From positions 64,001-128,000 of the forward strand of contig CAWCKW010000006.1 in assembly GCA_963796285.1 (NCBI GenBank): a DNA stretch of 64,000 nucleotides. Direction: 5' to 3'. Made by a program: the position numbers and the translations under genes. The DNA is from Nitrospirota bacterium (GTDB lineage: Bacteria; Nitrospirota; UBA9217). Below the pieces are notes generated by a model. That model saw only the letters and a program-made list of their open reading frames with translations. It made no database searches and was not told the origin of the DNA. Positions 1 to 64,000 of this stretch are shown here, piece after piece (within the stretch, counting starts at the first letter, position 1; every line of letters begins with the position of its first letter).

Positions 1-105
1 ATCAGGATTTGCGGATGGATTATCTACCGTTTCAGTGTGATATGTGGATTATTTTCTATATTATTGAAAAATAATCATTAATTGGCTGTGACCGGAAAGA
101 TTATT

Positions 106-1173
106 ATGTTGGAAGGCTCACTAAGAATACCTCAAGAATGGCGCGAGAGCGCTGAAGAGATCGCTTTCCATGGCGGGCCGGCACTTGTCATCGGCGCGCC
201 GGGATCGGGCAAAACAACATTCTGCCTCTATCTTGCCGGCCTTTTCTGCAGATCCGGTAAAAAGGTCGTTTTTATCGATGCGGATCCGGGTCAGCCCTTC
301 ATCGGCCCGCCGGCAGTGATTTCGCTTACGGCCTATACCGATGCAACAGATCTGCTGAAGCGCACGAACCCGATGATCATGAGCTTTGTCGGCAACACTT
401 CGCCCGTCGGCCGCCTGCTTGAGATGATCTCGGGTCTCCAGAAATTGTACGCGCTGGCACAGTCGCTCGAGCCCGGTCTGGTCCTTATCAATACCTGCGG
501 ACTCGTGAATGGCGGCGCTGCACGCGAGCTCAAATTCCATGAGATCGACATGCTTTCTCCCCGCTCGGTGATCGCCCTGCAGAAGGGGACCGAGGTCGAG
601 CATCTGCTCGCCCCGCATGCGCACCGGGCCGGATTGATCATTCACCGCCTCCCCATATCGCCCGACGCGCGGATTTCGACCGCGGAAGCGCGGCGTGCCT
701 CCCGGGAACTTCGCTTTAAGCAGTATTTCCGGGGCGGGGACTTTCAGGAGATCGCGCTCCATGACGTCGGGATCCACGGCTCAGGCCTGGGCACCGGCGA
801 GCGTCTGGGCTTCCGGGACATCAACCAACTTTCGAAGATCTTTCAGGCGATCGTGATCCATGCCGAGTTGTCCGCTGACAGGCTCTTTCTGATCATTGAG
901 GGGGAATATGTGGAAGATGAGCTCTACACGGCAAAGGAACAGTACAAGGTCCGGGAGGTCATGGTCGTTAAACGGTCAGAGCTGGACCACCTGCTCGTGG
1001 GGCTGAATGATGACCGCAACCTCTGCCATGGCCTCGGAATCCTGCGCACCATCGATCTGAAGGAACTGTCCATCCGGGTAATAACCCCGCTCCGGGACAT
1101 TTCCGGGGTACGGCATATATCGCTCGGGTCGCTCCGCGTCAGCCCTGCCGGAGGAGAACTGGGGCAAGTATAG
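106..1173 (+). CDS. Clp1/Grc3/Nol9-family polynucleotide 5'-OH kinase
   Basis: Walker A GAPGSGKT, DADPGQ motif, LINTCG Walker B-like segment, RRASRELRF clasp. ATG at 106 preferred over TTG at 82. Confidence 0.8.
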   Translation: MLEGSLRIPQEWRESAEEIAFHGGPALVIGAPGSGKTTFCLYLAGLFCRSGKKVVFIDADPGQPFIGPPAVISLTAYTDATDLLKRTNPMIMSFVGNTSPVGRLLEMISGLQKLYALAQSLEPGLVLINTCGLVNGGAARELKFHEIDMLSPRSVIALQKGTEVEHLLAPHAHRAGLIIHRLPISPDARISTAEARRASRELRFKQYFRGGDFQEIALHDVGIHGSGLGTGERLGFRDINQLSKIFQAIVIHAELSADRLFLIIEGEYVEDELYTAKEQYKVREVMVVKRSELDHLLVGLNDDRNLCHGLGILRTIDLKELSIRVITPLRDISGVRHISLGSLRVSPAGGELGQV

Positions 1174-1178
1174 TCCGA

Positions 1179-1194
1179 TGTTCCACGTGGAACA
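1179..1194. promoter_or_regulatory. parS site 1
   Basis: Perfect palindrome TGTTCCACGTGGAACA matching the bacterial parS consensus, 2.4 kb upstream of parA. Confidence 0.93.
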
Positions 1195-1425
1195 TTACTG
1201 TATGCGTTCGCTGACACGGGTGCGCATGACAGTACCAGTGGCAACATCAGGCTCTCAAGGCTCAATGAACAACAGACACAGTATGTTCTGATATGCTTTC
1301 GTTTTTATACACAGGAGTTAATCCGCAGTTATCCGTTGTTTCTCTGTGAAACCTTATTTATTCTTCCCACTCATTTTTCCGCAATATAACCCCACCTCTC
1401 AAATAGAGTTAAAATAAAACAACTG

Positions 1426-1469
1426 TTATGACCAATATCATATGCTTCTCCTTCCGCCTCCCGTATAAT
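1426..1469 (+). promoter_or_regulatory. CRP/FNR (HcpR-type) box plus -10 element of the hcp promoter
   Basis: TTATGA-N6-TCATAT at 1426-1443 and TATAAT at 1464-1469. The box centre lies about -41.5 from the predicted +1 (class II activator geometry). Confidence 0.6.
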
Positions 1470-1519
1470 CGGACCACATCAACGATAGACGATGTAATTT
1501 ATTCCTTGAGGAGGATACT

Positions 1520-3207
1520 ATGTTTTGTTATCAATGTGAACAGGCTTCAAACAGTAAAGCGTGCACCAAGATCGGCGTTTGCGGTAAAGACCCGGAGTTA
1601 TCATCACTTCAGGACCTCTTGATCTACTCCATGAAAGGCCTTTCGCTCGTTGCATTTGAAGGCAGGGGGCACGGCGTCGTGGACAAGGAAGTTAACCTCT
1701 TCCTGACCAAAGGGCTTTTTTCAACGCTCACGAACGTGGATTTTGATCCTAAACGGTTCGAAAAACTGATCAAGAAGAGCGTTGAGCTCCGCGAGGGGCT
1801 GAAGGCAAAGGTCACGGCAGCAGGAGGCAGGACTGACTTCGCGCACGGCAGCGTTTCCTTTAAACCTGCAGCGACCGTCGAGGCATTGGCGAAACAGGGC
1901 CGCGAGGTGAGAGAACGCGTGCCTGATGCAATGATCGACCCCGATATCCAGTCGCTCCAGGACATTCTTTTGTTTGGTCTCAAAGGCGTGGCTGCCTATG
2001 CAGATCATGCCCAGATCCTCGGGAAAACCGACGATTCCGTTTATGCGTTCATGGCCGAAGCTTTAGCAGCCATGACCGGTACCGATCTCGGCCTGAACGA
2101 ATGGGTTGCCCTCGTGCTGAAGTGCGGAGAGGTCAACCTCAAGGCCATGGAAATTCTCGACAGCGGCAATACCGGCACGTTCGGCCACCCGGTCCCGACC
2201 AAGGTCCCGCTTGGCGCGAAAAAAGGCAAGGCCATCCTTGTATCCGGCCATGACCTGAAAGACCTTGATATGATCCTGAAGCAGAGCGAGGGCAAGGGGA
2301 TCAATGTCTATACCCACGGTGAGATGCTGCCGGCCCATGGCTACCCGGGCCTCAAGAAATATCCCCATTTCTACGGCCATTACGGCACAGCATGGCAGAA
2401 CCAGCACAAAGAGTTCGCCCACTTCCCCGGCGCCATCGTGATGACCACGAACTGCATCCAGAAACCGCTGGCGTCGTACAAGGACAATCTCTTTACCTGC
2501 GGACTTGTGGGCTGGCCCGATGTGAAGCACATTGGAGACGGCAATTTTGCCTCCGTGATCGAGAAGTCCCTGTCGCTTCCGGGCTTCGCAGCCGACGCTC
2601 CGGGCAAGGAAGTATTCGCGGGCTTTGCGCGCAATGCCGTGCTCGGCGTGGCGGACAAGGTGATCGATCGGTCAAGGACGGGAAGATCCGCCACTTCTTC
2701 CTCGTGGGCGGGTGCGACGGCGCAAAGCCGGGCAGGAACTACTATACGGAATTCGTGGAAAAGGCGCCCAAGGACACGATCGTGATGACCCTGGCCTGCG
2801 GCAAGTTCCGATTCTTCGACAAGAACCTTGGGGACATCGGCGGCATCCCGCGGCTGCTCGACATCGGCCAGTGCAACGACGCATATTCGGCCGTCCAGAT
2901 CGCACTCGCGCTTTCAAAGGCCTTCAACATCGGCGTGAACGAACTGCCGCTGTCCCTCGTGCTCTCGTGGTACGAGCAGAAGGCCGTCGCCATCCTGCTC
3001 TCCCTGCTGCATTTGGGTATCAAGGACATCCGGCTCGGGCCGACGCTTCCGGCATTCATCACGCCGAACGTGCTCGACGTGCTGGTCAAGAACTTCGACA
3101 TCAAGCCCATTGCAGCAACAGCCGAAGAGGACCTCGAAACGATCCTCGGGCCTTGCTGGTCAAAGACAAAAGCGGAATGTGTGGAAGCTGAAGAAATGAC
3201 TGTCTGA
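1520..3207 (+). CDS. hcp: Hybrid cluster protein (hydroxylamine/NO reductase), one frameshift near 2668
   Basis: MFCYQCEQ...CTKIGVCGK start, THGEMLPAH, then [25 protein letters not shown] in a second frame. A one-base deletion at KVID(A)VK is probably an error. Confidence 0.93.
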
Positions 3208-3226
3208 TATCAATCAACTCTCGTTC

Positions 3227-3260
3227 CGGCAGGACGGAAAAACCGTCCTGCCGTTCTTTT
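3227..3260 (+). terminator. Intrinsic terminator after hcp
   Basis: CGGCAGGACGG-AAAAA-CCGTCCTGCCG followed by TTCTTTT. Confidence 0.75.
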
Positions 3261-3314
3261 GTGGAGATCCGTTGGTATCTACTTAGGCACAACCGCACTC
3301 AATGCCGAACCTTA

Positions 3315-3447
3315 TCGCGCAAAGCCGCAAAGTCGCAAAGAACGTCAACAACACGGGAAACTTGACACGTTTGTAAGAAAACAATCAAGCCTGATTCAGC
3401 ATATACACGAGACCCGCTTTCCTTTGCGACTTTGCGGCTTTGCGCGA
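3315..3447. repeat. Staggered dyad repeat (26-bp perfect inverted arms built from CGCAAAGN units)
   Basis: TCGCGCAAAGCCGCAAAGTCGCAAAG (3315-3340) and CTTTGCGACTTTGCGGCTTTGCGCGA (3422-3447). Confidence 0.85.
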
Positions 3448-3490
3448 GACGCCTTGCATTTGACCTAAATAATTACATTCCGGAATGGAA

Positions 3491-3506
3491 TGTTCCACGT
3501 GGAACA
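3491..3506. promoter_or_regulatory. parS site 2 (inside a 30-bp perfect palindrome, 3484-3513)
   Basis: TGTTCCACGTGGAACA about 100 bp upstream of parA. Confidence 0.95.
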
Positions 3507-3609
3507 TTCCATTGCCAGCCAGGTTTCTCTAATTTTTCCTTCCCTTTATCTTCTCCCTATGGTAAATTAATCGGGTTTTGTACAGTTACGCCAGAGGGGT
3601 TAGAGAAGC

Positions 3610-4527
3610 ATGGGCAGGGTCATAGCAGTAGCCAACCAAAAGGGCGGCGTGGGCAAGACCACGACCACCGTGAATGTCGCCGCATCGCTTGCTGCTGCAG
3701 AAAAAAAGGTGCTGCTCATCGACTCGGACCCCCAGGGCAATTCCTCAAGCGGCATGGGCATCGACCGGAGCGAGATCATCGGCAGCACCTATGACCTGTT
3801 CACCGGCAAAAAAACGCTCCAGGAGATAAAAAAATCAACCCACTTCCCCTGGCTCGATGTGGTCCCCGCGAAGATCGACCTGGTGGGCGTCGAGATAGAG
3901 CTCATCCAGTTGATCGCCCGCGAGCGGGTGCTCAAGAAGGCGATCGCAAGCTTCCGGAACGATTACGACTATATCCTCATCGACTGCCCGCCGTCACTCG
4001 GCCTGCTCACCGTCAACGCGCTGACCGCGGCAGACGGGGTGCTGATCCCGGTTCAGTGCGAATACTATGCCCTCGAGGGACTTACAGCGCTCATGAACAC
4101 CATCACGCTTATCAAACAGGACCTGAACCCCGACCTTGCCATCGAAGGCGTGCTCCTGACCATGTTCGACAGCAGGAACAATCTTGCCTCTCAGGTGGCG
4201 CAGGAAGTGCGCAAGTATTTCGGCAACAAGGTCTACACCACCGTCATCCACCGGAACGTAGCCCTCTCCGAGGCGCCGAGCCACGGTAAGCCCGTGCTCC
4301 TGTACGATATCCGGTCCCGGGGAGCGCAAAGCTACCTGGAGCTTGCAAAGGAGGTCATCACACAATGCAAAAGCAGGCGCTCGGTAAAGGACTCGGCGCG
4401 CTTATACCCGACCTTTCCTCGCTCGACGACAAAGCGCGAAAGGCCCTCGGCATCCACGAGATCGAGCTGGACAAGATCGTGCCGAACGAGTACCAGCCAA
4501 GAAAAACGTTTCAAAATGAGAGCCTGA
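3610..4527 (+). CDS. parA: ParA/Soj chromosome partitioning ATPase (true stop probably TAA at 4385-4387; extra base near 4363)
   Basis: NQKGGVGKTTT, DSDPQGN, DCPPSLG, QCEYYALEG, EAPSHG. The run-on C-terminus overlapping parB suggests an indel. Confidence 0.93.
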   Translation: MGRVIAVANQKGGVGKTTTTVNVAASLAAAEKKVLLIDSDPQGNSSSGMGIDRSEIIGSTYDLFTGKKTLQEIKKSTHFPWLDVVPAKIDLVGVEIELIQLIARERVLKKAIASFRNDYDYILIDCPPSLGLLTVNALTAADGVLIPVQCEYYALEGLTALMNTITLIKQDLNPDLAIEGVLLTMFDSRNNLASQVAQEVRKYFGNKVYTTVIHRNVALSEAPSHGKPVLLYDIRSRGAQSYLELAKEVITQCKSRRSVKDSARLYPTFPRSTTKRERPSASTRSSWTRSCRTSTSQEKRFKMRA

Positions 4528-5212
4528 AAGAGCTTGCCGCTTCGATAAAAGAGCACGGGGTGATCCAACCCGTCATCGTTCACCGGATCGGGACGAACTA
4601 TGGCCTCATCGCCGGTGAACGCCGGTGGCGCGCCGCGCGTCTTGCGGGGCTCAAGACCATACCGGCGCTCGTCAAAGAGGCGACCAAGCGCGAGCTCATC
4701 GAGCAGGCCCTTATAGAGAACATCCAGCGCGAGGACCTGAACCCGCTCGAGGCTGCCGAGGCGTACAAGCGGCTCCAGGACGAGTTCAAGCTTACGCAGG
4801 AAGACCTCGCGAAGCGCGTGGGAAAAGAACGGTCAACGGTCACGAACTTTCTCCGGATCCTCGGCCTTCCCAAGGAATTGAAGCAGAGCCTCGCTACCGG
4901 CGCTCTCAGCATGGGCCACGCCAAAGCGCTTCTGTCGCTCGAACGCGTGCGCGACCAGATCCAGGCCGCGTCTGCGATCGTGAAGAAGGGTCTCTCGGTG
5001 CGCGAGGCCGAAGCGCTCGCCGGCCGGCTCAAGAACCCGGCAAAGGAGAACAAAGTCGCGTCAAAGCCAGGAACTGAAATCCGTGGAAGAGAAGCTCAAG
5101 AAAGTCGCTCGGCACCAAGGTGAGCATCATAACGAAGGCCAAAGGCGGCAGGATCGTGATCGAGTACTATTCTGCCGAAGAGCTGGACAGGATGCTGGAA
5201 AAGATCGGGTAA
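4365..5212 (+). CDS. parB: ParB/Spo0J, with indels near 5060-5105
   Basis: LGKGLGALI, NEYQPRK, IAGERRWRA, ENIQREDLNPLE. C-terminus GTKVSI...GGRIVIEYYSAEELDRMLEKIG* lies in shifted frames. Confidence 0.93.
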
Positions 5213-5342
5213 AAAGAAATTACCCAGCCCACTCACCAATAAGACTGGACGCTACAAAGAAAAGATGTGGAACTATTAAATAATTCGTATCTTGGTCGGT
5301 TTCGTGGTAAAGTAGATAACGAATTTTAGGGAGGGTCCATTC

Positions 5343-5738
5343 ATGTTGAAAAAGGGTTCAGGCACACCAGAACAGTCCGAGATCTCTGCTTTCCTGGGCA
5401 AAGGCACGGAGTTTAAAGGAGTGCTCAGCTTCGAGGGCACCATCCGCGTTGACGGCAAAATTGAGGGAGAGGTCATCTCCAAGGACACGCTCATCGCCGG
5501 CGACGGCGCATTTCTCCAGGGCGAGATCTCCGTGGGCACGATCATATCGAGCGGCAAGGTCGTCGGCAACATCAATGCCAGCCAGCAGGTGCACTTGCTC
5601 GCCCCGGCCAACATCCAGGGAAATATAAAGACGCCCAAGCTTATCATCGAAGAGGGCGTCACCTTCGACGGCAAGTGCGAGATGGCAGGTGAAAAGAGGT
5701 CCGCCGAGCAGAAGGTCGTGGCATTGAAGGAGAGATAA
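5343..5738 (+). CDS. Bactofilin (polymer-forming cytoskeletal protein)
   Basis: FLGKGTEFKGVLSFEGTIRVDGKIEGE...LIIEEGVTFDGKCEM beta-helix pattern; GGAGG RBS. Confidence 0.88.
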   Translation: MLKKGSGTPEQSEISAFLGKGTEFKGVLSFEGTIRVDGKIEGEVISKDTLIAGDGAFLQGEISVGTIISSGKVVGNINASQQVHLLAPANIQGNIKTPKLIIEEGVTFDGKCEMAGEKRSAEQKVVALKER

Positions 5739-6011
5739 GAAGTAATGAATTAAAGATGCTGCGTGGATCTTTACATAGTACTCACCGGCTATGCGAATCT
5801 TTCCATTCTGCAGATACGAATATACTCAGGATACGATCGCTGTCCATGACCACTGATCGCGCACTTCAGTGTTGTCGGCAGGTCGAGCGAAAAGGTAACC
5901 AACAGAGAACCGACCACGAGATATTGAAATTTAATAACAAACAAATCAACCCATCGCCGAAAAGGGCGCGGGATAATTTAATCGTTCTGATGTAACAATG
6001 GACCCCCTGTT

Positions 6012-9000
6012 ATGACGCTAATTCATCTCTATCGCACCCCCGCGCTATCCGCCTATCAAACCGCCGACCTGCTCTCGACCGCTAAACAGATTGTTTCTCC
6101 CGCCATCACCGGGATCGAAACTGAATTCTGCTTTAACATTGCCGTAAAAAGCCGCCTTATTAAGGACGAGATTCGCCTGCTCCGCTGGCTCCTGGCCGAG
6201 ACCTTTGAGCCGAAACAGTTTTCAGATTCTTCCTTTCTCACACCGCACTCCGCGCACCATACCCCGCACTTGATTTTAGAGGTCGGTCCCCGCATGAACT
6301 TCACCACTGCCTGGTCAACGAACGCGGTCTCGGTCTGCCACGCCTGCGGACTCGGAAAGATCACGAGGATCGAGCGCTCCCGGCGATACCGTCTCGATCT
6401 TGCCAAAGATATAGCGCTAACAAAGGATCAGGAAACCGCTTTTCTTGCCCTTGTCCACGACCGCATGACCGAATGCCCTTATCCCGCACCGCTCAAAACC
6501 TTCGAGACCGGGATCAAACCGGAAGCCGGTGCGCGTTATTCCGCTCATGGAACAGGGAAGGTCGGCCCTCGAAAAGATCAACCGCGAAATGGGGCTGGGG
6601 CTCGATGACTGGGACCTGGATTACTACACCAATCTTTTTGTAAAGGACATCAAGCGCAATCCCACGAACGTTGAGTGCTTCGACTTGTCACAATCGAACA
6701 GCGAACACTCGCGCCACTGGTTCTTCCGCGGCAAGCTCATCGTCGAAGGTAAGGAAATTCCCGGGAACCTGATGAAGATCGTCAAGGCCACCTACGACGC
6801 GAACCCGAACAACAGCGTCATTGCCTTCAGCGACAACTCGAGCGCCATTACGGGATACGACATCACCACCATCATCCCCGAGATCGTCGGGAAACCATCC
6901 CCGTTCCGTGAGGCGAAACGTAAGTACCATATCATATTTACCGCCGAGACGCACAACTTCCCCTCGGGCGTAGCGCCCTTTCCCGGGGCCGAGACCGGCA
7001 CGGGCGGCCGCATCCGCGACGTGCAGGCAACAGGCACGGGCGGCCTCGTGGTCGCGGGCACGGCGGCCTACTGCGTGGGCAACCTCCGCATTCCGGGCTA
7101 CGAGCTTCCCTGGGAAGACGCAGCATATTCCTATCCGCATAATCTCGCGTCGCCGCTTCGGATCGAGGTCGAGGCCAGCAACGGCGCATCGGACTACGGC
7201 AACAAGTTCGGCGAGCCCGTGATCCAGGGCTTCACCCGCTCCTTCGGCCTCCGCCTGCCTGACGGCGAGCGGAGAGAATGGATCAAGCCGATCATGTTCA
7301 GCGCCGGCGTGGGCCAGATGGACTCCCGCCACACGGACAAAACAGAAGCGCGGAAGGGCATGCTCGTGGTCAAGGTCGGCGGCCCGGCCTACCGCATCGG
7401 CATGGGCGGCGGAGCGGCCTCGTCCATGATCCAGGGCGAGAACATCGCCGAGCTCGACTTCAACGCGGTGCAGCGCGGCGACGCCGAGATGGAGCAGAAG
7501 ATGAACCGCGTGATCCGCGCCTGCGTGGAGCTTGGGGAGCGAAACCCGATCCAGAGCATCCACGACCAGGGCGCGGGCGGCAACTGCAATGTGGTGAAAG
7601 AGATCGTGCACCCCGCAGGAGCGAAGATCGATATCCGCAAGGTCCTGGTGGGCGACAACACGCTCTCGGTTCTTGAGATCTGGGGCGCGGAATATCAGGA
7701 GCAGAACGCGCTCCTCTTGAAACCCGAACACGAAGGACTTTTCCGCTCGCTCTGTGATCGCGAGAAAGTGCCCATGGCGATCATCGGCACGATCACCGGC
7801 AACGGCTACATCGTGCTCTATGACGAGATGGTCAACTCGACACCGGAGAACCTCGAACTCTCCAAAGTGCTCGGGGACATGCCGCAGAAGGTGTTCAAGC
7901 TCGACAGAAAGAAGACAAAGCTCAAACCGCTCAAACTTCCAAAAGACCTCACCATACGCGCAGCGCTCGACCGTGTGCTCCGTCTCATCTCCGTAGGCTC
8001 CAAGCGCTTTCTCACGAACAAAGTTGACCGCTCGGTCACCGGCTTGATCGCGCAGCAGCAGTGCGCGGGTCCGCTCCAGCTTACGGTGTCCGACGTTGCA
8101 GTGATCGCCCAGTCTCACTTCGGACTGACCGGCGCCGCGATCTCCATCGGCGAGCAACCCGTAAAGGGGTTGATCGACCCTGCCGCCATGGCCAGGATGA
8201 GCGTGGGCGAGGCGCTCACGAACCTCGTATGGGCCCGGGTGAGCGGACTCGGCGATATCCGTTGCTCCGCAAACTGGATGTGGGCGCCGAAGCTCCCCGG
8301 CGAAGGCGCGAGGCTCTATGACGCCGCTGTTGCCATGCGCGACATGATGATCGAACTCGGCATGGCCGTGGACGGCGGCAAGGACAGCCTGTCCATGGCC
8401 GCAAAAGTAACGAACTCCGACGGTTCTCACGAGACCGTGAAATCGCCCGGCGCGCTCGTGATATCGGCCTACGTCACCTGCCCGGACATCACCAAGACAG
8501 TGACCCCGGACCTCAAGGCGCCGGGAAAAAGCAACCTCCTGTTCATCGACCTCGGCATGGGAAATAACCGGCTTGGCGGTTCCGCGCTTGCCCAGGTTTT
8601 CGGTCAGGTGGGTGACACATCGCCGGACGCTCGACGATCCCCTGCTTCTGGCCAGGGCGTTTAATGCCGTGCAGATACTGGTTGCTGACGAACTGATCCT
8701 CGCGGGCCATGACCGCTCTGACGGAGGACTCATCACCACGCTGCTCGAAATGGCCTTTGCCGGAAACTGCGGCATTGATATCGATTTGGGCAGACAACAG
8801 AAGGAGAATGAGATCGCTTCTCTGTTCTCCGAAGAACTGGGACTGGTGATCGAATACCTTCCGTCAAACGAAGCAGAAATAATCTCTATTCTCTATAAGG
8901 CCGCGTTGCCATTCCAGGTAATCGGCACAACCACCCCGGAGATGACAATCAACATCGCCGTGAATCAAGACGCCTGTTCTTTCAGAAAGATATGCTTGTG

Positions 9001-9972
9001 CTCCGTGACCTCTGGGAAGAGACAAGCTACCAGCTCGACCTGTTGCAGCGCAATCCCCAGAACATCCGTGAAGAGCGCAGGAACATCTTCGACCGCAACG
9101 GCCCGTCCTTTGTCATTCCTTTTACGCCGACGCAAACATCCGAGGAAGACTTCTGTAGGGTCAAGAAACCCAAAGTCGCGATCATCCGCGAAGAGGGGAG
9201 TAACGGGGACCGCGAGATGGTATCGGCCTTCTTTCTCGCAGGCTTCGAGCCCTGGGACGTGACCGTCACCGATCTGCTCGGTGGCCGCATCATGCTTGAC
9301 CAGTTCCGCGGTGTGGTGTTTGTCGGAGGATTCAGCTATGCGGATGTGCTCGACTCGGCCAAGGGTTGGGCAGCTTCGCTCCGCTTCAATAAGAAAGTCT
9401 GGGACCAGCTCGATACATTCTATCACCGCCCCGATACCTTCAGCCTCGGTGTGTGCAACGGCTGCCAGCTTATGGCCTTGCTCGGCTGGGTGCCCTGGCG
9501 CGGCATAGCGGACGAGCTCCAGCCGCGCTTCATTCACAACAAGTCAGGCCGCTTCGAATCCCGCTTCTCGACGGTGAAGATCCTGAAAAGCCCATCGATC
9601 ATGCTGCAGGGCATGGAGAATTCCGTGCTCGGCATCTGGGTGGCCCACGGTGAAGGGCTGGCCTACTTCCCTGACAAGAACATGTTCAACGAATGCGAAC
9701 ACGGCCTTGCGCCGATCCGCTATGTGGACGATGGATCAAAGATCACCGAAGCCTATCCCTTCAATCCGAACGGCTCTCCCGCGGGCATTGCCGGGCTCTG
9801 CTCCCCTGACGGACGCCACCTTGCCATGATGCCCCATCCTGAACGCACCGTGCTCACCTGGCAGTGGGGATGGCTGCCGGAAGAACTCAAGAACTCCCTT
9901 ACTGCCTCTCCGTGGATCAAGATGTTCCAGAACGCCCGGGCATGGTGCGAGAATATAAAAGATCGAAAATAA
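6012..9972 (+). CDS. purL: Large-type phosphoribosylformylglycinamidine synthase, indels near 6525, 8629 and 8970-8990
   Basis: EVGPR, SNSEHSRHWFF, AETHNFP, GAETGTGGRIRD, SIHDQGAGG, GHDRSDGG, GGFSYAD, GVCNGCQ, MMPHPER found across four ORF pieces. Confidence 0.93.
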
Positions 9973-10221
9973 AGACAAAATTTACACATTGGTCCTGGAC
10001 TTCATTATGCCAAATAAGAGCGGTAAAGAGGTCTATGATGCGTTTATGCAAATGGGATTCAACATCAAAATACTTTGTATCAGCGGATATACTGCCGATA
10101 TGCTTCAAAAAGGGGGGTGATGGAAGATGGCGTAAATTTTCTCTACAGGTTTGTTTCGCCCAATGATCTCTTGTAAAATACGACGGACGTAGTGCGCTAG
10201 CAAGGCACTGGCCAGATACCC

Positions 10222-10959
10222 TTAGTCCAGCGACACCACGAAGCTGCCTGAATATCCGCGCTCCTCCAGGTTCTGCTCTGCCGTTTCAGCGGACCTCAAC
10301 GACGAATGCTTGCCAACATAGACCCGATAGAAGTGCTCGCCTCTTAACCAAGCCGAATGAACTTCCGAGAAACCATATATCTTCTTCATTTCCCCGGAAA
10401 GCCTTTCCGCATTCCTGGGATCGGAAAATGCGCCGATCTGGACGGTATAATTTCCGGCATCATAGTTCTCCAGTTCGTTATACTGATCTGCACCGCTACC
10501 GCGATAACCCAGCGCTACGACCCTTACCGGCGCTGTTCCCGCAATATCGACACCGAGCAACTTTGCCGCTGAATAGGACAGATCGATGATCCGCCCTTTT
10601 ACAAACGGACCCCGGTCATTGACACGCACGATGGCCTCATGACCGTTGGCAGTGTTCGTCACCCTGACAAATACCCCGAGCGGCAACGTCTTGTGCGCCG
10701 CGGTCATGGCGTGCATGTCGTAAGTCTCGCCATTGCTCGTTTTTTTACCGTTGAAATCATCTCCGTACCAGCTTGCGATGCCGGTCTGAACGAAGCCCGC
10801 ATGAGTTTGCAGCGGCTCATATCGCTGGCCCAGAACGGTATAGGGCCGTTGATACGCCTTTTGCCGGGATTCCGGCGGTTTCGCTACCGGGGTCTTTTTC
10901 GGTGCGCACGCCGACACCAGCATGACACAACACATGAACAGTATGCACCGCCTCATCAT
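10222..10959 (-). CDS. rlpA: Septal ring lytic transglycosylase RlpA family lipoprotein with SPOR domain
   Basis: Lipobox VSAC, GIASWYG, TAAHKTLP, VNDRGPF, IIDLS; C-terminal VQIGAF SPOR domain. Confidence 0.92.
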   Translation of the reverse strand: MMRRCILFMCCVMLVSACAPKKTPVAKPPESRQKAYQRPYTVLGQRYEPLQTHAGFVQTGIASWYGDDFNGKKTSNGETYDMHAMTAAHKTLPLGVFVRVTNTANGHEAIVRVNDRGPFVKGRIIDLSYSAAKLLGVDIAGTAPVRVVALGYRGSGADQYNELENYDAGNYTVQIGAFSDPRNAERLSGEMKKIYGFSEVHSAWLRGEHFYRVYVGKHSSLRSAETAEQNLEERGYSGSFVVSLD

Positions 10960-11124
10960 CCCGCCATACCCCTTGCTCTTTTTATCAACCCCGTGTATTA
11001 TCTTGCGCAGTACCGCGTGCGAAGACGGCCTGTGGTGCTATCATACAAACTATTGACCAGCAGGGCAACAGAAAAAAACCCGCTTTCCCGACAACACAAC
11101 TTTCCTGCATAAGGAGGCGCGTCC

Positions 11125-11430
11125 ATGATCAAACATGTGGTTATGTGGAAGCTCAAGGATTTCGCGGAAGATGCGGACAGGGCACGGAACGCGAAAAGGA
11201 TCAAGATCGAGCTGGAGGCGTTAAAAAATACCATCCCGCAGATCTTTCATCTGGAAGTCGGCATCAACTTCCTCGAATCCGATGCCGCCTATGACGTGGT
11301 GCTCTTTTCTGTTTTTAAGAACGAGAAGGACCTCGAGCTCTATCAGAACCATCCTGACCATCGCGCAGCCGCCGAGTTCGTCGGCAAGGTAAAAGAGAGC
11401 AGGGTCGTCGTCGACTACAAGACGCTTTGA
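11125..11430 (+). CDS. Dabb stress-responsive A/B barrel protein
   Basis: MIKHVVMWKLK...YQNHPDH...VVVDY pattern. Confidence 0.85.
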   Translation: MIKHVVMWKLKDFAEDADRARNAKRIKIELEALKNTIPQIFHLEVGINFLESDAAYDVVLFSVFKNEKDLELYQNHPDHRAAAEFVGKVKESRVVVDYKTL

Positions 11431-11448
11431 CGCTTCAAGGAGCATCCC

Positions 11449-11775
11449 ATGGAACGGACCATACAACCTGTGGACCTCAAAGAACAGCTGGCAATCCGGA
11501 AAGATCTCATCCTCATCGACGTCCGGCGCAAGGAGGATTATGATGCTGACCAGGAGAAGCTTCCGGGCGCTGAGTGGCGCGATCCTGACAAGGTGGATGA
11601 ATGGAGCGCGGAACTTCCCATGGACAAGCAGGTGATGGTCTACTGCGTTCGCGGCGGCTCGGTGAGCAACCGGGTGATTGACCATCTGCAGGAAAAGAAC
11701 GTTCAGGCCCGCTTTATCGAAGGCGGGATCGAAGCATGGAAAGCGGCCAACGGACCAATGATCAAAAAACGTTAG
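11449..11775 (+). CDS. Single-domain rhodanese/sulfurtransferase
   Basis: LIDVRR, VYCVRGGSVS active-site loop, IEGGIEAW. Confidence 0.85.
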   Translation: MERTIQPVDLKEQLAIRKDLILIDVRRKEDYDADQEKLPGAEWRDPDKVDEWSAELPMDKQVMVYCVRGGSVSNRVIDHLQEKNVQARFIEGGIEAWKAANGPMIKKR

Positions 11776-11988
11776 CAGCCTCCGAATGTTTCTGTAACAT
11801 GAATAATATGGAATGACAATTTGCCGCGGATTGACCCTGTATTGGAAAAGCTTAAGACAAATTCAGTTGTCACCATTTGGCGAATCACGGCTGTGCTGTT
11901 TCTCGTTATCATCAGTGCTTTTCCGTGTTTATCCATGGCCAATAGCCTTTTTAAGTAATAGCGATCCATCTGCCCGTGAGGTCCTGTC

Positions 11989-13623
11989 GTGAATCAAGAG
12001 AACGACGCTCCAATGTCTTTGATCAGGGTCTATCAACAGATCGCCTTCTCTCGCAACGCTTTGCCAGCCCCCGAGGGCGTGCTCGCCAAGTTTTGCATTT
12101 ACCTGCCTGACCGTCCTGGCTCACTCGCGGGGTTCGCCTCGACCATCGCGCAGGCCGGGGGCAACATATCCTTTTTCCATTATGACCGCTCCCTGGACAG
12201 CAGCCGTGTGACCGCGGAAGCGCACTTCCGTGACACGGGAGGTCCGGACACGCTCCTGTCATCTCTCAGGGAAAAGAACTACCTCTTTACAAAAGCACAG
12301 GACGCGCAGGACGAGATCTTTATTACCACAGTCGAGAGCGTGCTGGAGATCAAGGTGCGCCTTTCGAATGAACCGGGCACGCTTGCCGCGTTCGCGGAAT
12401 TGCTTGCCGCACATCGGGCAAACGTCATCTACATGCTGTACCATGAGGAGCTCGACCCCGAGTCAGCGGACATCGCCATGGCCACCGCCAGCCCCCGGGA
12501 TATCACCGAGCTCCTGCAGGCGATCAACGAGCAAGGATACCATTACCGTGTCGTCTACCGCGGAAGCAACGAGCAAGAAGCGGCGAACATCATCGGGCTA
12601 AAGATGGTCGAGAAGTTCTTCCTTCGTTTGAAGAACCTTCTCCCGGCGAGCGACATTGCCGAGATCAAATCGCTCGTCGAATCATCGACGGACCTCTACC
12701 AGGACCTCGTGCTGTTCGCTACCGAAGCTGGGAATAACCTTGAGGCGGGCGACGTGTATGAGACGGTCCTCACCTTCGCCTCCCGTTCAAGGAGCAGGAC
12801 CGGCGACAAGTTCGCGGCAGCAGAGATGCGGCAACTGCACTTCCCCGGCCCTGTGGCGCTCTACGGCTTCCGACTGCCCACGAGCGAGAACATCTACCTT
12901 TTCCACGATAAGGAAGAACTGACGATGATCGACGCGGGCCATGGCATCTATTACGACGATATCAAAAAAATGCTGAGAACGCGGGGCATGGACCCGTCAC
13001 AAGTGACACGGATCTTCATCACCCACCCGGACACGGACCACGCTGGCATGGCAGGCTACTTTGAGCGCGAGTTCGGGTCCCGCGTCTTTATGCATGCAGG
13101 CAGCGCCGACGTCATAGCGAACATGAATCGCGCTGTCGGTGCGACGCATCAGGGGCTGCTGAACCTGAACAAGTATTATACCCGTCTCTCGATACGGTTC
13201 ACGGAGTGCAAGTTCCCCGCGCAGCCGCGCTACTTCCCGACAGAACCGGCTGGGACCATTGGCTCGTTCACCGTGATCGATACCTTCAAGATCGGGCCGC
13301 TCTCCTTCGACGTGCTCGAAAGCCTCGGCGGTCATACTCCCGGGCTTGTCTTCTTTCTGAACCAGGAGTTCGGCCTGCTTTTTACCTCCGATTTTCTGCT
13401 GAACGTGAAGAGCCTGAGGCCGGAAGACAGAGAGCATCTCGGCATCTATCGGTATCTGCTCACGAGTCCGAACCGGGATTCGCTCGTCTATAAGGAAGAG
13501 ACAAAGGCGCTCAAAGAAATGATGCTCGAGATGGGGAGGGAATTGACTGCCCGCGGCAGAACAGCGTACATTTTCCCGGGCCATGGCGATTACTATGCGG
13601 TTGGCGAGTCGGTTGAAAAATGA
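11989..13623 (+). CDS. Tandem ACT-domain + metallo-beta-lactamase-fold hydrolase
   Basis: LPDRPGSL and LSNEPGTL ACT motifs; IDAGHG, THPDTDHAG, GGHTPG, FTSD, FPGHG. Alternative ATG at 12013. Confidence 0.75.
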   Translation: MNQENDAPMSLIRVYQQIAFSRNALPAPEGVLAKFCIYLPDRPGSLAGFASTIAQAGGNISFFHYDRSLDSSRVTAEAHFRDTGGPDTLLSSLREKNYLFTKAQDAQDEIFITTVESVLEIKVRLSNEPGTLAAFAELLAAHRANVIYMLYHEELDPESADIAMATASPRDITELLQAINEQGYHYRVVYRGSNEQEAANIIGLKMVEKFFLRLKNLLPASDIAEIKSLVESSTDLYQDLVLFATEAGNNLEAGDVYETVLTFASRSRSRTGDKFAAAEMRQLHFPGPVALYGFRLPTSENIYLFHDKEELTMIDAGHGIYYDDIKKMLRTRGMDPSQVTRIFITHPDTDHAGMAGYFEREFGSRVFMHAGSADVIANMNRAVGATHQGLLNLNKYYTRLSIRFTECKFPAQPRYFPTEPAGTIGSFTVIDTFKIGPLSFDVLESLGGHTPGLVFFLNQEFGLLFTSDFLLNVKSLRPEDREHLGIYRYLLTSPNRDSLVYKEETKALKEMMLEMGRELTARGRTAYIFPGHGDYYAVGESVEK

Positions 13624-13797
13624 CAGGCGTTTGTTTCGAGGGATGATTGAATATCGAGATCTTACAGCAGTTGGGTCCCAAGTACTGTTGCCCTCACCAC
13701 CTCGTGTGTACGCTCAACCAGATGTGATCGCCATCGAATGCGGATTGTAACATTCACATGAACCGCTCGGGTGAGGGAGCGGGCGGCTCTTGGGACA

Positions 13798-14322
13798 TCA
13801 ATTGTAATTCACCATGTTTTCTATGTTCTTTGTTTGTAACTCAGCGCGTTCCCATACCACCTTTATCGAATCCGCGGCAATGCTCCGCCAATACAGTCCG
13901 GTTGGTCTATAGAGGTGGCTCTCTGTTGACAGATCATATTTCTGCACCAGTGGATCGAGCTCCTGGCTCACATAGATGCGTCCCTTGGGGACGAATTCAA
14001 ATTGTGACAAATGGTTCCGATAGTTGCAAAGCAGCAACCCGTCCTGGTAGGTAGTCAACAGGTTTGAGTAGGCCTTGATCACGTCACGCTCCCCCTTTGA
14101 CGTTGACTTGTCTTTTAAGGCCGCCGTCCCAGAGGCAATTCTTTGCAGCAATGTTTCCGGCACATCGCAGGGCTTTCCCGATGCAAGAGAAGTCGTCAGG
14201 TTCCGCGCAGTCCTGTTCAATTCCGAGAATTTGCCTTTATCTATGCCCGGTTCCGATACACACCCCAAGCCGGAAAGCACGATTGCAGACAACAATATAA
14301 TGACCATGCCTTCTTGTCTCAT
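13798..14322 (-). CDS. Hypothetical lipoprotein
   Basis: Hydrophobic N-terminus ending LSGLGC; 174-aa ORF. Confidence 0.6.
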   Translation of the reverse strand: MRQEGMVIILLSAIVLSGLGCVSEPGIDKGKFSELNRTARNLTTSLASGKPCDVPETLLQRIASGTAALKDKSTSKGERDVIKAYSNLLTTYQDGLLLCNYRNHLSQFEFVPKGRIYVSQELDPLVQKYDLSTESHLYRPTGLYWRSIAADSIKVVWERAELQTKNIENMVNYN

Positions 14323-14408
14323 GCATTCCCTTTAGAACTATAAAAAATTTTTTATTTCAATCCAACGGATGGAAGTCAGATCGCGTCTGTCACGTTATTT
14401 TCGATAAA

Positions 14409-14558
14409 TCATAACGAGTTGAATTCGTAATCCTTTACCGCAGGGTAACAGTCGGCTGATGCGTACGCGCCAAAATACAGCTTGATCTCCCGGAGCATGT
14501 CATCCGTGAAAAGCGGAACCACCTGGGCGAAGCAATCGCGGCTCACCAGGGTGTTCAC
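14409..14558 (-). CDS. Small hypothetical protein, 49 aa (MNTLVSRDCFAQVVPLFTDDMLREIKLYFGAYASADCYPAVKDYEFNSL)
   Basis: Read manually; AGGGAGG RBS 5 nt before GTG; below the ORF-track cutoff. Confidence 0.4.
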   Translation of the reverse strand: MNTLVSRDCFAQVVPLFTDDMLREIKLYFGAYASADCYPAVKDYEFNSL

Positions 14559-14653
14559 GTTTGCCTCCCTGTTCGCCATGCCCGCAGTCGCAGCGCAACG
14601 AACATCATGGGGTTCGTGCTTGTCGGAAATGGTGTGCGTGCTCGTATGAGCCG

Positions 14654-15610
14654 CTAGATTTTTGACATCTCCTGGAGCTTTTTGAGGCTCTCCCAGTCAT
14701 CGTCTACGTACTTCTGGAACTGCGCGAGCACTGCCTCGTTGCCCGGTGTGAAGAGGTGCTTGAACCGGCCCTGAAGCTTGAGCCACTCTGAGACCGGCTT
14801 CCTTCTGTCTCCGGGATCATAGTTGATCGTCCACTTCCCGTTCTGAACCTCGTAAAGCGGCCAATAGCAAGTCTCCGCTGCAAGCCTGGTAAGCAGGATC
14901 GAGTCATCTGTCTGGGTGCGCCAGCCGCGGTTGCAGGGGGAGATCACGCCGATGTACGCCGGGCCGTTCGTGGCCAGTGCCTTGCGGACCTTGGTCATAA
15001 GATCCTTCCAGTTATGGGGCGATGCCTGGGCGGTATATGCCAGGTTGTGCGCCGCCATGATGCGCGTGAAGTCCTTGCGTCGATGGGGCTTACCCGAGAC
15101 CTTGGAACCTACGGGACAGCTAGTCGTGTCGGCAGCAAAAGGCGTGGCGCTCGAGCGATGGATGCCCGTGTTCATGTACGCGCCATTGTCGTAGCAGATA
15201 TAGAGCAGCTGATGGCCGCGCTCCATGGCGCCGGAGATAACTTGCAAACCAATATCGTATGTGCTGCCATCACCGCCGAAGGCGATGAACTTCATCTCCT
15301 TCTTCAGTTTGCCCTGTTTGCGGAGCGACCGATACATGGTCTCCATCCCCGAGGCCGTTGCAGCGGCATTCTCATAGGCGCTGTGTATCCACGGTACCTT
15401 CCACGCCGTGTGCGGGAACAGACAGGTCGAGACCTCGAGACAGCCCGAGGCGTTCGAGATCACCACCGGTTCGTCGATGGCCAGAAGGACTTGGTGCACG
15501 ATGGTCGGCGCGCCGCAGCCGGAACACATCCGATGCCCGGCGGTGAGCAGGCGCTCTTTATGCGTTAGTGATTTCAGAGTCAGAGGTTTTCCCTTTATCG
15601 TTGTACTCAT
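14654..15610 (-). CDS. porB: Pyruvate/2-oxoacid:ferredoxin oxidoreductase beta subunit (TPP-binding), stand-alone
   Basis: GHRMCSGCG, GCLEV, GGDG, CYDNGAYMNTG, SPC, LQGRFKHL; GGAG RBS before MSTTIK. Confidence 0.85.
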   Translation of the reverse strand: MSTTIKGKPLTLKSLTHKERLLTAGHRMCSGCGAPTIVHQVLLAIDEPVVISNASGCLEVSTCLFPHTAWKVPWIHSAYENAAATASGMETMYRSLRKQGKLKKEMKFIAFGGDGSTYDIGLQVISGAMERGHQLLYICYDNGAYMNTGIHRSSATPFAADTTSCPVGSKVSGKPHRRKDFTRIMAAHNLAYTAQASPHNWKDLMTKVRKALATNGPAYIGVISPCNRGWRTQTDDSILLTRLAAETCYWPLYEVQNGKWTINYDPGDRRKPVSEWLKLQGRFKHLFTPGNEAVLAQFQKYVDDDWESLKKLQEMSKI

Positions 15611-15675
15611 GGTGATCTCCGGTATGCGACATTCAAGTGACATATAATCATTGTCCAATCCAGTTTGCCGTGCTT

Positions 15676-16121
15676 TCATACCGCACCGACGATTTTTTCG
15701 TACTCAGCGATCATCTCGTTTCTCTGATTCTTTAATTCGGCAGAAAATATAAAAAATTTGGCCCGCCTCCCGCTGAGCGTTACTGTTGCGATCAGTTTAT
15801 CGCCAGGCACTGCATTTTTTTTATACCGCACGATCTTCTGCACAACGTAGGGATTCGTTTTTAAGCCTTCGACCGCGATCGGAATGAGCGCTGCGGCAAC
15901 AAGACAGACAAATTCGTCCTGGGCATAACCGGGATACGTGGGTGCGCCGGGAAAATGGCCTTCCAGATCCTGGTCGTCATCGCGAATTTCCTTTACCCCG
16001 TCATGATACCGGGAGCACTGGCACTATAAAAAACACCGTCAATTTTTCTGAGGGCCGCCCCTCGATGCGGTAAAATCGTTTCAAGACTTTTTCTATTGAA
16101 GCATATGAAAGGCATATCCAT
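15676..16121 (-). pseudogene. FabZ/FabA-like hotdog dehydratase, frameshifted around 15995-16050 (error or pseudogene)
   Basis: Manual translation gives ETILPHRG, then EGHFPGAPTYPG and PGDKL. The 446-nt span is not a multiple of 3; missing from the ORF track. Confidence 0.65.
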
Positions 16122-16358
16122 GATTACGTTCTCCAATAATAAATATTTTTTTAATTCTTGTCCGACTTGACCAGCGCCAAATGCCGCTTCTTAGGTTCAA
16201 CCGCGATGACCACCAGGAAAACCTCGGTCACTGATCTTAACCAGAAAAAACGCCGCCTTCTTCTGCGTATTCTCGTCTTTACGAGAAACCGAAGCTTTTA
16301 TGGTCCCGCGATCCCGTCGTTATAATGGTCTTTCTCCGGATGGACCCTGTTGATGAGC

Positions 16359-17243
16359 TCACGAGAAAAGACCCTGTCCTCGACCAATATCCTGCTGAAT
16401 ATAACCCAGCTTCCTTAAGACCGGCACGAACTTCATGGCCGAGGCAATATAGTCATGGGTAAGTCCGGCGCAGTACTTTGGCGAGACCGCAAGCGTGTCA
16501 AGAACGAACTGCTCATCAACAACGCTGACGAAATCAGCGATCAGGCGCGCCGCTTGCAGCGGTTCCTGCCTGATGAACGCAGTGGCCTCCTCGTGCAGCG
16601 CGAGGAATCGTTCCACGATCTCGCGCTCCCTGCGCAGGAACCCGCGATCAGCCACGATCCCGTAGCTCGGGTTGTTCGGCCACAATCGTGACGGAGGATA
16701 GAGAATCCTGCCGCCTGCGAACCGGTTGATCGCGATAGCCAGGGCCGGCGTTCCCACAGCAGCAGCCACATCGTGGCTGACCATCGCCTCGGTCACCTGG
16801 TCTGACCAGGGATAGTTGAGGACCTTGATCTGTTTGTGCAGGCCATGCTGTTCAAGGCAGTCCCTGAGGATCACGTCATGAATGGACCCTGTTCCGGGCA
16901 CGCCGATGGCGTGCCCCTGGAACTGCCGCAGAATAACACCCAGGTCGCTGATCTCCGGAAAGCCGGCAGCCTGCGGTCCCCCTGCCAGGACCGTCCCTTC
17001 CATGTGGCCGCCCGCAACGCAGACGACATTGATGCCCTTGCTCATGCCGATGATCGCGGGCGGCAGACCGACGTAGGCAAGATCCAGCTCGTTCTGCTGA
17101 AAGGCCTTCATGATCGCCGGGCCCGTGCCCATGAGCTTCCACTCGATCGTCGCGCCAAGCCGCGCGTCCGCGTTGCCCTGTGCCATCAGCAGGATCGCCG
17201 TGTGATAGAACGTAGAAAGATGTCCGATCCTGATCTTCTTCAC
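16359..17243 (-). CDS. SsuA/TauA/NitT-like substrate-binding protein without signal peptide (3' end possibly frameshifted)
   Basis: GTG start MKKIRIGHLSTFYHTA, GPAIMKAF, LDLAYVGLPPAIIG, IGVPGTGSIHDV; no permease or ATPase nearby. Confidence 0.75.
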   Translation of the reverse strand: MKKIRIGHLSTFYHTAILLMAQGNADARLGATIEWKLMGTGPAIMKAFQQNELDLAYVGLPPAIIGMSKGINVVCVAGGHMEGTVLAGGPQAAGFPEISDLGVILRQFQGHAIGVPGTGSIHDVILRDCLEQHGLHKQIKVLNYPWSDQVTEAMVSHDVAAAVGTPALAIAINRFAGGRILYPPSRLWPNNPSYGIVADRGFLRREREIVERFLALHEEATAFIRQEPLQAARLIADFVSVVDEQFVLDTLAVSPKYCAGLTHDYIASAMKFVPVLRKLGYIQQDIGRGQGLFS

Positions 17244-17458
17244 ATGCAATGCTCCGGGAAGAGGATGATCATCGCTGTTGCACATCATAATCCAGATTCC
17301 CGTTGCAGTCAACCCTGTTCAGGAGGCGCGACTGGCTCCGAGTCGCGCCACACATGACGGAGGAGCAGGGGAACGAAAAGCATGGTGCGTCGCAACGGCA
17401 CGGCTGGGAGGCCCTTTCCTGTTGCCGGGCTTCGGACAGTGTGTTACACTATTCCTAT

Positions 17459-19477
17459 ATGAAGATCTCGCTCGACAGGGACACCTCGGAGCTGCTCAGA
17501 ACGTTCGATGTCCTGAACATGCCCGCCTTCATCGTCGACACGCGATGGACCATCCTCTCCTGCAATGACAACGTCCGCGCTGTATTTGAATATGACCGGG
17601 CCGAGATCATCGGCCGGCCTCTCGAGAAATTTATGTCCCTCGACAGCCTGATCCAGGAGCAGGGTGCATCCGGCCCTTCTCTTTCCGACGCCGCGTCCCA
17701 AGACAACGGAGGCTCTGCGATCAGGGCCTTCTGCTTCCGGAAGAACAGCGGCCCGCTGTCGGCCCGCGTTGCCGTCATCCCGAACCAGCAGCACCGTCCC
17801 GACCGGAAGATCGTCGTGGTCCGGGACGCGCCCGTACCAAGGAGCGCACCCGCCGGCACTGCCAGTCCGGATGACCACGCACCCCAGGTCGAGCTCATCA
17901 ACGAACTCAGCAGCATCATCAACTCCAGCCTGAGCATCGGAACGATCTTCCGCATGGTCGTATCGGAGCTGCGGAAAAGCATCGACTACAGCAGGGCAAG
18001 CCTGCTGCTCTACAACGAAGCGGACGACAACCTCCTGATCTTCGCGCTCGACACCGAGATGAGAACCACGATGAAAAAAGGGGTGAAGGCCCCGATCGAA
18101 GGCACGAGCGCGGGCTGGGTCGTGCGGAACAACAAGCCCTGGATCAGCTATGATCTGAAGGAGACCGGGTTCCTCCAGGACCAACGGCTGCTGCACGAGG
18201 GTATCCGTTCGACGATCAGCATCCCCCTGTTCCATGACCGCATGCTCGGCGTGTTCAATTTCGACAGCACCAACGCCTCGCAATACTCGGAAAAGGACCT
18301 GGACCTTCTGCTGCCCGTGGCCAAGCATATCGCGGTGGCCCTCGAGAACGCAGTCCTGTTCGAAGAGATCTCGAAGGAAAAGAAAGAGTGGGAGCGGACC
18401 TTCGACGCCATCACCGACATGGTCTGGATCGAGGACGGCAGACAGCAGGTGATCCGCGCAAACCACACGCTCCTCATGCGGACGGGCTATTCCAAATCGG
18501 AGATCACGAACAAACACTGCGGCGAGCTTCTTGATAAACTGGGGATCACGCTCGACGGCTGCTTGTGCTCGGAGACGCTGTCGCGCAAACAACCGGCCTT
18601 CCAGGAGCTGAAGAGCGCCAGCGGCAGCATCTTCAACTTCTGGGCCTATCCGCTGATCGATGAGGAGGGCCGCCTCTACTCCATCGTCCACTATCTCAAG
18701 GACGTGACGGCCCAGCGGCGGATCGAGCAGCAGCTCATCCGCACGGACAAGCTTGCGTCCCTCGGCACGCTCGTAGCGGGCATTGCCCATGAGATCAACA
18801 ATCCGCTCGGCATCATCGCCGGCTACTCTGAAGCGCTCCTCGACCGCGCCGCTGCGCCTGCCCTGAGCGCCATGAAGGAGTTCGAGGACTTTCCCGATTA
18901 TCTCAAAACGATCCACAGCGAGATCTTCCGGTGCAAGGGCATCCTCAAGAGTCTTCTCGAATTTGCGCGGCCGACGGGCGGCACCTTCCGGGAGATCGAC
19001 ATCAACGAGCTGATCAAGGAAGTGCTGCTCCTGCTCCAGCACCGGACCGCGAAACTCAAGCACACCCTCGAACTCGACCTGGACCGCAACGTCCCGAAGA
19101 TCCACGCGGACGCGGGCAGCCTCAGACAGCTGTTGATGAATCTCCTCCTGAATGCCATTTACTTCACGCCCGAAGGAGGAAGCATCTTTATCAAGACCGA
19201 GCCCGATGATTCCCGGGAAGAGACTCGCTTCCCGGGATGCCCGCGCCGGGTCCGGCTCTCTGTCACTGACACCGGGTCCGGCATCCCGGACGACCTGATC
19301 GACAGGATCTTCGATCCCTTCTTCACGACCAAGCCCGTGGGCGAAGGCACCGGCCTCGGCCTCACCATCAGCCACAAGATCGTTGAAGAGCACGGCGGTT
19401 TCATTGATGTGAAGAGCGCGCCCGGCAAGGGCGCGAGCTTCATCATTATGCTGCCGTCGATCACGTGCCGGGAGTAA
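17459..19477 (+). CDS. Cytoplasmic PAS-GAF-PAS sensor histidine kinase (NtrB-like)
   Basis: GIAHEINNPL H-box, NLLLNA, DTGSGI, FDPFFTTK, GTGLGL; no transmembrane segment seen. Confidence 0.9.
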   Translation: MKISLDRDTSELLRTFDVLNMPAFIVDTRWTILSCNDNVRAVFEYDRAEIIGRPLEKFMSLDSLIQEQGASGPSLSDAASQDNGGSAIRAFCFRKNSGPLSARVAVIPNQQHRPDRKIVVVRDAPVPRSAPAGTASPDDHAPQVELINELSSIINSSLSIGTIFRMVVSELRKSIDYSRASLLLYNEADDNLLIFALDTEMRTTMKKGVKAPIEGTSAGWVVRNNKPWISYDLKETGFLQDQRLLHEGIRSTISIPLFHDRMLGVFNFDSTNASQYSEKDLDLLLPVAKHIAVALENAVLFEEISKEKKEWERTFDAITDMVWIEDGRQQVIRANHTLLMRTGYSKSEITNKHCGELLDKLGITLDGCLCSETLSRKQPAFQELKSASGSIFNFWAYPLIDEEGRLYSIVHYLKDVTAQRRIEQQLIRTDKLASLGTLVAGIAHEINNPLGIIAGYSEALLDRAAAPALSAMKEFEDFPDYLKTIHSEIFRCKGILKSLLEFARPTGGTFREIDINELIKEVLLLLQHRTAKLKHTLELDLDRNVPKIHADAGSLRQLLMNLLLNAIYFTPEGGSIFIKTEPDDSREETRFPGCPRRVRLSVTDTGSGIPDDLIDRIFDPFFTTKPVGEGTGLGLTISHKIVEEHGGFIDVKSAPGKGASFIIMLPSITCRE

Positions 19478-19481
19478 GCGT

Positions 19482-20816
19482 ATGATCAACATCCTAGTCG
19501 TCGATGACGAAGAGCCCTTCAGAAGGCTGCTGAACAAAGAACTGGCCCGTAAAGGATACGCCGTACAGGTGGCACGCGACGGCGGCGAAGCCCTGAGCAC
19601 GCTACGCGACAACGTCTTTGACGTGATCCTCCTCGATATCGTCATGCCCGGCGTGGACGGCCTGTCGCTCATGAAGAAGCTGAAGGAGGATTCAGGAGCG
19701 CCGGCGATCATCGTCCTCACCGGTCAGGCGACGGTCGAGACTGCGGTCGACGCCATGAAGCATGGTGCCTACGATTATCTCACCAAGCCCTACAAGCTCG
19801 ACGAGCTGGTGATCGTCATCGAAAGGGCGTATGAGTACCGCCGGCTCTCTGTCAAGAGCAAGCTTCTGGAGCAGGAGCTCGTCAGGAAAGAATCCCCCTT
19901 TGAGTTCGTCGGGAAAAGCAGGCAGATCCAGGAGATCTTGTCCCTCATCATGAAGGTGGCTCCCGCAGACTCGCCGGTCTTCATCCAGGGCGAGAGCGGA
20001 ACAGGCAAGGAGCTCATTGCGAATACGGTCTGGCACTACAGCACCAGGAAGGATGCTCCGTTCATCGCGCTCAACTGCGCGACCCTGTCGGAGAACCTGA
20101 TCGAATCCGAGATCTTCGGCCACGAGAAGGGCGCCTTCACGAACGCCTACCAGATGAAGCACGGCCTCGTTGAAGTGGCGGACAAGGGCACGCTCTTCCT
20201 TGACGAGATCGGCGAGATGCCGATCGCGCTGCAGCCCAAGCTCCTGCGGTTCCTCGATTCCGGAGAGTTCCGGCGGGTCGGCGGGAACAAAACCCTGCGG
20301 GTGGACGTGCGTATGATCGCTGCGACCAACAAGGACCTGTCGGGCCTGATCAAGAACGGGAACTTCCGCGAAGACCTGTATTACCGCCTGAACGTGATCA
20401 ACGTTGCCATTCCACCGCTCCGGGAGCGCAAAGAGGACATTGCCGGGCTGGCAGAGCACTTCCTGAAAAAATACGCGCAGAAGCTGTCCAAGTCCATCGC
20501 GGGCTTCACCGCCGAGGCCCGGGAGCTGCTCACCGGATACAAGTGGCCCGGCAATGTGCGGGAGCTCGAGAACGTCATTGAGCGGGCCGTGATCCTGTGC
20601 GAAAGCGACCAGATCGGCGCAGAAGACCTTTCGATCTCGTCTTATTCAGCCGTCGCGGAGATGAGCGTTAATCCTTCCCTCGAAGAGATGGAGAAGAATT
20701 ACATCCTTCGGGTCCTCAAAGAAGCAGGCGGAAATCAGTCACGGGCGAGCCAGCTCCTCGGCATCGACCGGAAGACCCTGTACCTCAAGCTCAAGAAATA
20801 CGGGATCACTCCCTGA
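19482..20816 (+). CDS. Sigma54-dependent response regulator (NtrC family)
   Basis: VVDDE/LLDI receiver, [14 protein letters not shown] variant loop, [17 protein letters not shown], Fis-type [11 protein letters not shown]. Confidence 0.93.
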
Positions 20817-20929
20817 CGCGATCAAGAGGAAACGTGTTCTGCCGGAAGAAAGCCCCTCTGCAAAGGTCAATGATCTGAACCGTTCACACGCGTCACGCCA
20901 TTCCAGAAAACTGGATGAGGAGACAACCC

Positions 20930-21517
20930 ATGGCCGAAGTAGAACTTCCCAATCTTGAAGAGCTCGAAGAGATCAAAGCAAAGACGTTTACAAGACGCGT
21001 TGCGCTGACCACGGCTATTTTTGCAGTGCTCCTCGCCATCACGTCACTGGGCGGCAACAATGCCATGAAGGATATGCTGCTTTCGCAGCAGCAAGCATCG
21101 GACCAGTGGGCCTTTTACCAGTCAAAGGCCCTGCGGGAACATCTCTACAAAACAAACGGCCTGCGAATAGAAGCGGACCTTCTTGAGCGGGGCGCGGGGA
21201 TGAAACCGGCTTCAAAAAAACTGTATGGGGCAATGCTCAGGGACATGCGGGCTGAAGAAAAGCGATATGGCGTGGAGAAGATAAAGATCGAGGAAGAGGC
21301 CAAACATCTCGAGGCGGAACGGGACAGGAACCGCATCAAGGACCCCTATTTCGACTATGCCGAGGTCTTGCTGCAAATATCCATTGTCATGGCATCGATC
21401 TCGATCCTGGCTGTCTCGCGCCAGATATTTTATTTCGCACTTGTTTCCGCATCAATCGGAACGATCATGATGCTGAACGGGTATCTGTTGATCTTTAAGT
21501 TGCCGTTCTTTCATTGA
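20930..21517 (+). CDS. DUF4337-like membrane protein
   Basis: RVALTTAIFAVLLAI, ASDQWAFYQSK, AEVLLQISIVMASI. Confidence 0.75.
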   Translation: MAEVELPNLEELEEIKAKTFTRRVALTTAIFAVLLAITSLGGNNAMKDMLLSQQQASDQWAFYQSKALREHLYKTNGLRIEADLLERGAGMKPASKKLYGAMLRDMRAEEKRYGVEKIKIEEEAKHLEAERDRNRIKDPYFDYAEVLLQISIVMASISILAVSRQIFYFALVSASIGTIMMLNGYLLIFKLPFFH

Positions 21518-21596
21518 ACTTCCATTCATCACACTGCATGATATACATCCTGGAAACCCGTGAATCATAACGCCGCTTCTCCACGGCCAAGCTGAT

Positions 21597-21633
21597 AAAA
21601 ACAGCCGAGGCAACTTGCCTCGGCTGTCCTTTT
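21597..21633. terminator. Bidirectional intrinsic terminator
   Basis: AAAA-ACAGCCGAGGCA-ACT-TGCCTCGGCTGT-CCTTTT between convergent genes. Confidence 0.75.
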
Positions 21634-21665
21634 GCTCCCGACAGTATGCATGCAGGCTGCCATTG

Positions 21666-22205
21666 TTACATTTTGATCCGTGACAACTTTATCGACATCT
21701 CGGATTTTTTCACCCCCTGGTCATAGAGCGTCCAGGTATTCGTGATGTTGTCCTTCCCCTCAAGGGCGATCCGGAGCCCGTGCATGTGCATTTCGGTCAG
21801 AGAAGCAAGTCCGGGATTCTTTTCGGACAGGACGAAGACCAATTCGCTGCCGCCCGAACCCATGAGCTCCATGTGCGGCTGGTTGCCGAGAGAGCAGTAA
21901 TGGGTCATGGTCAGTTTTCCGCCGAAGTCGTGATAGACCGTGACCATCTCGTGGGGTTTGCCCGCTGCAAACCGCTCCACGATGGCGTTACCTGCCGAGG
22001 TCAGTTCATAGATGACCCTGAGCGTCTCCATGCCCTTGCCCATGTCAACGTTACCTTCCCAGACGCCCACTAATTGCTTCATTTTTTCAAAATCCTTCGT
22101 GTGGGTTACCGGCGTGCTCATCTGGTGTTCATCGGAATAGGCGTTGCAGGAACTGAATGCCGATCCCAGAAGGAGAATCATCGCAACGTACATAACCTTT
22201 TTCAT
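21666..22205 (-). CDS. Secreted hypothetical beta-barrel-like protein
   Basis: GGAGG RBS, signal peptide MKKVMYVAMILLL, LVGVWEG and MTHYCSLGNQPHM motifs. Confidence 0.65.
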   Translation of the reverse strand: MKKVMYVAMILLLGSAFSSCNAYSDEHQMSTPVTHTKDFEKMKQLVGVWEGNVDMGKGMETLRVIYELTSAGNAIVERFAAGKPHEMVTVYHDFGGKLTMTHYCSLGNQPHMELMGSGGSELVFVLSEKNPGLASLTEMHMHGLRIALEGKDNITNTWTLYDQGVKKSEMSIKLSRIKM

Positions 22206-22326
22206 AGTTCCACCTCCAGTAAAGTAATGTGTCATAGTCATCTTCACATAATGTTTATGGTTTAGTTTAACACATTTTAACTCGTTCGGTCTTCATTGGA
22301 CGCGTGGCCGGCCAATGCTGCTGCGG

Positions 22327-23193
22327 TCAACCCAATTTGCCCTGTATGGCCAGCCGGTCAAGACCCTGCCCGATGACCACCGCCCGGCTGTTCTGCGCGG
22401 CCTTCTCATGGCGTACACTGTTCACCCTGCCGAAGACGAGATCGAACCGATAGGTGCCCTGCTCCGTTGCGACGATGGCCTTTGCCCGCGCCACGGTTCC
22501 GTACTCGCCCCTTGCCAGATCGTCAAAGAACCTCTGAACCAATGCAAGCTCCATCCGCTCCGCGAGTCTGAAGGACTGTGTCTCGAAGTGAAGGTGGCAA
22601 TTGCCAGAATGGATATCGCGATGCAGGGGCGCTTCCGGCAGCGGGATGTCGACCGCGGCGTTCACGGAACGGAGAACGACGGCCAGGGGATTGATGGAGC
22701 TGATCAGCTGTTCTGCGGCAACGATCATGGGCTCGTCTGCGAGGTCGGTCTTATTCACCAGGATGACATCGGAGTTCACGACCTGGTCCTGGAAGAAGCA
22801 TCCGTACATACCGGACTCATAAAGTTCGGTGAACTCAGTCGCGTCGACTATCCCGATGACCGAGGCAGAGCCGGCCCCCGCGCTCTCGAGCGCTTCCAGC
22901 ACTCCGGACGGAGATGCCACGCCGCTCGGCTCGATCAGCAAGTGTTCGGGGGCGAACTGTTTCACAATGCGCTGGATGGTCTGGATGAGCTCGAACTTGA
23001 GCGTGCAGCAGACGCACCCGCTCGGAAGCTCCACTGAATCGATGCCTCCTGCGGACAATATCTCACCGTCGATCCCGACAGCGCCGAAGTCGTTCACCAG
23101 CACAACAGTCCTCTCATTTCCCTGTTTCACAAAGCTTCGAATGAACGTTGTTTTGCCAGATCCCAATAATCCGCATACGATCGTCGTTTTCAT
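22327..23193 (-). CDS. COG0523 (CobW/P47K) G3E metallochaperone GTPase
   Basis: GLLGSGKTT, VNDFG, GCVCC, IEPSG, NKTD, RAKA in the C-terminal domain. Confidence 0.9.
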   Translation of the reverse strand: MKTTIVCGLLGSGKTTFIRSFVKQGNERTVVLVNDFGAVGIDGEILSAGGIDSVELPSGCVCCTLKFELIQTIQRIVKQFAPEHLLIEPSGVASPSGVLEALESAGAGSASVIGIVDATEFTELYESGMYGCFFQDQVVNSDVILVNKTDLADEPMIVAAEQLISSINPLAVVLRSVNAAVDIPLPEAPLHRDIHSGNCHLHFETQSFRLAERMELALVQRFFDDLARGEYGTVARAKAIVATEQGTYRFDLVFGRVNSVRHEKAAQNSRAVVIGQGLDRLAIQGKLG

Positions 23194-23973
23194 GCCGAAA
23201 CCTTCACCATCCTAACAGCTGCTGTTGTTACGCAAAGCCGCACCGTACGCAAAGAGGATCAGCTTGCTGAACGGGCTCGTGAACCTGTGCGCAGCAAGAA
23301 GCGCGGTATCGGGCCATGATAAGCACCCCTCCCCATGATGGGAGGGGACCAAGGGGCAATGCGTCATTCGATGCTTGTGCGCTTCATCCGCGCCTACCTC
23401 CACCATCGCGGGGGAGGGACCTGAGCCCTGACCCTCTAGCAGAGCTATTGTTTCGTGTTTTGGGTTATAGCGTTTTTACTCTGAGAATTCCGTGTTCTGG
23501 CAAAATGTTCATTAGGTTCATCAAAACGACTCACCTCATACCCATTCATTGCAATGGAAGTGCCATAAGAAAAGATGAGCATGTTCGTCAAGGCGCTATG
23601 CATTCAAACAAGCTCCATTACTACACGCCACTAATCAACAAGCATCACAGATATCCGATGTCATACAAAATGAGTATGAGGAATCAAAAACAACGTGAGG
23701 CAAAATTCCCCGGCTCGTGGGGTATTCTTCATCTATTGTACAGATAGTGATAATCTAAAACCATAAATTGAGCCGCGTAATGCCCTGGTATGCGGCCCGC
23801 TCCTGCTCTTCAAAGCGCAAGGATTCGCTGACTCGCAGCATTTAAGAATTAATGAATATCACGGTCTTTCCAATGATCTTCGACTCTTCTTCACGACCTC
23901 TCGCACACTTTTATCCGCCTCGCTTCCCCGGCTTGGCCTGGATCGCAGGCCCGTTAAAAATGTCACCGCCTGA

Positions 23974-23990
23974 TTGGCATCGCATATGCA
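23974..23990 (+). promoter_or_regulatory. Sigma54 (-24/-12) promoter of the methyltransferase cluster
   Basis: TTGGCATCGCATATGCA: GG-N10-GC spacing, 14 nt before the first ATG. Confidence 0.7.
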
Positions 23991-24004
23991 CCATACACCC
24001 TGTC

Positions 24005-24334
24005 ATGAAGAACATCATTCTCTGCTCGTCTAATCCCATTTTGATAAAAAGCCTCTACAGCATGCTGCGGGAGGATGGGTACAATGTGGAGACCATCGAA
24101 CACCCGGCCCATGCGGTCCAGATGGTCATGCGCAGGCACTATCACTTCGTTATCGTTGATTCAGAGCCATTCGGCCTTTCCGCGGGAGACGCGGCGAAGA
24201 TCATCAAGGCCGTCGCGCCCCTGATGCCGGTCCTGTTCGTCGGTGATGACCGCATAGATCCACAGGTGCAGTCCGTAAAGACCCCGATCGACCTCGAAGC
24301 ATTCAAGCGAACGATCCACAGCATCGCGGTTTGA
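24005..24334 (+). CDS. Stand-alone atypical receiver-domain protein
   Basis: CheY-like pattern (IILCSSN, GYNVET, VIVDS, KTPID); acidic pocket DD replaced by SS. Confidence 0.65.
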   Translation: MKNIILCSSNPILIKSLYSMLREDGYNVETIEHPAHAVQMVMRRHYHFVIVDSEPFGLSAGDAAKIIKAVAPLMPVLFVGDDRIDPQVQSVKTPIDLEAFKRTIHSIAV

Positions 24335-24368
24335 CTGTCCGACCCCAAAGGATACGAAAGGAGATGTG

Positions 24369-25397
24369 ATGAAACCAAAGGACGTTATACTCAAGGCATT
24401 CGAGGGAGGCAAGGCCGACCGGCTCCCGGTGACTCTTTTCGGCGCAGGCATGTGGAGCATCAAGCGGCACGGAACGTCGTTCGAGGCCCTGTCGCGGGAC
24501 GCGAACAAGATGACCGACATGCTTGTCGCCATGAGCGAGACGCTTAAGTGCGACATGGTTTACGCGGGCTCGGGCTACAATAACTTCCATGCGTCGGCCC
24601 TGGGCGGGAAGATCAAGTTCCGCGAGATGGGCGCACCGGACCTGGAGAACCACTTTGTCTCATCCGAGGAGGACCTCGCGAAGCTCATGCTCAGCGACCT
24701 CGACAAGGACGAGGTGATCACGACCGTCATTAAATCCCTGCGCCAGACCAAGGCAAAGATCGGCAATAATTACGTCGTCACCATGACGGCCTGGGGCCCC
24801 TTCACCCTCGGCGCGCGGCTTGTGGGCGAGGAAACGATGATGAAGGCCACGTTCAAAAAACCCGCTTTCGTCGAGAAGGTCGTTGATTTCGCCACCGATA
24901 TCCTGATCCATCTCTACGAGCCCATTGTCGCTGACAAGACCCTTGAGGTCATCAGTCTCGCGGACCCCACTGCGTCGGGCGATCTCATTTCCAGGAAACA
25001 GTTCGAGAAGTTCGCATTGCCGTACCTCAAAAAGTTCACTGACTGGGCCAAGTCAAAGAGCGTCCATACGCTGGTCCACATCTGCGGAAACACCACGGAC
25101 CGGCTGGACCTGTTCCCACAGACCGGCGCGAGCTGCATCAGCCTGGACCACAAAACGGACATCACCAAGGCCAAAGAGGCGCTGCACGGTAAAATGTGCT
25201 TCGCCGGGAACGTGGACCCCGTAAAGATCATGCTGAACGGCACGGTCCAGGACGTGGAGAATGCCTGCAAGGACATCATCACGGCCGCCGGTACCGACGG
25301 CGGGTTCGTGCTCATGCCGGGGTGCGACATTCCGCCTACCGTGCCCTACGACAACATCAAAAAGTTCATCCAGGTAGCACATGAGTGGAAAATGTAA
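24369..25397 (+). CDS. MtaA/CmuA-family (UroD-fold) methylcobamide:thiol methyltransferase 1
   Basis: GPFTL, ADPTASGDLIS, Zn ligands HICG and PGCD, GNVDP. Confidence 0.82.
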   Translation: MKPKDVILKAFEGGKADRLPVTLFGAGMWSIKRHGTSFEALSRDANKMTDMLVAMSETLKCDMVYAGSGYNNFHASALGGKIKFREMGAPDLENHFVSSEEDLAKLMLSDLDKDEVITTVIKSLRQTKAKIGNNYVVTMTAWGPFTLGARLVGEETMMKATFKKPAFVEKVVDFATDILIHLYEPIVADKTLEVISLADPTASGDLISRKQFEKFALPYLKKFTDWAKSKSVHTLVHICGNTTDRLDLFPQTGASCISLDHKTDITKAKEALHGKMCFAGNVDPVKIMLNGTVQDVENACKDIITAAGTDGGFVLMPGCDIPPTVPYDNIKKFIQVAHEWKM

Positions 25398-25472
25398 CCG
25401 CACGCGGCTGCCGCTGTCAATATTCCTGAAAAGGAGGTGAACCGGTTCATCGTATGAAAGGAAGTTAACGTC

Positions 25473-25991
25473 ATGGGTATTTTGGACGAGTTGAAGAAAC
25501 TGTTTTCCGGAGCACAACGTGCATCCGGGCAAAAGGAGGAAGCAAAAATGGCTGACAAGAAAATGACGTTGGAAGAATGTAACGATTACATGAAGAAGCA
25601 GTGCGGGTTCGTACCGCGCATGTTCCAGGTCATCAACACGGTGACGCCAGAACCAGGAAGGACCTTCGCTGATTTCTACGCGAGCATTTTCGCCGACGGC
25701 GCGCTTTCCCGCAAGGTGAAGGAGCTCATGTTCATGTCGGGCGGCGTGGCCTACTGCTCCCCGCGGTGCATCATCCACGTGATCCCGGCGATCAATGCCG
25801 GCGCAACCACGATGGAGATCTTCGAAGCAGCATCGGTCGGCATGATCCTCGGCGGCTTTGTGCCGGGCGGTCCCGGCATCCCCTATGCGTTCGAGTATGC
25901 ATTAAAGTGCCTCGACATCGAAGCAAAGTTCCGCAAAGGCGAGAAATGGGAGTATCTCCCGCAGCCAAAGTTCGATCACGGTGTATTCTGA
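25473..25991 (+). CDS. Carboxymuconolactone decarboxylase/AhpD-like protein (alternative start 25548)
   Basis: GFVPRMF, DGALSRKVKEL, YCSPRCIIH, AGATTMEIFEA. Confidence 0.75.
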   Translation: MGILDELKKLFSGAQRASGQKEEAKMADKKMTLEECNDYMKKQCGFVPRMFQVINTVTPEPGRTFADFYASIFADGALSRKVKELMFMSGGVAYCSPRCIIHVIPAINAGATTMEIFEAASVGMILGGFVPGGPGIPYAFEYALKCLDIEAKFRKGEKWEYLPQPKFDHGVF

Positions 25992-26002
25992 CAGAGCTCG
26001 AT

Positions 26003-26034
26003 GGGGGAGCATTTCGAAGGCTCCCCCGCCTTTT
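26003..26034 (+). terminator. Intra-operon hairpin/terminator-like element
   Basis: GGGGGAGC-ATTTCGAAG-GCTCCCCC then GCCTTTT. Confidence 0.5.
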
Positions 26035-26076
26035 GGACTCATACAGTCATTCATAAAACGGATAAGAAACAAAATG

Positions 26077-26158
26077 TTACCGCAGAGAACGCAGCGTTCG
26101 CCGAGAAATCATTGAATAAATAATCAGGCAGGCTCTTCTCCGCGACCGCTGCGGTGAA
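26077..26158. repeat. Degenerate staggered dyad repeat (CGCAGAGAA-type 9-mers)
   Basis: TTACCGCAGAGAACGCAGCGTTCGCCGAGAA ... TTCTCCGCGACCGCTGCGGTGAA. Confidence 0.6.
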
Positions 26159-26205
26159 AAAGAACTCAAGATGCATCATGCTCAATAGCAGGTAAAAGGG
26201 GAACA

Positions 26206-27156
26206 ATGATGTTTCGATTTAACCGTGAACAGAAAGTCTTCAGCCTCGGCGGTATGAAGGTCGGCGGACAGCCCGGGGAAAACCCGCCGCTCCTGATCGC
26301 GTCGATGTTCCACAACAAGGACCGCATCGCCGCGGACCGCAAAGGCAATTTCGACCGGGCCAAGGCGGTGGAGCTGATCAGGACGCAGGAGGCTCTGTCG
26401 GCCTCCACGGGCATCCCGTCCATGGTGGCCATGGTCGCGAACTCTGCTGAAGAGGCAAAGATCTACATCGACTTTTTCCGCGAGACGACGAAGATGTCGT
26501 TCGGCATCGATATGTGGGTCGCTGAAAAACGCGCAGAGGCCACCGAATATGTCGCCAAACTGGGGCTGCAGGACAAGTTCCTGTACAACAGCATCACGCC
26601 CTGGGACAAGGACATCAAGGGTCAGGTCCAAAAGCTCAAGGACCTCGGGATCAAGCATGTCGTTGTCCAGGCCTTTGACGACGCGGACCAGTCCCCGCGC
26701 GGCAGGCTGAACTCCCTGGAAAAGCTGCTCGACCAGGGCGCCGGGGATTTTGAGACAGTTATCGTGGATACCTCGGTCATGAACCTGCCCGCCACGTCGT
26801 TCTCGCTCGTCGCCAACCGGCTGATCAAGGAAAAACTCGGCCTTCCCTGCGGCGGCGCCTATTCGAACGGCACCCATATGTGGAAGGATGCGAAGACCAT
26901 CTGGAGCCTGGACGGGTTCAAGGCCATGGACGCTGTGGTGCAGGGAATGTCCTCGGCGCTCTGGAGTGACTTTAACTTCTATGGTCCCATCGTCACGGCG
27001 CCGCGCATCTTCCCGGCTGTTGCGGCAGCGCAGATCCTGCTCTCGACCCTGGTGTATGATGAAACACAAACGATGTCGGACAACAAGAACATCCCGATCA
27101 AGAAGTACTTCTCGGATTTTCTGGGAAAACTGACTGCAGGGGCAGCAAGGCGCTGA
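26206..27156 (+). CDS. MtrH-like pterin (THF/H4MPT)-dependent corrinoid methyltransferase (MtgA/CmuB type)
   Basis: MFRFNREQKVF...KVGGQPGENPPLLIASMF, LYNSI, GLPCGGAYSN, FYGPI; typical MtrH N-terminus. Confidence 0.85.
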   Translation: MMFRFNREQKVFSLGGMKVGGQPGENPPLLIASMFHNKDRIAADRKGNFDRAKAVELIRTQEALSASTGIPSMVAMVANSAEEAKIYIDFFRETTKMSFGIDMWVAEKRAEATEYVAKLGLQDKFLYNSITPWDKDIKGQVQKLKDLGIKHVVVQAFDDADQSPRGRLNSLEKLLDQGAGDFETVIVDTSVMNLPATSFSLVANRLIKEKLGLPCGGAYSNGTHMWKDAKTIWSLDGFKAMDAVVQGMSSALWSDFNFYGPIVTAPRIFPAVAAAQILLSTLVYDETQTMSDNKNIPIKKYFSDFLGKLTAGAARR

Positions 27157-27235
27157 TGCGCCAATTGGAGAGTAGATTTTCAATTTAAAATTTCCAATCT
27201 CCAATTTTCAATAATTATTTTGCTAAGGAGGATGC

Positions 27236-28267
27236 ATGACCACCATGAATGCAAGGGAACGGATCCTGAAGCTCTTTGCCGGTGAAGAGGTTGACCGGCC
27301 GCCCTGCTTCAGTGGTTTCGGCAACGTGACCACCGAAGGGCTGAAATCGCTGAATCAGAAGTTCGCGTCATCGCATCTCGACGCTAAAATGATGGCCGAT
27401 GCCGCGGCATCGACCAATAAACTGTTCGGGTTCGAATGCGGGGTAGTGCCCTTCGACCTCTGCATCGAGGCTGAGGCCATCGGGTGCGAGATCAATGTCT
27501 ATGCCCACTCCGAAGACCTGCTCTACCCCACGATCAAGAAAAAGCTGATCCACAATGAGGCCGAGCTGGACATCGTCATCCCCACCGGTCTGACCGGTCG
27601 CGGCCGGGTGCCGCTCATGATCGAAGCGATCAAGCTGCTCAAGAAGGACATCGGGGCCGAGGCGGCCATCGGGACCTATGTGCTCGGCCCCTTCACCCTG
27701 GCGGGCCAGATCATGGAGCTGAACGATCTCCTGAAGCTCTCGTTCAAGAAGCCGGACAAGATCGGCAAGCTGCTGGACCAGATGGCGGACACGATCATCG
27801 AGGTGGCCAGGGTGTATGAAAAGGCCGGCGCCGACTACATCACGGTGCGCGAGATGGGCGCTACGTCCGACGTGCTCTCACCGCGGGTGTTCAAGAGCCT
27901 GATCCTGCCGTATTTGAAAAAGATCTTCGCCCAGCTGAGCGTGCCAAGCGTGCTCCATATCTGCGGCAAGACGAACGACATTGTCCCGTTCATGGCCGAG
28001 AGCGGCGCACGGGCGATCAGCGTCGACCAGAAGAACGACGTTGCCGAGACCCGCAAGAAGCTCGGCCCCGCCGCGCTCATCTTCGGCAACTACGATCCCT
28101 ACAACGTGCTGGTGGCGGGCTCAACAGATCTGGTGCGACAGACCATCAAAAAATGCATGGACGACGGCGTGAGCGCGGTCTGGCCGGGTTGCGACATCTG
28201 GCCCACGGTGCCGCCGGACAATGTCAGGGCCATGATGGATGAAGTCAGAACATACAGGAGGTCATAA
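27236..28267 (+). CDS. MtaA/CmuA-family methylcobamide:thiol methyltransferase 2
   Basis: VPFDLCIEAEAIG, GPFTLA, HICG, GNYDP, WPGCDI. Confidence 0.85.
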   Translation: MTTMNARERILKLFAGEEVDRPPCFSGFGNVTTEGLKSLNQKFASSHLDAKMMADAAASTNKLFGFECGVVPFDLCIEAEAIGCEINVYAHSEDLLYPTIKKKLIHNEAELDIVIPTGLTGRGRVPLMIEAIKLLKKDIGAEAAIGTYVLGPFTLAGQIMELNDLLKLSFKKPDKIGKLLDQMADTIIEVARVYEKAGADYITVREMGATSDVLSPRVFKSLILPYLKKIFAQLSVPSVLHICGKTNDIVPFMAESGARAISVDQKNDVAETRKKLGPAALIFGNYDPYNVLVAGSTDLVRQTIKKCMDDGVSAVWPGCDIWPTVPPDNVRAMMDEVRTYRRS

Positions 28268-28268
28268 C

Positions 28269-28957
<689 letters not shown>

Positions 28958-28961
<4 letters not shown>

Positions 28962-29644
28962 AGACCTCGCTCAGGAGAGAGTTGCTGGACCATGGCGCCA
29001 CGGTCGTGGGAATCGCAGACCTTCGCGGGTACCTGAGCGGGGAGATCGCCCATCTGGACCGCGCAGTGTCGATCGGCGTGGACCGGAGGCTGAATGAAGA
29101 CACGCTCAGCCTGCTCGTGAAGCTCCAGAAGCGGGCAGTGCGGTTCCTGAAAACCCGGGGACACCGGACACTGGCCATCCCGCCGGACTCGGACCGGAAA
29201 AATGGCACGTTCATCTCAACGCTGTATTCCCTGTTCAACCACAAGATGGCGGCCACGTCTGCGGGTCTGGGGTGGATCGGCAAGAATGGACTTCTCATCA
29301 ACCCCGACTACGGGCCGCGTTTGTCTCTTGCCACGGTTCTGACGGACGCCCGGCTCAGCCCGGACGTGCCCATCGAGCGTTGCCTCTGTGGAGAGTGCCT
29401 TCTCTGCATAGAGCACTGCCCCTCAAAGGCTATAACCGGATCGGAGTGGTCACGGTCGTCGCCCTTCGTTGAACTGGTGAAGCTCAATGCCTGCAGGAGT
29501 CATAAGGCGGCGAAGAGGGCAATGGACAACAAACCAAATTGCGGATTGTGCATCAACATCTGCCCGTATGGGAGGAAAAGCGAAAGAGCATTGGAAGCAA
29601 GTAACCACGGAGTCACGGAGACACGGAGAGAAACACTGAAATGA
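28958..29644 (+). CDS. QueG/reductive-dehalogenase-like 2x[4Fe-4S] protein
   Basis: HKMAATSAGLGWIGKNGLL, YGPR...TVLTD, CGECLLCIEHCP, CGLCINICP; ATGA overlap with the corrinoid gene. Confidence 0.75.
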
Positions 29645-29746
29645 ATAGAGCCAAGGCTGATGATTTGCGATCTACGTTTGGTCGATCCTGTTCCTTGCCC
29701 TGCTTTCAATATCTCGGACTTCTCCGTGCCTCCGTGTCTCCGTGGT
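29604..29746. repeat. Staggered dyad repeat (CACGGAGN 8-mers, 26-bp arms, 2 mismatches)
   Basis: ACCACGGAGTCACGGAGACACGGAGA ... TCTCCGTGCCTCCGTGTCTCCGTGGT; left arm lies inside the 3' end of the upstream CDS. Confidence 0.8.
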
Positions 29747-29786
29747 GGATATAGATCCGAGACTTGAATATGTCGGGAGGAAGTGC

Positions 29787-31763
29787 ATGGTCAAGAAACA
29801 CAAAGTTATATTTCAGCCCTCGGGCAGCCGGGGTGAGGTAGAGGACGGCAAGACCATCCTCGAGGCAGCCCAGTCCCTGGGTGTTGATATTGAGGCGCTC
29901 TGCGGCAACAAGAAGGTCTGCGGCAAGTGCAAGGTGAGGATCGAAGAAGGGTATTTCGAAAAGGACAACATCGAATCGGGCATGGCCCACCTCTCGCCGC
30001 TCACCGAGGCGGAGAAGAAGCACATCAAGCCCGAGGACGGGCCCGGCATCAGGCTGTCCTGCACGGCTGAGATCCACGGCGACATAAAGGTCTTCGTTCC
30101 CGAACGATCGCGCGCGGGCAAACAGGTCGTGCGCAAGGCGGCCAAGGAGCTTACGATCAAGCTCGACCCGGCAGTCAAGAAGTACAACATCGAACTCACA
30201 AAGCCCACCCTGCATGACATGACCACCGGTGACTGGGAGCGCGTGCTCAAATTCCTCGACGACGACTATGGACTAAAGGGTCTCACGTTTGATTACCTCG
30301 TCCTGAAGGACCTTCAGGATACGCTGCGCAAGGGCGAATGGAAAGCCACGGTCACCGTCTGGATGGACAAGGAGATCATCAAGGTCGAGCCCGGGTTCGT
30401 TGAAGCAAGCTACGGTCTGGCCGTGGACATCGGCACCACGACCTGCGTGGGGTACCTCACGGACCTGAGCACGGGCAAGGTCGTGAACACCGAATCCATG
30501 ATGAACCCCCAGGTGCCCTACGGCGAGGACGTGATGTCGCGCATCACCTATGCCATGAGCAATCCCGGCGGCCTCGAGACCATGCAAAAGGCGGTCATCA
30601 TTGGTCTGAACGAGATCATCGAACGGGTGGTATCGGACATCGCGAAGGACGCGCCCCATCCCGGCTTTGTGATCGATGACCTCACCATCGTGTTCAACAC
30701 GGCCATGCACCACATCTTCCTGGGCATGAACCCGGAATACATCGGCAAATCGCCCTTCATCCCGGCGGTCCAGAGCTCGCTCGACATCAAGGCGCGCGAC
30801 CTGGGCCTGAAGATCAACCCGTCAGCCTACATTCACGTGCTGCCGATCGAGGCCGGCTTCGTGGGCGCAGACAACGTGGGCGTCCTGATCGCCGAGGAAC
30901 CCTACAACCAGGACGAAATGGTGCTGATCATCGATATCGGCACGAACGGCGAGCTGCTCCTGGGCAACCGGAACAAGGTCTGCTCCACGTCATGCGCCAC
31001 GGGCCCGGCCTTCGAGGGCGCCCAGATCAAGTTCGGCATGCGTGCTGCTCCTGGCGCGATCGAGACGGTCGAGATCGATCCCGCGACCAAAGAGCCGCGC
31101 TACAAGGTCATCGGCAAGGCCGACTGGCATACCCACATCGCGGAAGTGAAGGCCAAGGGTCTGTGCGGTTCCGGCATCATCGGCGTCGTGGCGGAAATGT
31201 TCAAAGCCGGCATCATCGATAAGAGCGGCAGGTTCGTGATGGACCTCGGCACGACGCGGGTCAGGAAGGACATCGACGGCAAGCCCGAGTACGTGCTCGC
31301 CTGGGCCGCGGAGACCTCCATCGGCCATGACATCACCATCACCCAGGGAGATGTTCGCGCGCTCCAGCTCGCCAAAGGGGCGCTCTACGCCGGCGCAAAA
31401 CTGATGATGAAGCGTCTCAACGTGACCAAGCTCGACCGCGTGATCCTGGCCGGCGCGTTCGGGAGCCACATCGACAAGGTGGCATCGCTCACCCTCGGCA
31501 TGTTCCCGGACTGCCCCATCGACATGGTCTACGCAGTGGGCAACGCGGCCGGCGACGGTTCGCGCATGGCGCTCCTGAACCGGGACAAGCGGCGCGAGGC
31601 GAACGAGCGGGCGCGGTGGGTCGAGTTCGTCGAGATCGCCACGGACCCGGCCTTTGAGAAGGAATTCATGCAGGCGATGCATATCCCGCATATGAAGGAC
31701 AAGTTCCCGAACCTGAAGGAGCTGCTCGCGAAAACGAACAGCCCGGTGGAGATCAAAGGATAA
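29787..31763 (+). CDS. ATP-dependent reductive activator of corrinoid proteins (RACo/ASKHA, N-terminal [2Fe-2S])
   Basis: CGNKKVCGKC...RLSC, AVDIGTTT, YGEDVMSRI, GFVGAD, DIGTNGE, GPAFEG, GLCGSG, LAGAFG, GNAAG. Confidence 0.92.
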   Translation: MVKKHKVIFQPSGSRGEVEDGKTILEAAQSLGVDIEALCGNKKVCGKCKVRIEEGYFEKDNIESGMAHLSPLTEAEKKHIKPEDGPGIRLSCTAEIHGDIKVFVPERSRAGKQVVRKAAKELTIKLDPAVKKYNIELTKPTLHDMTTGDWERVLKFLDDDYGLKGLTFDYLVLKDLQDTLRKGEWKATVTVWMDKEIIKVEPGFVEASYGLAVDIGTTTCVGYLTDLSTGKVVNTESMMNPQVPYGEDVMSRITYAMSNPGGLETMQKAVIIGLNEIIERVVSDIAKDAPHPGFVIDDLTIVFNTAMHHIFLGMNPEYIGKSPFIPAVQSSLDIKARDLGLKINPSAYIHVLPIEAGFVGADNVGVLIAEEPYNQDEMVLIIDIGTNGELLLGNRNKVCSTSCATGPAFEGAQIKFGMRAAPGAIETVEIDPATKEPRYKVIGKADWHTHIAEVKAKGLCGSGIIGVVAEMFKAGIIDKSGRFVMDLGTTRVRKDIDGKPEYVLAWAAETSIGHDITITQGDVRALQLAKGALYAGAKLMMKRLNVTKLDRVILAGAFGSHIDKVASLTLGMFPDCPIDMVYAVGNAAGDGSRMALLNRDKRREANERARWVEFVEIATDPAFEKEFMQAMHIPHMKDKFPNLKELLAKTNSPVEIKG

Positions 31764-31927
31764 ACCTGGCCCAGTCAAGTCGGAATTTAACAAATCGTCT
31801 CTGTATGCCTCCGCGGGAGATTTTCACCCGTTGTGAAAAGAATTTGATTTGCAACTGACTAAAAACGGAAGTTTCCCGTTCAAAGAATATCAGCTGCTGA
31901 ATGAAAGGCGGCCGACCGGAAGAGCCT

Positions 31928-32242
31928 ATGACCACGGTTATCGTCAATGCGGGTGCGTGCGGATATACCGTCACCATCACAGCAAAAAAAAACAAAGACA
32001 ACACGATCGTTGTAGCCCTGGATACGGAGTGTGCCATGGTGAAGAAGATGCTCGAGGACATCGCGGTCCTTGACCGGTTCGCCCCGCTCACCGGGTTCCA
32101 GAACAATCCCGTGTACCTCTCCGCGGCAAAGCGCCTCAAGCATGTGGCCTGTCCTGTGCCATCAGGCATTTTGAAGACGCTCGAGGTCGAAGCGGGCTTG
32201 AATGTTGTGAAGGATGCAACCATCACGTTCGATAAGAAATAG
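31928..32242 (+). CDS. Conserved small Cys-containing protein (DUF6951-like)
   Basis: VNAGACG, TEC, HVACPVPSGILK...EAGL. Confidence 0.65.
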   Translation: MTTVIVNAGACGYTVTITAKKNKDNTIVVALDTECAMVKKMLEDIAVLDRFAPLTGFQNNPVYLSAAKRLKHVACPVPSGILKTLEVEAGLNVVKDATITFDKK

Positions 32243-32361
32243 ACCTTCTCCAGCTAGTGAAGTTGGGTATTGACCAAAAACCCTTTTATGGTCTGAACAG
32301 TACGTCAACGGATCGGTTATTTGCCCGATATGGTACAATAGGACAAGAACAAAGGGCGACC

Positions 32362-33042
32362 ATGGAAAAACTTCTCATCGTTGCCGTGTATGCAGTGTAC
32401 GCGGCATTCTGGCTGCGGTTCTTGGGGCATGCCCTCGTGTGGTGGAAAGCCACGCAGCGGTTCATGGAACCCATTGCTCCCCGGACACGGGCGAAGGCCT
32501 GTGCGCTCACGGCCACTGATGTGGTGTTCTTCAACAGGCTCTTCTGGGTGAACCCAGGGCTTTGGTTCGGTGAATGGCTCTTTCACGCCACCTTGACGCT
32601 TGTGTTCCTGCGCCACCTCAGGTTTGTCCTGGACCCGGTGCCGGCCTGTATCTGGTGGGTACAGACGCCAGGGCTGATCGCGGGCTATCTTCTGCCCGTG
32701 TCACTCGGATACATCCTGATCATCCGGCTGCTCACCAACCAGGAGAAGTATGCTGCTCCTGGGAACGTTTTTCTCCTCGGTCTGGTGCTCGTCATCAGCT
32801 GCGTCGGTCTTCTCATGCAGGCGCTGTTCAAACCCGACCTCGTCGGCGTGAAGCTGTTCATTCTCAGCTTTACCGGCTTTACTCCGGCGGCCGTACCTCA
32901 TAGCCTTTTGTTCGTACTGCATTTCAGCCTCGTTCTGGTCCTGGTCCCCTTCCTGCCCACGCACATCTTCACGGCCCCGCTGGTGATGATGGAGGCCAGG
33001 AAGCGGGAGCAAGCGCTTCGCCTGGTGATCCATGAAGAATGA
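32362..33042 (+). CDS. NarI/DsrM/HdrE-like membrane cytochrome b subunit
   Basis: About five TM helices; His pairs in WLFHATLTLVFLRH and VLHFSL...LPTHIF. Confidence 0.75.
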   Translation: MEKLLIVAVYAVYAAFWLRFLGHALVWWKATQRFMEPIAPRTRAKACALTATDVVFFNRLFWVNPGLWFGEWLFHATLTLVFLRHLRFVLDPVPACIWWVQTPGLIAGYLLPVSLGYILIIRLLTNQEKYAAPGNVFLLGLVLVISCVGLLMQALFKPDLVGVKLFILSFTGFTPAAVPHSLLFVLHFSLVLVLVPFLPTHIFTAPLVMMEARKREQALRLVIHEE

Positions 33043-34235
33043 CCGGTCCTTCACTGAAGAGCTTTCATCCAGACAGGTCCTCGAGATCGACGCCTGCACG
33101 CAGTGCGGCGAGTGCCTGAAACACTGCCCGGTGCAGGACGTGACGGGCAACCCCGCGGTCTCGCCGCCCGAAAAGATCCGCATGTTCCGCGAGTTCATCC
33201 GCGCAACCGACGGGCTCAAGGCAAAGCTCTTCGGCCCGGGCGAGGTGGACCGGAAACTGCTCGAGGATTTCACGAAGGCCGTGTATGAATGCACCACCTG
33301 CGGCGCGTGCGGTCAGAACTGCCCGGTCGGCATCTTTACGCAGCGGCTCTGGCCCATGCTCAGAAAAGAGATGGTGAAACGCGGCCTCGGGCCGATCGGC
33401 GTCCAGGCTGACCTGCCGAACGCGATCCGAACATTCCGGCAATCCCTATGACAAACCTGCGGCAAACCGGTATGCGCCCTGGTTCCCGGAGCAGGTGAAG
33501 CTCGTGGAGCGTTCAGCGATCGCCTACTACGCCGGGTGCACGGGCGCCTACGAATCACAGCCCATGGTCAGGGGAGACGTGCTCGTACTGAACGCGATCG
33601 GAGAGCCCTTTACCATGCTGCCGCCGGAAGAAGAGGTGTGCTGCGGATTTCCACTCTTCATCACAGGACAGCACGATCTGCTCAAGGAGCTCGTCACGAG
33701 GCTCGTGGAGGGATATACGGCGCGCGGCGTCAAGATGCTGGTCTGCTCCTGTCCCTGCTGCGTGAACATCATGGCCCGGGACTGGCCCCTGATCTACGGC
33801 GCGGCGCTGCCGTTCAAGATACGGCATATCACGCAGTATGTTTCGGAGGCGATCCAGCAGGGCAGACTGCGCGTGAACAAGGAACTGCATGAGTCCGTGA
33901 TCTACCACGATCCCTGTTACCTCAGCAGGGGTGTGGGCGTGATCGAGGAGCCGCGCAGCGTGCTCAAAAGCATCCCCGGAGTCACGCTCCTGGAGTTCGA
34001 GCGGCATGGCCTGAACTCGCGATGCTGCGGTTCCGGCGGCGCGGCCCGCAAGGTCTTTCACGAGAACGCCATCAAGATGGGCAGACAGACCATTGACGAG
34101 GCCGTGGCAAAAAAGGCCGACCGCCTGATCTTGAGCTGCCCCGCCTGTTATGCCAAGGTGAACGAGGCCATGCAGGGTTATGATAAGCAGATCCGCATCA
34201 CGGACATCATGGAGCTGATGAGCGGGTTGATTTGA
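33032..34235 (+). CDS. HdrD-like Fe-S oxidoreductase (2x[4Fe-4S] + 2 CCG domains), frameshift near 33434
   Basis: CTQCGECLKHCP, CTTCGACGQNCP, SGNPY after repair, YYAGC-CCGFP-CPCC, YHDPC-CCGSGG-CPAC. Confidence 0.85.
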
Positions 34236-34246
34236 TAATGAATGCG

Positions 34247-34324
34247 TCTCGCGCAAAGCCGCAAAGGGCGCAACGAAAATAAAGACGTGAATTATTAGTT
34301 CTTTCTCTGTGTCTTTGCGCGAAA
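34247..34324. repeat. Staggered dyad repeat, same family as 3315-3447
   Basis: TCTCGCGCAAAGCCGCAAAGGGCGCAACG ... CTTTCTCTGTGTCTTTGCGCGAAA. Confidence 0.7.
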
Positions 34325-34344
34325 ATTGAATTAAGGACTTAATC

Positions 34345-35605
34345 ATGAGCCATTTTTCCATTCAATGCAAAAAGTGCGGTAAGAACCTCGAGAACACCTT
34401 CTGCGCCTTCTGCGAACACTGCAAGGACGCGCTCCTCGTGACGAATTATCACGGCACCCGTTTTGCGGAACAGGGGACTGAGGGAATCTGGAGGTTCAAT
34501 TGGCTTCCCGTCCATGGTTCGCGATTCTCCCAGCCGGGTCCGCTGGTGTATCGTTCGCAGCGTCTTGCCGAGCATCTTGGCCTGGAGAATCTTTACATTG
34601 CTTTCAACGGGTACTGGCCCGAGAAAGGGGTGTTCCTTGAGACGTGCACGTTCAAGGAGTTCGAGGCCGCCGTGGTGCTTCAGAACGCCCGGGAGAACGG
34701 CATTGAAGGCCTGATCGTCGCATCCGCCGGGAACACGGCGCGGGCCTTCTCGCACCTTTCTTCGGTGACGGGATTTCCCGTCGTCATTGTCGTACCGCGG
34801 ATGTGCCTCACGGAGATGTGGTACCTCGAACAATCGTCCACAGTGCCTACTCTCGCGGTGGGGGACGGCGATTACGCGGACTCTATCGATGTCGCGAAGA
34901 AGATCGCGCTCATCACGGGGTTCCCGTTCGAAGGCGGGGTGAAGAACATTGCCAAGCGAGACGGCCTCGGCATCGTGATGCTCGAAGCGGTTTCGAAGAT
35001 AGGAAAACTGCCGGACCACTACGTTCAGGCCGTGGGAAGCGGCACCGGCGCTATCGGCGCGTGGGAGATGGCCGAGAGGTTCATTAAGGACGGCAGGTTC
35101 GGCTCTCGCTTGCCGATCCTCCATCTCGGACAGAACCTCCCTTTTGCGCCGATGCTTCATGCATGGGACAAGGGCAGCCGCGCGCTGTTCCCCGAAGACC
35201 TGAATCCGGAGCTGATCGCGCAAATCACTACCCGCGTGCTCTCGACCCGCTATCCCGCATATTCGGTTCAAGGGGGATGTGTTCGATGCGCTCGCGGCAA
35301 CCAGCGGAAAGATGTACGGCATTGAGAATGACGCCGTGTATGCCGGGATGGAACTATTTCTGAAGACCGAAGGCATCGACATCGTTCCCGCCTCGGGCGT
35401 GGCCGTTGCCGTGCTCGGCGACGCCGTGCGGAAAGGCGCGATCAAAAAGAACGAGACAGTCCTTTTGAACATCACAGGCGGAGGAGAAGCGCGGCTGAGA
35501 CAGGTTAAGAAGACCTATGCCGTGGAGCCGAAGTTTATCTCTAAAAACGCGACAGACAAGGACATCGAGGAGCTTTTGTGCCACACCCTGAAGAAGATCT
35601 CATAG
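34345..35605 (+). CDS. Cysteate synthase (PLP, threonine-synthase-like), frameshift in a G-run near 35275
   Basis: N-terminal CxxC pairs, FNGYWPE, TCTFKEFEA, ASAGNTARAF, EGGVKNIAKRDG, QAVGSGTG, QNLPFAPM, FDAL, LLNITGGG. Confidence 0.85.
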
Positions 35606-36715
35606 CCATACTCAAGAAGCACTCGGTGGATTTCACCGCTTCCCTTCCCTGCGAGAAGATCAAGACCCTTCTCGAGATGATTGGCCAGCAGTTCACGCAC
35701 CTGCCATTGACCCGCGAAGAGGAAGGGGTGGGCATCTGCGCCGGTGCAGCGCTCTCGGGAAGACGACCGGCCATGTTCGTTCAAAGCTCGGGCATCGGGA
35801 ACATGCTCAACGCGCTCCTGTCCCTCACGCAGTTCTATGAGCTCCCGCTCGCGATCTTCGTGAGCCAGCGGGGCGATCTACAAAGAGAAGATCGAAGCCC
35901 AGTTCCCCATGGGCCAACGGCTCCCCGGCATACTCTCCGGCGCAGGCATCGCCTATACCGAGATAAAAAGCAGCCAGGATATCAGCAAAGTGGACCAGGA
36001 GCTTGCGGAAGTGTTCGGCAAGAATAGAATTCACGCGTTCCTGATGAGCCCTGCGATATGGGAAGGGTCGGAATGCGGAGTTCGGAGCGCAGCATGCGGA
36101 ACAAGGACATCAACTGCAAAGGAACCTGCGTCAAGGCCCATGCCTGGTGTATCAAGGCCGACGTTGACACGATTCGACATCATCAAGATCCTCGCGCCAT
36201 ACCTTGAGGGCAAGGCAGTCGTGAGCAATCTCGGATGGCCTTCCAAGGAACTGTTTGCCATCAAGCATCAACCATCGAACTTCTACATGCTCGGCAGCAT
36301 GGGCATGGCAACGCCCATCGGCCTGGGCATGGCGCTCACCTCATCGAAAGAGATCATCGTCATCGACGGCGACGGAAGCCTGCTCATGAACCCCGGCACG
36401 CTCGCAACAGCAGCTTACGCTGCTCCGCGCAATCTGACCATCATCGCGATCGACAACGGCGCCTACGGCTCCACGGGAAACCAGCCGACGCTTGCGGCAT
36501 CATGCGTTGATCTCGAAGCCGTCGCGCAAGGGTTCGGGTTCAGGAACACGGTGAAGGTTGCGACCGAAGAGCAGATTGTGGAAGTGATGAAGAAACAGCG
36601 GAAGGGGCCGCGTTTTATTCATGTCCTGGCGATTCCGGGGAACAAGGACATCCCGAATATTCCGATCCCTCATATGGAGATCAAACAACGGGTGCAGGAG
36701 TTTCTAAGAACGTGA
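35578..36715 (+). CDS. comDE: Fused sulfopyruvate decarboxylase ComD-ComE, frameshift near 35876
   Basis: SLPCEKI, LTREEEGVGICAGA, QSSGIGN, repaired SQRGIYKEKIEAQFPMG, SNLGWPSKEL, NFYMLGSMG, IDGDGSLLMN, DNGAYGSTGNQ. Confidence 0.87.
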
Positions 36716-37230
36716 TCTGCTTACCATTAATACAACGGGGCATTCATCACCGGAAAGAGGATGAGGATACAACTCGAAATATTACTCGCCCTTTTAACTG
36801 GTTTTTGCTTTGTTCACGTACAAGGTTGCACTGCAGGCCTGTCGAAAATGCTGCGAACTTCTTGTTGAAAGGTACATCGAATGCGCAGGTCAAACCATGA
36901 TTTTACTCAGCATGCATCTCACAGGTGAGAGGAAGGTCTTACCTTGGGTTTTGAGTTATCTTGAGGCCGATCCCGATCTCTTTGCCACAGCAGACACTTT
37001 AGGCTACCTTCTCTGATTCTCTTGAAGGCTTGCACACCGTATCTTGCCTAAGGCCGATGAAAACGTGTTACCTCTGCCTCAAAACCCAAGGTAATTCTAT
37101 AAATCTGCAGATGTTTTGTTATAAAGTTCTCAATTATAGCATTGAGGATATTAAATGAAATCATTAATCGCATCAACATCGCTTATTTAAACTGCAAGGT
37201 TGCCTGTCATTTGCAGCCAATTTTTGTTCC

Positions 37231-37547
37231 TTATACCTTCTCTGCAGCAGCCTGCTTATTACGCATAGTAGATGGAACGGAGACTGCAACTCCCGCCACC
37301 GTGCCCGAAGCCCGCCGACCACGAGGCAGACCGCTGCTGCGCAGGCGATCCCGACCACGATCCCCATCACGATTATTGCCCGCGCTATGAGGGTCGGCTC
37401 AACTGTCCCGCCCATCAGTTTCTGGAGCAGGATCAGCGTCCCGAAGCTGCCGAAGTAGAACCCCGGCATGATCCCGAATACCAGAAACACCACCCCCCCT
37501 ATTGATGCTCCGATCTTCATTCCTGTTTTGACTGTCTCGTTCTTCAT
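37231..37547 (-). CDS. Small Gly-rich membrane protein (paralogue 2), indel near 37308
   Basis: GASIGGVVFLVFGIMPGFYFG; repaired C-terminus GTVAGVAVSVPSTMRNKQAAAEKV*; AAGGAG RBS. Confidence 0.65.
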
Positions 37548-37607
37548 GGCGAATCTCCTTTCAGCCGCAGCTGTTATATTTTGTTGAATAGTATCTTGCC
37601 CCTCTGT

Positions 37608-37928
37608 TTATCTCTGGCCTGCTTTTGCTTCTTCCGGCTCTTTGGCATGCGTGCCCGATTCAAGGGCCTTGCCGACAAGCCAGCCGACCGTTGATGTGGC
37701 CGTTACCATCACGATGCCGGCTACCAGAACTCCGAGGAGCATGGATGCGAGTACGATGACCCTCGATACCAGTCCCGGCTGGAGGGGAAGCCCAAAGAAC
37801 CATCCCGCGATATTGATGCCCATCGCGCCGCCCAGCAGGCTGCCCGGCAGAAGCCCAAAGAGCGCGAAGAGCACCAGTCCTGCGCCTGCCCCGATGTATG
37901 CTGTCTTTCTTGCTATTGTGGTCTTCAT
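37608..37928 (-). CDS. Small Gly-rich membrane protein (paralogue 1)
   Basis: GAGAGLVLFALFGLLPGSLLGG, aligns with its neighbour; AAGGAGG RBS. Confidence 0.75.
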   Translation of the reverse strand: MKTTIARKTAYIGAGAGLVLFALFGLLPGSLLGGAMGINIAGWFFGLPLQPGLVSRVIVLASMLLGVLVAGIVMVTATSTVGWLVGKALESGTHAKEPEEAKAGQR

Positions 37929-37966
37929 TGTCGTTTCCTCCTTTTCGTTCGTCTTGTCTGGGTAAT

Positions 37967-37983
37967 TGCATCATACGTGCCAA
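37967..37983 (-). promoter_or_regulatory. Sigma54 promoter
   Basis: Minus-strand TTGGCACGTATGATGCA, GG-N10-GC, near consensus. Confidence 0.75.
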
Positions 37984-38129
37984 AAGGTAAGGTCCTGAAT
38001 TTGCTGGAAGGAGGTACTGATAACGTTTTGCAGAAGTGAGAAAAGAAGGTTTATTTTAATAGAGATGCAAAAAGCTGTTCCAAGCAGCGCTGGCTACAGA
38101 TTACTCAAGCCGTTATTGCTAAACGTATC

Positions 38130-38384
38130 TTAATATGGCGGCTTGAAACAGGGATTAAGCCCCTTTAACGTTTGTTCTTTATGGACCGCGTCCATAAGCA
38201 CCTGACCGCTGCTTTCCAACAGGCTAGATGCTGAAAATTGCGCCCAACTTTGCACTTTCATGAGTCTGGCCACCCGATTACCGATCATTTTCCTCGCATC
38301 CGGCGTAACGGTTACACATGATGCGCTTTTGCAACAATATTCCGAATAACAGCAGCTGGTATTGCTACATTTGTCGTTATCCAT
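38130..38384 (-). CDS. Hypothetical Cys-rich small protein
   Basis: CSNTSCCYSEYCCKSASC motif; AT-rich context, weak RBS. Confidence 0.3.
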   Translation of the reverse strand: MDNDKCSNTSCCYSEYCCKSASCVTVTPDARKMIGNRVARLMKVQSWAQFSASSLLESSGQVLMDAVHKEQTLKGLNPCFKPPY

Positions 38385-38632
38385 AGTACCCACCCTTTTG
38401 CTCCCAAAATACTCATTCTGGTTATTGATTCAATAATGAGTGGCTGATTTTATCCCGGACTGTCTATGTTGTAAAGAATATTTTCGGGGTATGCGCCGAT
38501 AATAATTCGTGACGTACTATGCAATTACAAGAATACGCAGTTATTGTGAGATTCCGGAAGGACTCTGCATTCCGTCAATGTATCTTAATATAAAACAGCA
38601 TAAAGTTATGTTAAAATGGTTCGAGTCAATAT

Positions 38633-38656
38633 TGGCTCCCCATGCTGGACTCGAAC
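38633..38656 (-). other. tRNA 3'-end-like fragment (possible att scar)
   Basis: Minus strand GTTCGAGTCCAGCATGGGGAGCCA = T-loop plus acceptor 3' strand plus CCA, with no 5' half. Confidence 0.45.
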
Positions 38657-38787
38657 TGAACCATCGCAGACGAATTATACGTGAAAGTTGAAGATTCAAA
38701 AGGGTGCGCCACTGCGGCTTTAAGGAAGAATGAATGTACGATGAGGTGTTTCTTAGATGATCATCCCCGCATCGTTACTGCACGTTA

Positions 38788-39390
38788 CTATAATCTGCCC
38801 GTCTTCTGATACTCCTGCACGTAGACCTTGATGGCCCTGAGGATCAACCAGTCCACGGAAACACTATTGTCTAGTGCGATTTGCAGCAATGCATCGACCT
38901 GGTCCTTGTCAATGGCAGGCTGGGCAGGCGACGGCGCTGCGATTGCTTCTTCCGTCGTGCCGGGATCTGATCCGGGTGTCCGCTTGCAGTGTTCTTGTCG
39001 AAGGAGTCCCATCAGGCTTTTTACATCACCACCCTCGATCGCTTTTCTTACTTCCTCTAGAACTTCTGCCGGCGCTTCTGCCGCAGGCAACACCTGCTCC
39101 GTGGGCACGCTTGCTGATGACTGCGGCTGTTGCTCCTCAGGAGATTGTACGGTTGGGACACTTCCCATAGGCATCATGCCGGTCATTCCCATCATCATGC
39201 TGGCCAGTTTCCTTGCATATTCATTGTCAGGCATCTCCTGCTTGATAAAGTCATCAAGCTTTCCCTCAGCCATGGCACCAGCCATGCGGTCCGCCAGCAA
39301 CGCCGCCTGTTCATCCGGCTGTTCAAATCTGTTTTTTCTTCCAAAGGCGGAATTCGGCGGCTTTGGAAGTGGATTATCGTTCTTTGTCAT
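38788..39390 (-). CDS. Hypothetical protein with possible C-terminal ribbon-helix-helix
   Basis: GGAGG RBS; Met/Pro-rich linkers; C-terminus IDKDQVDALLQIALDNSVSVDWLILRAIKVYV. Confidence 0.6.
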   Translation of the reverse strand: MTKNDNPLPKPPNSAFGRKNRFEQPDEQAALLADRMAGAMAEGKLDDFIKQEMPDNEYARKLASMMMGMTGMMPMGSVPTVQSPEEQQPQSSASVPTEQVLPAAEAPAEVLEEVRKAIEGGDVKSLMGLLRQEHCKRTPGSDPGTTEEAIAAPSPAQPAIDKDQVDALLQIALDNSVSVDWLILRAIKVYVQEYQKTGRL

Positions 39391-39503
39391 TAGTTCTGCC
39401 TCCCGGGCAGCAAACAAGGTTTCGTTCGTATCCTGACGCGTACTGCAGATCGCTGAAAATTGCCTTCGCTGTTATTGCAGGAGCGCTTCTTTCGACGCGG
39501 CAA

Positions 39504-39555
39504 TCCTGCACCATCTGATTTATCCAACCGTGCGATGGCTTCAGATGGTGCAGGA
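39504..39555. repeat. 15-bp perfect inverted repeat
   Basis: TCCTGCACCATCTGA-N22-TCAGATGGTGCAGGA. Confidence 0.7.
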
Positions 39556-39785
39556 CATTATAGACCCTCGGTGTGATAATGTCTAGACATATGCGGAGAA
39601 CCAGGCCACGGTCTCCCGCAGTGAGTTCTCTGCCGCGAGCGGCACCATCTGGGCGAATATGCAGATATAAGCACTTCCCCTAATAAACAGCCGCGGATAC
39701 GGATGAAATCGGTTTTTTCTTTGGCTTTTAAATCACCCATTCAGTGTCCACATGCTTTTTTAGGCCAATAGGACGAATTTTACAG

Positions 39786-39873
39786 TTGCAGTCTGCGTTC
39801 AGAAAAGGTACATTGTACCATTCAAGCTAAGGAACAGCGCGCAAACAGGGAAGTGTTTCCCTGGTTTTTTTTT
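39786..39873 (+). promoter_or_regulatory. Sigma70-like promoter followed by a leader terminator upstream of the FKBP gene
   Basis: TTGCAG-N17-TACATT, then CAGGGAA-GTGT-TTCCCTG-G-T9. Confidence 0.5.
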
Positions 39874-39899
39874 CAACAACAGATCCAAAGGAGAGCACC

Positions 39900-40328
39900 A
39901 TGACACAGGCAAAACAGGGAGATATTGTTAAGTTGCACTACATGGGCAAACTGCCGGACGGGACCATTTTCGATACGTCCCGTGAACGCCATCCTTTGCA
40001 GTTCACCATCGGCAAGGGACAGGTGATCGCCGGCTTCGAACAGGCCGTGATCGGCATGAAGATCGGGGAGTCGAAGACCGCGAGAATCCCGATGGAGCAG
40101 GCCTACGGTCCCCATCGCGAGGACATGGTCGTGACGATGGACCGCAGCAAGCTGCCGCCGGGCTTGAATCCGATGGTCGGCCAACGGCTCGAACTCACCC
40201 AAGTCGATGACCAGACCTCCCTGGTCACGGTAACGAATGTGACCGAATCCACCTTGACACTCGATGCCAACCATCCCCTGGCCGGTAAAGAGCTGACCTT
40301 TGATCTTGAACTGGTCGGGATCCTGTAA
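39900..40328 (+). CDS. FKBP-type peptidyl-prolyl isomerase (short SlyD/FkpB type)
   Basis: GDIVKLHY, DGTIFDTS, VIAGFE, AYG, LDANHPLAGKELTF. Confidence 0.92.
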   Translation: MTQAKQGDIVKLHYMGKLPDGTIFDTSRERHPLQFTIGKGQVIAGFEQAVIGMKIGESKTARIPMEQAYGPHREDMVVTMDRSKLPPGLNPMVGQRLELTQVDDQTSLVTVTNVTESTLTLDANHPLAGKELTFDLELVGIL

Positions 40329-40343
40329 AGAACCGACTGATTT

Positions 40344-40571
40344 ATGCGGAAGATCCCGACCGACAACGTCACCCTGACAGAGCGACTCGCATATGCGACC
40401 ACGCCTGATGGGTACTCGGTCCATGACACAATAGCCATAGACATCAACATGTCGCCGAACTCTCCGGATAAGCACTACAACGCGCTCGTCAAGGTCACTG
40501 ACCAGTGCACCATGAAGAAGACCCTTCTACACCCGCCGAAATTCGCGATCAAGATCATGCTTCAGCAATAA
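40344..40571 (+). pseudogene. OsmC-family C-terminal fragment
   Basis: RKIPTD...PDKHYNALVKVTDQCTMKKTLLHPPKF resembles the OsmC C-half; N-half absent. Confidence 0.45.
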
Positions 40572-40733
40572 TCCCTTCAAAAGTACATCAAGTCCTGATA
40601 TACTATTACTATATGCTCAACCGCCCGTACTCCTCATTTCCCCTTGGGAAGAATGCCGGAGCAAGGGGGGAGGGCTGAACCTTCCCCAACAAGGGTGAGG
40701 AAGCCCAAGCTAACCGTGAATTACAAAATTACC

Positions 40734-42431
40734 ATGTTAAAAATACCCGGCCTGCAATCCGTTTATCGTGTCGTTCTCTACTACCTCGTGTTCGGCATCG
40801 TCTGGATCGTCCTCTCCGACGGGCTGCTCGCACTGCTCGTCCCGGACCCTCACAGGTTGAACGTTCTCCAGACCTATAAGGGCTGGGCCTTTGTTTTCGT
40901 CAGCTCACTTCTCATCTATTTCACAATTCAGCACGGGCTTCGAGCGCTGGCTCAGACCGAGGCTGACTTGCGCGAGTCAGAAGAAAAGTATCGCACCTTA
41001 ATCGAAACCGATAACGACGCTGTCTTCATCATTGACGCGGAAACAGGGATCATCCTTGATGCCAATAAAAAAGCCGACGACCTCCTCGGAATGACCCATG
41101 AGAAGATCATTGGAATGCACCAGAAGGCGATCCATCCCGAGGAAGACTCGGACCAGTGCGCCCGTATCCTGAAAGATTCGCTCACGAACGGCGGCGTTGT
41201 CGCTGGTGATATCTGCGTGTTCCATAGAAGCGGGAGAAAAATACCCGTTGAGGTCAGCGTGACCATCGTCGAGCGGGGCGGAAAACGGATCATTCAGAGC
41301 TTTTTCCGGGACATCACCAAACGGAAACATGCCGAGGACCTGGCAAAAGAACGGCTCCAGCGTCTCGCTGCCCTTCATGCCATCGACATGATCATCAGTT
41401 CGAGCCTCGATCTCAGGGTCACGCTCTCTGAGTTTCTCGACCTCGTGATCTCACAACTGCGCGTGGACGCCGCTGATGTTCTGCTCCTGAATCCCCATAC
41501 TCAGACCCTTGAATTCGCTGCGGGCCGCGGGTTCCATACGGACGGTATCCAGCGATCACGAGTCCGCCTGGGTGAAGGCATTGCGGGTCTGGCCGCCCTG
41601 GAACACCGGAGCATCAGTATCCCGAACCTCCTTGACCCCGCAAACGGTTTCCTTCGCACGCCTCTGCTCGAGACCGAAAGCTTTATCGCCTATGCCGTGG
41701 TGCCTCTCATGGCAAAAGGCCATATAACTGCTGTGCTTGAGGTCTATCACCGTGCACCCCTGGTCCTGGACACGGAATGGCTGAACTTCCTCGAAGCCCT
41801 CGCTTCCCAGGCCGCCATTGCCATAGACAACGCCACGCTCTTCAATGAGCTCCAGCGGTCAACGATCGAGATCACGGTGGCGTACGATGCCACCCTCGAA
41901 GGCTGGGCCCGCGCCCTCGATCTCCGCAACCAGGCAACCGAGCAACACACCCAGCGGGTGACGGAAATGACGATGCGCCTCGCGCGAACCATGGGGGTCG
42001 GCGAAAAAGAGCTGGTGCACATTCGTCGCGGCGCACTCTTGCACGACGTCGGAAAGCTCGGCATTCCCGACAGTATCCTGCTCAAACCCGGTCCTCTTAC
42101 GGATAACGAGTGGGCCTTGATGCGCAAGCACCCCGAGTACGCCTTCGACATGCTCCAGCCCATAGCGTATCTCCGGCCTGCGCTGGACATCCCGTATGCG
42201 CACCATGAAAAATGGGACGGCAGCGGTTATCCCCGCTCATTAAAGGGAGAGCAGATCCCCCTCGCGGCCAGGATCTTCACAGTCGCGGACGTGTGGGACG
42301 CCATGACCGATGAGAAGCGGCCGTATAGAAGAGCCCTGTCAAAAGATAAAGTTCGAGAATATATTCGCTCCCTAGCAGGGACCCAGCTTGATCCAACAGT
42401 CGTAGATGCGTTTTTGAAGATGGCGTGGTAA
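40734..42431 (+). CDS. Membrane-anchored PAS-GAF HD-GYP cyclic-di-GMP phosphodiesterase
   Basis: Two TM helices, PAS, GAF, LHDVGK, HHEKWDGSGYP, ARIFTVADVWDA. Confidence 0.9.
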   Translation: MLKIPGLQSVYRVVLYYLVFGIVWIVLSDGLLALLVPDPHRLNVLQTYKGWAFVFVSSLLIYFTIQHGLRALAQTEADLRESEEKYRTLIETDNDAVFIIDAETGIILDANKKADDLLGMTHEKIIGMHQKAIHPEEDSDQCARILKDSLTNGGVVAGDICVFHRSGRKIPVEVSVTIVERGGKRIIQSFFRDITKRKHAEDLAKERLQRLAALHAIDMIISSSLDLRVTLSEFLDLVISQLRVDAADVLLLNPHTQTLEFAAGRGFHTDGIQRSRVRLGEGIAGLAALEHRSISIPNLLDPANGFLRTPLLETESFIAYAVVPLMAKGHITAVLEVYHRAPLVLDTEWLNFLEALASQAAIAIDNATLFNELQRSTIEITVAYDATLEGWARALDLRNQATEQHTQRVTEMTMRLARTMGVGEKELVHIRRGALLHDVGKLGIPDSILLKPGPLTDNEWALMRKHPEYAFDMLQPIAYLRPALDIPYAHHEKWDGSGYPRSLKGEQIPLAARIFTVADVWDAMTDEKRPYRRALSKDKVREYIRSLAGTQLDPTVVDAFLKMAW

Positions 42432-42450
42432 GTCCAATGAAAGAACGGGC

Positions 42451-42704
42451 ATGCCAGGGGTTGATGCTCTTGATAAGAACATGTCGCAATACGAAGCGTG
42501 GTTTGGTGATCATCCCTTCGCATACCTTTCGGCACTCCCTGCCGTGCAGGAACTGCTTCCGATGCACGGGAGCGGGATCGAGACCGGTATAGGAACCGGC
42601 CGGTTTGCATTGCCGCTCGTGATCAAGCAGGGGATCGAACCGTCGCGATCCATGGCGGAGATTATGGTGAAGGTTCTTTTGTGGTGATCAAGGCGGACAA
42701 ATAA
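42451..42704 (+). pseudogene. Class I SAM methyltransferase remnant (internal deletion)
   Basis: YEAWF...ETGIGTGRFA...GIEPSRSM joined directly to a C-terminal YGEGSFVVIKADK* in another frame. Confidence 0.65.
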
Positions 42705-42868
42705 TCCCGGACAACGGGGAGGCCACCCCTGACAGGAAAAACGATCGTCTCTCTCGTCAAGACATCCGACTGGGAACTCGTCATACCGCGGCTGAAAAAA
42801 AGTGCGCTCGTGACGGGCGATGAAATAAGCAAAATATCAATTACCGATTGATGAGTATTCTGCGGGAT

Positions 42869-42917
42869 AAAAAAGGCGGGTGTTCTTCCCGCTCCTGCTT
42901 GGATAGAACATCCCGCC
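42869..42917 (-). terminator. Probable terminator downstream of yidC
   Basis: A6-GGCGGGTGTTCT...AGAACATCCCGCC imperfect hairpin. Confidence 0.45.
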
Positions 42918-43059
42918 GATGAAAACGTGCGTTACAACACCTGCCTTCATGACAGCCAACCACAAAGATTTCTAGTCTATCGTCGTGTCATGCATATTCG
43001 TTAGTAAAGAATAAAATAGGTACATATGCACCCAGCTGCCGTTGTTGGATTTATCCGGT

Positions 43060-44757
43060 TCAGGATGCAACCACAGACGAACTCGATGACGCTCCGATGA
43101 GCTTCCGCACGTAGAGCTGCTGAACGATCGAGAGTGCGTTGCTCAGGGTGATGTAGAGCAAGAGGCCCGCCGGGAGCCAGGCGAACATGAAGATCATGGC
43201 AATGTTCACATACATCATGATCTTTGCCTGCTGCGGGTCGGGTGTGGTGGACGTCATCTTCATTGTCAGGATCATGCTCACACCCATCAGGACCGGCAGG
43301 ATATAGAACGGATCGTAGACCGACAGGTCTTTGATCCAGATCGGGATAAAAGGGGCCTGACGCAGTTCGATGGACACGGACAGGACATTGTAGAGCGCCA
43401 CAAAGAACGGAAGCTGCAGGAGCATCGGCAGGCATCCGCCCACCGGATTCACCTTGTGTTCCTTATAGAGCTTCATCATCTCCGTGTTCATCTTCGAGGG
43501 GTCCTTTTTATACTTCTCCCGGAGCGCCATGATCTGAGGCTGGATCTTCTTCATCTCCTCCATGGATGTCGCGCTTTTCAGCGACGGATAGAACAGGAGC
43601 AGCCGCACCACGATAGTGAGCAGGATGATCGCGATGCCGTAATTTCTCGTGAGGGCGTAGAATTGTTTCATGAGCCAGAACATGGGCTTGGCGAGGACGC
43701 CGAACCAGCCATAGTCCACCATCTGCTCCAAACCGCGTCCGAAAGCTTGCAGGAGCGTAAAACTCTTTGGCCCCGCATAGAGCGTGAACGTGCGCGCTTC
43801 GGGTTTCTCTTTTACCGTCAACGCGGAAGTGAGGAGATCGCCGATTTCTTTGGGTGCCGCGGTCAGCTTGCCCGTCACGAGTCCCGGGTTCCCGGAGATG
43901 AACGTAGCGGTAAAATATTTATCCGACTGGCCGAACCAGTCGATGACGCCGGCGTATTGCACTTCACCCTTGATACTCTCTAGTTTCTCAAACACTGATT
44001 TACCGTCTGTCTGGGCAACCAGGCCCACGCGGCCCTTTGCAGCCGTGCTGGTCTTGTCCTCGAGACCGAAATCCGTTCCCAGGGATAACGTATAGCCGTC
44101 CAGTTTGCTCGTATTGACCTCGATGTCGACCTTGTACGCGTCGTTGTGAAAGGTCAACCGTTTTTCGATCGAGATGCCCGCGGGGCCGCTGTACGTAAGT
44201 ACCAGCGTTTCCGACGGCCTGTCCTTGCCGAGGTGTATTGCGTCGACGTTTGCCCGATACTCCACCCGGGAAAGATTGTACAGGTCCTTATCAAGGGGTG
44301 CCAGGGTCAGGGGCATCACCATGTCCCTGCGGTCCATCCCCTCGTAAACAGGCAGGAGCTGCACATTGCCAAACACCTTCTTCGGCTTCTCTTCCTTCGG
44401 CGCCTGTCCCATGAGCTTCTTGATCATGACGCCAACTCCGACCGGGGTCTTGTCCGACTCCCGATAGTGCTTGAGCTCCCAACCCGTGAGCACTCCTCCG
44501 GCCGTGTTCACCGTGGCCCGCACCAGATCGGTCTCGATAATGATGTCATGTCCCACGGCTGCCGGCTCGATCCTCGCAGCCACAACCGAGGCGCGAACCG
44601 GTTTCTGCGTCTGCATTGGCGTTTCCTGCGATACTTCCTGTTTCGATGTTTCGGGAATGATCGGTTTTTCCGGCGGCTTCGGCGCAAAGAAGCGCATATA
44701 GCCCACGAACACGAGCAAAGAAAGGGAAAGTGCTAATATGAATCTTCGTGTTTCCAT
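43060..44757 (-). CDS. yidC: Membrane protein insertase YidC
   Basis: YAGPK, VDYGWF, NYGIAII, GGCLPMLLQLP, DPFYILP. Confidence 0.96.
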   Translation of the reverse strand: METRRFILALSLSLLVFVGYMRFFAPKPPEKPIIPETSKQEVSQETPMQTQKPVRASVVAARIEPAAVGHDIIIETDLVRATVNTAGGVLTGWELKHYRESDKTPVGVGVMIKKLMGQAPKEEKPKKVFGNVQLLPVYEGMDRRDMVMPLTLAPLDKDLYNLSRVEYRANVDAIHLGKDRPSETLVLTYSGPAGISIEKRLTFHNDAYKVDIEVNTSKLDGYTLSLGTDFGLEDKTSTAAKGRVGLVAQTDGKSVFEKLESIKGEVQYAGVIDWFGQSDKYFTATFISGNPGLVTGKLTAAPKEIGDLLTSALTVKEKPEARTFTLYAGPKSFTLLQAFGRGLEQMVDYGWFGVLAKPMFWLMKQFYALTRNYGIAIILLTIVVRLLLFYPSLKSATSMEEMKKIQPQIMALREKYKKDPSKMNTEMMKLYKEHKVNPVGGCLPMLLQLPFFVALYNVLSVSIELRQAPFIPIWIKDLSVYDPFYILPVLMGVSMILTMKMTSTTPDPQQAKIMMYVNIAMIFMFAWLPAGLLLYITLSNALSIVQQLYVRKLIGASSSSSVVAS

Positions 44758-44770
44758 GGATCCTCCGAAC

Positions 44771-44986
44771 TTATTTTACGGGGTCGTATCCGCCTGGATG
44801 AAAGGGATGGCATTTTAAAACACGCACGACCGTCATCCAGATGGCTTTGAACATGCCCTTTTTCTGAAAGGCCTCGACAGCATATTCTGAGCACGTCGGT
44901 GTGAACCTGCAGGCTGGCGGCAACATCGGCGAGATAGTGCGTTTGTACAGTCTCAGGAGAGCAATAATAAAAGTATTCACATTCAC
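44771..44986 (-). CDS. yidD: Membrane protein insertion efficiency factor
   Basis: [22 protein letters not shown]. Confidence 0.95.
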
Positions 44987-45351
44987 GTCGCTTTGTTTTC
45001 CTGCGTGCGGTTGCGCAGCGCGGTCCGCTGGAGAATGGTTTCAACGGCCTTCATGATCTTTTCATACTCTGCAGTGATCAGTTCCCGCCGCGCCACGAAC
45101 ACCAGGTCAAATCCGATCGTCTGGTCCCGCAGTGTCTTCATAATGCAGTCCCGTATCTGCCGTCTGACCCGGTTTCTCGTTACTGCGTTCGCCAGTTTTT
45201 TACTAACGGCTATACCGATCCTGAAGTTACCCTTATCGTTCTTGATATAAAAAAGAGAAAGACCGTCAACCGACAGTCTTTTGCCCTTCATGGTAGCTGT
45301 AAACTCTGAATTTTTTCGAATCCGCTCGCTCTTTCGATATGCGTACGGCAT
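44983..45351 (-). CDS. rnpA: Ribonuclease P protein component
   Basis: [19 protein letters not shown] (RNR motif); position between rpmH and yidD. Confidence 0.93.
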
Positions 45352-45372
45352 CGCGTCTTTCCCGGCCCGGAA

Positions 45373-45510
45373 TTATACGGAGAGACGCTTTCTTCCCTTG
45401 GCCCTGCGGCGCTTGATAACATTCCTGCCCGTAGCTGTGCTCATCCGCTTCCTGAAGCCCTGTGCCCGTTTTTGCTTAAGATTGCTTTTTTGTGCTGTTG
45501 TTTCCGACAT
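45373..45510 (-). CDS. rpmH: 50S ribosomal protein L34
   Basis: Manual translation [45 protein letters not shown]; AAGGAG RBS. Confidence 0.93.
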
Positions 45511-45548
45511 CGCCTTGCTCCTTCGGTGGTATTTATGAACAGGCGGGT

Positions 45549-45576
45549 ATTATAAGCGAAAAAGTAAATATGTCAA
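45549..45576 (-). promoter_or_regulatory. Sigma70 promoter of the rpmH operon
   Basis: TTGACA-N16-TATAAT followed by a GC-rich discriminator. Confidence 0.75.
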
Positions 45577-45947
45577 GCGAAAAACCATAAGTAAACAGGG
45601 TTTTGACTTAGCACGGCTTTTTTGGTACAGTGCGGTACTCGAAAGATCGCTGTGCTGGAGCTCCTGGATGTCGTGGACCATATCATTCCAGCAAAAAACA
45701 CAACACTGGATATCTCCCACCTTCATCTGCACGGTGAAAAGCAACACGCCCGTGATCCGGGAGCCGCACAAATGCGAAGCAATCGGCTGTCCAACCTCGA
45801 CCGGATGCCGGAGGACCAACTGACGATCGCATCAAGAAAAAAGTTTGGCGCTGTTACGGAAAAAACTCAACCGATGAGGAATGTTGTATGCAGGGACAGG
45901 CTCTATGCTTGTTGTTGCCGTGTCCCCCGATCCTGTATCGACTCAAT

Positions 45948-46625
45948 ATGAAAACACCCTACACATTCCCTGTTGACGCCATTCTCCTGCTCGGCCCGAC
46001 CGGTGTTGGCAAGAGCCCGCTAGGTGATGTCATTGCGCAGAACGGTCTGTTCGGAAGAACGTGCCGGCATCTCGATTTCGGCTCGGAGTTGCGCGGTGCT
46101 ATTTCAGGAGGCCAGCGGTCTGCTGCTTACTCTACAGCGGAGCTTGACTTTATTCACGGCGTTCTTGAGCGCGGTCTCCTGCTCGAGAACGAGCACTTTC
46201 TCCTCGCAAAAAAGATCATCTCTCTGTACTTGGACCGGGTTGGGTTCGCTCAACACGAGGTACTCGTCCTGAACGGGATCCCGCGCCATGCGGGGCAGGC
46301 AATCGATATCGCGACGCTTGCTGCGATCCACACAGTGGTTATTCTTGACTGTTCTGCAGATGATGTTGTTTGCCGCATTCGGGAGAATGTCGGTGGAGAC
46401 AGGACGGACCGGGTCGATGATAACATGGAACTGGTCGATAAAAAACTATCGATATTCCGTGAAAGGACCGAGCCGCTTATCGATCACTACACACAGCGTG
46501 GATGTGCTTTGTATCGGATCAGCGTCTCGGCTGACATGACGCCATCAGAAGCCTATTGCAAGGTATCAGCGCTTGCCGCCGCTTATCCACCAGTCACTCT
46601 TGTCGCTGAACCACCACAACGATGA
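45948..46625 (+). CDS. Adenylate-kinase-like nucleoside monophosphate kinase
   Basis: LLGPTGVGKS, HLDFGSELR, LNGIPRHAGQA, RTDRVDD. Confidence 0.75.
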   Translation: MKTPYTFPVDAILLLGPTGVGKSPLGDVIAQNGLFGRTCRHLDFGSELRGAISGGQRSAAYSTAELDFIHGVLERGLLLENEHFLLAKKIISLYLDRVGFAQHEVLVLNGIPRHAGQAIDIATLAAIHTVVILDCSADDVVCRIRENVGGDRTDRVDDNMELVDKKLSIFRERTEPLIDHYTQRGCALYRISVSADMTPSEAYCKVSALAAAYPPVTLVAEPPQR

Positions 46626-47153
46626 GTCGGTTTCCAGGATCGTCTTCGCGAGTTCCCTTGCTGAGTCCGTTTGCAGTCGTTTGAGCGAGAACTCAAGCCA
46701 CTCGTCTGCATACTTGTTTCCGAGGTCTTTGTATTCCTTGAGCGCGAGGATCATCTCCAGCTGGTCTGCATCGCGTGCCAATCGCGCCTCATCGGTCTTT
46801 CCTTCGATGAACTCCTGGATCAACTCCCTTATCTCGCTGCCGAACGGCAATGTCTGCGCCAGATCTTCGACTGCCTTGTTCTCATTTGCCTCGACATACT
46901 TTTTATTCACATAGTTGAGGTCGCCTGTCCGCGCTTCCGGCAGATCGTGGAACAGGCACATCTTGATCATCCGGTCTACATTAACCCCCGTGGCAAGTTT
47001 CCCGAGCGCGTAGCCGATGTAGGTCGTGCGAAATATGTGCTCAGCCACTGACTCAGCACCAGTGCCGAGGAATTGAAATCCGCTCCGGGGCGTGCGCTTC
47101 AGCATGCCTGCTTCGAATAGAAAATTTGCAATATTCTTCATATGGCGTTTCAT
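46566..47153 (-). CDS. HD-domain phosphohydrolase (YfbR/HDDC2-like)
   Basis: LKRTPRSG, ESVAEH, FHDLPEARTGD, DADQLE. Confidence 0.88.
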   Translation of the reverse strand: MKRHMKNIANFLFEAGMLKRTPRSGFQFLGTGAESVAEHIFRTTYIGYALGKLATGVNVDRMIKMCLFHDLPEARTGDLNYVNKKYVEANENKAVEDLAQTLPFGSEIRELIQEFIEGKTDEARLARDADQLEMILALKEYKDLGNKYADEWLEFSLKRLQTDSARELAKTILETDSSLWWFSDKSDWWISGGKR

Positions 47154-47239
47154 ATCACGAATTGAGTCATCTGTAAATAGTATCCTGCGGGATGCATGTT
47201 ACCTTTGTGCATAAAGCGCGGCCACAATTAATTCGCTGC

Positions 47240-47476
47240 TCAGATAACATTAATTTTCCGGCCTTGAAATTCAACAATTTGCCCTTTCCGCATCTTACAT
47301 CGCTTACGGAATTCCACACTTCCATTAACCTTAACAGAGCCCGCTGCGATCGCGGTTTTTGCCATACCCCCGCTATCGCACAACCCCATGACTTTCAAGA
47401 GGTCATGCAACTCGATAAACTCTTTGTGCCCCAGTTTAAACTCGTCCACTATTATCCTTAAATATTGTTCGGACAT
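47240..47476 (-). CDS. RNA-binding S4 domain protein (YbcJ/YaaA-like)
   Basis: FIELHDLLK, SGGMAK, VKVNG, RKRCK; start uncertain. Confidence 0.85.
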   Translation of the reverse strand: MSEQYLRIIVDEFKLGHKEFIELHDLLKVMGLCDSGGMAKTAIAAGSVKVNGSVEFRKRCKMRKGQIVEFQGRKINVI

Positions 47477-47787
47477 ATGACAGTCTTGATAGGCCTGCAT
47501 ACCCATTGTTCGGGTTTGCTGGAGAATTAAGAATGACATTTGTACTACTGATCAGATCGAATGCTACCATGTTCGTGGCAAGCCGGAGTGCTGCTGCGGT
47601 ACGTTCAATGGCATCGTAGGAATGGGTGATAACAAACACAATCTCATTATTTTCATGTTCTCCTCCTGAAGATCACGCGGTGGAGTTATTAACGACTGGA
47701 CATAAAGATACCACGCGAGAGGTACAATTAACAAATGATTTTTGTATTTTGTTGTGTAACGCGAGATGATGTTATTCAGATGGCTTG

Positions 47788-48011
47788 TTTATCTTAATTA
47801 CTATTAATATATATTAAATAAATTAGTAGTAGTAGTAGTAGGGCATGTGGATATGTGAGCAGAGAAGAAAAGGCGTTGAGAAATAAAACAAAGCACGACC
47901 GGATAAAGGAGGTTCAGCGATGTGCGTAGAGGGGGATAGTGGTGTTGATAACTGGATGCGAGGAACTATACACAGGTTATCAAAAATCCATACACAGGCG
48001 AATGTGGGTAG
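47788..48011. other. Replication origin oriC: AT cluster, DnaA-trios, DnaA-box array
   Basis: AT-rich stretch 47788-47823, (TAG)6 at 47824-47841, GGCA, TGTGGATAT at 47846-47854, degenerate boxes at 47921, 47931, 47943, 47966, 47977, 47988, 48003. Confidence 0.8.
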
Positions 48012-48015
48012 TTTT

Positions 48016-48369
48016 TTAACCCGGCGGCCAGGCAAACCTGCGGCCGGATAATAGATGGAGATGGATGTGGAACACGGACTGTCCTGCATCAAGGCCGTTG
48101 TTGATGACCATCCGATAACCGCCCTTATCGAGACCTTTCTTCGAAGCAATGGTTTTGGCAATAAAGAAGAGATGGCCAATGAGTTCACGATCTGTAATGG
48201 CGATGCTGTGGATGTCAGCGATATGTTTTTTTGGCACAATGAGCGTGTGAACAGGCGCCTGGGGATTGAGGTCCTCGAAGGCGACTGCGTACTCGTCCTC
48301 ATGGAGAATCGTTGCCGGGATTTTTTTCTCGATGATCTTGCAAAAAATACAGTGCGGGTCGGGACTCAT
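48016..48369 (-). CDS. hinT: Histidine triad nucleotide-binding protein
   Basis: [27 protein letters not shown]. Confidence 0.93.
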
Positions 48370-48710
48370 TTTGTATCTCCCGGTAGGTTCTCAGAAAAAC
48401 TTCTAAAAAAACAAGAGCGTTCTCCGGTATGGCAGGCAGGACCGGTCTGTTCGACTTTAATCAGAAGTGTGTCCTGATCACAATCGTATAGAATATCTTT
48501 AACGCGCTGGATATTGCCGGAGGTCTCGCCCTTTTGCCAGAACTTCTGTCGAGAACGGCTCCAGTACCAGGTGAAACCGGATTCGACCGTCCTCTGAAGC
48601 GAGGCAGCGTTCATATACGCGACCATCAATATCTCGTTAGTTTTCCAGTCCTGGATTACCGCGGGGATCAGGCCTTTCTCATCATATTTAAGGTTATCAG
48701 GAATCTGCAT
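48366..48710 (-). CDS. hisI: Phosphoribosyl-AMP cyclohydrolase
   Basis: [33 protein letters not shown]. Confidence 0.94.
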
Positions 48711-48769
48711 GATTGGAAAGGTTTTATCATAAATCAGAAAAAATGTCCAGAGGAGAGGAGCATAGACAA

Positions 48770-48803
48770 TAAGAAACCGGTCCCATGGGAGACCGGTTTC
48801 TTA
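48770..48803. terminator. Hairpin/terminator after dsrE2-like gene
   Basis: TAAGAAACCGGTC-N8-GACCGGTTTCTTA. Confidence 0.65.
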
Positions 48804-48850
48804 ACCTGAAACATGTTCAGGAGCGTCGCGCAGGTGATAAATAAATCCTG

Positions 48851-49324
48851 TTAAACGAAAAGATTGATCTGTGCGTCGATAGCTGAATCCAGCCAGGCAG
48901 CGGCGCCACCGAACTCAACCCCATCGACGATGTCCGACTGCTTCACGCCCATCACGTCCATGGTCATCTGGCAAGCGATGAGCTTTACTCCCGCCTCCTT
49001 GGCAAGATCAAGAAGCTGGCCGATAGAAGCAACACCGTGCTTATTGAAGTTGGATTTCATCATTGCAGTTGCCATGGCCTCCATGCCGGGAAGCGACCCG
49101 ATGAGTGTGGGGATAGGCACCGGCATCGGCATCGCAGGGTTTCCGATGGGCGAGATCTTGAGCTTATCGGCATTGCCCTTTTTTATGATGTCGAGCCCGA
49201 AGAACGTAAAAAATATCGTCACATCAACGTCCATGGATGCGGCCGTAGTAGCGAGGATCAGGGGCGGATAAGCCATGTCCAGTGAGCCCTTGGATGCAAT
49301 GATCGTCATTTTTTTATTTGCCAT
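48851..49324 (-). CDS. DsrE2/DsrE-F-like sulfurtransferase
   Basis: SKGSLDMAYPPLILATTA, FFTFFG, ACQMTMD. Confidence 0.85.
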   Translation of the reverse strand: MANKKMTIIASKGSLDMAYPPLILATTAASMDVDVTIFFTFFGLDIIKKGNADKLKISPIGNPAMPMPVPIPTLIGSLPGMEAMATAMMKSNFNKHGVASIGQLLDLAKEAGVKLIACQMTMDVMGVKQSDIVDGVEFGGAAAWLDSAIDAQINLFV

Positions 49325-49334
49325 GGTATTCTCC

Positions 49335-49577
49335 TTATGCCGTTTTTTTGATGTAGAACGTGAATGTGCCCGAACCTTCTTCGACCTTCACGATTTCATT
49401 GCCCGTTCTTTTTGCCCACGATGCCATATCATTCTTCGAACCGGCGTCGGTGGACTCTACTTTGAGGATCTGATCCTTGGAGAGCGCTTCCACTGCTTTC
49501 TTTGTTTTCAATATCGGCAACGGGCAGCTCATGCCTTTTGCATCCAAAAACTGATCAAACTTTATATCTGCTGACAT
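49335..49577 (-). CDS. tusA: TusA-family sulfur carrier
   Basis: LDAKGMSCPLP, TDAGSKND, GGAGG RBS. Confidence 0.88.
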   Translation of the reverse strand: MSADIKFDQFLDAKGMSCPLPILKTKKAVEALSKDQILKVESTDAGSKNDMASWAKRTGNEIVKVEEGSGTFTFYIKKTA

Positions 49578-49825
49578 ATCCTTCACCTCCAAAAAAATAA
49601 ACAATAATATCTACCATTGAAACACCTGTTTTATTATACAGCCGGTGGGAGCAAAGTCAAGCGTTTTTTCAATAGTACACACAAGAACTTTGCTGGGAGA
49701 TCGATGTGTTTTTTAACATACCATGCATGCGATCTAGAGTTTTGAGTATGTAGATGATTGGCGGGTATGGTTTGTAGGATTAAATGACTGGAAACGGAAA
49801 GCAGATGTCAATGGTTAAAAATACC

Positions 49826-49854
49826 TTGCCAGAAGACCTGTGTTCTGGTATAGT
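49826..49854 (+). promoter_or_regulatory. Sigma70 promoter upstream of dnaA
   Basis: TTGCCA-N17-TATAGT with extended -10 TG. Confidence 0.6.
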
Positions 49855-50013
49855 CTGCCTCGCTGGTAACCAGCGTCAGAACAGATTAGCAAGATGCATG
49901 CTAAGCCTACTCATGCAGCAATACGTAAAATCTCATAATAATAGGGCAACAAAAAGCGGACAATAAGCCTCCGCGTGATAGCGTAACCTATCGAAAATTA
50001 AACCAAAAACTCA

Positions 50014-50033
50014 TTATCCACACCTGTGGATAA
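50014..50033. promoter_or_regulatory. Inverted pair of perfect DnaA boxes
   Basis: TTATCCACA-CC-TGTGGATAA, 47 bp before the dnaA ATG. Confidence 0.9.
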
Positions 50034-50080
50034 GCATGTTTGTAACCAGAGTTGTTTTTCCAGATATTTTTGGGGTATGT

Positions 50081-51412
50081 ATGGATCAGGAACGCGTTTG
50101 GGAAGAGATACTGTTGCTCATAGAAAACCGTATGTCCAAGCAGGGTTACGACACCTGGTTCAGCCAGTCAAAGCTCCTTTCGATAGACGGCAACAAGATA
50201 CAGATCGAGGTCCCAAGCAAGTTCCATAGGGACTGGATAAAAGAGCATCACTGGAGCACTCTTTCTGATGTCATCAAGGAAGTAACCAAGCGGGAAGATG
50301 TGGAGATCGATTTCTTTGTCCAGCCACAGTTGGCGGCAAAAAAAACCGTTCGCCTGACCAAAGAAGAAAAAAAAGAGGGCCGTGAAGACAAGATAGGGCT
50401 CTTTGAAAAAAAGTATACCTTTGCCAATTTCGTCGTAGGTCCAAGCAATCAATTTGCACACGCTGCGGCCAAGGCCGTGGCGGACGCGCCTGGCCGATCG
50501 TACAATCCCCTCTTTATTTACAGCGGCGTCGGACTGGGCAAGACCCATCTCGTAAACGCCATCGGCCACCACATTCAGAGCAAATCTCCGCGAACAAAAG
50601 TTGCATACCTCTCATCCGAACAATTCACAAACGAACTCATTAACAAAATGAGCCATCAGCGGATGGAGGAGTTCCGGCAGAAGTATCGGAACATGGACGT
50701 CCTGCTCATAGATGATATCCAGTTCATTGCAGGCAAAGAGCGGACCCAGGAGGAGTTCTTTCATACCTTCAATACCCTCTATGAAGCACAGAAGCAGATA
50801 GTGCTCACCAGCGACCGCCAGCCCAAGGAAATTCCCGATATCGAGGAGCGGCTCCGTTCTCGATTCGAGTCCGGACTGATTTCGGACATTCAGCTGCCGG
50901 ACCTCGAGACTCGGATAGCAATCCTGAAGAAAAAGGCGGAGTTCTGGAGCATCCGACTGCCCGATGATGTTGCGGAATTTCTGGCCTCGATGATGAAAAG
51001 CAACATCCGGGAGCTTGAAGGCGGCCTGGTGAAGCTCGGTGCGGTCTCGTCGCTCACGAACACCGAGATAACGCAGGAGCTTGCCAAGAATGAGCTCAAG
51101 TATCTTCTTGACAGCAGGGAACGGGTTATCACCAACGAACTTGTGCAGAAAATCGTGTCCGAAGCGTTCGGCGTGAAAATCTCCGATCTCAAGTCGAAAC
51201 GCCGCACCAGGGCCGTGGTTCTGCCTCGCCAGGTCGCAATGTATCTCTGCAGAACGCTTGCCGGTTCATCGCTGCCTGATATAGGACTTTTCTTTGGCGG
51301 CAAGGACCACAGCACTGTCATTCACGCGTGCAAAGTAATTGAGGAAAAAAAAGAAAAAGACCCCGAGTTAAAAGCCAAGCTGGAGATGTTAATTAAACAG
51401 TTAAGACATTGA
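50081..51412 (+). CDS. dnaA: Chromosomal replication initiator
   Basis: YNPLFIYSGVGLGKTHL, DDIQF, TQEEFFHTFN, RELEG, DHSTVIHA. Confidence 0.98.
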   Translation: MDQERVWEEILLLIENRMSKQGYDTWFSQSKLLSIDGNKIQIEVPSKFHRDWIKEHHWSTLSDVIKEVTKREDVEIDFFVQPQLAAKKTVRLTKEEKKEGREDKIGLFEKKYTFANFVVGPSNQFAHAAAKAVADAPGRSYNPLFIYSGVGLGKTHLVNAIGHHIQSKSPRTKVAYLSSEQFTNELINKMSHQRMEEFRQKYRNMDVLLIDDIQFIAGKERTQEEFFHTFNTLYEAQKQIVLTSDRQPKEIPDIEERLRSRFESGLISDIQLPDLETRIAILKKKAEFWSIRLPDDVAEFLASMMKSNIRELEGGLVKLGAVSSLTNTEITQELAKNELKYLLDSRERVITNELVQKIVSEAFGVKISDLKSKRRTRAVVLPRQVAMYLCRTLAGSSLPDIGLFFGGKDHSTVIHACKVIEEKKEKDPELKAKLEMLIKQLRH

Positions 51413-51498
51413 AATATAAAGGCAATAAACCATAAAAAAATATTGCTATTTGCTGGGGATTCTGATAGTATTCGTGGACGTGACAGGAGGCTTCCCTG

Positions 51499-52614
51499 AT
51501 GAAACTGAAAATTAAAAAAGAGGAAATTCTGAAGGGGTTGCAGAGGATCCAGGGTGTCGTGGAAAAGAAGAACACCATGCCTATTCTCTCGAACATGCTC
51601 CTTATTGCAGATGACCGCGGTGTGGAGATAATCGCTACGGACCTTGAGATCGGGCTGCGCGGGCGTTATGAGGCGGCAGTCGATAAGCCCGGCGCCGTCA
51701 CCGTGTCAGCGAAGAAAATGTATGAGATCGTGCGTGAGCTACCAGCCGATGACATACAGATCAACGTCGAAGAAAATAACTGGGTCAGGATACAAACGGG
51801 CCATTCACAGTTCAAGCTCGTCGGGTTGCCAAGGGACGAGTATCCTGCGCTCCCTGATGTCGCGGAAGAAGGTATGATCGTCATCGAAGGCGATACGCTT
51901 CGCGACATGATCAAGAAGACGCTCTATGCCGTGGGCGAAAACGATGCGCGGTATGTGCTGAACGGCCTCTTTGTCCACATGACCCAGACCAAAGGCGGCC
52001 TCAACATCAGGATGGTCGGCACCGACGGACACCGACTTTCGATGATAGATCGTGTGGTTGATGCCAAGCACAAGGAAGAGGGCATCATCATCCCCAAAAA
52101 GGCGATGGTAGAGCTTCGGCGGCTCCTTGAGGAAGATGCTCCCAAGACCGAGCTTAGGCTTGGGTTCAGCAAGAACCACGCGCTGTTTAAGCGTGACGGC
52201 CTGGTCATGGTATCAAAGCTCATCGACGGCAACTATCCCAACTACCTCCAGGTTGTGCCTGCGAAGAGTACGAAGAAGGTCACCGTGTCCAAAGACGCGT
52301 TCACCCATGCGGTGAAGCGCGTTTCGATCCTGTCCAAGGAAAAGACCAACGCCGTAAAACTGCAGCTTGAATCGGGCAGGCTCATTCTTTCCACGAACAA
52401 TCCGGAAGTGGGTGAGGCGAATGAAGAGCTGGTGGTGGATTACAAGGGCGAGGCGATTGCGATCGGGTTCAATTCACGCTATCTCATGGATGTGCTTATG
52501 GCCATGGACCGCGAGACCATCTCTCTTGAGCTGAGCGATGCGCTGAGCCCGTGCCTGATCACGGAAGAGGGCGACGAAAATTATAAGTGCGTTGTGATGC
52601 CGATGAGGGTGTAA
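51499..52614 (+). CDS. dnaN: DNA polymerase III beta clamp
   Basis: PILSN, ATDLE, TDGHRL, GNYPNY, VVMPMR. Confidence 0.98.
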   Translation: MKLKIKKEEILKGLQRIQGVVEKKNTMPILSNMLLIADDRGVEIIATDLEIGLRGRYEAAVDKPGAVTVSAKKMYEIVRELPADDIQINVEENNWVRIQTGHSQFKLVGLPRDEYPALPDVAEEGMIVIEGDTLRDMIKKTLYAVGENDARYVLNGLFVHMTQTKGGLNIRMVGTDGHRLSMIDRVVDAKHKEEGIIIPKKAMVELRRLLEEDAPKTELRLGFSKNHALFKRDGLVMVSKLIDGNYPNYLQVVPAKSTKKVTVSKDAFTHAVKRVSILSKEKTNAVKLQLESGRLILSTNNPEVGEANEELVVDYKGEAIAIGFNSRYLMDVLMAMDRETISLELSDALSPCLITEEGDENYKCVVMPMRV

Positions 52615-52721
52615 GAAAAAAGCCCAACGCCAAACCCAAAATAAAATTCTAAAATACCAATAACCGATATCAGCGATGTTTGGCATTCGCGATTGTCTAT
52701 TGGGGCTTATTTGAGATTTGA

Positions 52722-55205
<2,484 letters not shown>

Positions 55206-55326
55206 ACAGAGTCGGGAGTCCAACGTGTGTTGTGCGTCTAAAGAACTCAGGACACAGCGCTCATCACTTGACTTTCAACTCTTTAGACCCCAGAGAACTC
55301 AATAGTTTCGAAAGACTGATACCATC

Positions 55327-57819
55327 ATGGAACCTCAAGAGATAAAATCACAGATCAATATCGAGCAGGAGATGAAGACCTCTTACCTCGATTACTCCAT
55401 GAGCGTCATCGTGGGACGGGCGCTTCCTGATGTGCGCGACGGCCTAAAGCCCGTGCATAGGCGGATTCTCTATGCCATGTTCCGCGAAGGGCTCCTGCAC
55501 AATAAGAAGTATTCAAAGAGCGCCGGTGTTGTGGGCGAGGTCCTGAAGAAGTACCATCCCCACGGCGACAGCGCGGTGTATGACACCATGGTCAGGATGG
55601 CCCAGGACTTCAACATGCGCTATCCGCTTGTGGACGGTCAGGGCAACTTCGGGTCTGTTGACGGCGACCCGGCAGCGGCGTACCGGTATACCGAAGCGCG
55701 GCTTACCAAATTGGCAGAAGAGCTGCTTGCTGACATTGACAAGGAGACGGTTGATTTCACTCCGAACTTTGACGACACGACGGTCGAGCCGTCTGTGCTG
55801 CCCACGCGTGTCCCCAACCTTCTGATCAACGGTTCCGCCGGCATCGCCGTGGGCATGGCCACGAACATCCCTCCGCATAATCTTTCCGAGGTCGTTGGCG
55901 GGCTCATCATGATGATCGACAACCCCGAAGTCACGATCCCCGAACTCATGACCTCGATCAAGGGGCCGGACTTTCCGACTGCCGGCTTTATCCACGGCTA
56001 TGAAGGCATCCGCCAGGCCTATATGACGGGCCGGGGCATCATCCAGATGCGTGCCCGGGCAACGATCGAAGAAGGCAAGGGCGACCGTGAGAGCGTCGTC
56101 GTGACCGAGCTCCCTTATCAGGTGAACAAGGCACGACTACTTGAGCGGATCGCCGAGCTTGTCCAGGAGAAGAAGATCACGGGCATATCCGAGATCCGCG
56201 ATGAGTCGGACCGCGAAGGCATGCGCATCGCGATCGATCTGAAAAAAGGCGAGCTCTCAACAGTGATCCTGAACCAGCTCTTCAAACATACGGCCATGCA
56301 ATCGACCTTTGGTGTGATCATGCTCGCGCTCGTGAACAACCAGCCCCGTGTGTTGAATCTGCGCAAGCTCCTGTCGAACTTTATCCAGCATCGCAGGGAA
56401 GTGGTGGTGCGCAGGACCAAGTTCGACCTGAGAAAAGCTGAGGAGCGCGCACATATCCTGTTGGGGCTCAAAATCGCACTCGATAATCTCGATGCGGTCA
56501 TCGCGCTGATCAAGGCGTCGGCGAACCCGGAGGAGGCCAGGATTGGGCTGGTTCGTGAGTTCACACTCTCGGAGATCCAGGCCCAGGCCATCCTTGAGAT
56601 GCGGCTCCAGCGGCTTACGGGACTTGAGCGAGACAAGATTATTGCGGAATATGAAGAGGTGCTCAAGGAAATCGCTCGATTGACCGAAATACTCGGTTCC
56701 GACGCGCTGGTGATGAAAATCATCAGGGACGAGTTGCTTGCCCTCAAAGCAGAGTACGGCGATGCGCGCCGGACCGAGATTGTGGCACAAACTTCGGAGA
56801 TCGACATCGAGGACCTGATCAAGGACGAGGATATGGTGATCACCATCTCTCATGCGGGCTATATCAAACGCATCCCGCTCACGACCTATCGTGCGCAACG
56901 GCGCGGCGGCAAGGGCAAGATGGGGATGGAGACCAAGGAAACCGATTTTGTCGAACGGCTCTTCACGGCCACCACGCACAGCTATATCCTTTTCTTCACG
57001 AACAAGGGCCGGGTGTACTGGCTTAAGGTGCACCAGATTCCCGAGGCAGGCAGGCAGGCAAAGGGCAAGGCGATCGTGAACCTGCTCCAGATGGGACAGA
57101 ATGAACGGGTCACGGCCGCTCTCCCGATTCGCCATTTTACGCCGGACAAATTCATCCTAATGGCGACGAAAAGGGGCATTATCAAGAAAACAGAGCTTGA
57201 TTCGTACAGTCATCCGCGGCCCTCGGGCATCATCGCGATCACGCTTGAAGAGGGTGACGAGCTCATCGCGGCTGAGGTGACGGACGGCAAATGCGATGTG
57301 TTCCTCGGTACCAAGGATGGTCTCTCGATCAGGTTCTCTGAGACCGATGTGCGGGAGATCGGTCGCACCGGTAAGGGTGTGATCGGGATACGGCTCGATA
57401 AGGGCAACGAGGTCGTCGGTATGGAGATCGTGCGCGACGATTCCACGATCCTGACCGTGACCGAGAACGGCTACGGCAAACGAAGCACGCTCGAAGACTA
57501 CCGAAGCCAGGGCAGGGGCGGCAAGGGCATCATCACAATCAAGATCATGGAAAAGAATGGCCGGGTGGTCGGCATGGCTCAGGTGTCCGCGGAAGACGAG
57601 ATCATTCTCATAACGTCGAACGGCAAGGTAATTCGCATCCGGGCCAAAGACATTTCGGTTCAAGGTAGGAACACGCAGGGCGTGCGACTCTTCGATATCG
57701 AAGAGGGCGATAAAGTGGTCAGCTTTGCTAAGGTGGCAGAACGTGAAGAAGAAAAAGAAACAGCTCCGGAGAAGAGCTCGCCGGAGCCGTCCGATGCCCA
57801 GGATACCAGCGCGTCATGA
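55327..57819 (+). CDS. gyrA: DNA gyrase subunit A
   Basis: [22 protein letters not shown], GyrA-box QRRGGKG. Confidence 0.98.
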
Positions 57820-58607
57820 AGAAGCTTGTGATTGTTCTTCTGCTTACGATATTCGTGTTGTCTGGCTGTAATGTTTTTGATAAGGCCGCGCAGAACGAGT
57901 TTGAGGCTGCGACCAAGCTCTGGAATGCAGGTGATTACCAGAGTGCAGTCAGGCTGTATTTTGAGCTCGTTAAGGAGCACCCCTCCAGTTCGCGAGCTGA
58001 TGACGCACTTTACTGGGCAGGGGTGACGCAATTCCTTTACCTCGGCGAGACCGAGAAGGCGCTTCAGACCTTGCGACTGCTCTTGAAACGGTATCCGCAA
58101 AGGGACATGGCGCCCGCTGCCCAGTGGTACATCGCCCAGATCTATGAGCTCGGATACAGTGATTACGAACGCGCTACGGCGGAATACCGAAGGGCTGCGG
58201 AGTATTCGGACCGCGAGGTGAGGGAAAAGAGCCTGTACAGTCTTGCCGATAATCTGTTCCGTCTCGGCAAGCGGGACGAAGCGCGCGATATCTGGATGCT
58301 GCAGGTGGCGGAATTCCCCAACGGGCCGCAGTCACGGATTGCCTATTACCGGCTGGGGACCGCTGCATTTGCAAAGGGCGAGCTGAAAAGCGCAGAGTCG
58401 TATTACCGAAAAACGCTTGAGAATAGCACCGATAAAGAGCTTGCAATCAAGGCCACGTTCGCCCTCGCCGGCTGTTTTGAAGCAGATGATAGTCTGGCAG
58501 AAGCGCTCAAGCTCTACAAGGAGATTGAACCCGTCTATTCGAATCCAGAGGCCATTCAGATCAAGATCCGGGCGCTCGAGACCAGGATCATTAAGAAAAG
58601 TTATTGA
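57816..58607 (+). CDS. TPR-repeat lipoprotein (BamD/CpoB-like)
   Basis: Lipobox LSGC; repeated TPR helices. Confidence 0.8.
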
Positions 58608-58634
58608 CAACATACAAGGAGAATGTTACCTTAA

Positions 58635-59930
<1,296 letters not shown>

Positions 59931-59966
59931 GTGGTTCACGCGGTTTAAACCGACGTGCAAGTTCAC

Positions 59967-60052
<86 letters not shown>

Positions 60053-60160
60053 AATCTATCGATAGTCTTTAGAATCTAGCGAGTTGCAAGTCTCACGAAT
60101 CGAAGAATTACATTTGTTAGACTCTATAAACCCGATGGATTCAATTGGCAGTAGCAACGC

Positions 60161-60250
60161 GGAGAGGTGGCCGAGCGGCTGAAGGCAGCTGCCTGCTAAG
60201 CAGTTGTGGGGGTGACTCCACCCCGGGTTCGAATCCCGGCCTCTCCGCCA
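60161..60250 (+). tRNA. tRNA-Ser(GCT)
   Basis: Anticodon loop CTGCTAA, long variable arm, CCA end. Confidence 0.95.
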
Positions 60251-60340
60251 TTTTGAGACTGTGCGTGCAAAGAATACATAAAAGCAGGCGATGTGCCTGC
60301 ATATTGCGTTCAAAAAAAGATTGTGAAGGAGGATGTATCG

Positions 60341-60856
60341 ATGAAGAAGCTTCTAACAGTTATTCTGGTCAGTGGTCTCGTATTTTCATTCGCGGGTTGC
60401 AAGAAAAAAGAGGAGAAACCGCAATTGCCCCCAGGACACCCGAGCATGGAAGGCGGAATACCGACAGGTACGGGTATGCCTGCAGCTATGCCGAAGGTAG
60501 ACCGCACCGTCACGGTTTCTAAAGAAGTATCAACGAAATGGTCCGCAGTAAAGCTTGCGGTCGAGGACAAGGTTGCGAAGTCCAAGAAAGAATATACCAT
60601 AGCGGTAGGGTCTGAGCTGGCAGTACCGAACACGAAGGTCAAAGTTAAGGTTCTCGCATTCCTGCCGGACTTCAAGATGGGCGACAAGGAAATCACGTCA
60701 CTTTCCGACAAGTCGAACAATCCTGCGGTGCAGGTGTTGGTGACTGAGCCGGGTAAAGAAGACTGGAAAGGCTGGCTCTTTTCCCTGAACCCTAGTATTC
60801 ATCCGTTCTCCCATGAGAAGCTCGCAATCACGCTCGTGGGTGGTGTTTCGAAGTAA
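60341..60856 (+). CDS. DUF2155-like lipoprotein
   Basis: Lipobox FAGC, LPPGHP, FLPDF, NNPAV, GWLF, HPFSH. Confidence 0.7.
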   Translation: MKKLLTVILVSGLVFSFAGCKKKEEKPQLPPGHPSMEGGIPTGTGMPAAMPKVDRTVTVSKEVSTKWSAVKLAVEDKVAKSKKEYTIAVGSELAVPNTKVKVKVLAFLPDFKMGDKEITSLSDKSNNPAVQVLVTEPGKEDWKGWLFSLNPSIHPFSHEKLAITLVGGVSK

Positions 60857-60921
60857 TCGTGACCGGCGCAATCCTGTCAATCGGTGCACAGATGCATACT
60901 TGCATCTGTGCGCTTTATTTT

Positions 60922-60998
60922 GCGCCCATAGCTCAGCTGGATAGAGCAACGGACTACGAATCCGTAGGCCAGAGGTTCGAATCCTCTTGGGCGCACCA
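60922..60998 (+). tRNA. tRNA-Arg(ACG)
   Basis: GCGCCCA...TGGGCGCACCA, anticodon loop CTACGAA. Confidence 0.96.
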
Positions 60999-61012
60999 TT
61001 CTTAAAAAAAAG

Positions 61013-61486
61013 ATGAACCGACCGGGGTGCAGAACGGACAAAGATTTTATGCGCATGGCGCTGGCCGAGGCTGAGAAGGCCGTCGCGTGCGGAGAAATCC
61101 CGGTTGGTGCCGTGCTGGTGATCGCGGGTGAGGTCATCGCAGTTGCGCATAATATGCGCGAGACCTGGCAGGACCCTACAGCACACGCAGAAACACTGGC
61201 GCTCAGGGAGGCGGCTGCGAGGCTTGGCAGGTGGCGGTTACAGGACGCAACTCTCTACGTGACCCTCGAGCCCTGTCTTATGTGTGCGGGCGCGTTGGTG
61301 CTCGCACGGGTCAACAGGCTAGTCTACGGCTGCCGGGACCCCAAAGCTGGCGCACTCGGGTCCGTATATGATGTGGTGCGTGACGGCGGGTTGAATCATG
61401 TGTACCGGATCACGCCGGGAGTGCTCGAGGCTGAATGCCGGCAGATACTCTCAGGGTTTTTTGAAAAACTTCGAGAGAAAGTCTAA
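61013..61486 (+). CDS. tadA: tRNA adenosine(34) deaminase
   Basis: EIPVGAV, DPTAHAE, TLEPCLMCAGA, FFEKLR. Confidence 0.94.
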   Translation: MNRPGCRTDKDFMRMALAEAEKAVACGEIPVGAVLVIAGEVIAVAHNMRETWQDPTAHAETLALREAAARLGRWRLQDATLYVTLEPCLMCAGALVLARVNRLVYGCRDPKAGALGSVYDVVRDGGLNHVYRITPGVLEAECRQILSGFFEKLREKV

Positions 61487-61539
61487 AGAGTGAGTAATAT
61501 CACGAATGAGAGGTAACAATCCGCAGACCATGGTTATCC

Positions 61540-61630
61540 GGAGAGGTGGCCGAGCTGGCTGAAGGCGGCAGTCTCGAAAACTGTTGTGGGGGTAACTCCA
61601 CCGGGGGTTCAAATCCCCCCCTCTCCGCCA
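61540..61630 (+). tRNA. tRNA-Ser(CGA)
   Basis: Anticodon loop CTCGAAA, long variable arm, CCA end. Confidence 0.95.
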
Positions 61631-61747
61631 AGTTCACTAATAAGGATCAGATTCAACGCACTGAGTTAAGCAAAGCAAGACGATACGAGCGAGGGATTAG
61701 TTTATTATTTTTAAACTACGAACTCCGGACCGTGAACTGTAGCAAAC

Positions 61748-61835
61748 GGAGAGGTGGCCGAGCGGCTGAAGGCGCACGCTTGGAAAGCGTGTTTAGGGAA
61801 ACTTAACGTGGGTTCGAACCCCACCCTCTCCGCCA
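61748..61835 (+). tRNA. tRNA-Ser(GGA)
   Basis: Anticodon loop TTGGAAA, long variable arm, CCA end. Confidence 0.95.
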
Positions 61836-61947
61836 TATTGAAAAACAGACTCAAGAGTCGTGCCGGTTGGGAGACTAAAGAGTTTGATTTAGCACTCTTA
61901 AGACCCTATAAATAAACTCGTTAGAAAGAATAGACTTGCAAAGTAGC

Positions 61948-62059
61948 GCTCATGAGCCCGGGTCCTGCGCAACCATGGTCCGTGAATCCCGTCAGGTCCG
62001 GAAGGAAGCAGCGGTAAACGGGTTCCTGGTGTGCCGCAGGGAAGCCCGGGCTTGTGAGC
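61948..62059 (+). ncRNA. ffs: Signal recognition particle RNA (small 4.5S type)
   Basis: GTCAGGTCCGGAAGGAAGCAGC domain IV core in a long hairpin, T-run after, upstream of dnaX. Confidence 0.93.
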
Positions 62060-62151
62060 TTTTTTTTTAACAGGTTGCCCCTCGTCCGATTATATTGTTC
62101 GGGGTCAGTGGTAATCTCAGTATTGGGCTGTCCCGTCATGATGAGGATTTC

Positions 62152-63789
62152 ATGAGCTATCAGGTTTTGGCAAGAAAATGGAGGCCACAGGTATTCGATG
62201 ATGTAGTGGGTCAGGCGCACATCACGCGGACACTTCAGAACGCCATTATTACCGACCGGCTTGCCCATGCATTCCTCTTCTCCGGCCCGCGAGGCGTAGG
62301 CAAGACTACCACCGCGCGTATTCTTGCCAAGGCGCTCAACTGCATAAAAGGGCCTACTCCAACGCCCTGCGGTACGTGCGATTCGTGTCTCGAGACCGCA
62401 GCCGGCACGTCCGTGGACGTCATCGAGATCGACGGAGCATCGAACCGCGGTATAGAGCATATTCGAGAGCTGCGCGAGGCCGTCAAGTATGCGCCCGTGG
62501 TCGGCAAGTACAAGGTCTACGTGATCGACGAGGTCCACATGCTCACGAACGAGGCATTTAATGCCTTGCTCAAGACCCTCGAAGAACCGCCACCCCATGT
62601 CCTCTTTATCTTCGCGACCACCGAACCCCAGAAGATCCCCGCCACGATCCACTCCCGCTGCCAGCGTTATGGCTTTAAGCGGGTCGCGCTCCATGACATT
62701 ATCGAGAGGCTGCGCACGATCGCTGCTGCCGAGGGTATCACCATAACGGACCAGGGTCTGGCCATGATCGCCCGAGCCGCTGAAGGAAGCATGCGGGACT
62801 CGCAGAGCATCCTGGACCAGGCGGTATCGTACAGCGGCATGGAGATCCGGGATGAAGATCTCCAGGCAACCCTCGGCTCCGTTGCTCAGGCCACGCTATT
62901 AACATTCACTGCAGAACTCTTATCACGGGACACCGCTGGCTTGCTCAAACAGGTGGATGCGTTGCTGGAGCAGGGGCAGGACATGCGCCAGTTCCTGGCG
63001 GGCGTTGTTGAACACCTCCGGAACCTTATGGTCGTGAAGATCGCGACAAATCCCGGACGGATCATTGAGCTTCCTGCTGCGGACATAGAGGCGATCAAAC
63101 AACAGGCAGGCGGTGCTGAATCTGAACACCTCCTGATGCTTTTTGACAGCCTGTCAAGGACCCTTGAAGACATGCGATGGTCGCCCTACCAGCGGTTCAC
63201 GATCGAGATCGGTCTCATCAAAGCATGCAATCTAGCACCGCTCAAGCCGCTTGGCGAGGTGCTTGGAATGCTGAACGGGCTTGAAGCGCGGCTCGCCACG
63301 GGCCAGAGGCCGACCGTGCCGGCAGTGTCCGCCGCACACCATATCAGCGAACGGTCTGTGGAATATCGAGCGAAGCCGTTGGCGGTCCCGGCACAGCATG
63401 CTCCACGAGCGGAGGGTGGACAGGATGACTTCTGGGGCAGTATTATGACAGCCCTGAAATCAAAAAAGCCGGGACTGGCATCGGCGCTGGGGCATTGCAG
63501 GCTTATCGAGCTGTCGGAGAACCAGATCGTGGTCGGCGTGCAGGGCAATGCTTTTCAACTGGAGCTTGTTGAAAAACGCGAAAGCCGGGTCCTGATTGAG
63601 GAGATTGCCACAGAAATCCTGAAGAAAAAGGTGAATATAAAGATCCAGCCTCTTGCGGCAACCCCGCAGCCCGGTGCAAAAACGACGCAAAAAAAAGGCA
63701 AGCCTGACGATCAGGATCCAGCAGTGCAGGATGTGCTCAAGGTCTTTACGCAGGGCGAGGTGATCGAGCAGAACCATTCTCATGAGTGA
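62152..63789 (+). CDS. dnaX: DNA polymerase III subunit gamma/tau
   Basis: YQVLARKWRP, GPRGVGKTT, EIDGASNRG, IDEVHML, SRCQ, GSMRD. Confidence 0.97.
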   Translation: MSYQVLARKWRPQVFDDVVGQAHITRTLQNAIITDRLAHAFLFSGPRGVGKTTTARILAKALNCIKGPTPTPCGTCDSCLETAAGTSVDVIEIDGASNRGIEHIRELREAVKYAPVVGKYKVYVIDEVHMLTNEAFNALLKTLEEPPPHVLFIFATTEPQKIPATIHSRCQRYGFKRVALHDIIERLRTIAAAEGITITDQGLAMIARAAEGSMRDSQSILDQAVSYSGMEIRDEDLQATLGSVAQATLLTFTAELLSRDTAGLLKQVDALLEQGQDMRQFLAGVVEHLRNLMVVKIATNPGRIIELPAADIEAIKQQAGGAESEHLLMLFDSLSRTLEDMRWSPYQRFTIEIGLIKACNLAPLKPLGEVLGMLNGLEARLATGQRPTVPAVSAAHHISERSVEYRAKPLAVPAQHAPRAEGGQDDFWGSIMTALKSKKPGLASALGHCRLIELSENQIVVGVQGNAFQLELVEKRESRVLIEEIATEILKKKVNIKIQPLAATPQPGAKTTQKKGKPDDQDPAVQDVLKVFTQGEVIEQNHSHE

Positions 63790-64000
63790 ACAAAACACGC
63801 GGCAGCGCATCCCGTATTACACATTTGTTTTTTTTATATACCCATAAACCATTCAATTTTAGTTGCAAAACCGTAAAAATTCTTTTATTATATTATTCCT
63901 TTTACCCCGTTCGAGGATGCGAGAACACTTCTGACCTTTGACGGCGGTTGATATCATACCAGAACGAGTTATTGTACACAGGGTCGCTGGAGTACTCGAC

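Follow-up and report, generated by a model that had tools for sequence, protein, structure and literature searches.

Cysteate synthase and fused sulfopyruvate decarboxylase genes close a conserved methyltransferase operon in Nitrospirota and suggest a bacterial route to a coenzyme M-like thiol

In a Nitrospirota genome, adjacent genes for cysteate synthase (CysS) and a fused ComD-ComE sulfopyruvate decarboxylase (ComDE) are the 3'-terminal members of a 12-gene operon that is vertically conserved. The operon joins a methanogen-type front end of coenzyme M (CoM) synthesis with MtaA-, MtrH-, and HdrDE-like genes. It is present in about half of the genomes of the class: in a class-wide survey, we found CysS in 33 of 57 genomes, and in 31 of the 57 it scored above the family cut-off. 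To our knowledge, CoM occurs only in methanogens, in alkane-oxidising archaea, and in aerobic alkene-oxidising bacteria that use another route. We found no description of the operon in the open literature, and its gene content suggests an undescribed bacterial use of, and synthesis route for, a CoM-like thiol. The initial annotation of this DNA had correctly seen the pair but had not noticed that it belongs to a conserved corrinoid methyltransferase/Hdr-like operon. The 12 genes, in their conserved order, and three other genes lie in the window (the whole stretch of 64,000 nucleotides that was analysed) as follows.

16359..17312, - strand: NMT1/SsuA-family (sulfonate-binding-protein-like) gene (TIGR01728 83.7 bits; PF13379 72.2 bits)
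17303..19477, + strand: PAS-GAF histidine kinase (HATPase_c, HisKA, GAF, PAS), adjoining the NMT1-like gene
19482..20816, + strand: sigma-54-dependent response regulator (Sigma54_activat 230.2 bits; Response_reg; HTH_8)
24366..25397, + strand: MT_a, UroD-superfamily MtaA/CmuA-like S-type methyltransferase, gene 1 of the conserved order (PF01208 213.6 bits; TIGR01463 191, below the cut-off of 235.4)
25473..25991, + strand: AhpD/carboxymuconolactone-decarboxylase-family protein with a C-x3-C pair, gene B of the conserved order (PF02627 26.5 bits)
26206..27156, + strand: MtrH-family methyl-corrinoid:pterin (tetrahydrofolate-type) methyltransferase (PF02007 174.2 bits; NF002142 320.2, cut-off 287; MtgA model 146.7)
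27236..28267, + strand: MT_b, MtaA/CmuA-family methyltransferase (NF004889 268.2 bits, cut-off 244; TIGR01463 252.1, cut-off 235.4)
28239..28961, + strand: corrinoid (B12-binding) methyl-carrier protein (TIGR02370 217 bits, cut-off 215.3; PF02310, PF02607)
28958..29644, + strand: 2x[4Fe-4S] protein, QueG/RDH-like ferredoxin part (PF13484 34.5 bits; partial matches to TIGR00276 and TIGR02486)
29742..31763, + strand: RACo/RamA-type ATP-dependent reductive activase of corrinoid proteins (PF14574 314.6, PF17651 177.7, PF17650 88.5, PF00111 37.9; AcsV model 480.6 bits)
31901..32242, + strand: DUF6951 small cysteine-containing protein (PF22263 97.8 bits; homologue in 66 of 80 related loci)
32257..33042, + strand: membrane cytochrome b of the DsrM/HdrE/NarI type (DsrM model 50.1 bits, cut-off 300)
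33032..34235, + strand: HdrD/DsrK/TfrB-like Fe-S protein with two CCG domains, split into 33032-33451 and 33495-34235 by an extra base at about 33429-33431
34345..35605, + strand: CysS, cysteate synthase (TIGR03844), split into 34345-35325 and 35279-35605 by one extra base at 35272-35279
35578..36715, + strand: ComDE, fused ComD-ComE sulfopyruvate decarboxylase (TIGR03845 and TIGR03846), split into 35578-36027 and 35909-36715 by an extra base near 35876

By its profile scores and tree position, CysS is a genuine member of the cysteate synthase family, as had been proposed. Its N-terminal fragment (326 aa) scores 368.3 bits on TIGR03844 (cut-off 324.9), its C-terminal fragment (108 aa) scores 85.9 bits over profile positions 311-395, and the intact protein of a relative scores 474.4 bits, versus 89.3 or less on the threonine synthase models. 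Both fragments also match the fold-type II PLP domain PF00291 (66.6 and 38.9 bits). A T-F-K-E stretch, whose lysine we take to be the one that binds PLP, is invariant in the CysS of six relatives and is also found in the window's open reading frame. The same genome has a ThrC-like gene (G000:C13:415923-417044; 60 bits on TIGR03844), and in our tree its product falls outside all 88 cysteate-synthase-like rows, on a branch 3.03 changes per column long. Model scores and the tree position of the genome's ThrC rule out a threonine synthase identity for CysS.

ComDE is likewise, on its profile scores, a genuine member of the sulfopyruvate decarboxylase family. The truncated first fragment scores 132.9 bits on the alpha-subunit model TIGR03845 (cut-off 147.95), and the second scores 231.3 bits on the beta-subunit model TIGR03846 (cut-off 221.5). 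In an intact relative both models are above cut-off (181.1 and 226.2 bits), the beta model by a small margin, and the gene is one open reading frame in relatives. The ComD-ComE fusion that was originally reported is borne out. The TPP domains PF02776 (31.3 bits) and PF02775 (67.7 bits) are both matched, and a GDG...N stretch, presumably the TPP-binding motif, is visible. Phosphonopyruvate decarboxylase was rejected as an identity because the intact relative scores 209.2 bits on TIGR03297, below the cut-off of 312.5, and because no PEP mutase was found in the genome. The initial annotation had asked whether the two proteins might instead group with threonine synthases or phosphonopyruvate decarboxylases; the scores exclude both families, and for CysS the tree excludes ThrC as well. 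The 28-bp overlap between the two genes (35578-35605) is also real and recurs in relatives, with the same length in three loci (L010, L012, and L015) and 25 bp in a fourth (L009).

The linkage of this pair to its neighbors extends across the class. ComDE lies directly 3' of CysS in all 74 loci with room for it, HdrD lies directly 5' of CysS in 72 of 75, and MtrH, MT_b, the corrinoid protein, and RACo are upstream of the pair in 50 of the 51 related species-level loci that have at least 9.5 kb of flank. All 12 genes are visible in 30 loci. The MT_b orthologue and CysS co-occur (41 relatives), and the only mismatches (G002, G003, and G009) come from contigs that have one of their ends within the operon. 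In one locus (L062), the cytochrome b, HdrD, CysS, and ComDE genes form a free-standing module. Two genomes of the same genus as the source (G001 and G007) keep CysS-ComDE and the methyltransferases and have no cytochrome b or HdrD at the locus, so the Hdr-like module is dispensable, at least when encoded here. Homologues of the NMT1-like gene are found just 3' of ComDE, in convergent orientation, in 15 of 80 loci, and the kinase and response regulator (17303..20816) might possibly regulate the operon. Relatives come from peat, wetland, sediment, and soil metagenomes.

This conservation bears on where the pair came from. The initial annotation had raised horizontal acquisition from archaea, and a recent transfer is not indicated. 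The CysS proteins of Nitrospirota fall into a single deep clade (SH-aLRT 99), within which identity drops to 66%, and they are at most 48% identical to anything else. That a methanogen CoM cassette was gained recently and has no integrated function in the bacterium seems to us very unlikely. The closest named relative outside Nitrospirota is indeed from Methanomassiliicoccus (48% identity), and methanogen counterparts exist for the MtaA-, MtrH-, and HdrD-like genes. However, the few other named relatives are bacterial (Phycisphaerae, Acetothermia, and Gammaproteobacteria), the gene order is shared by at least 50 species-level genomes, 9 of the 18 genera of the class have CysS, and the region (GC content 0.57-0.60) is close in composition to the adjoining DNA.

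As listed above, HdrD, CysS, and ComDE are each interrupted by a single excess base. These breaks are probably assembly or consensus errors peculiar to this assembly, because the frames are intact in nine relatives (HdrD 399-406 aa, CysS 418-441 aa, and ComDE 378-410 aa) and because every foreign contig that covers a break lacks the base. Over 33000-36800, the only indels listed for contigs from four other metagenome runs, which represent related strains (about 95-99% identical) and are not demonstrably from the source sample, are at the three break sites, with one letter fewer each. The base is absent from the HdrD site in four of four runs, from the CysS site in X1 (two contigs) and X3, and from position 35876 in X1, X2, and X3. 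If the frameshifts were real, the three genes would be pseudogenes and the 3' part of the operon would be decaying in this population, which we consider unlikely. It would fit with the clustering of three breaks within 3.7 kb when the eight upstream genes align to relatives unbroken; with the intact rpoB and rpoC of the same genome, which imply that errors are not everywhere in the assembly; with the absence of cytochrome b and HdrD from the two genus mates, which marks this end of the operon as evolutionarily labile; and with the uncertain origin of the comparison contigs. On the other hand, each gene has just one excess base and no stop codon or other lesion, and both halves are 74-89% identical (amino acids) to intact orthologues; covering contigs from three to four other runs all lack the base. 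Similar damage is also seen elsewhere: dsrA is frameshifted and dsrB has an in-frame TGA in this genome, and both are indispensable to a dissimilatory sulfite reducer. Another few-contig genome (G004) has many such breaks across the same operon.

The upstream genes would encode a corrinoid methyl-transfer machine. Its parts would be a pair of thiol-type methyltransferases with Zn(His-Cys-Cys) sites, a methyl-corrinoid:tetrahydrofolate methyltransferase of the MtrH type, a corrinoid protein, and a RACo activase together with an Fe-S protein as its donor. The AhpD-like protein and a membrane reductase that resembles HdrDE/DsrMK and is linked to menaquinol would be its thiol/disulfide redox parts. 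The 2x[4Fe-4S] protein is probably the electron donor of the activase; the two genes are fused in one relative (L053; 968-aa open reading frame). The MtrH-like gene lies under a longer antisense open reading frame. In both methyltransferases the zinc motif (His-x-Cys...Cys) is conserved: MT_a aligns with MtaA (4ay7; 92.7 bits) and retains HICG and PGC, and MT_b aligns at 162.5 bits with the same ligands matched. Within the UroD superfamily, such ligands are described as diagnostic of S/Se-methyltransferases (PMC10418091). MT_b is the operon's closest protein to a methanogen methylcobamide:CoM methyltransferase. It fails the equivalog cut-offs for MtaA (244.8 versus 400) and MtbA (185.9 versus 600), and of the residues listed for the MtaA active site (T28, Q29, R70, and Q94, plus L75; PMC13618148), the first four are F, G, V, and Y in MT_b by manual count on the alignment, and L75 is kept. 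The substrate of MT_b need not be CoM.

The source genome is 96% complete and carries dsrAB and acetyl-CoA synthase (AcsB/CdhC). In the explanation that we favor, and to which as a whole we give about an even chance, the host would be an uncultured Nitrospirota sulfate/sulfite reducer with a Wood-Ljungdahl acetyl-CoA synthase, and the pair would supply sulfoacetaldehyde as precursor of a CoM-like thiol used by the zinc thiol-methyltransferases of the operon, with the last step catalyzed by a non-archaeal enzyme. As judged from family membership, CysS, a housekeeping aminotransferase, and ComDE would convert phosphoserine and sulfite to cysteate, then sulfopyruvate, and then sulfoacetaldehyde. 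An enzyme unrelated to the archaeal COG1900 ComF would then yield CoM or a close sulfonated thiol, and the cytochrome b/HdrD pair may provide the reducing step of this thiolation in a sulfide-producing cell. The thiol would be the methyl acceptor or donor for the MtaA-like enzyme, the soluble system would connect methyl-sulfur compounds, the thiol, and methyl-tetrahydrofolate, and the Hdr-like module would keep the thiol reduced. Mcr (PF02249) has no match in the genome, and methyl-CoM has no known fate in such a cell; both points speak against this explanation.

The initial annotation had described two steps as missing, the aminotransferase and the final sulfur insertion. Neither an aminotransferase nor a COG1900 gene is present in the annotated stretch (about 11989-42431 of the window). 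The first gap is not a real one, because the genome has seven class I/II aminotransferases; methanogens too use a general aspartate aminotransferase for the sulfopyruvate step. The second gap stands. A search for ComF candidates, which had been suggested at the outset, found no match to COG1900/MMP16 (archaeal CoM synthase ComF; PF01837) in the genome or in any of 25 genomes of the family, and TIGR03287 was matched in its ferredoxin part only (29.5 bits or less). Neither ComF nor the L-ASST backup was identified, which leaves the archaeal CoM pathway incomplete here. That no known enzyme for converting sulfoacetaldehyde to CoM is present speaks against our favored explanation and makes the thiol end product an inference.

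The absence of ComF from all 25 family genomes, together with the MT_b pocket that is unlike that of MtaA and the available class I/II aminotransferases, would also fit a pathway that ends or branches at sulfoacetaldehyde and leads to a sulfonate that is not a thiol: taurine by transamination, isethionate by reduction, or sulfoacetate by oxidation, which would serve the cell as osmolyte, as a sink for sulfite, or as a building block. The link to the methyltransferases would then reflect shared regulation or another sulfonate substrate. Cysteate synthase homologues do serve ends other than CoM, as in the Bacteroidota clusters, where they act in capnine/sulfonolipid synthesis. Bacterial cysS has also been discussed as a possible anaerobic route to taurine (PMC12019592). 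Nevertheless, we think that a non-thiol end product is improbable. The His-Cys-Cys zinc sites of the two methyltransferases call for a soft (S/Se) ligand, and sulfonates, alcohols, and amines do not offer one (PMC10418091); the tight and long-lived linkage, including the adjacency of HdrD and CysS, suggests thiol/disulfide chemistry; and the operon has no dedicated gene for a sulfoacetaldehyde reductase or a taurine aminotransferase.

A catabolic role, in which ComDE would channel imported sulfonates (cysteate, sulfolactate, or sulfopyruvate) to sulfoacetaldehyde and the sulfite set free would accept electrons, as it does in bacteria that respire sulfonates, is highly improbable in our view. 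The host does have dsrAB, an SsuA/NMT1-family gene accompanies the operon, and ComDE homologues act in sulfonate catabolism in Roseobacters. Yet the genome has no Xsc above cut-off (best 347.6 versus 676.4), and no glycyl-radical enzyme for isethionate cleavage was found in it. That no known consumer of sulfoacetaldehyde or isethionate is present argues for biosynthesis. Also, the partner of ComDE is a cysteate synthase and not a sulfo-lyase (the CuyA model gives CysS just 26.7 bits, on the C-terminal fragment), and by eye the NMT1-like protein of L062 has no evident signal peptide at its start.

Within the CoM-like thiol reading, a more specific version is a third CoM route in sulfate-reducing Nitrospirota, which we put forward tentatively and with some doubt. 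After a methanogen front end, the thiol would be added reductively and independently of COG1900, perhaps through the adjacent membrane cytochrome b/HdrD-like pair in a cytoplasm rich in sulfide. CoM would then carry methyl groups in a soluble MtaA/MtrH corrinoid system that resembles Mtr and links tetrahydrofolate and the Wood-Ljungdahl pathway with methyl-sulfur compounds, for instance methanethiol or dimethylsulfide. An anaerobic bacterium would thereby be shown for the first time to have a methyl-transfer metabolism that depends on CoM. More broadly, if our favored explanation is true, then CoM-type chemistry would extend to anaerobic sulfate reducers, there would be a concrete gene set for degradation of methylated sulfur compounds by them, and a solution other than COG1900 would be indicated for the final step of CoM synthesis, which is still under debate. 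Matches to mtaA, hdrD, cysS, and comDE in metagenomes would then be unsafe as markers of methanogens.

Among known systems, the closest to the pair is the phosphoserine-dependent CoM pathway of Methanosarcinales and Methanomicrobiales, where CysS and a fused ComDE that exceed the same equivalog models are likewise adjacent and overlapping and the aminotransferase is unclustered; in Methanoculleus, cysteate synthase adjoins the fused ComDE (PMC4045070). In contrast to that pathway, the Nitrospirota pair is in a dsrAB-bearing bacterial host, inside a methyltransferase/Hdr operon, with no Mcr and no COG1900/MMP16 in the genome or family; MMP16 is described as the primary ComF, with backup routes that require sulfide (PMC11844431). 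The CoM biosynthesis of Xanthobacter autotrophicus (XcbB1C1D1E1) would have in common a bacterial source of CoM, if CoM is made here. That route reportedly begins at phosphoenolpyruvate with a ComA homologue, whereas we found no ComA family gene in the genome, the precursors would be phosphoserine and sulfite, and the setting would be anaerobic methyl transfer rather than alkene or epoxide metabolism.

The cytochrome b and HdrD-like genes resemble those of two membrane quinol/methanophenazine:disulfide reductases, HdrDE in Methanosarcina and DsrMK in sulfate reducers, in that they overlap and encode a cytochrome b and an Fe-S protein that combines two CCG domains with a 4Fe-4S dicluster domain. 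The cytochrome b orthologue in L062 matches PF02665 (Nitrate_red_gam), and the HdrD-like protein of an intact relative scores 81.2 bits on CCG. Unlike those systems, the pair reaches no equivalog cut-off (TfrB 181.9 versus 385 in the intact relative, DsrK 95.8 versus 400, and the DsrM score given above). As in the MtaA/MtbA/MtsA systems of methanogens, MT_b exceeds the cut-offs of the MtaA/CmuA subfamily, can be aligned with 4ay7 over the full length, zinc ligands included, and has a corrinoid protein and an activase alongside. It differs in its sub-threshold equivalog scores and its pocket, there is no substrate methyltransferase of the MtaB/MttB type, the activase is of the bacterial RACo type, and an MtrH-type pterin methyltransferase is added. 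Finally, the type 1 mlp clusters of Kountz and Balskus, for which a role in methyl-sulfur or methyl-selenium metabolism was proposed, have a similar architecture, as compared by their description (PMC10418091). The main text of that paper makes no mention of Nitrospirae, MtrH, sulfopyruvate, or CoM biosynthesis. The mlp clusters are described there as lacking a tetrahydrofolate methyltransferase, and to such an architecture the Nitrospirota operon adds MtrH, the HdrDE-like pair, CysS, and ComDE.

Four open reading frames on the + strand span positions 34345-36715 of the window, and each matches part of a known enzyme family.

Open reading frames of the CysS-ComDE pair
34345-35325, +, N-terminal part of cysteate synthase (CysS); 326 amino acids; TIGR03844 profile positions 1-312, 368.3 bits (cut-off 324.9)
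35279-35605, +, C-terminal part of CysS; 108 amino acids; TIGR03844 profile positions 311-395, 85.9 bits
35578-36027, +, ComD part of the fused sulfopyruvate decarboxylase (ComDE); 149 amino acids; alpha subunit model TIGR03845, 132.9 bits
35909-36715, +, ComE part of ComDE; 268 amino acids; beta subunit model TIGR03846, 231.3 bits (cut-off 221.5)

The initial annotation had described a cysteate synthase that overlaps a fused ComDE by 28 bp, and we confirmed this: CysS ends at 35605, the GTG start of ComD is at 35578, and the overlap recurs in relatives. We add that a frameshift cuts each of the two genes in this assembly. A Pfam search of the pair detected the PLP domain and both TPP domains. 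We are highly confident of the pair's identity and biosynthetic role; taken alone, the pair simply adds to families already known.

The frameshifts could reflect either errors in the consensus or decay of the genes. In a family search over 40 relatives, CysS exceeded the family cut-off in nine, always as a single open frame (419-474 amino acids); in a tenth (G004), CysS is split. When we compared about 20 kb around the CysS genes of ten relatives with the window's proteins, the N- and C-terminal parts of CysS, and likewise of ComDE, were contiguous in one frame. The HdrD-like gene upstream of CysS is also broken: it forms two open reading frames in the window (33032-33451 and 33495-34235), whereas relatives have a single one of 399-406 amino acids. 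There are thus three single-base excesses within 3.7 kb, in the HdrD-like, CysS, and ComDE genes. We aligned Logan contigs from four peat or wetland metagenome runs (X1, X2, and X3 among them; likeness of at least 92%) to 33000-36800, and the only indels listed were one letter left out at three places: at 33429-33431 in all four runs; at 35272, 35277, or 35279 in two X1 contigs and one X3 contig; and at 35876 in X1, X2, and X3. With 95-99% identity to the window, the contigs represent related strains and are not provably from the source sample. Outside the window (C13:68190-70310 of the source genome), the matches to dsrA fall into two overlapping parts read in different frames (69693-70310 and 69167-69739) and an in-frame TGA interrupts dsrB, so core sulfite reductase genes are also broken in this assembly; rpoB and rpoC are intact. 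In G004, another genome of few contigs, the same operon is broken many times. Consensus errors are the probable cause of the three breaks, and gene decay is unlikely. The extra base at 33429-33431, 35277, and 35876 either is an A after G or allows that reading, in or beside GAT(C/G) and outside long homopolymers; base calling that errs systematically where a motif is methylated might explain it.

To place CysS, we searched 1.84 billion representative proteins (E of at most 1e-30) and found 198 matches; the top one shares 61% identity and the second 48%. Organism-named members of the nearest clusters came from Methanomassiliicoccus, Phycisphaerae, Acetothermia, and Gammaproteobacteria, and the matching Atlas clusters were archaeal and Bacteroidota. 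In a quick maximum-likelihood tree of 89 rows, 13 Nitrospirota CysS proteins and one unnamed representative formed one clade (SH-aLRT 99). CysS did not group with threonine synthases, an alternative weighed in the initial annotation; the source genome's own ThrC was a very long outgroup branch. An organism-named cluster member was found for four of the 30 representatives looked up, none of them in the immediate sister clade. The suggestion of horizontal acquisition from archaea does not fit in the form of a recent transfer, given the single clade and the next-nearest match at 48% identity; an old single acquisition or ancient presence would fit.

We scanned the prokaryotes, taking one genome for each species, with an alignment of six intact CysS proteins as the query, and found 147 stretches that encode a CysS relative. 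The best 80 of these (66-100% identity) are almost all from MAGs titled Nitrospirota, Nitrospirae, Thermodesulfovibrionia, Candidatus Sulfobium, or Dissulfurispiraceae; two are titled otherwise, as a Betaproteobacteria MAG and as the unclassified "Bacterium BMS3Bbin05." Public records assign near-identical operon genes, at one locus (L030) and for two proteins (P0247 and P0252), to Betaproteobacteria and Candidatus Sulfotelmatobacter; these are probably mis-binned Nitrospirota contigs. Of the 57 genomes in the class that are at least 80% complete, 33 have CysS (E of at most 1e-60), spread over 9 of 18 genera; the gene set is accessory, though common. Parts of the stretch were found in metagenome runs from peat, wetland, sediment, and soil.

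Ten genes precede the pair on the same strand, with gaps that are small or overlapping.

Operon genes upstream of CysS-ComDE
24366-25397, +, MT_a, UroD-superfamily MtaA/CmuA-like methyltransferase
25473-25991, +, AhpD/CMD-family protein
26206-27156, +, MtrH-family methyltransferase (PF02007, 174 bits; NF002142, 320 versus 287); also matches the methylcorrinoid:tetrahydrofolate enzyme MtgA
27236-28267, +, MT_b, second MtaA/CmuA-family methyltransferase; passes the methylcobalamin:CoM methyltransferase subfamily model (268 versus 244)
28239-28961, +, corrinoid protein
28958-29644, +, 2x[4Fe-4S] protein
29742-31763, +, RACo-type reductive activase
31901-32242, +, DUF6951 protein
32257-33042, +, DsrM/HdrE/NarI-like cytochrome b
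33032-34235, +, HdrD/DsrK/TfrB-like protein with two CCG domains

We rejected antisense open reading frames at 26182-27204, 33555-34361, 34339-35475, 17444-19720, and 19692-20459, where sense genes were recognised.

MT_a and MT_b both align to the Methanosarcina mazei MtaA of known structure (92.7 and 162.5 bits, respectively), and in the alignment both keep its zinc-site His-x-Cys and later Cys. This His-Cys-Cys signature marks S- or Se-methyltransferases of the UroD superfamily, while O-demethylases replace the cysteines (Kountz and Balskus, PMC10418091). MT_b is below the MtaA equivalog cut-off. Of the MtaA pocket residues reported in the available text of PMC13618148, T28, Q29, R70, and Q94 appear, by manual counting along the alignment, to be F, G, V, and Y in MT_b, and L75 is kept. 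The homologues returned for MT_b were only close relatives (81-95% identity), annotated at source as mtaA or MtaA/CmuA family. From the family assignments and the His-Cys-Cys signature, the operon joins two thiol-type methyltransferases, a pterin methyltransferase, a corrinoid carrier, an activase, and thiol/disulfide redox proteins to genes for a C2 sulfonate aldehyde. In one relative (L053:3430-6333), the 2x[4Fe-4S] protein and the RACo activase form one 968-amino-acid open reading frame; this fusion fits, and suggests, a role for the Fe-S protein as the activase's electron donor.

We tested gene order by tblastn of the operon proteins against 80 named loci. ComDE follows CysS in all 74 loci with room for it, HdrD lies directly 5' of CysS in 72 of 75, and MtrH, MT_b, the corrinoid protein, and RACo are upstream in 50 of the 51 loci whose flank on that side reaches 9.5 kb or more. 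All 12 genes occur in the same order in 30 loci. MT_b orthologues and CysS co-occur across 41 relatives; in each of three seeming departures from this, a contig begins or breaks off within the operon. A few loci deviate from the gene order: cytochrome b and HdrD are missing from L036 and L054, L062 has cytochrome b-HdrD-CysS-ComDE alone behind unrelated genes, and L081 is rearranged beside a resolvase. In L081, a MerR-resolvase gene (7164-7784) sits between a distant CCG protein and CysS-ComDE, and the 10-kb flank lacks the methyltransferase genes, which looks like a mobile-element rearrangement. Cytochrome b and HdrD are also missing from two genus mates (L015 of genome G001 and L013 of G007). 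Compared with the window, G001 has upstream operon genes of 93-97% identity but a CysS and ComDE of only 71-76%; to judge from these identities, the operon's 3' end is a mosaic exchanged between lineages.

The initial annotation had also proposed that two steps of CoM synthesis, the aminotransferase and the sulfur insertion, were missing. The first gap was not borne out, as the source genome (estimated 96% complete) has seven class I/II aminotransferases. The second is real: COG1900/HcyBio, the family that holds MMP16/ComF (the archaeal CoM synthase) and the L-ASST backup according to the available text of PMC11844431 and PMC4045070, is absent from this genome and from the 25 genomes searched in the organism's taxonomic family, and is present in two genomes of another taxonomic family. 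The MMP16 model matched only ferredoxin domains in the source genome. Downstream of ComDE, no conserved same-strand gene emerged in the neighbourhood as a ComF candidate; a convergent open reading frame of about 199 amino acids is found there in 35 of 58 loci. Also absent from the source genome, at its estimated 96% completeness, were ComA, Mcr alpha, any Xsc over the cut-off, glycyl-radical enzymes, and PEP mutase. No known desulfonation route was found, which argues that the pair is biosynthetic.

A promoter and terminator scan of 23000-38000 found about as many sites as chance would give (6 versus 5.7 and 18 versus 14.8) and was uninformative on the operon's ends. A sigma-54 consensus search gave 26 matches versus 31.8 expected, none convincing ahead of MT_a; the one perfect match (23550-23565, minus strand) faces a CobW-like gene.

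Flanking genes
22327-23193, -, CobW/COG0523 metallochaperone GTPase, divergent from the operon
14654-15679, -, 341-amino-acid protein with a TPP_enzyme_C domain, near an NMT1-like gene

CobW homologues occur in three related loci, and in L036 and L054 they precede the operon; the protein could deliver cobalt or zinc to the methyl-transfer system. Just downstream of ComDE, 15 relatives (L062:11444-12394 and 14 other loci) carry a convergent gene for an NMT1/SsuA-family protein that looks cytoplasmic. In the window, the NMT1/SsuA-family gene lies 7 kb before the operon and neighbours the genes for a PAS-GAF histidine kinase and a sigma-54 response regulator (16359-20816). The NMT1/SsuA-family protein may sense sulfonates and thereby regulate the operon.

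Family membership and context assign four predicted functions: CysS would form cysteate from phosphoserine and sulfite; ComDE would convert sulfopyruvate to sulfoacetaldehyde; the two thiol-type methyltransferases would belong to a corrinoid methyl-transfer system with an MtrH-type outlet to pterin; and the cytochrome b and HdrD-like protein would form a membrane Hdr/DsrMK-like disulfide reductase. Sulfoacetaldehyde might then be converted to CoM or a near relative, and the resulting thiol would be the substrate of MT_b. The Hdr-like pair would keep this thiol reduced or take part in its reductive formation, and methyl groups of methylated sulfur compounds would pass through MtrH to the Wood-Ljungdahl pathway. 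The source genome has dsrAB and a gene for acetyl-CoA synthase (CdhC/AcsB). This model is weakened by the absence of any known thiolating enzyme, by MT_b's score under the MtaA equivalog cut-off and its apparent departure from several of the pocket residues in the available text of PMC13618148, and by the two same-genus genomes without a local Hdr-like pair. We consider the model as a whole evenly poised between right and wrong, and CoM itself is a tentative choice of product that we lean slightly against.

We found no description of this operon in the open literature, outside supplements and subscription journals, including under Nitrospirae or Nitrospirota with cysteate synthase or sulfopyruvate decarboxylase and under Thermodesulfovibrionia with coenzyme M. 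Nor is it described in the available text of papers on Lake Towuti (PMC12740246), an acidic pit lake (PMC9326234), and the deep subsurface (PMC12019592). The front of the operon resembles type 1 mlp clusters (PMC10418091), but mlp clusters lack a tetrahydrofolate methyltransferase. The main text of that study does not mention Nitrospirae, MtrH, or CoM synthesis, and its 367-organism supplement could hold Nitrospirota clusters. Compared with CoM synthesis in methanogens, the front end is common to both, but the operon's host has neither ComF nor Mcr. The operon is a new combination, in an anaerobic bacterium, of the methanogen CoM front end with SCMT-like, MtrH-like, and HdrDE-like genes.
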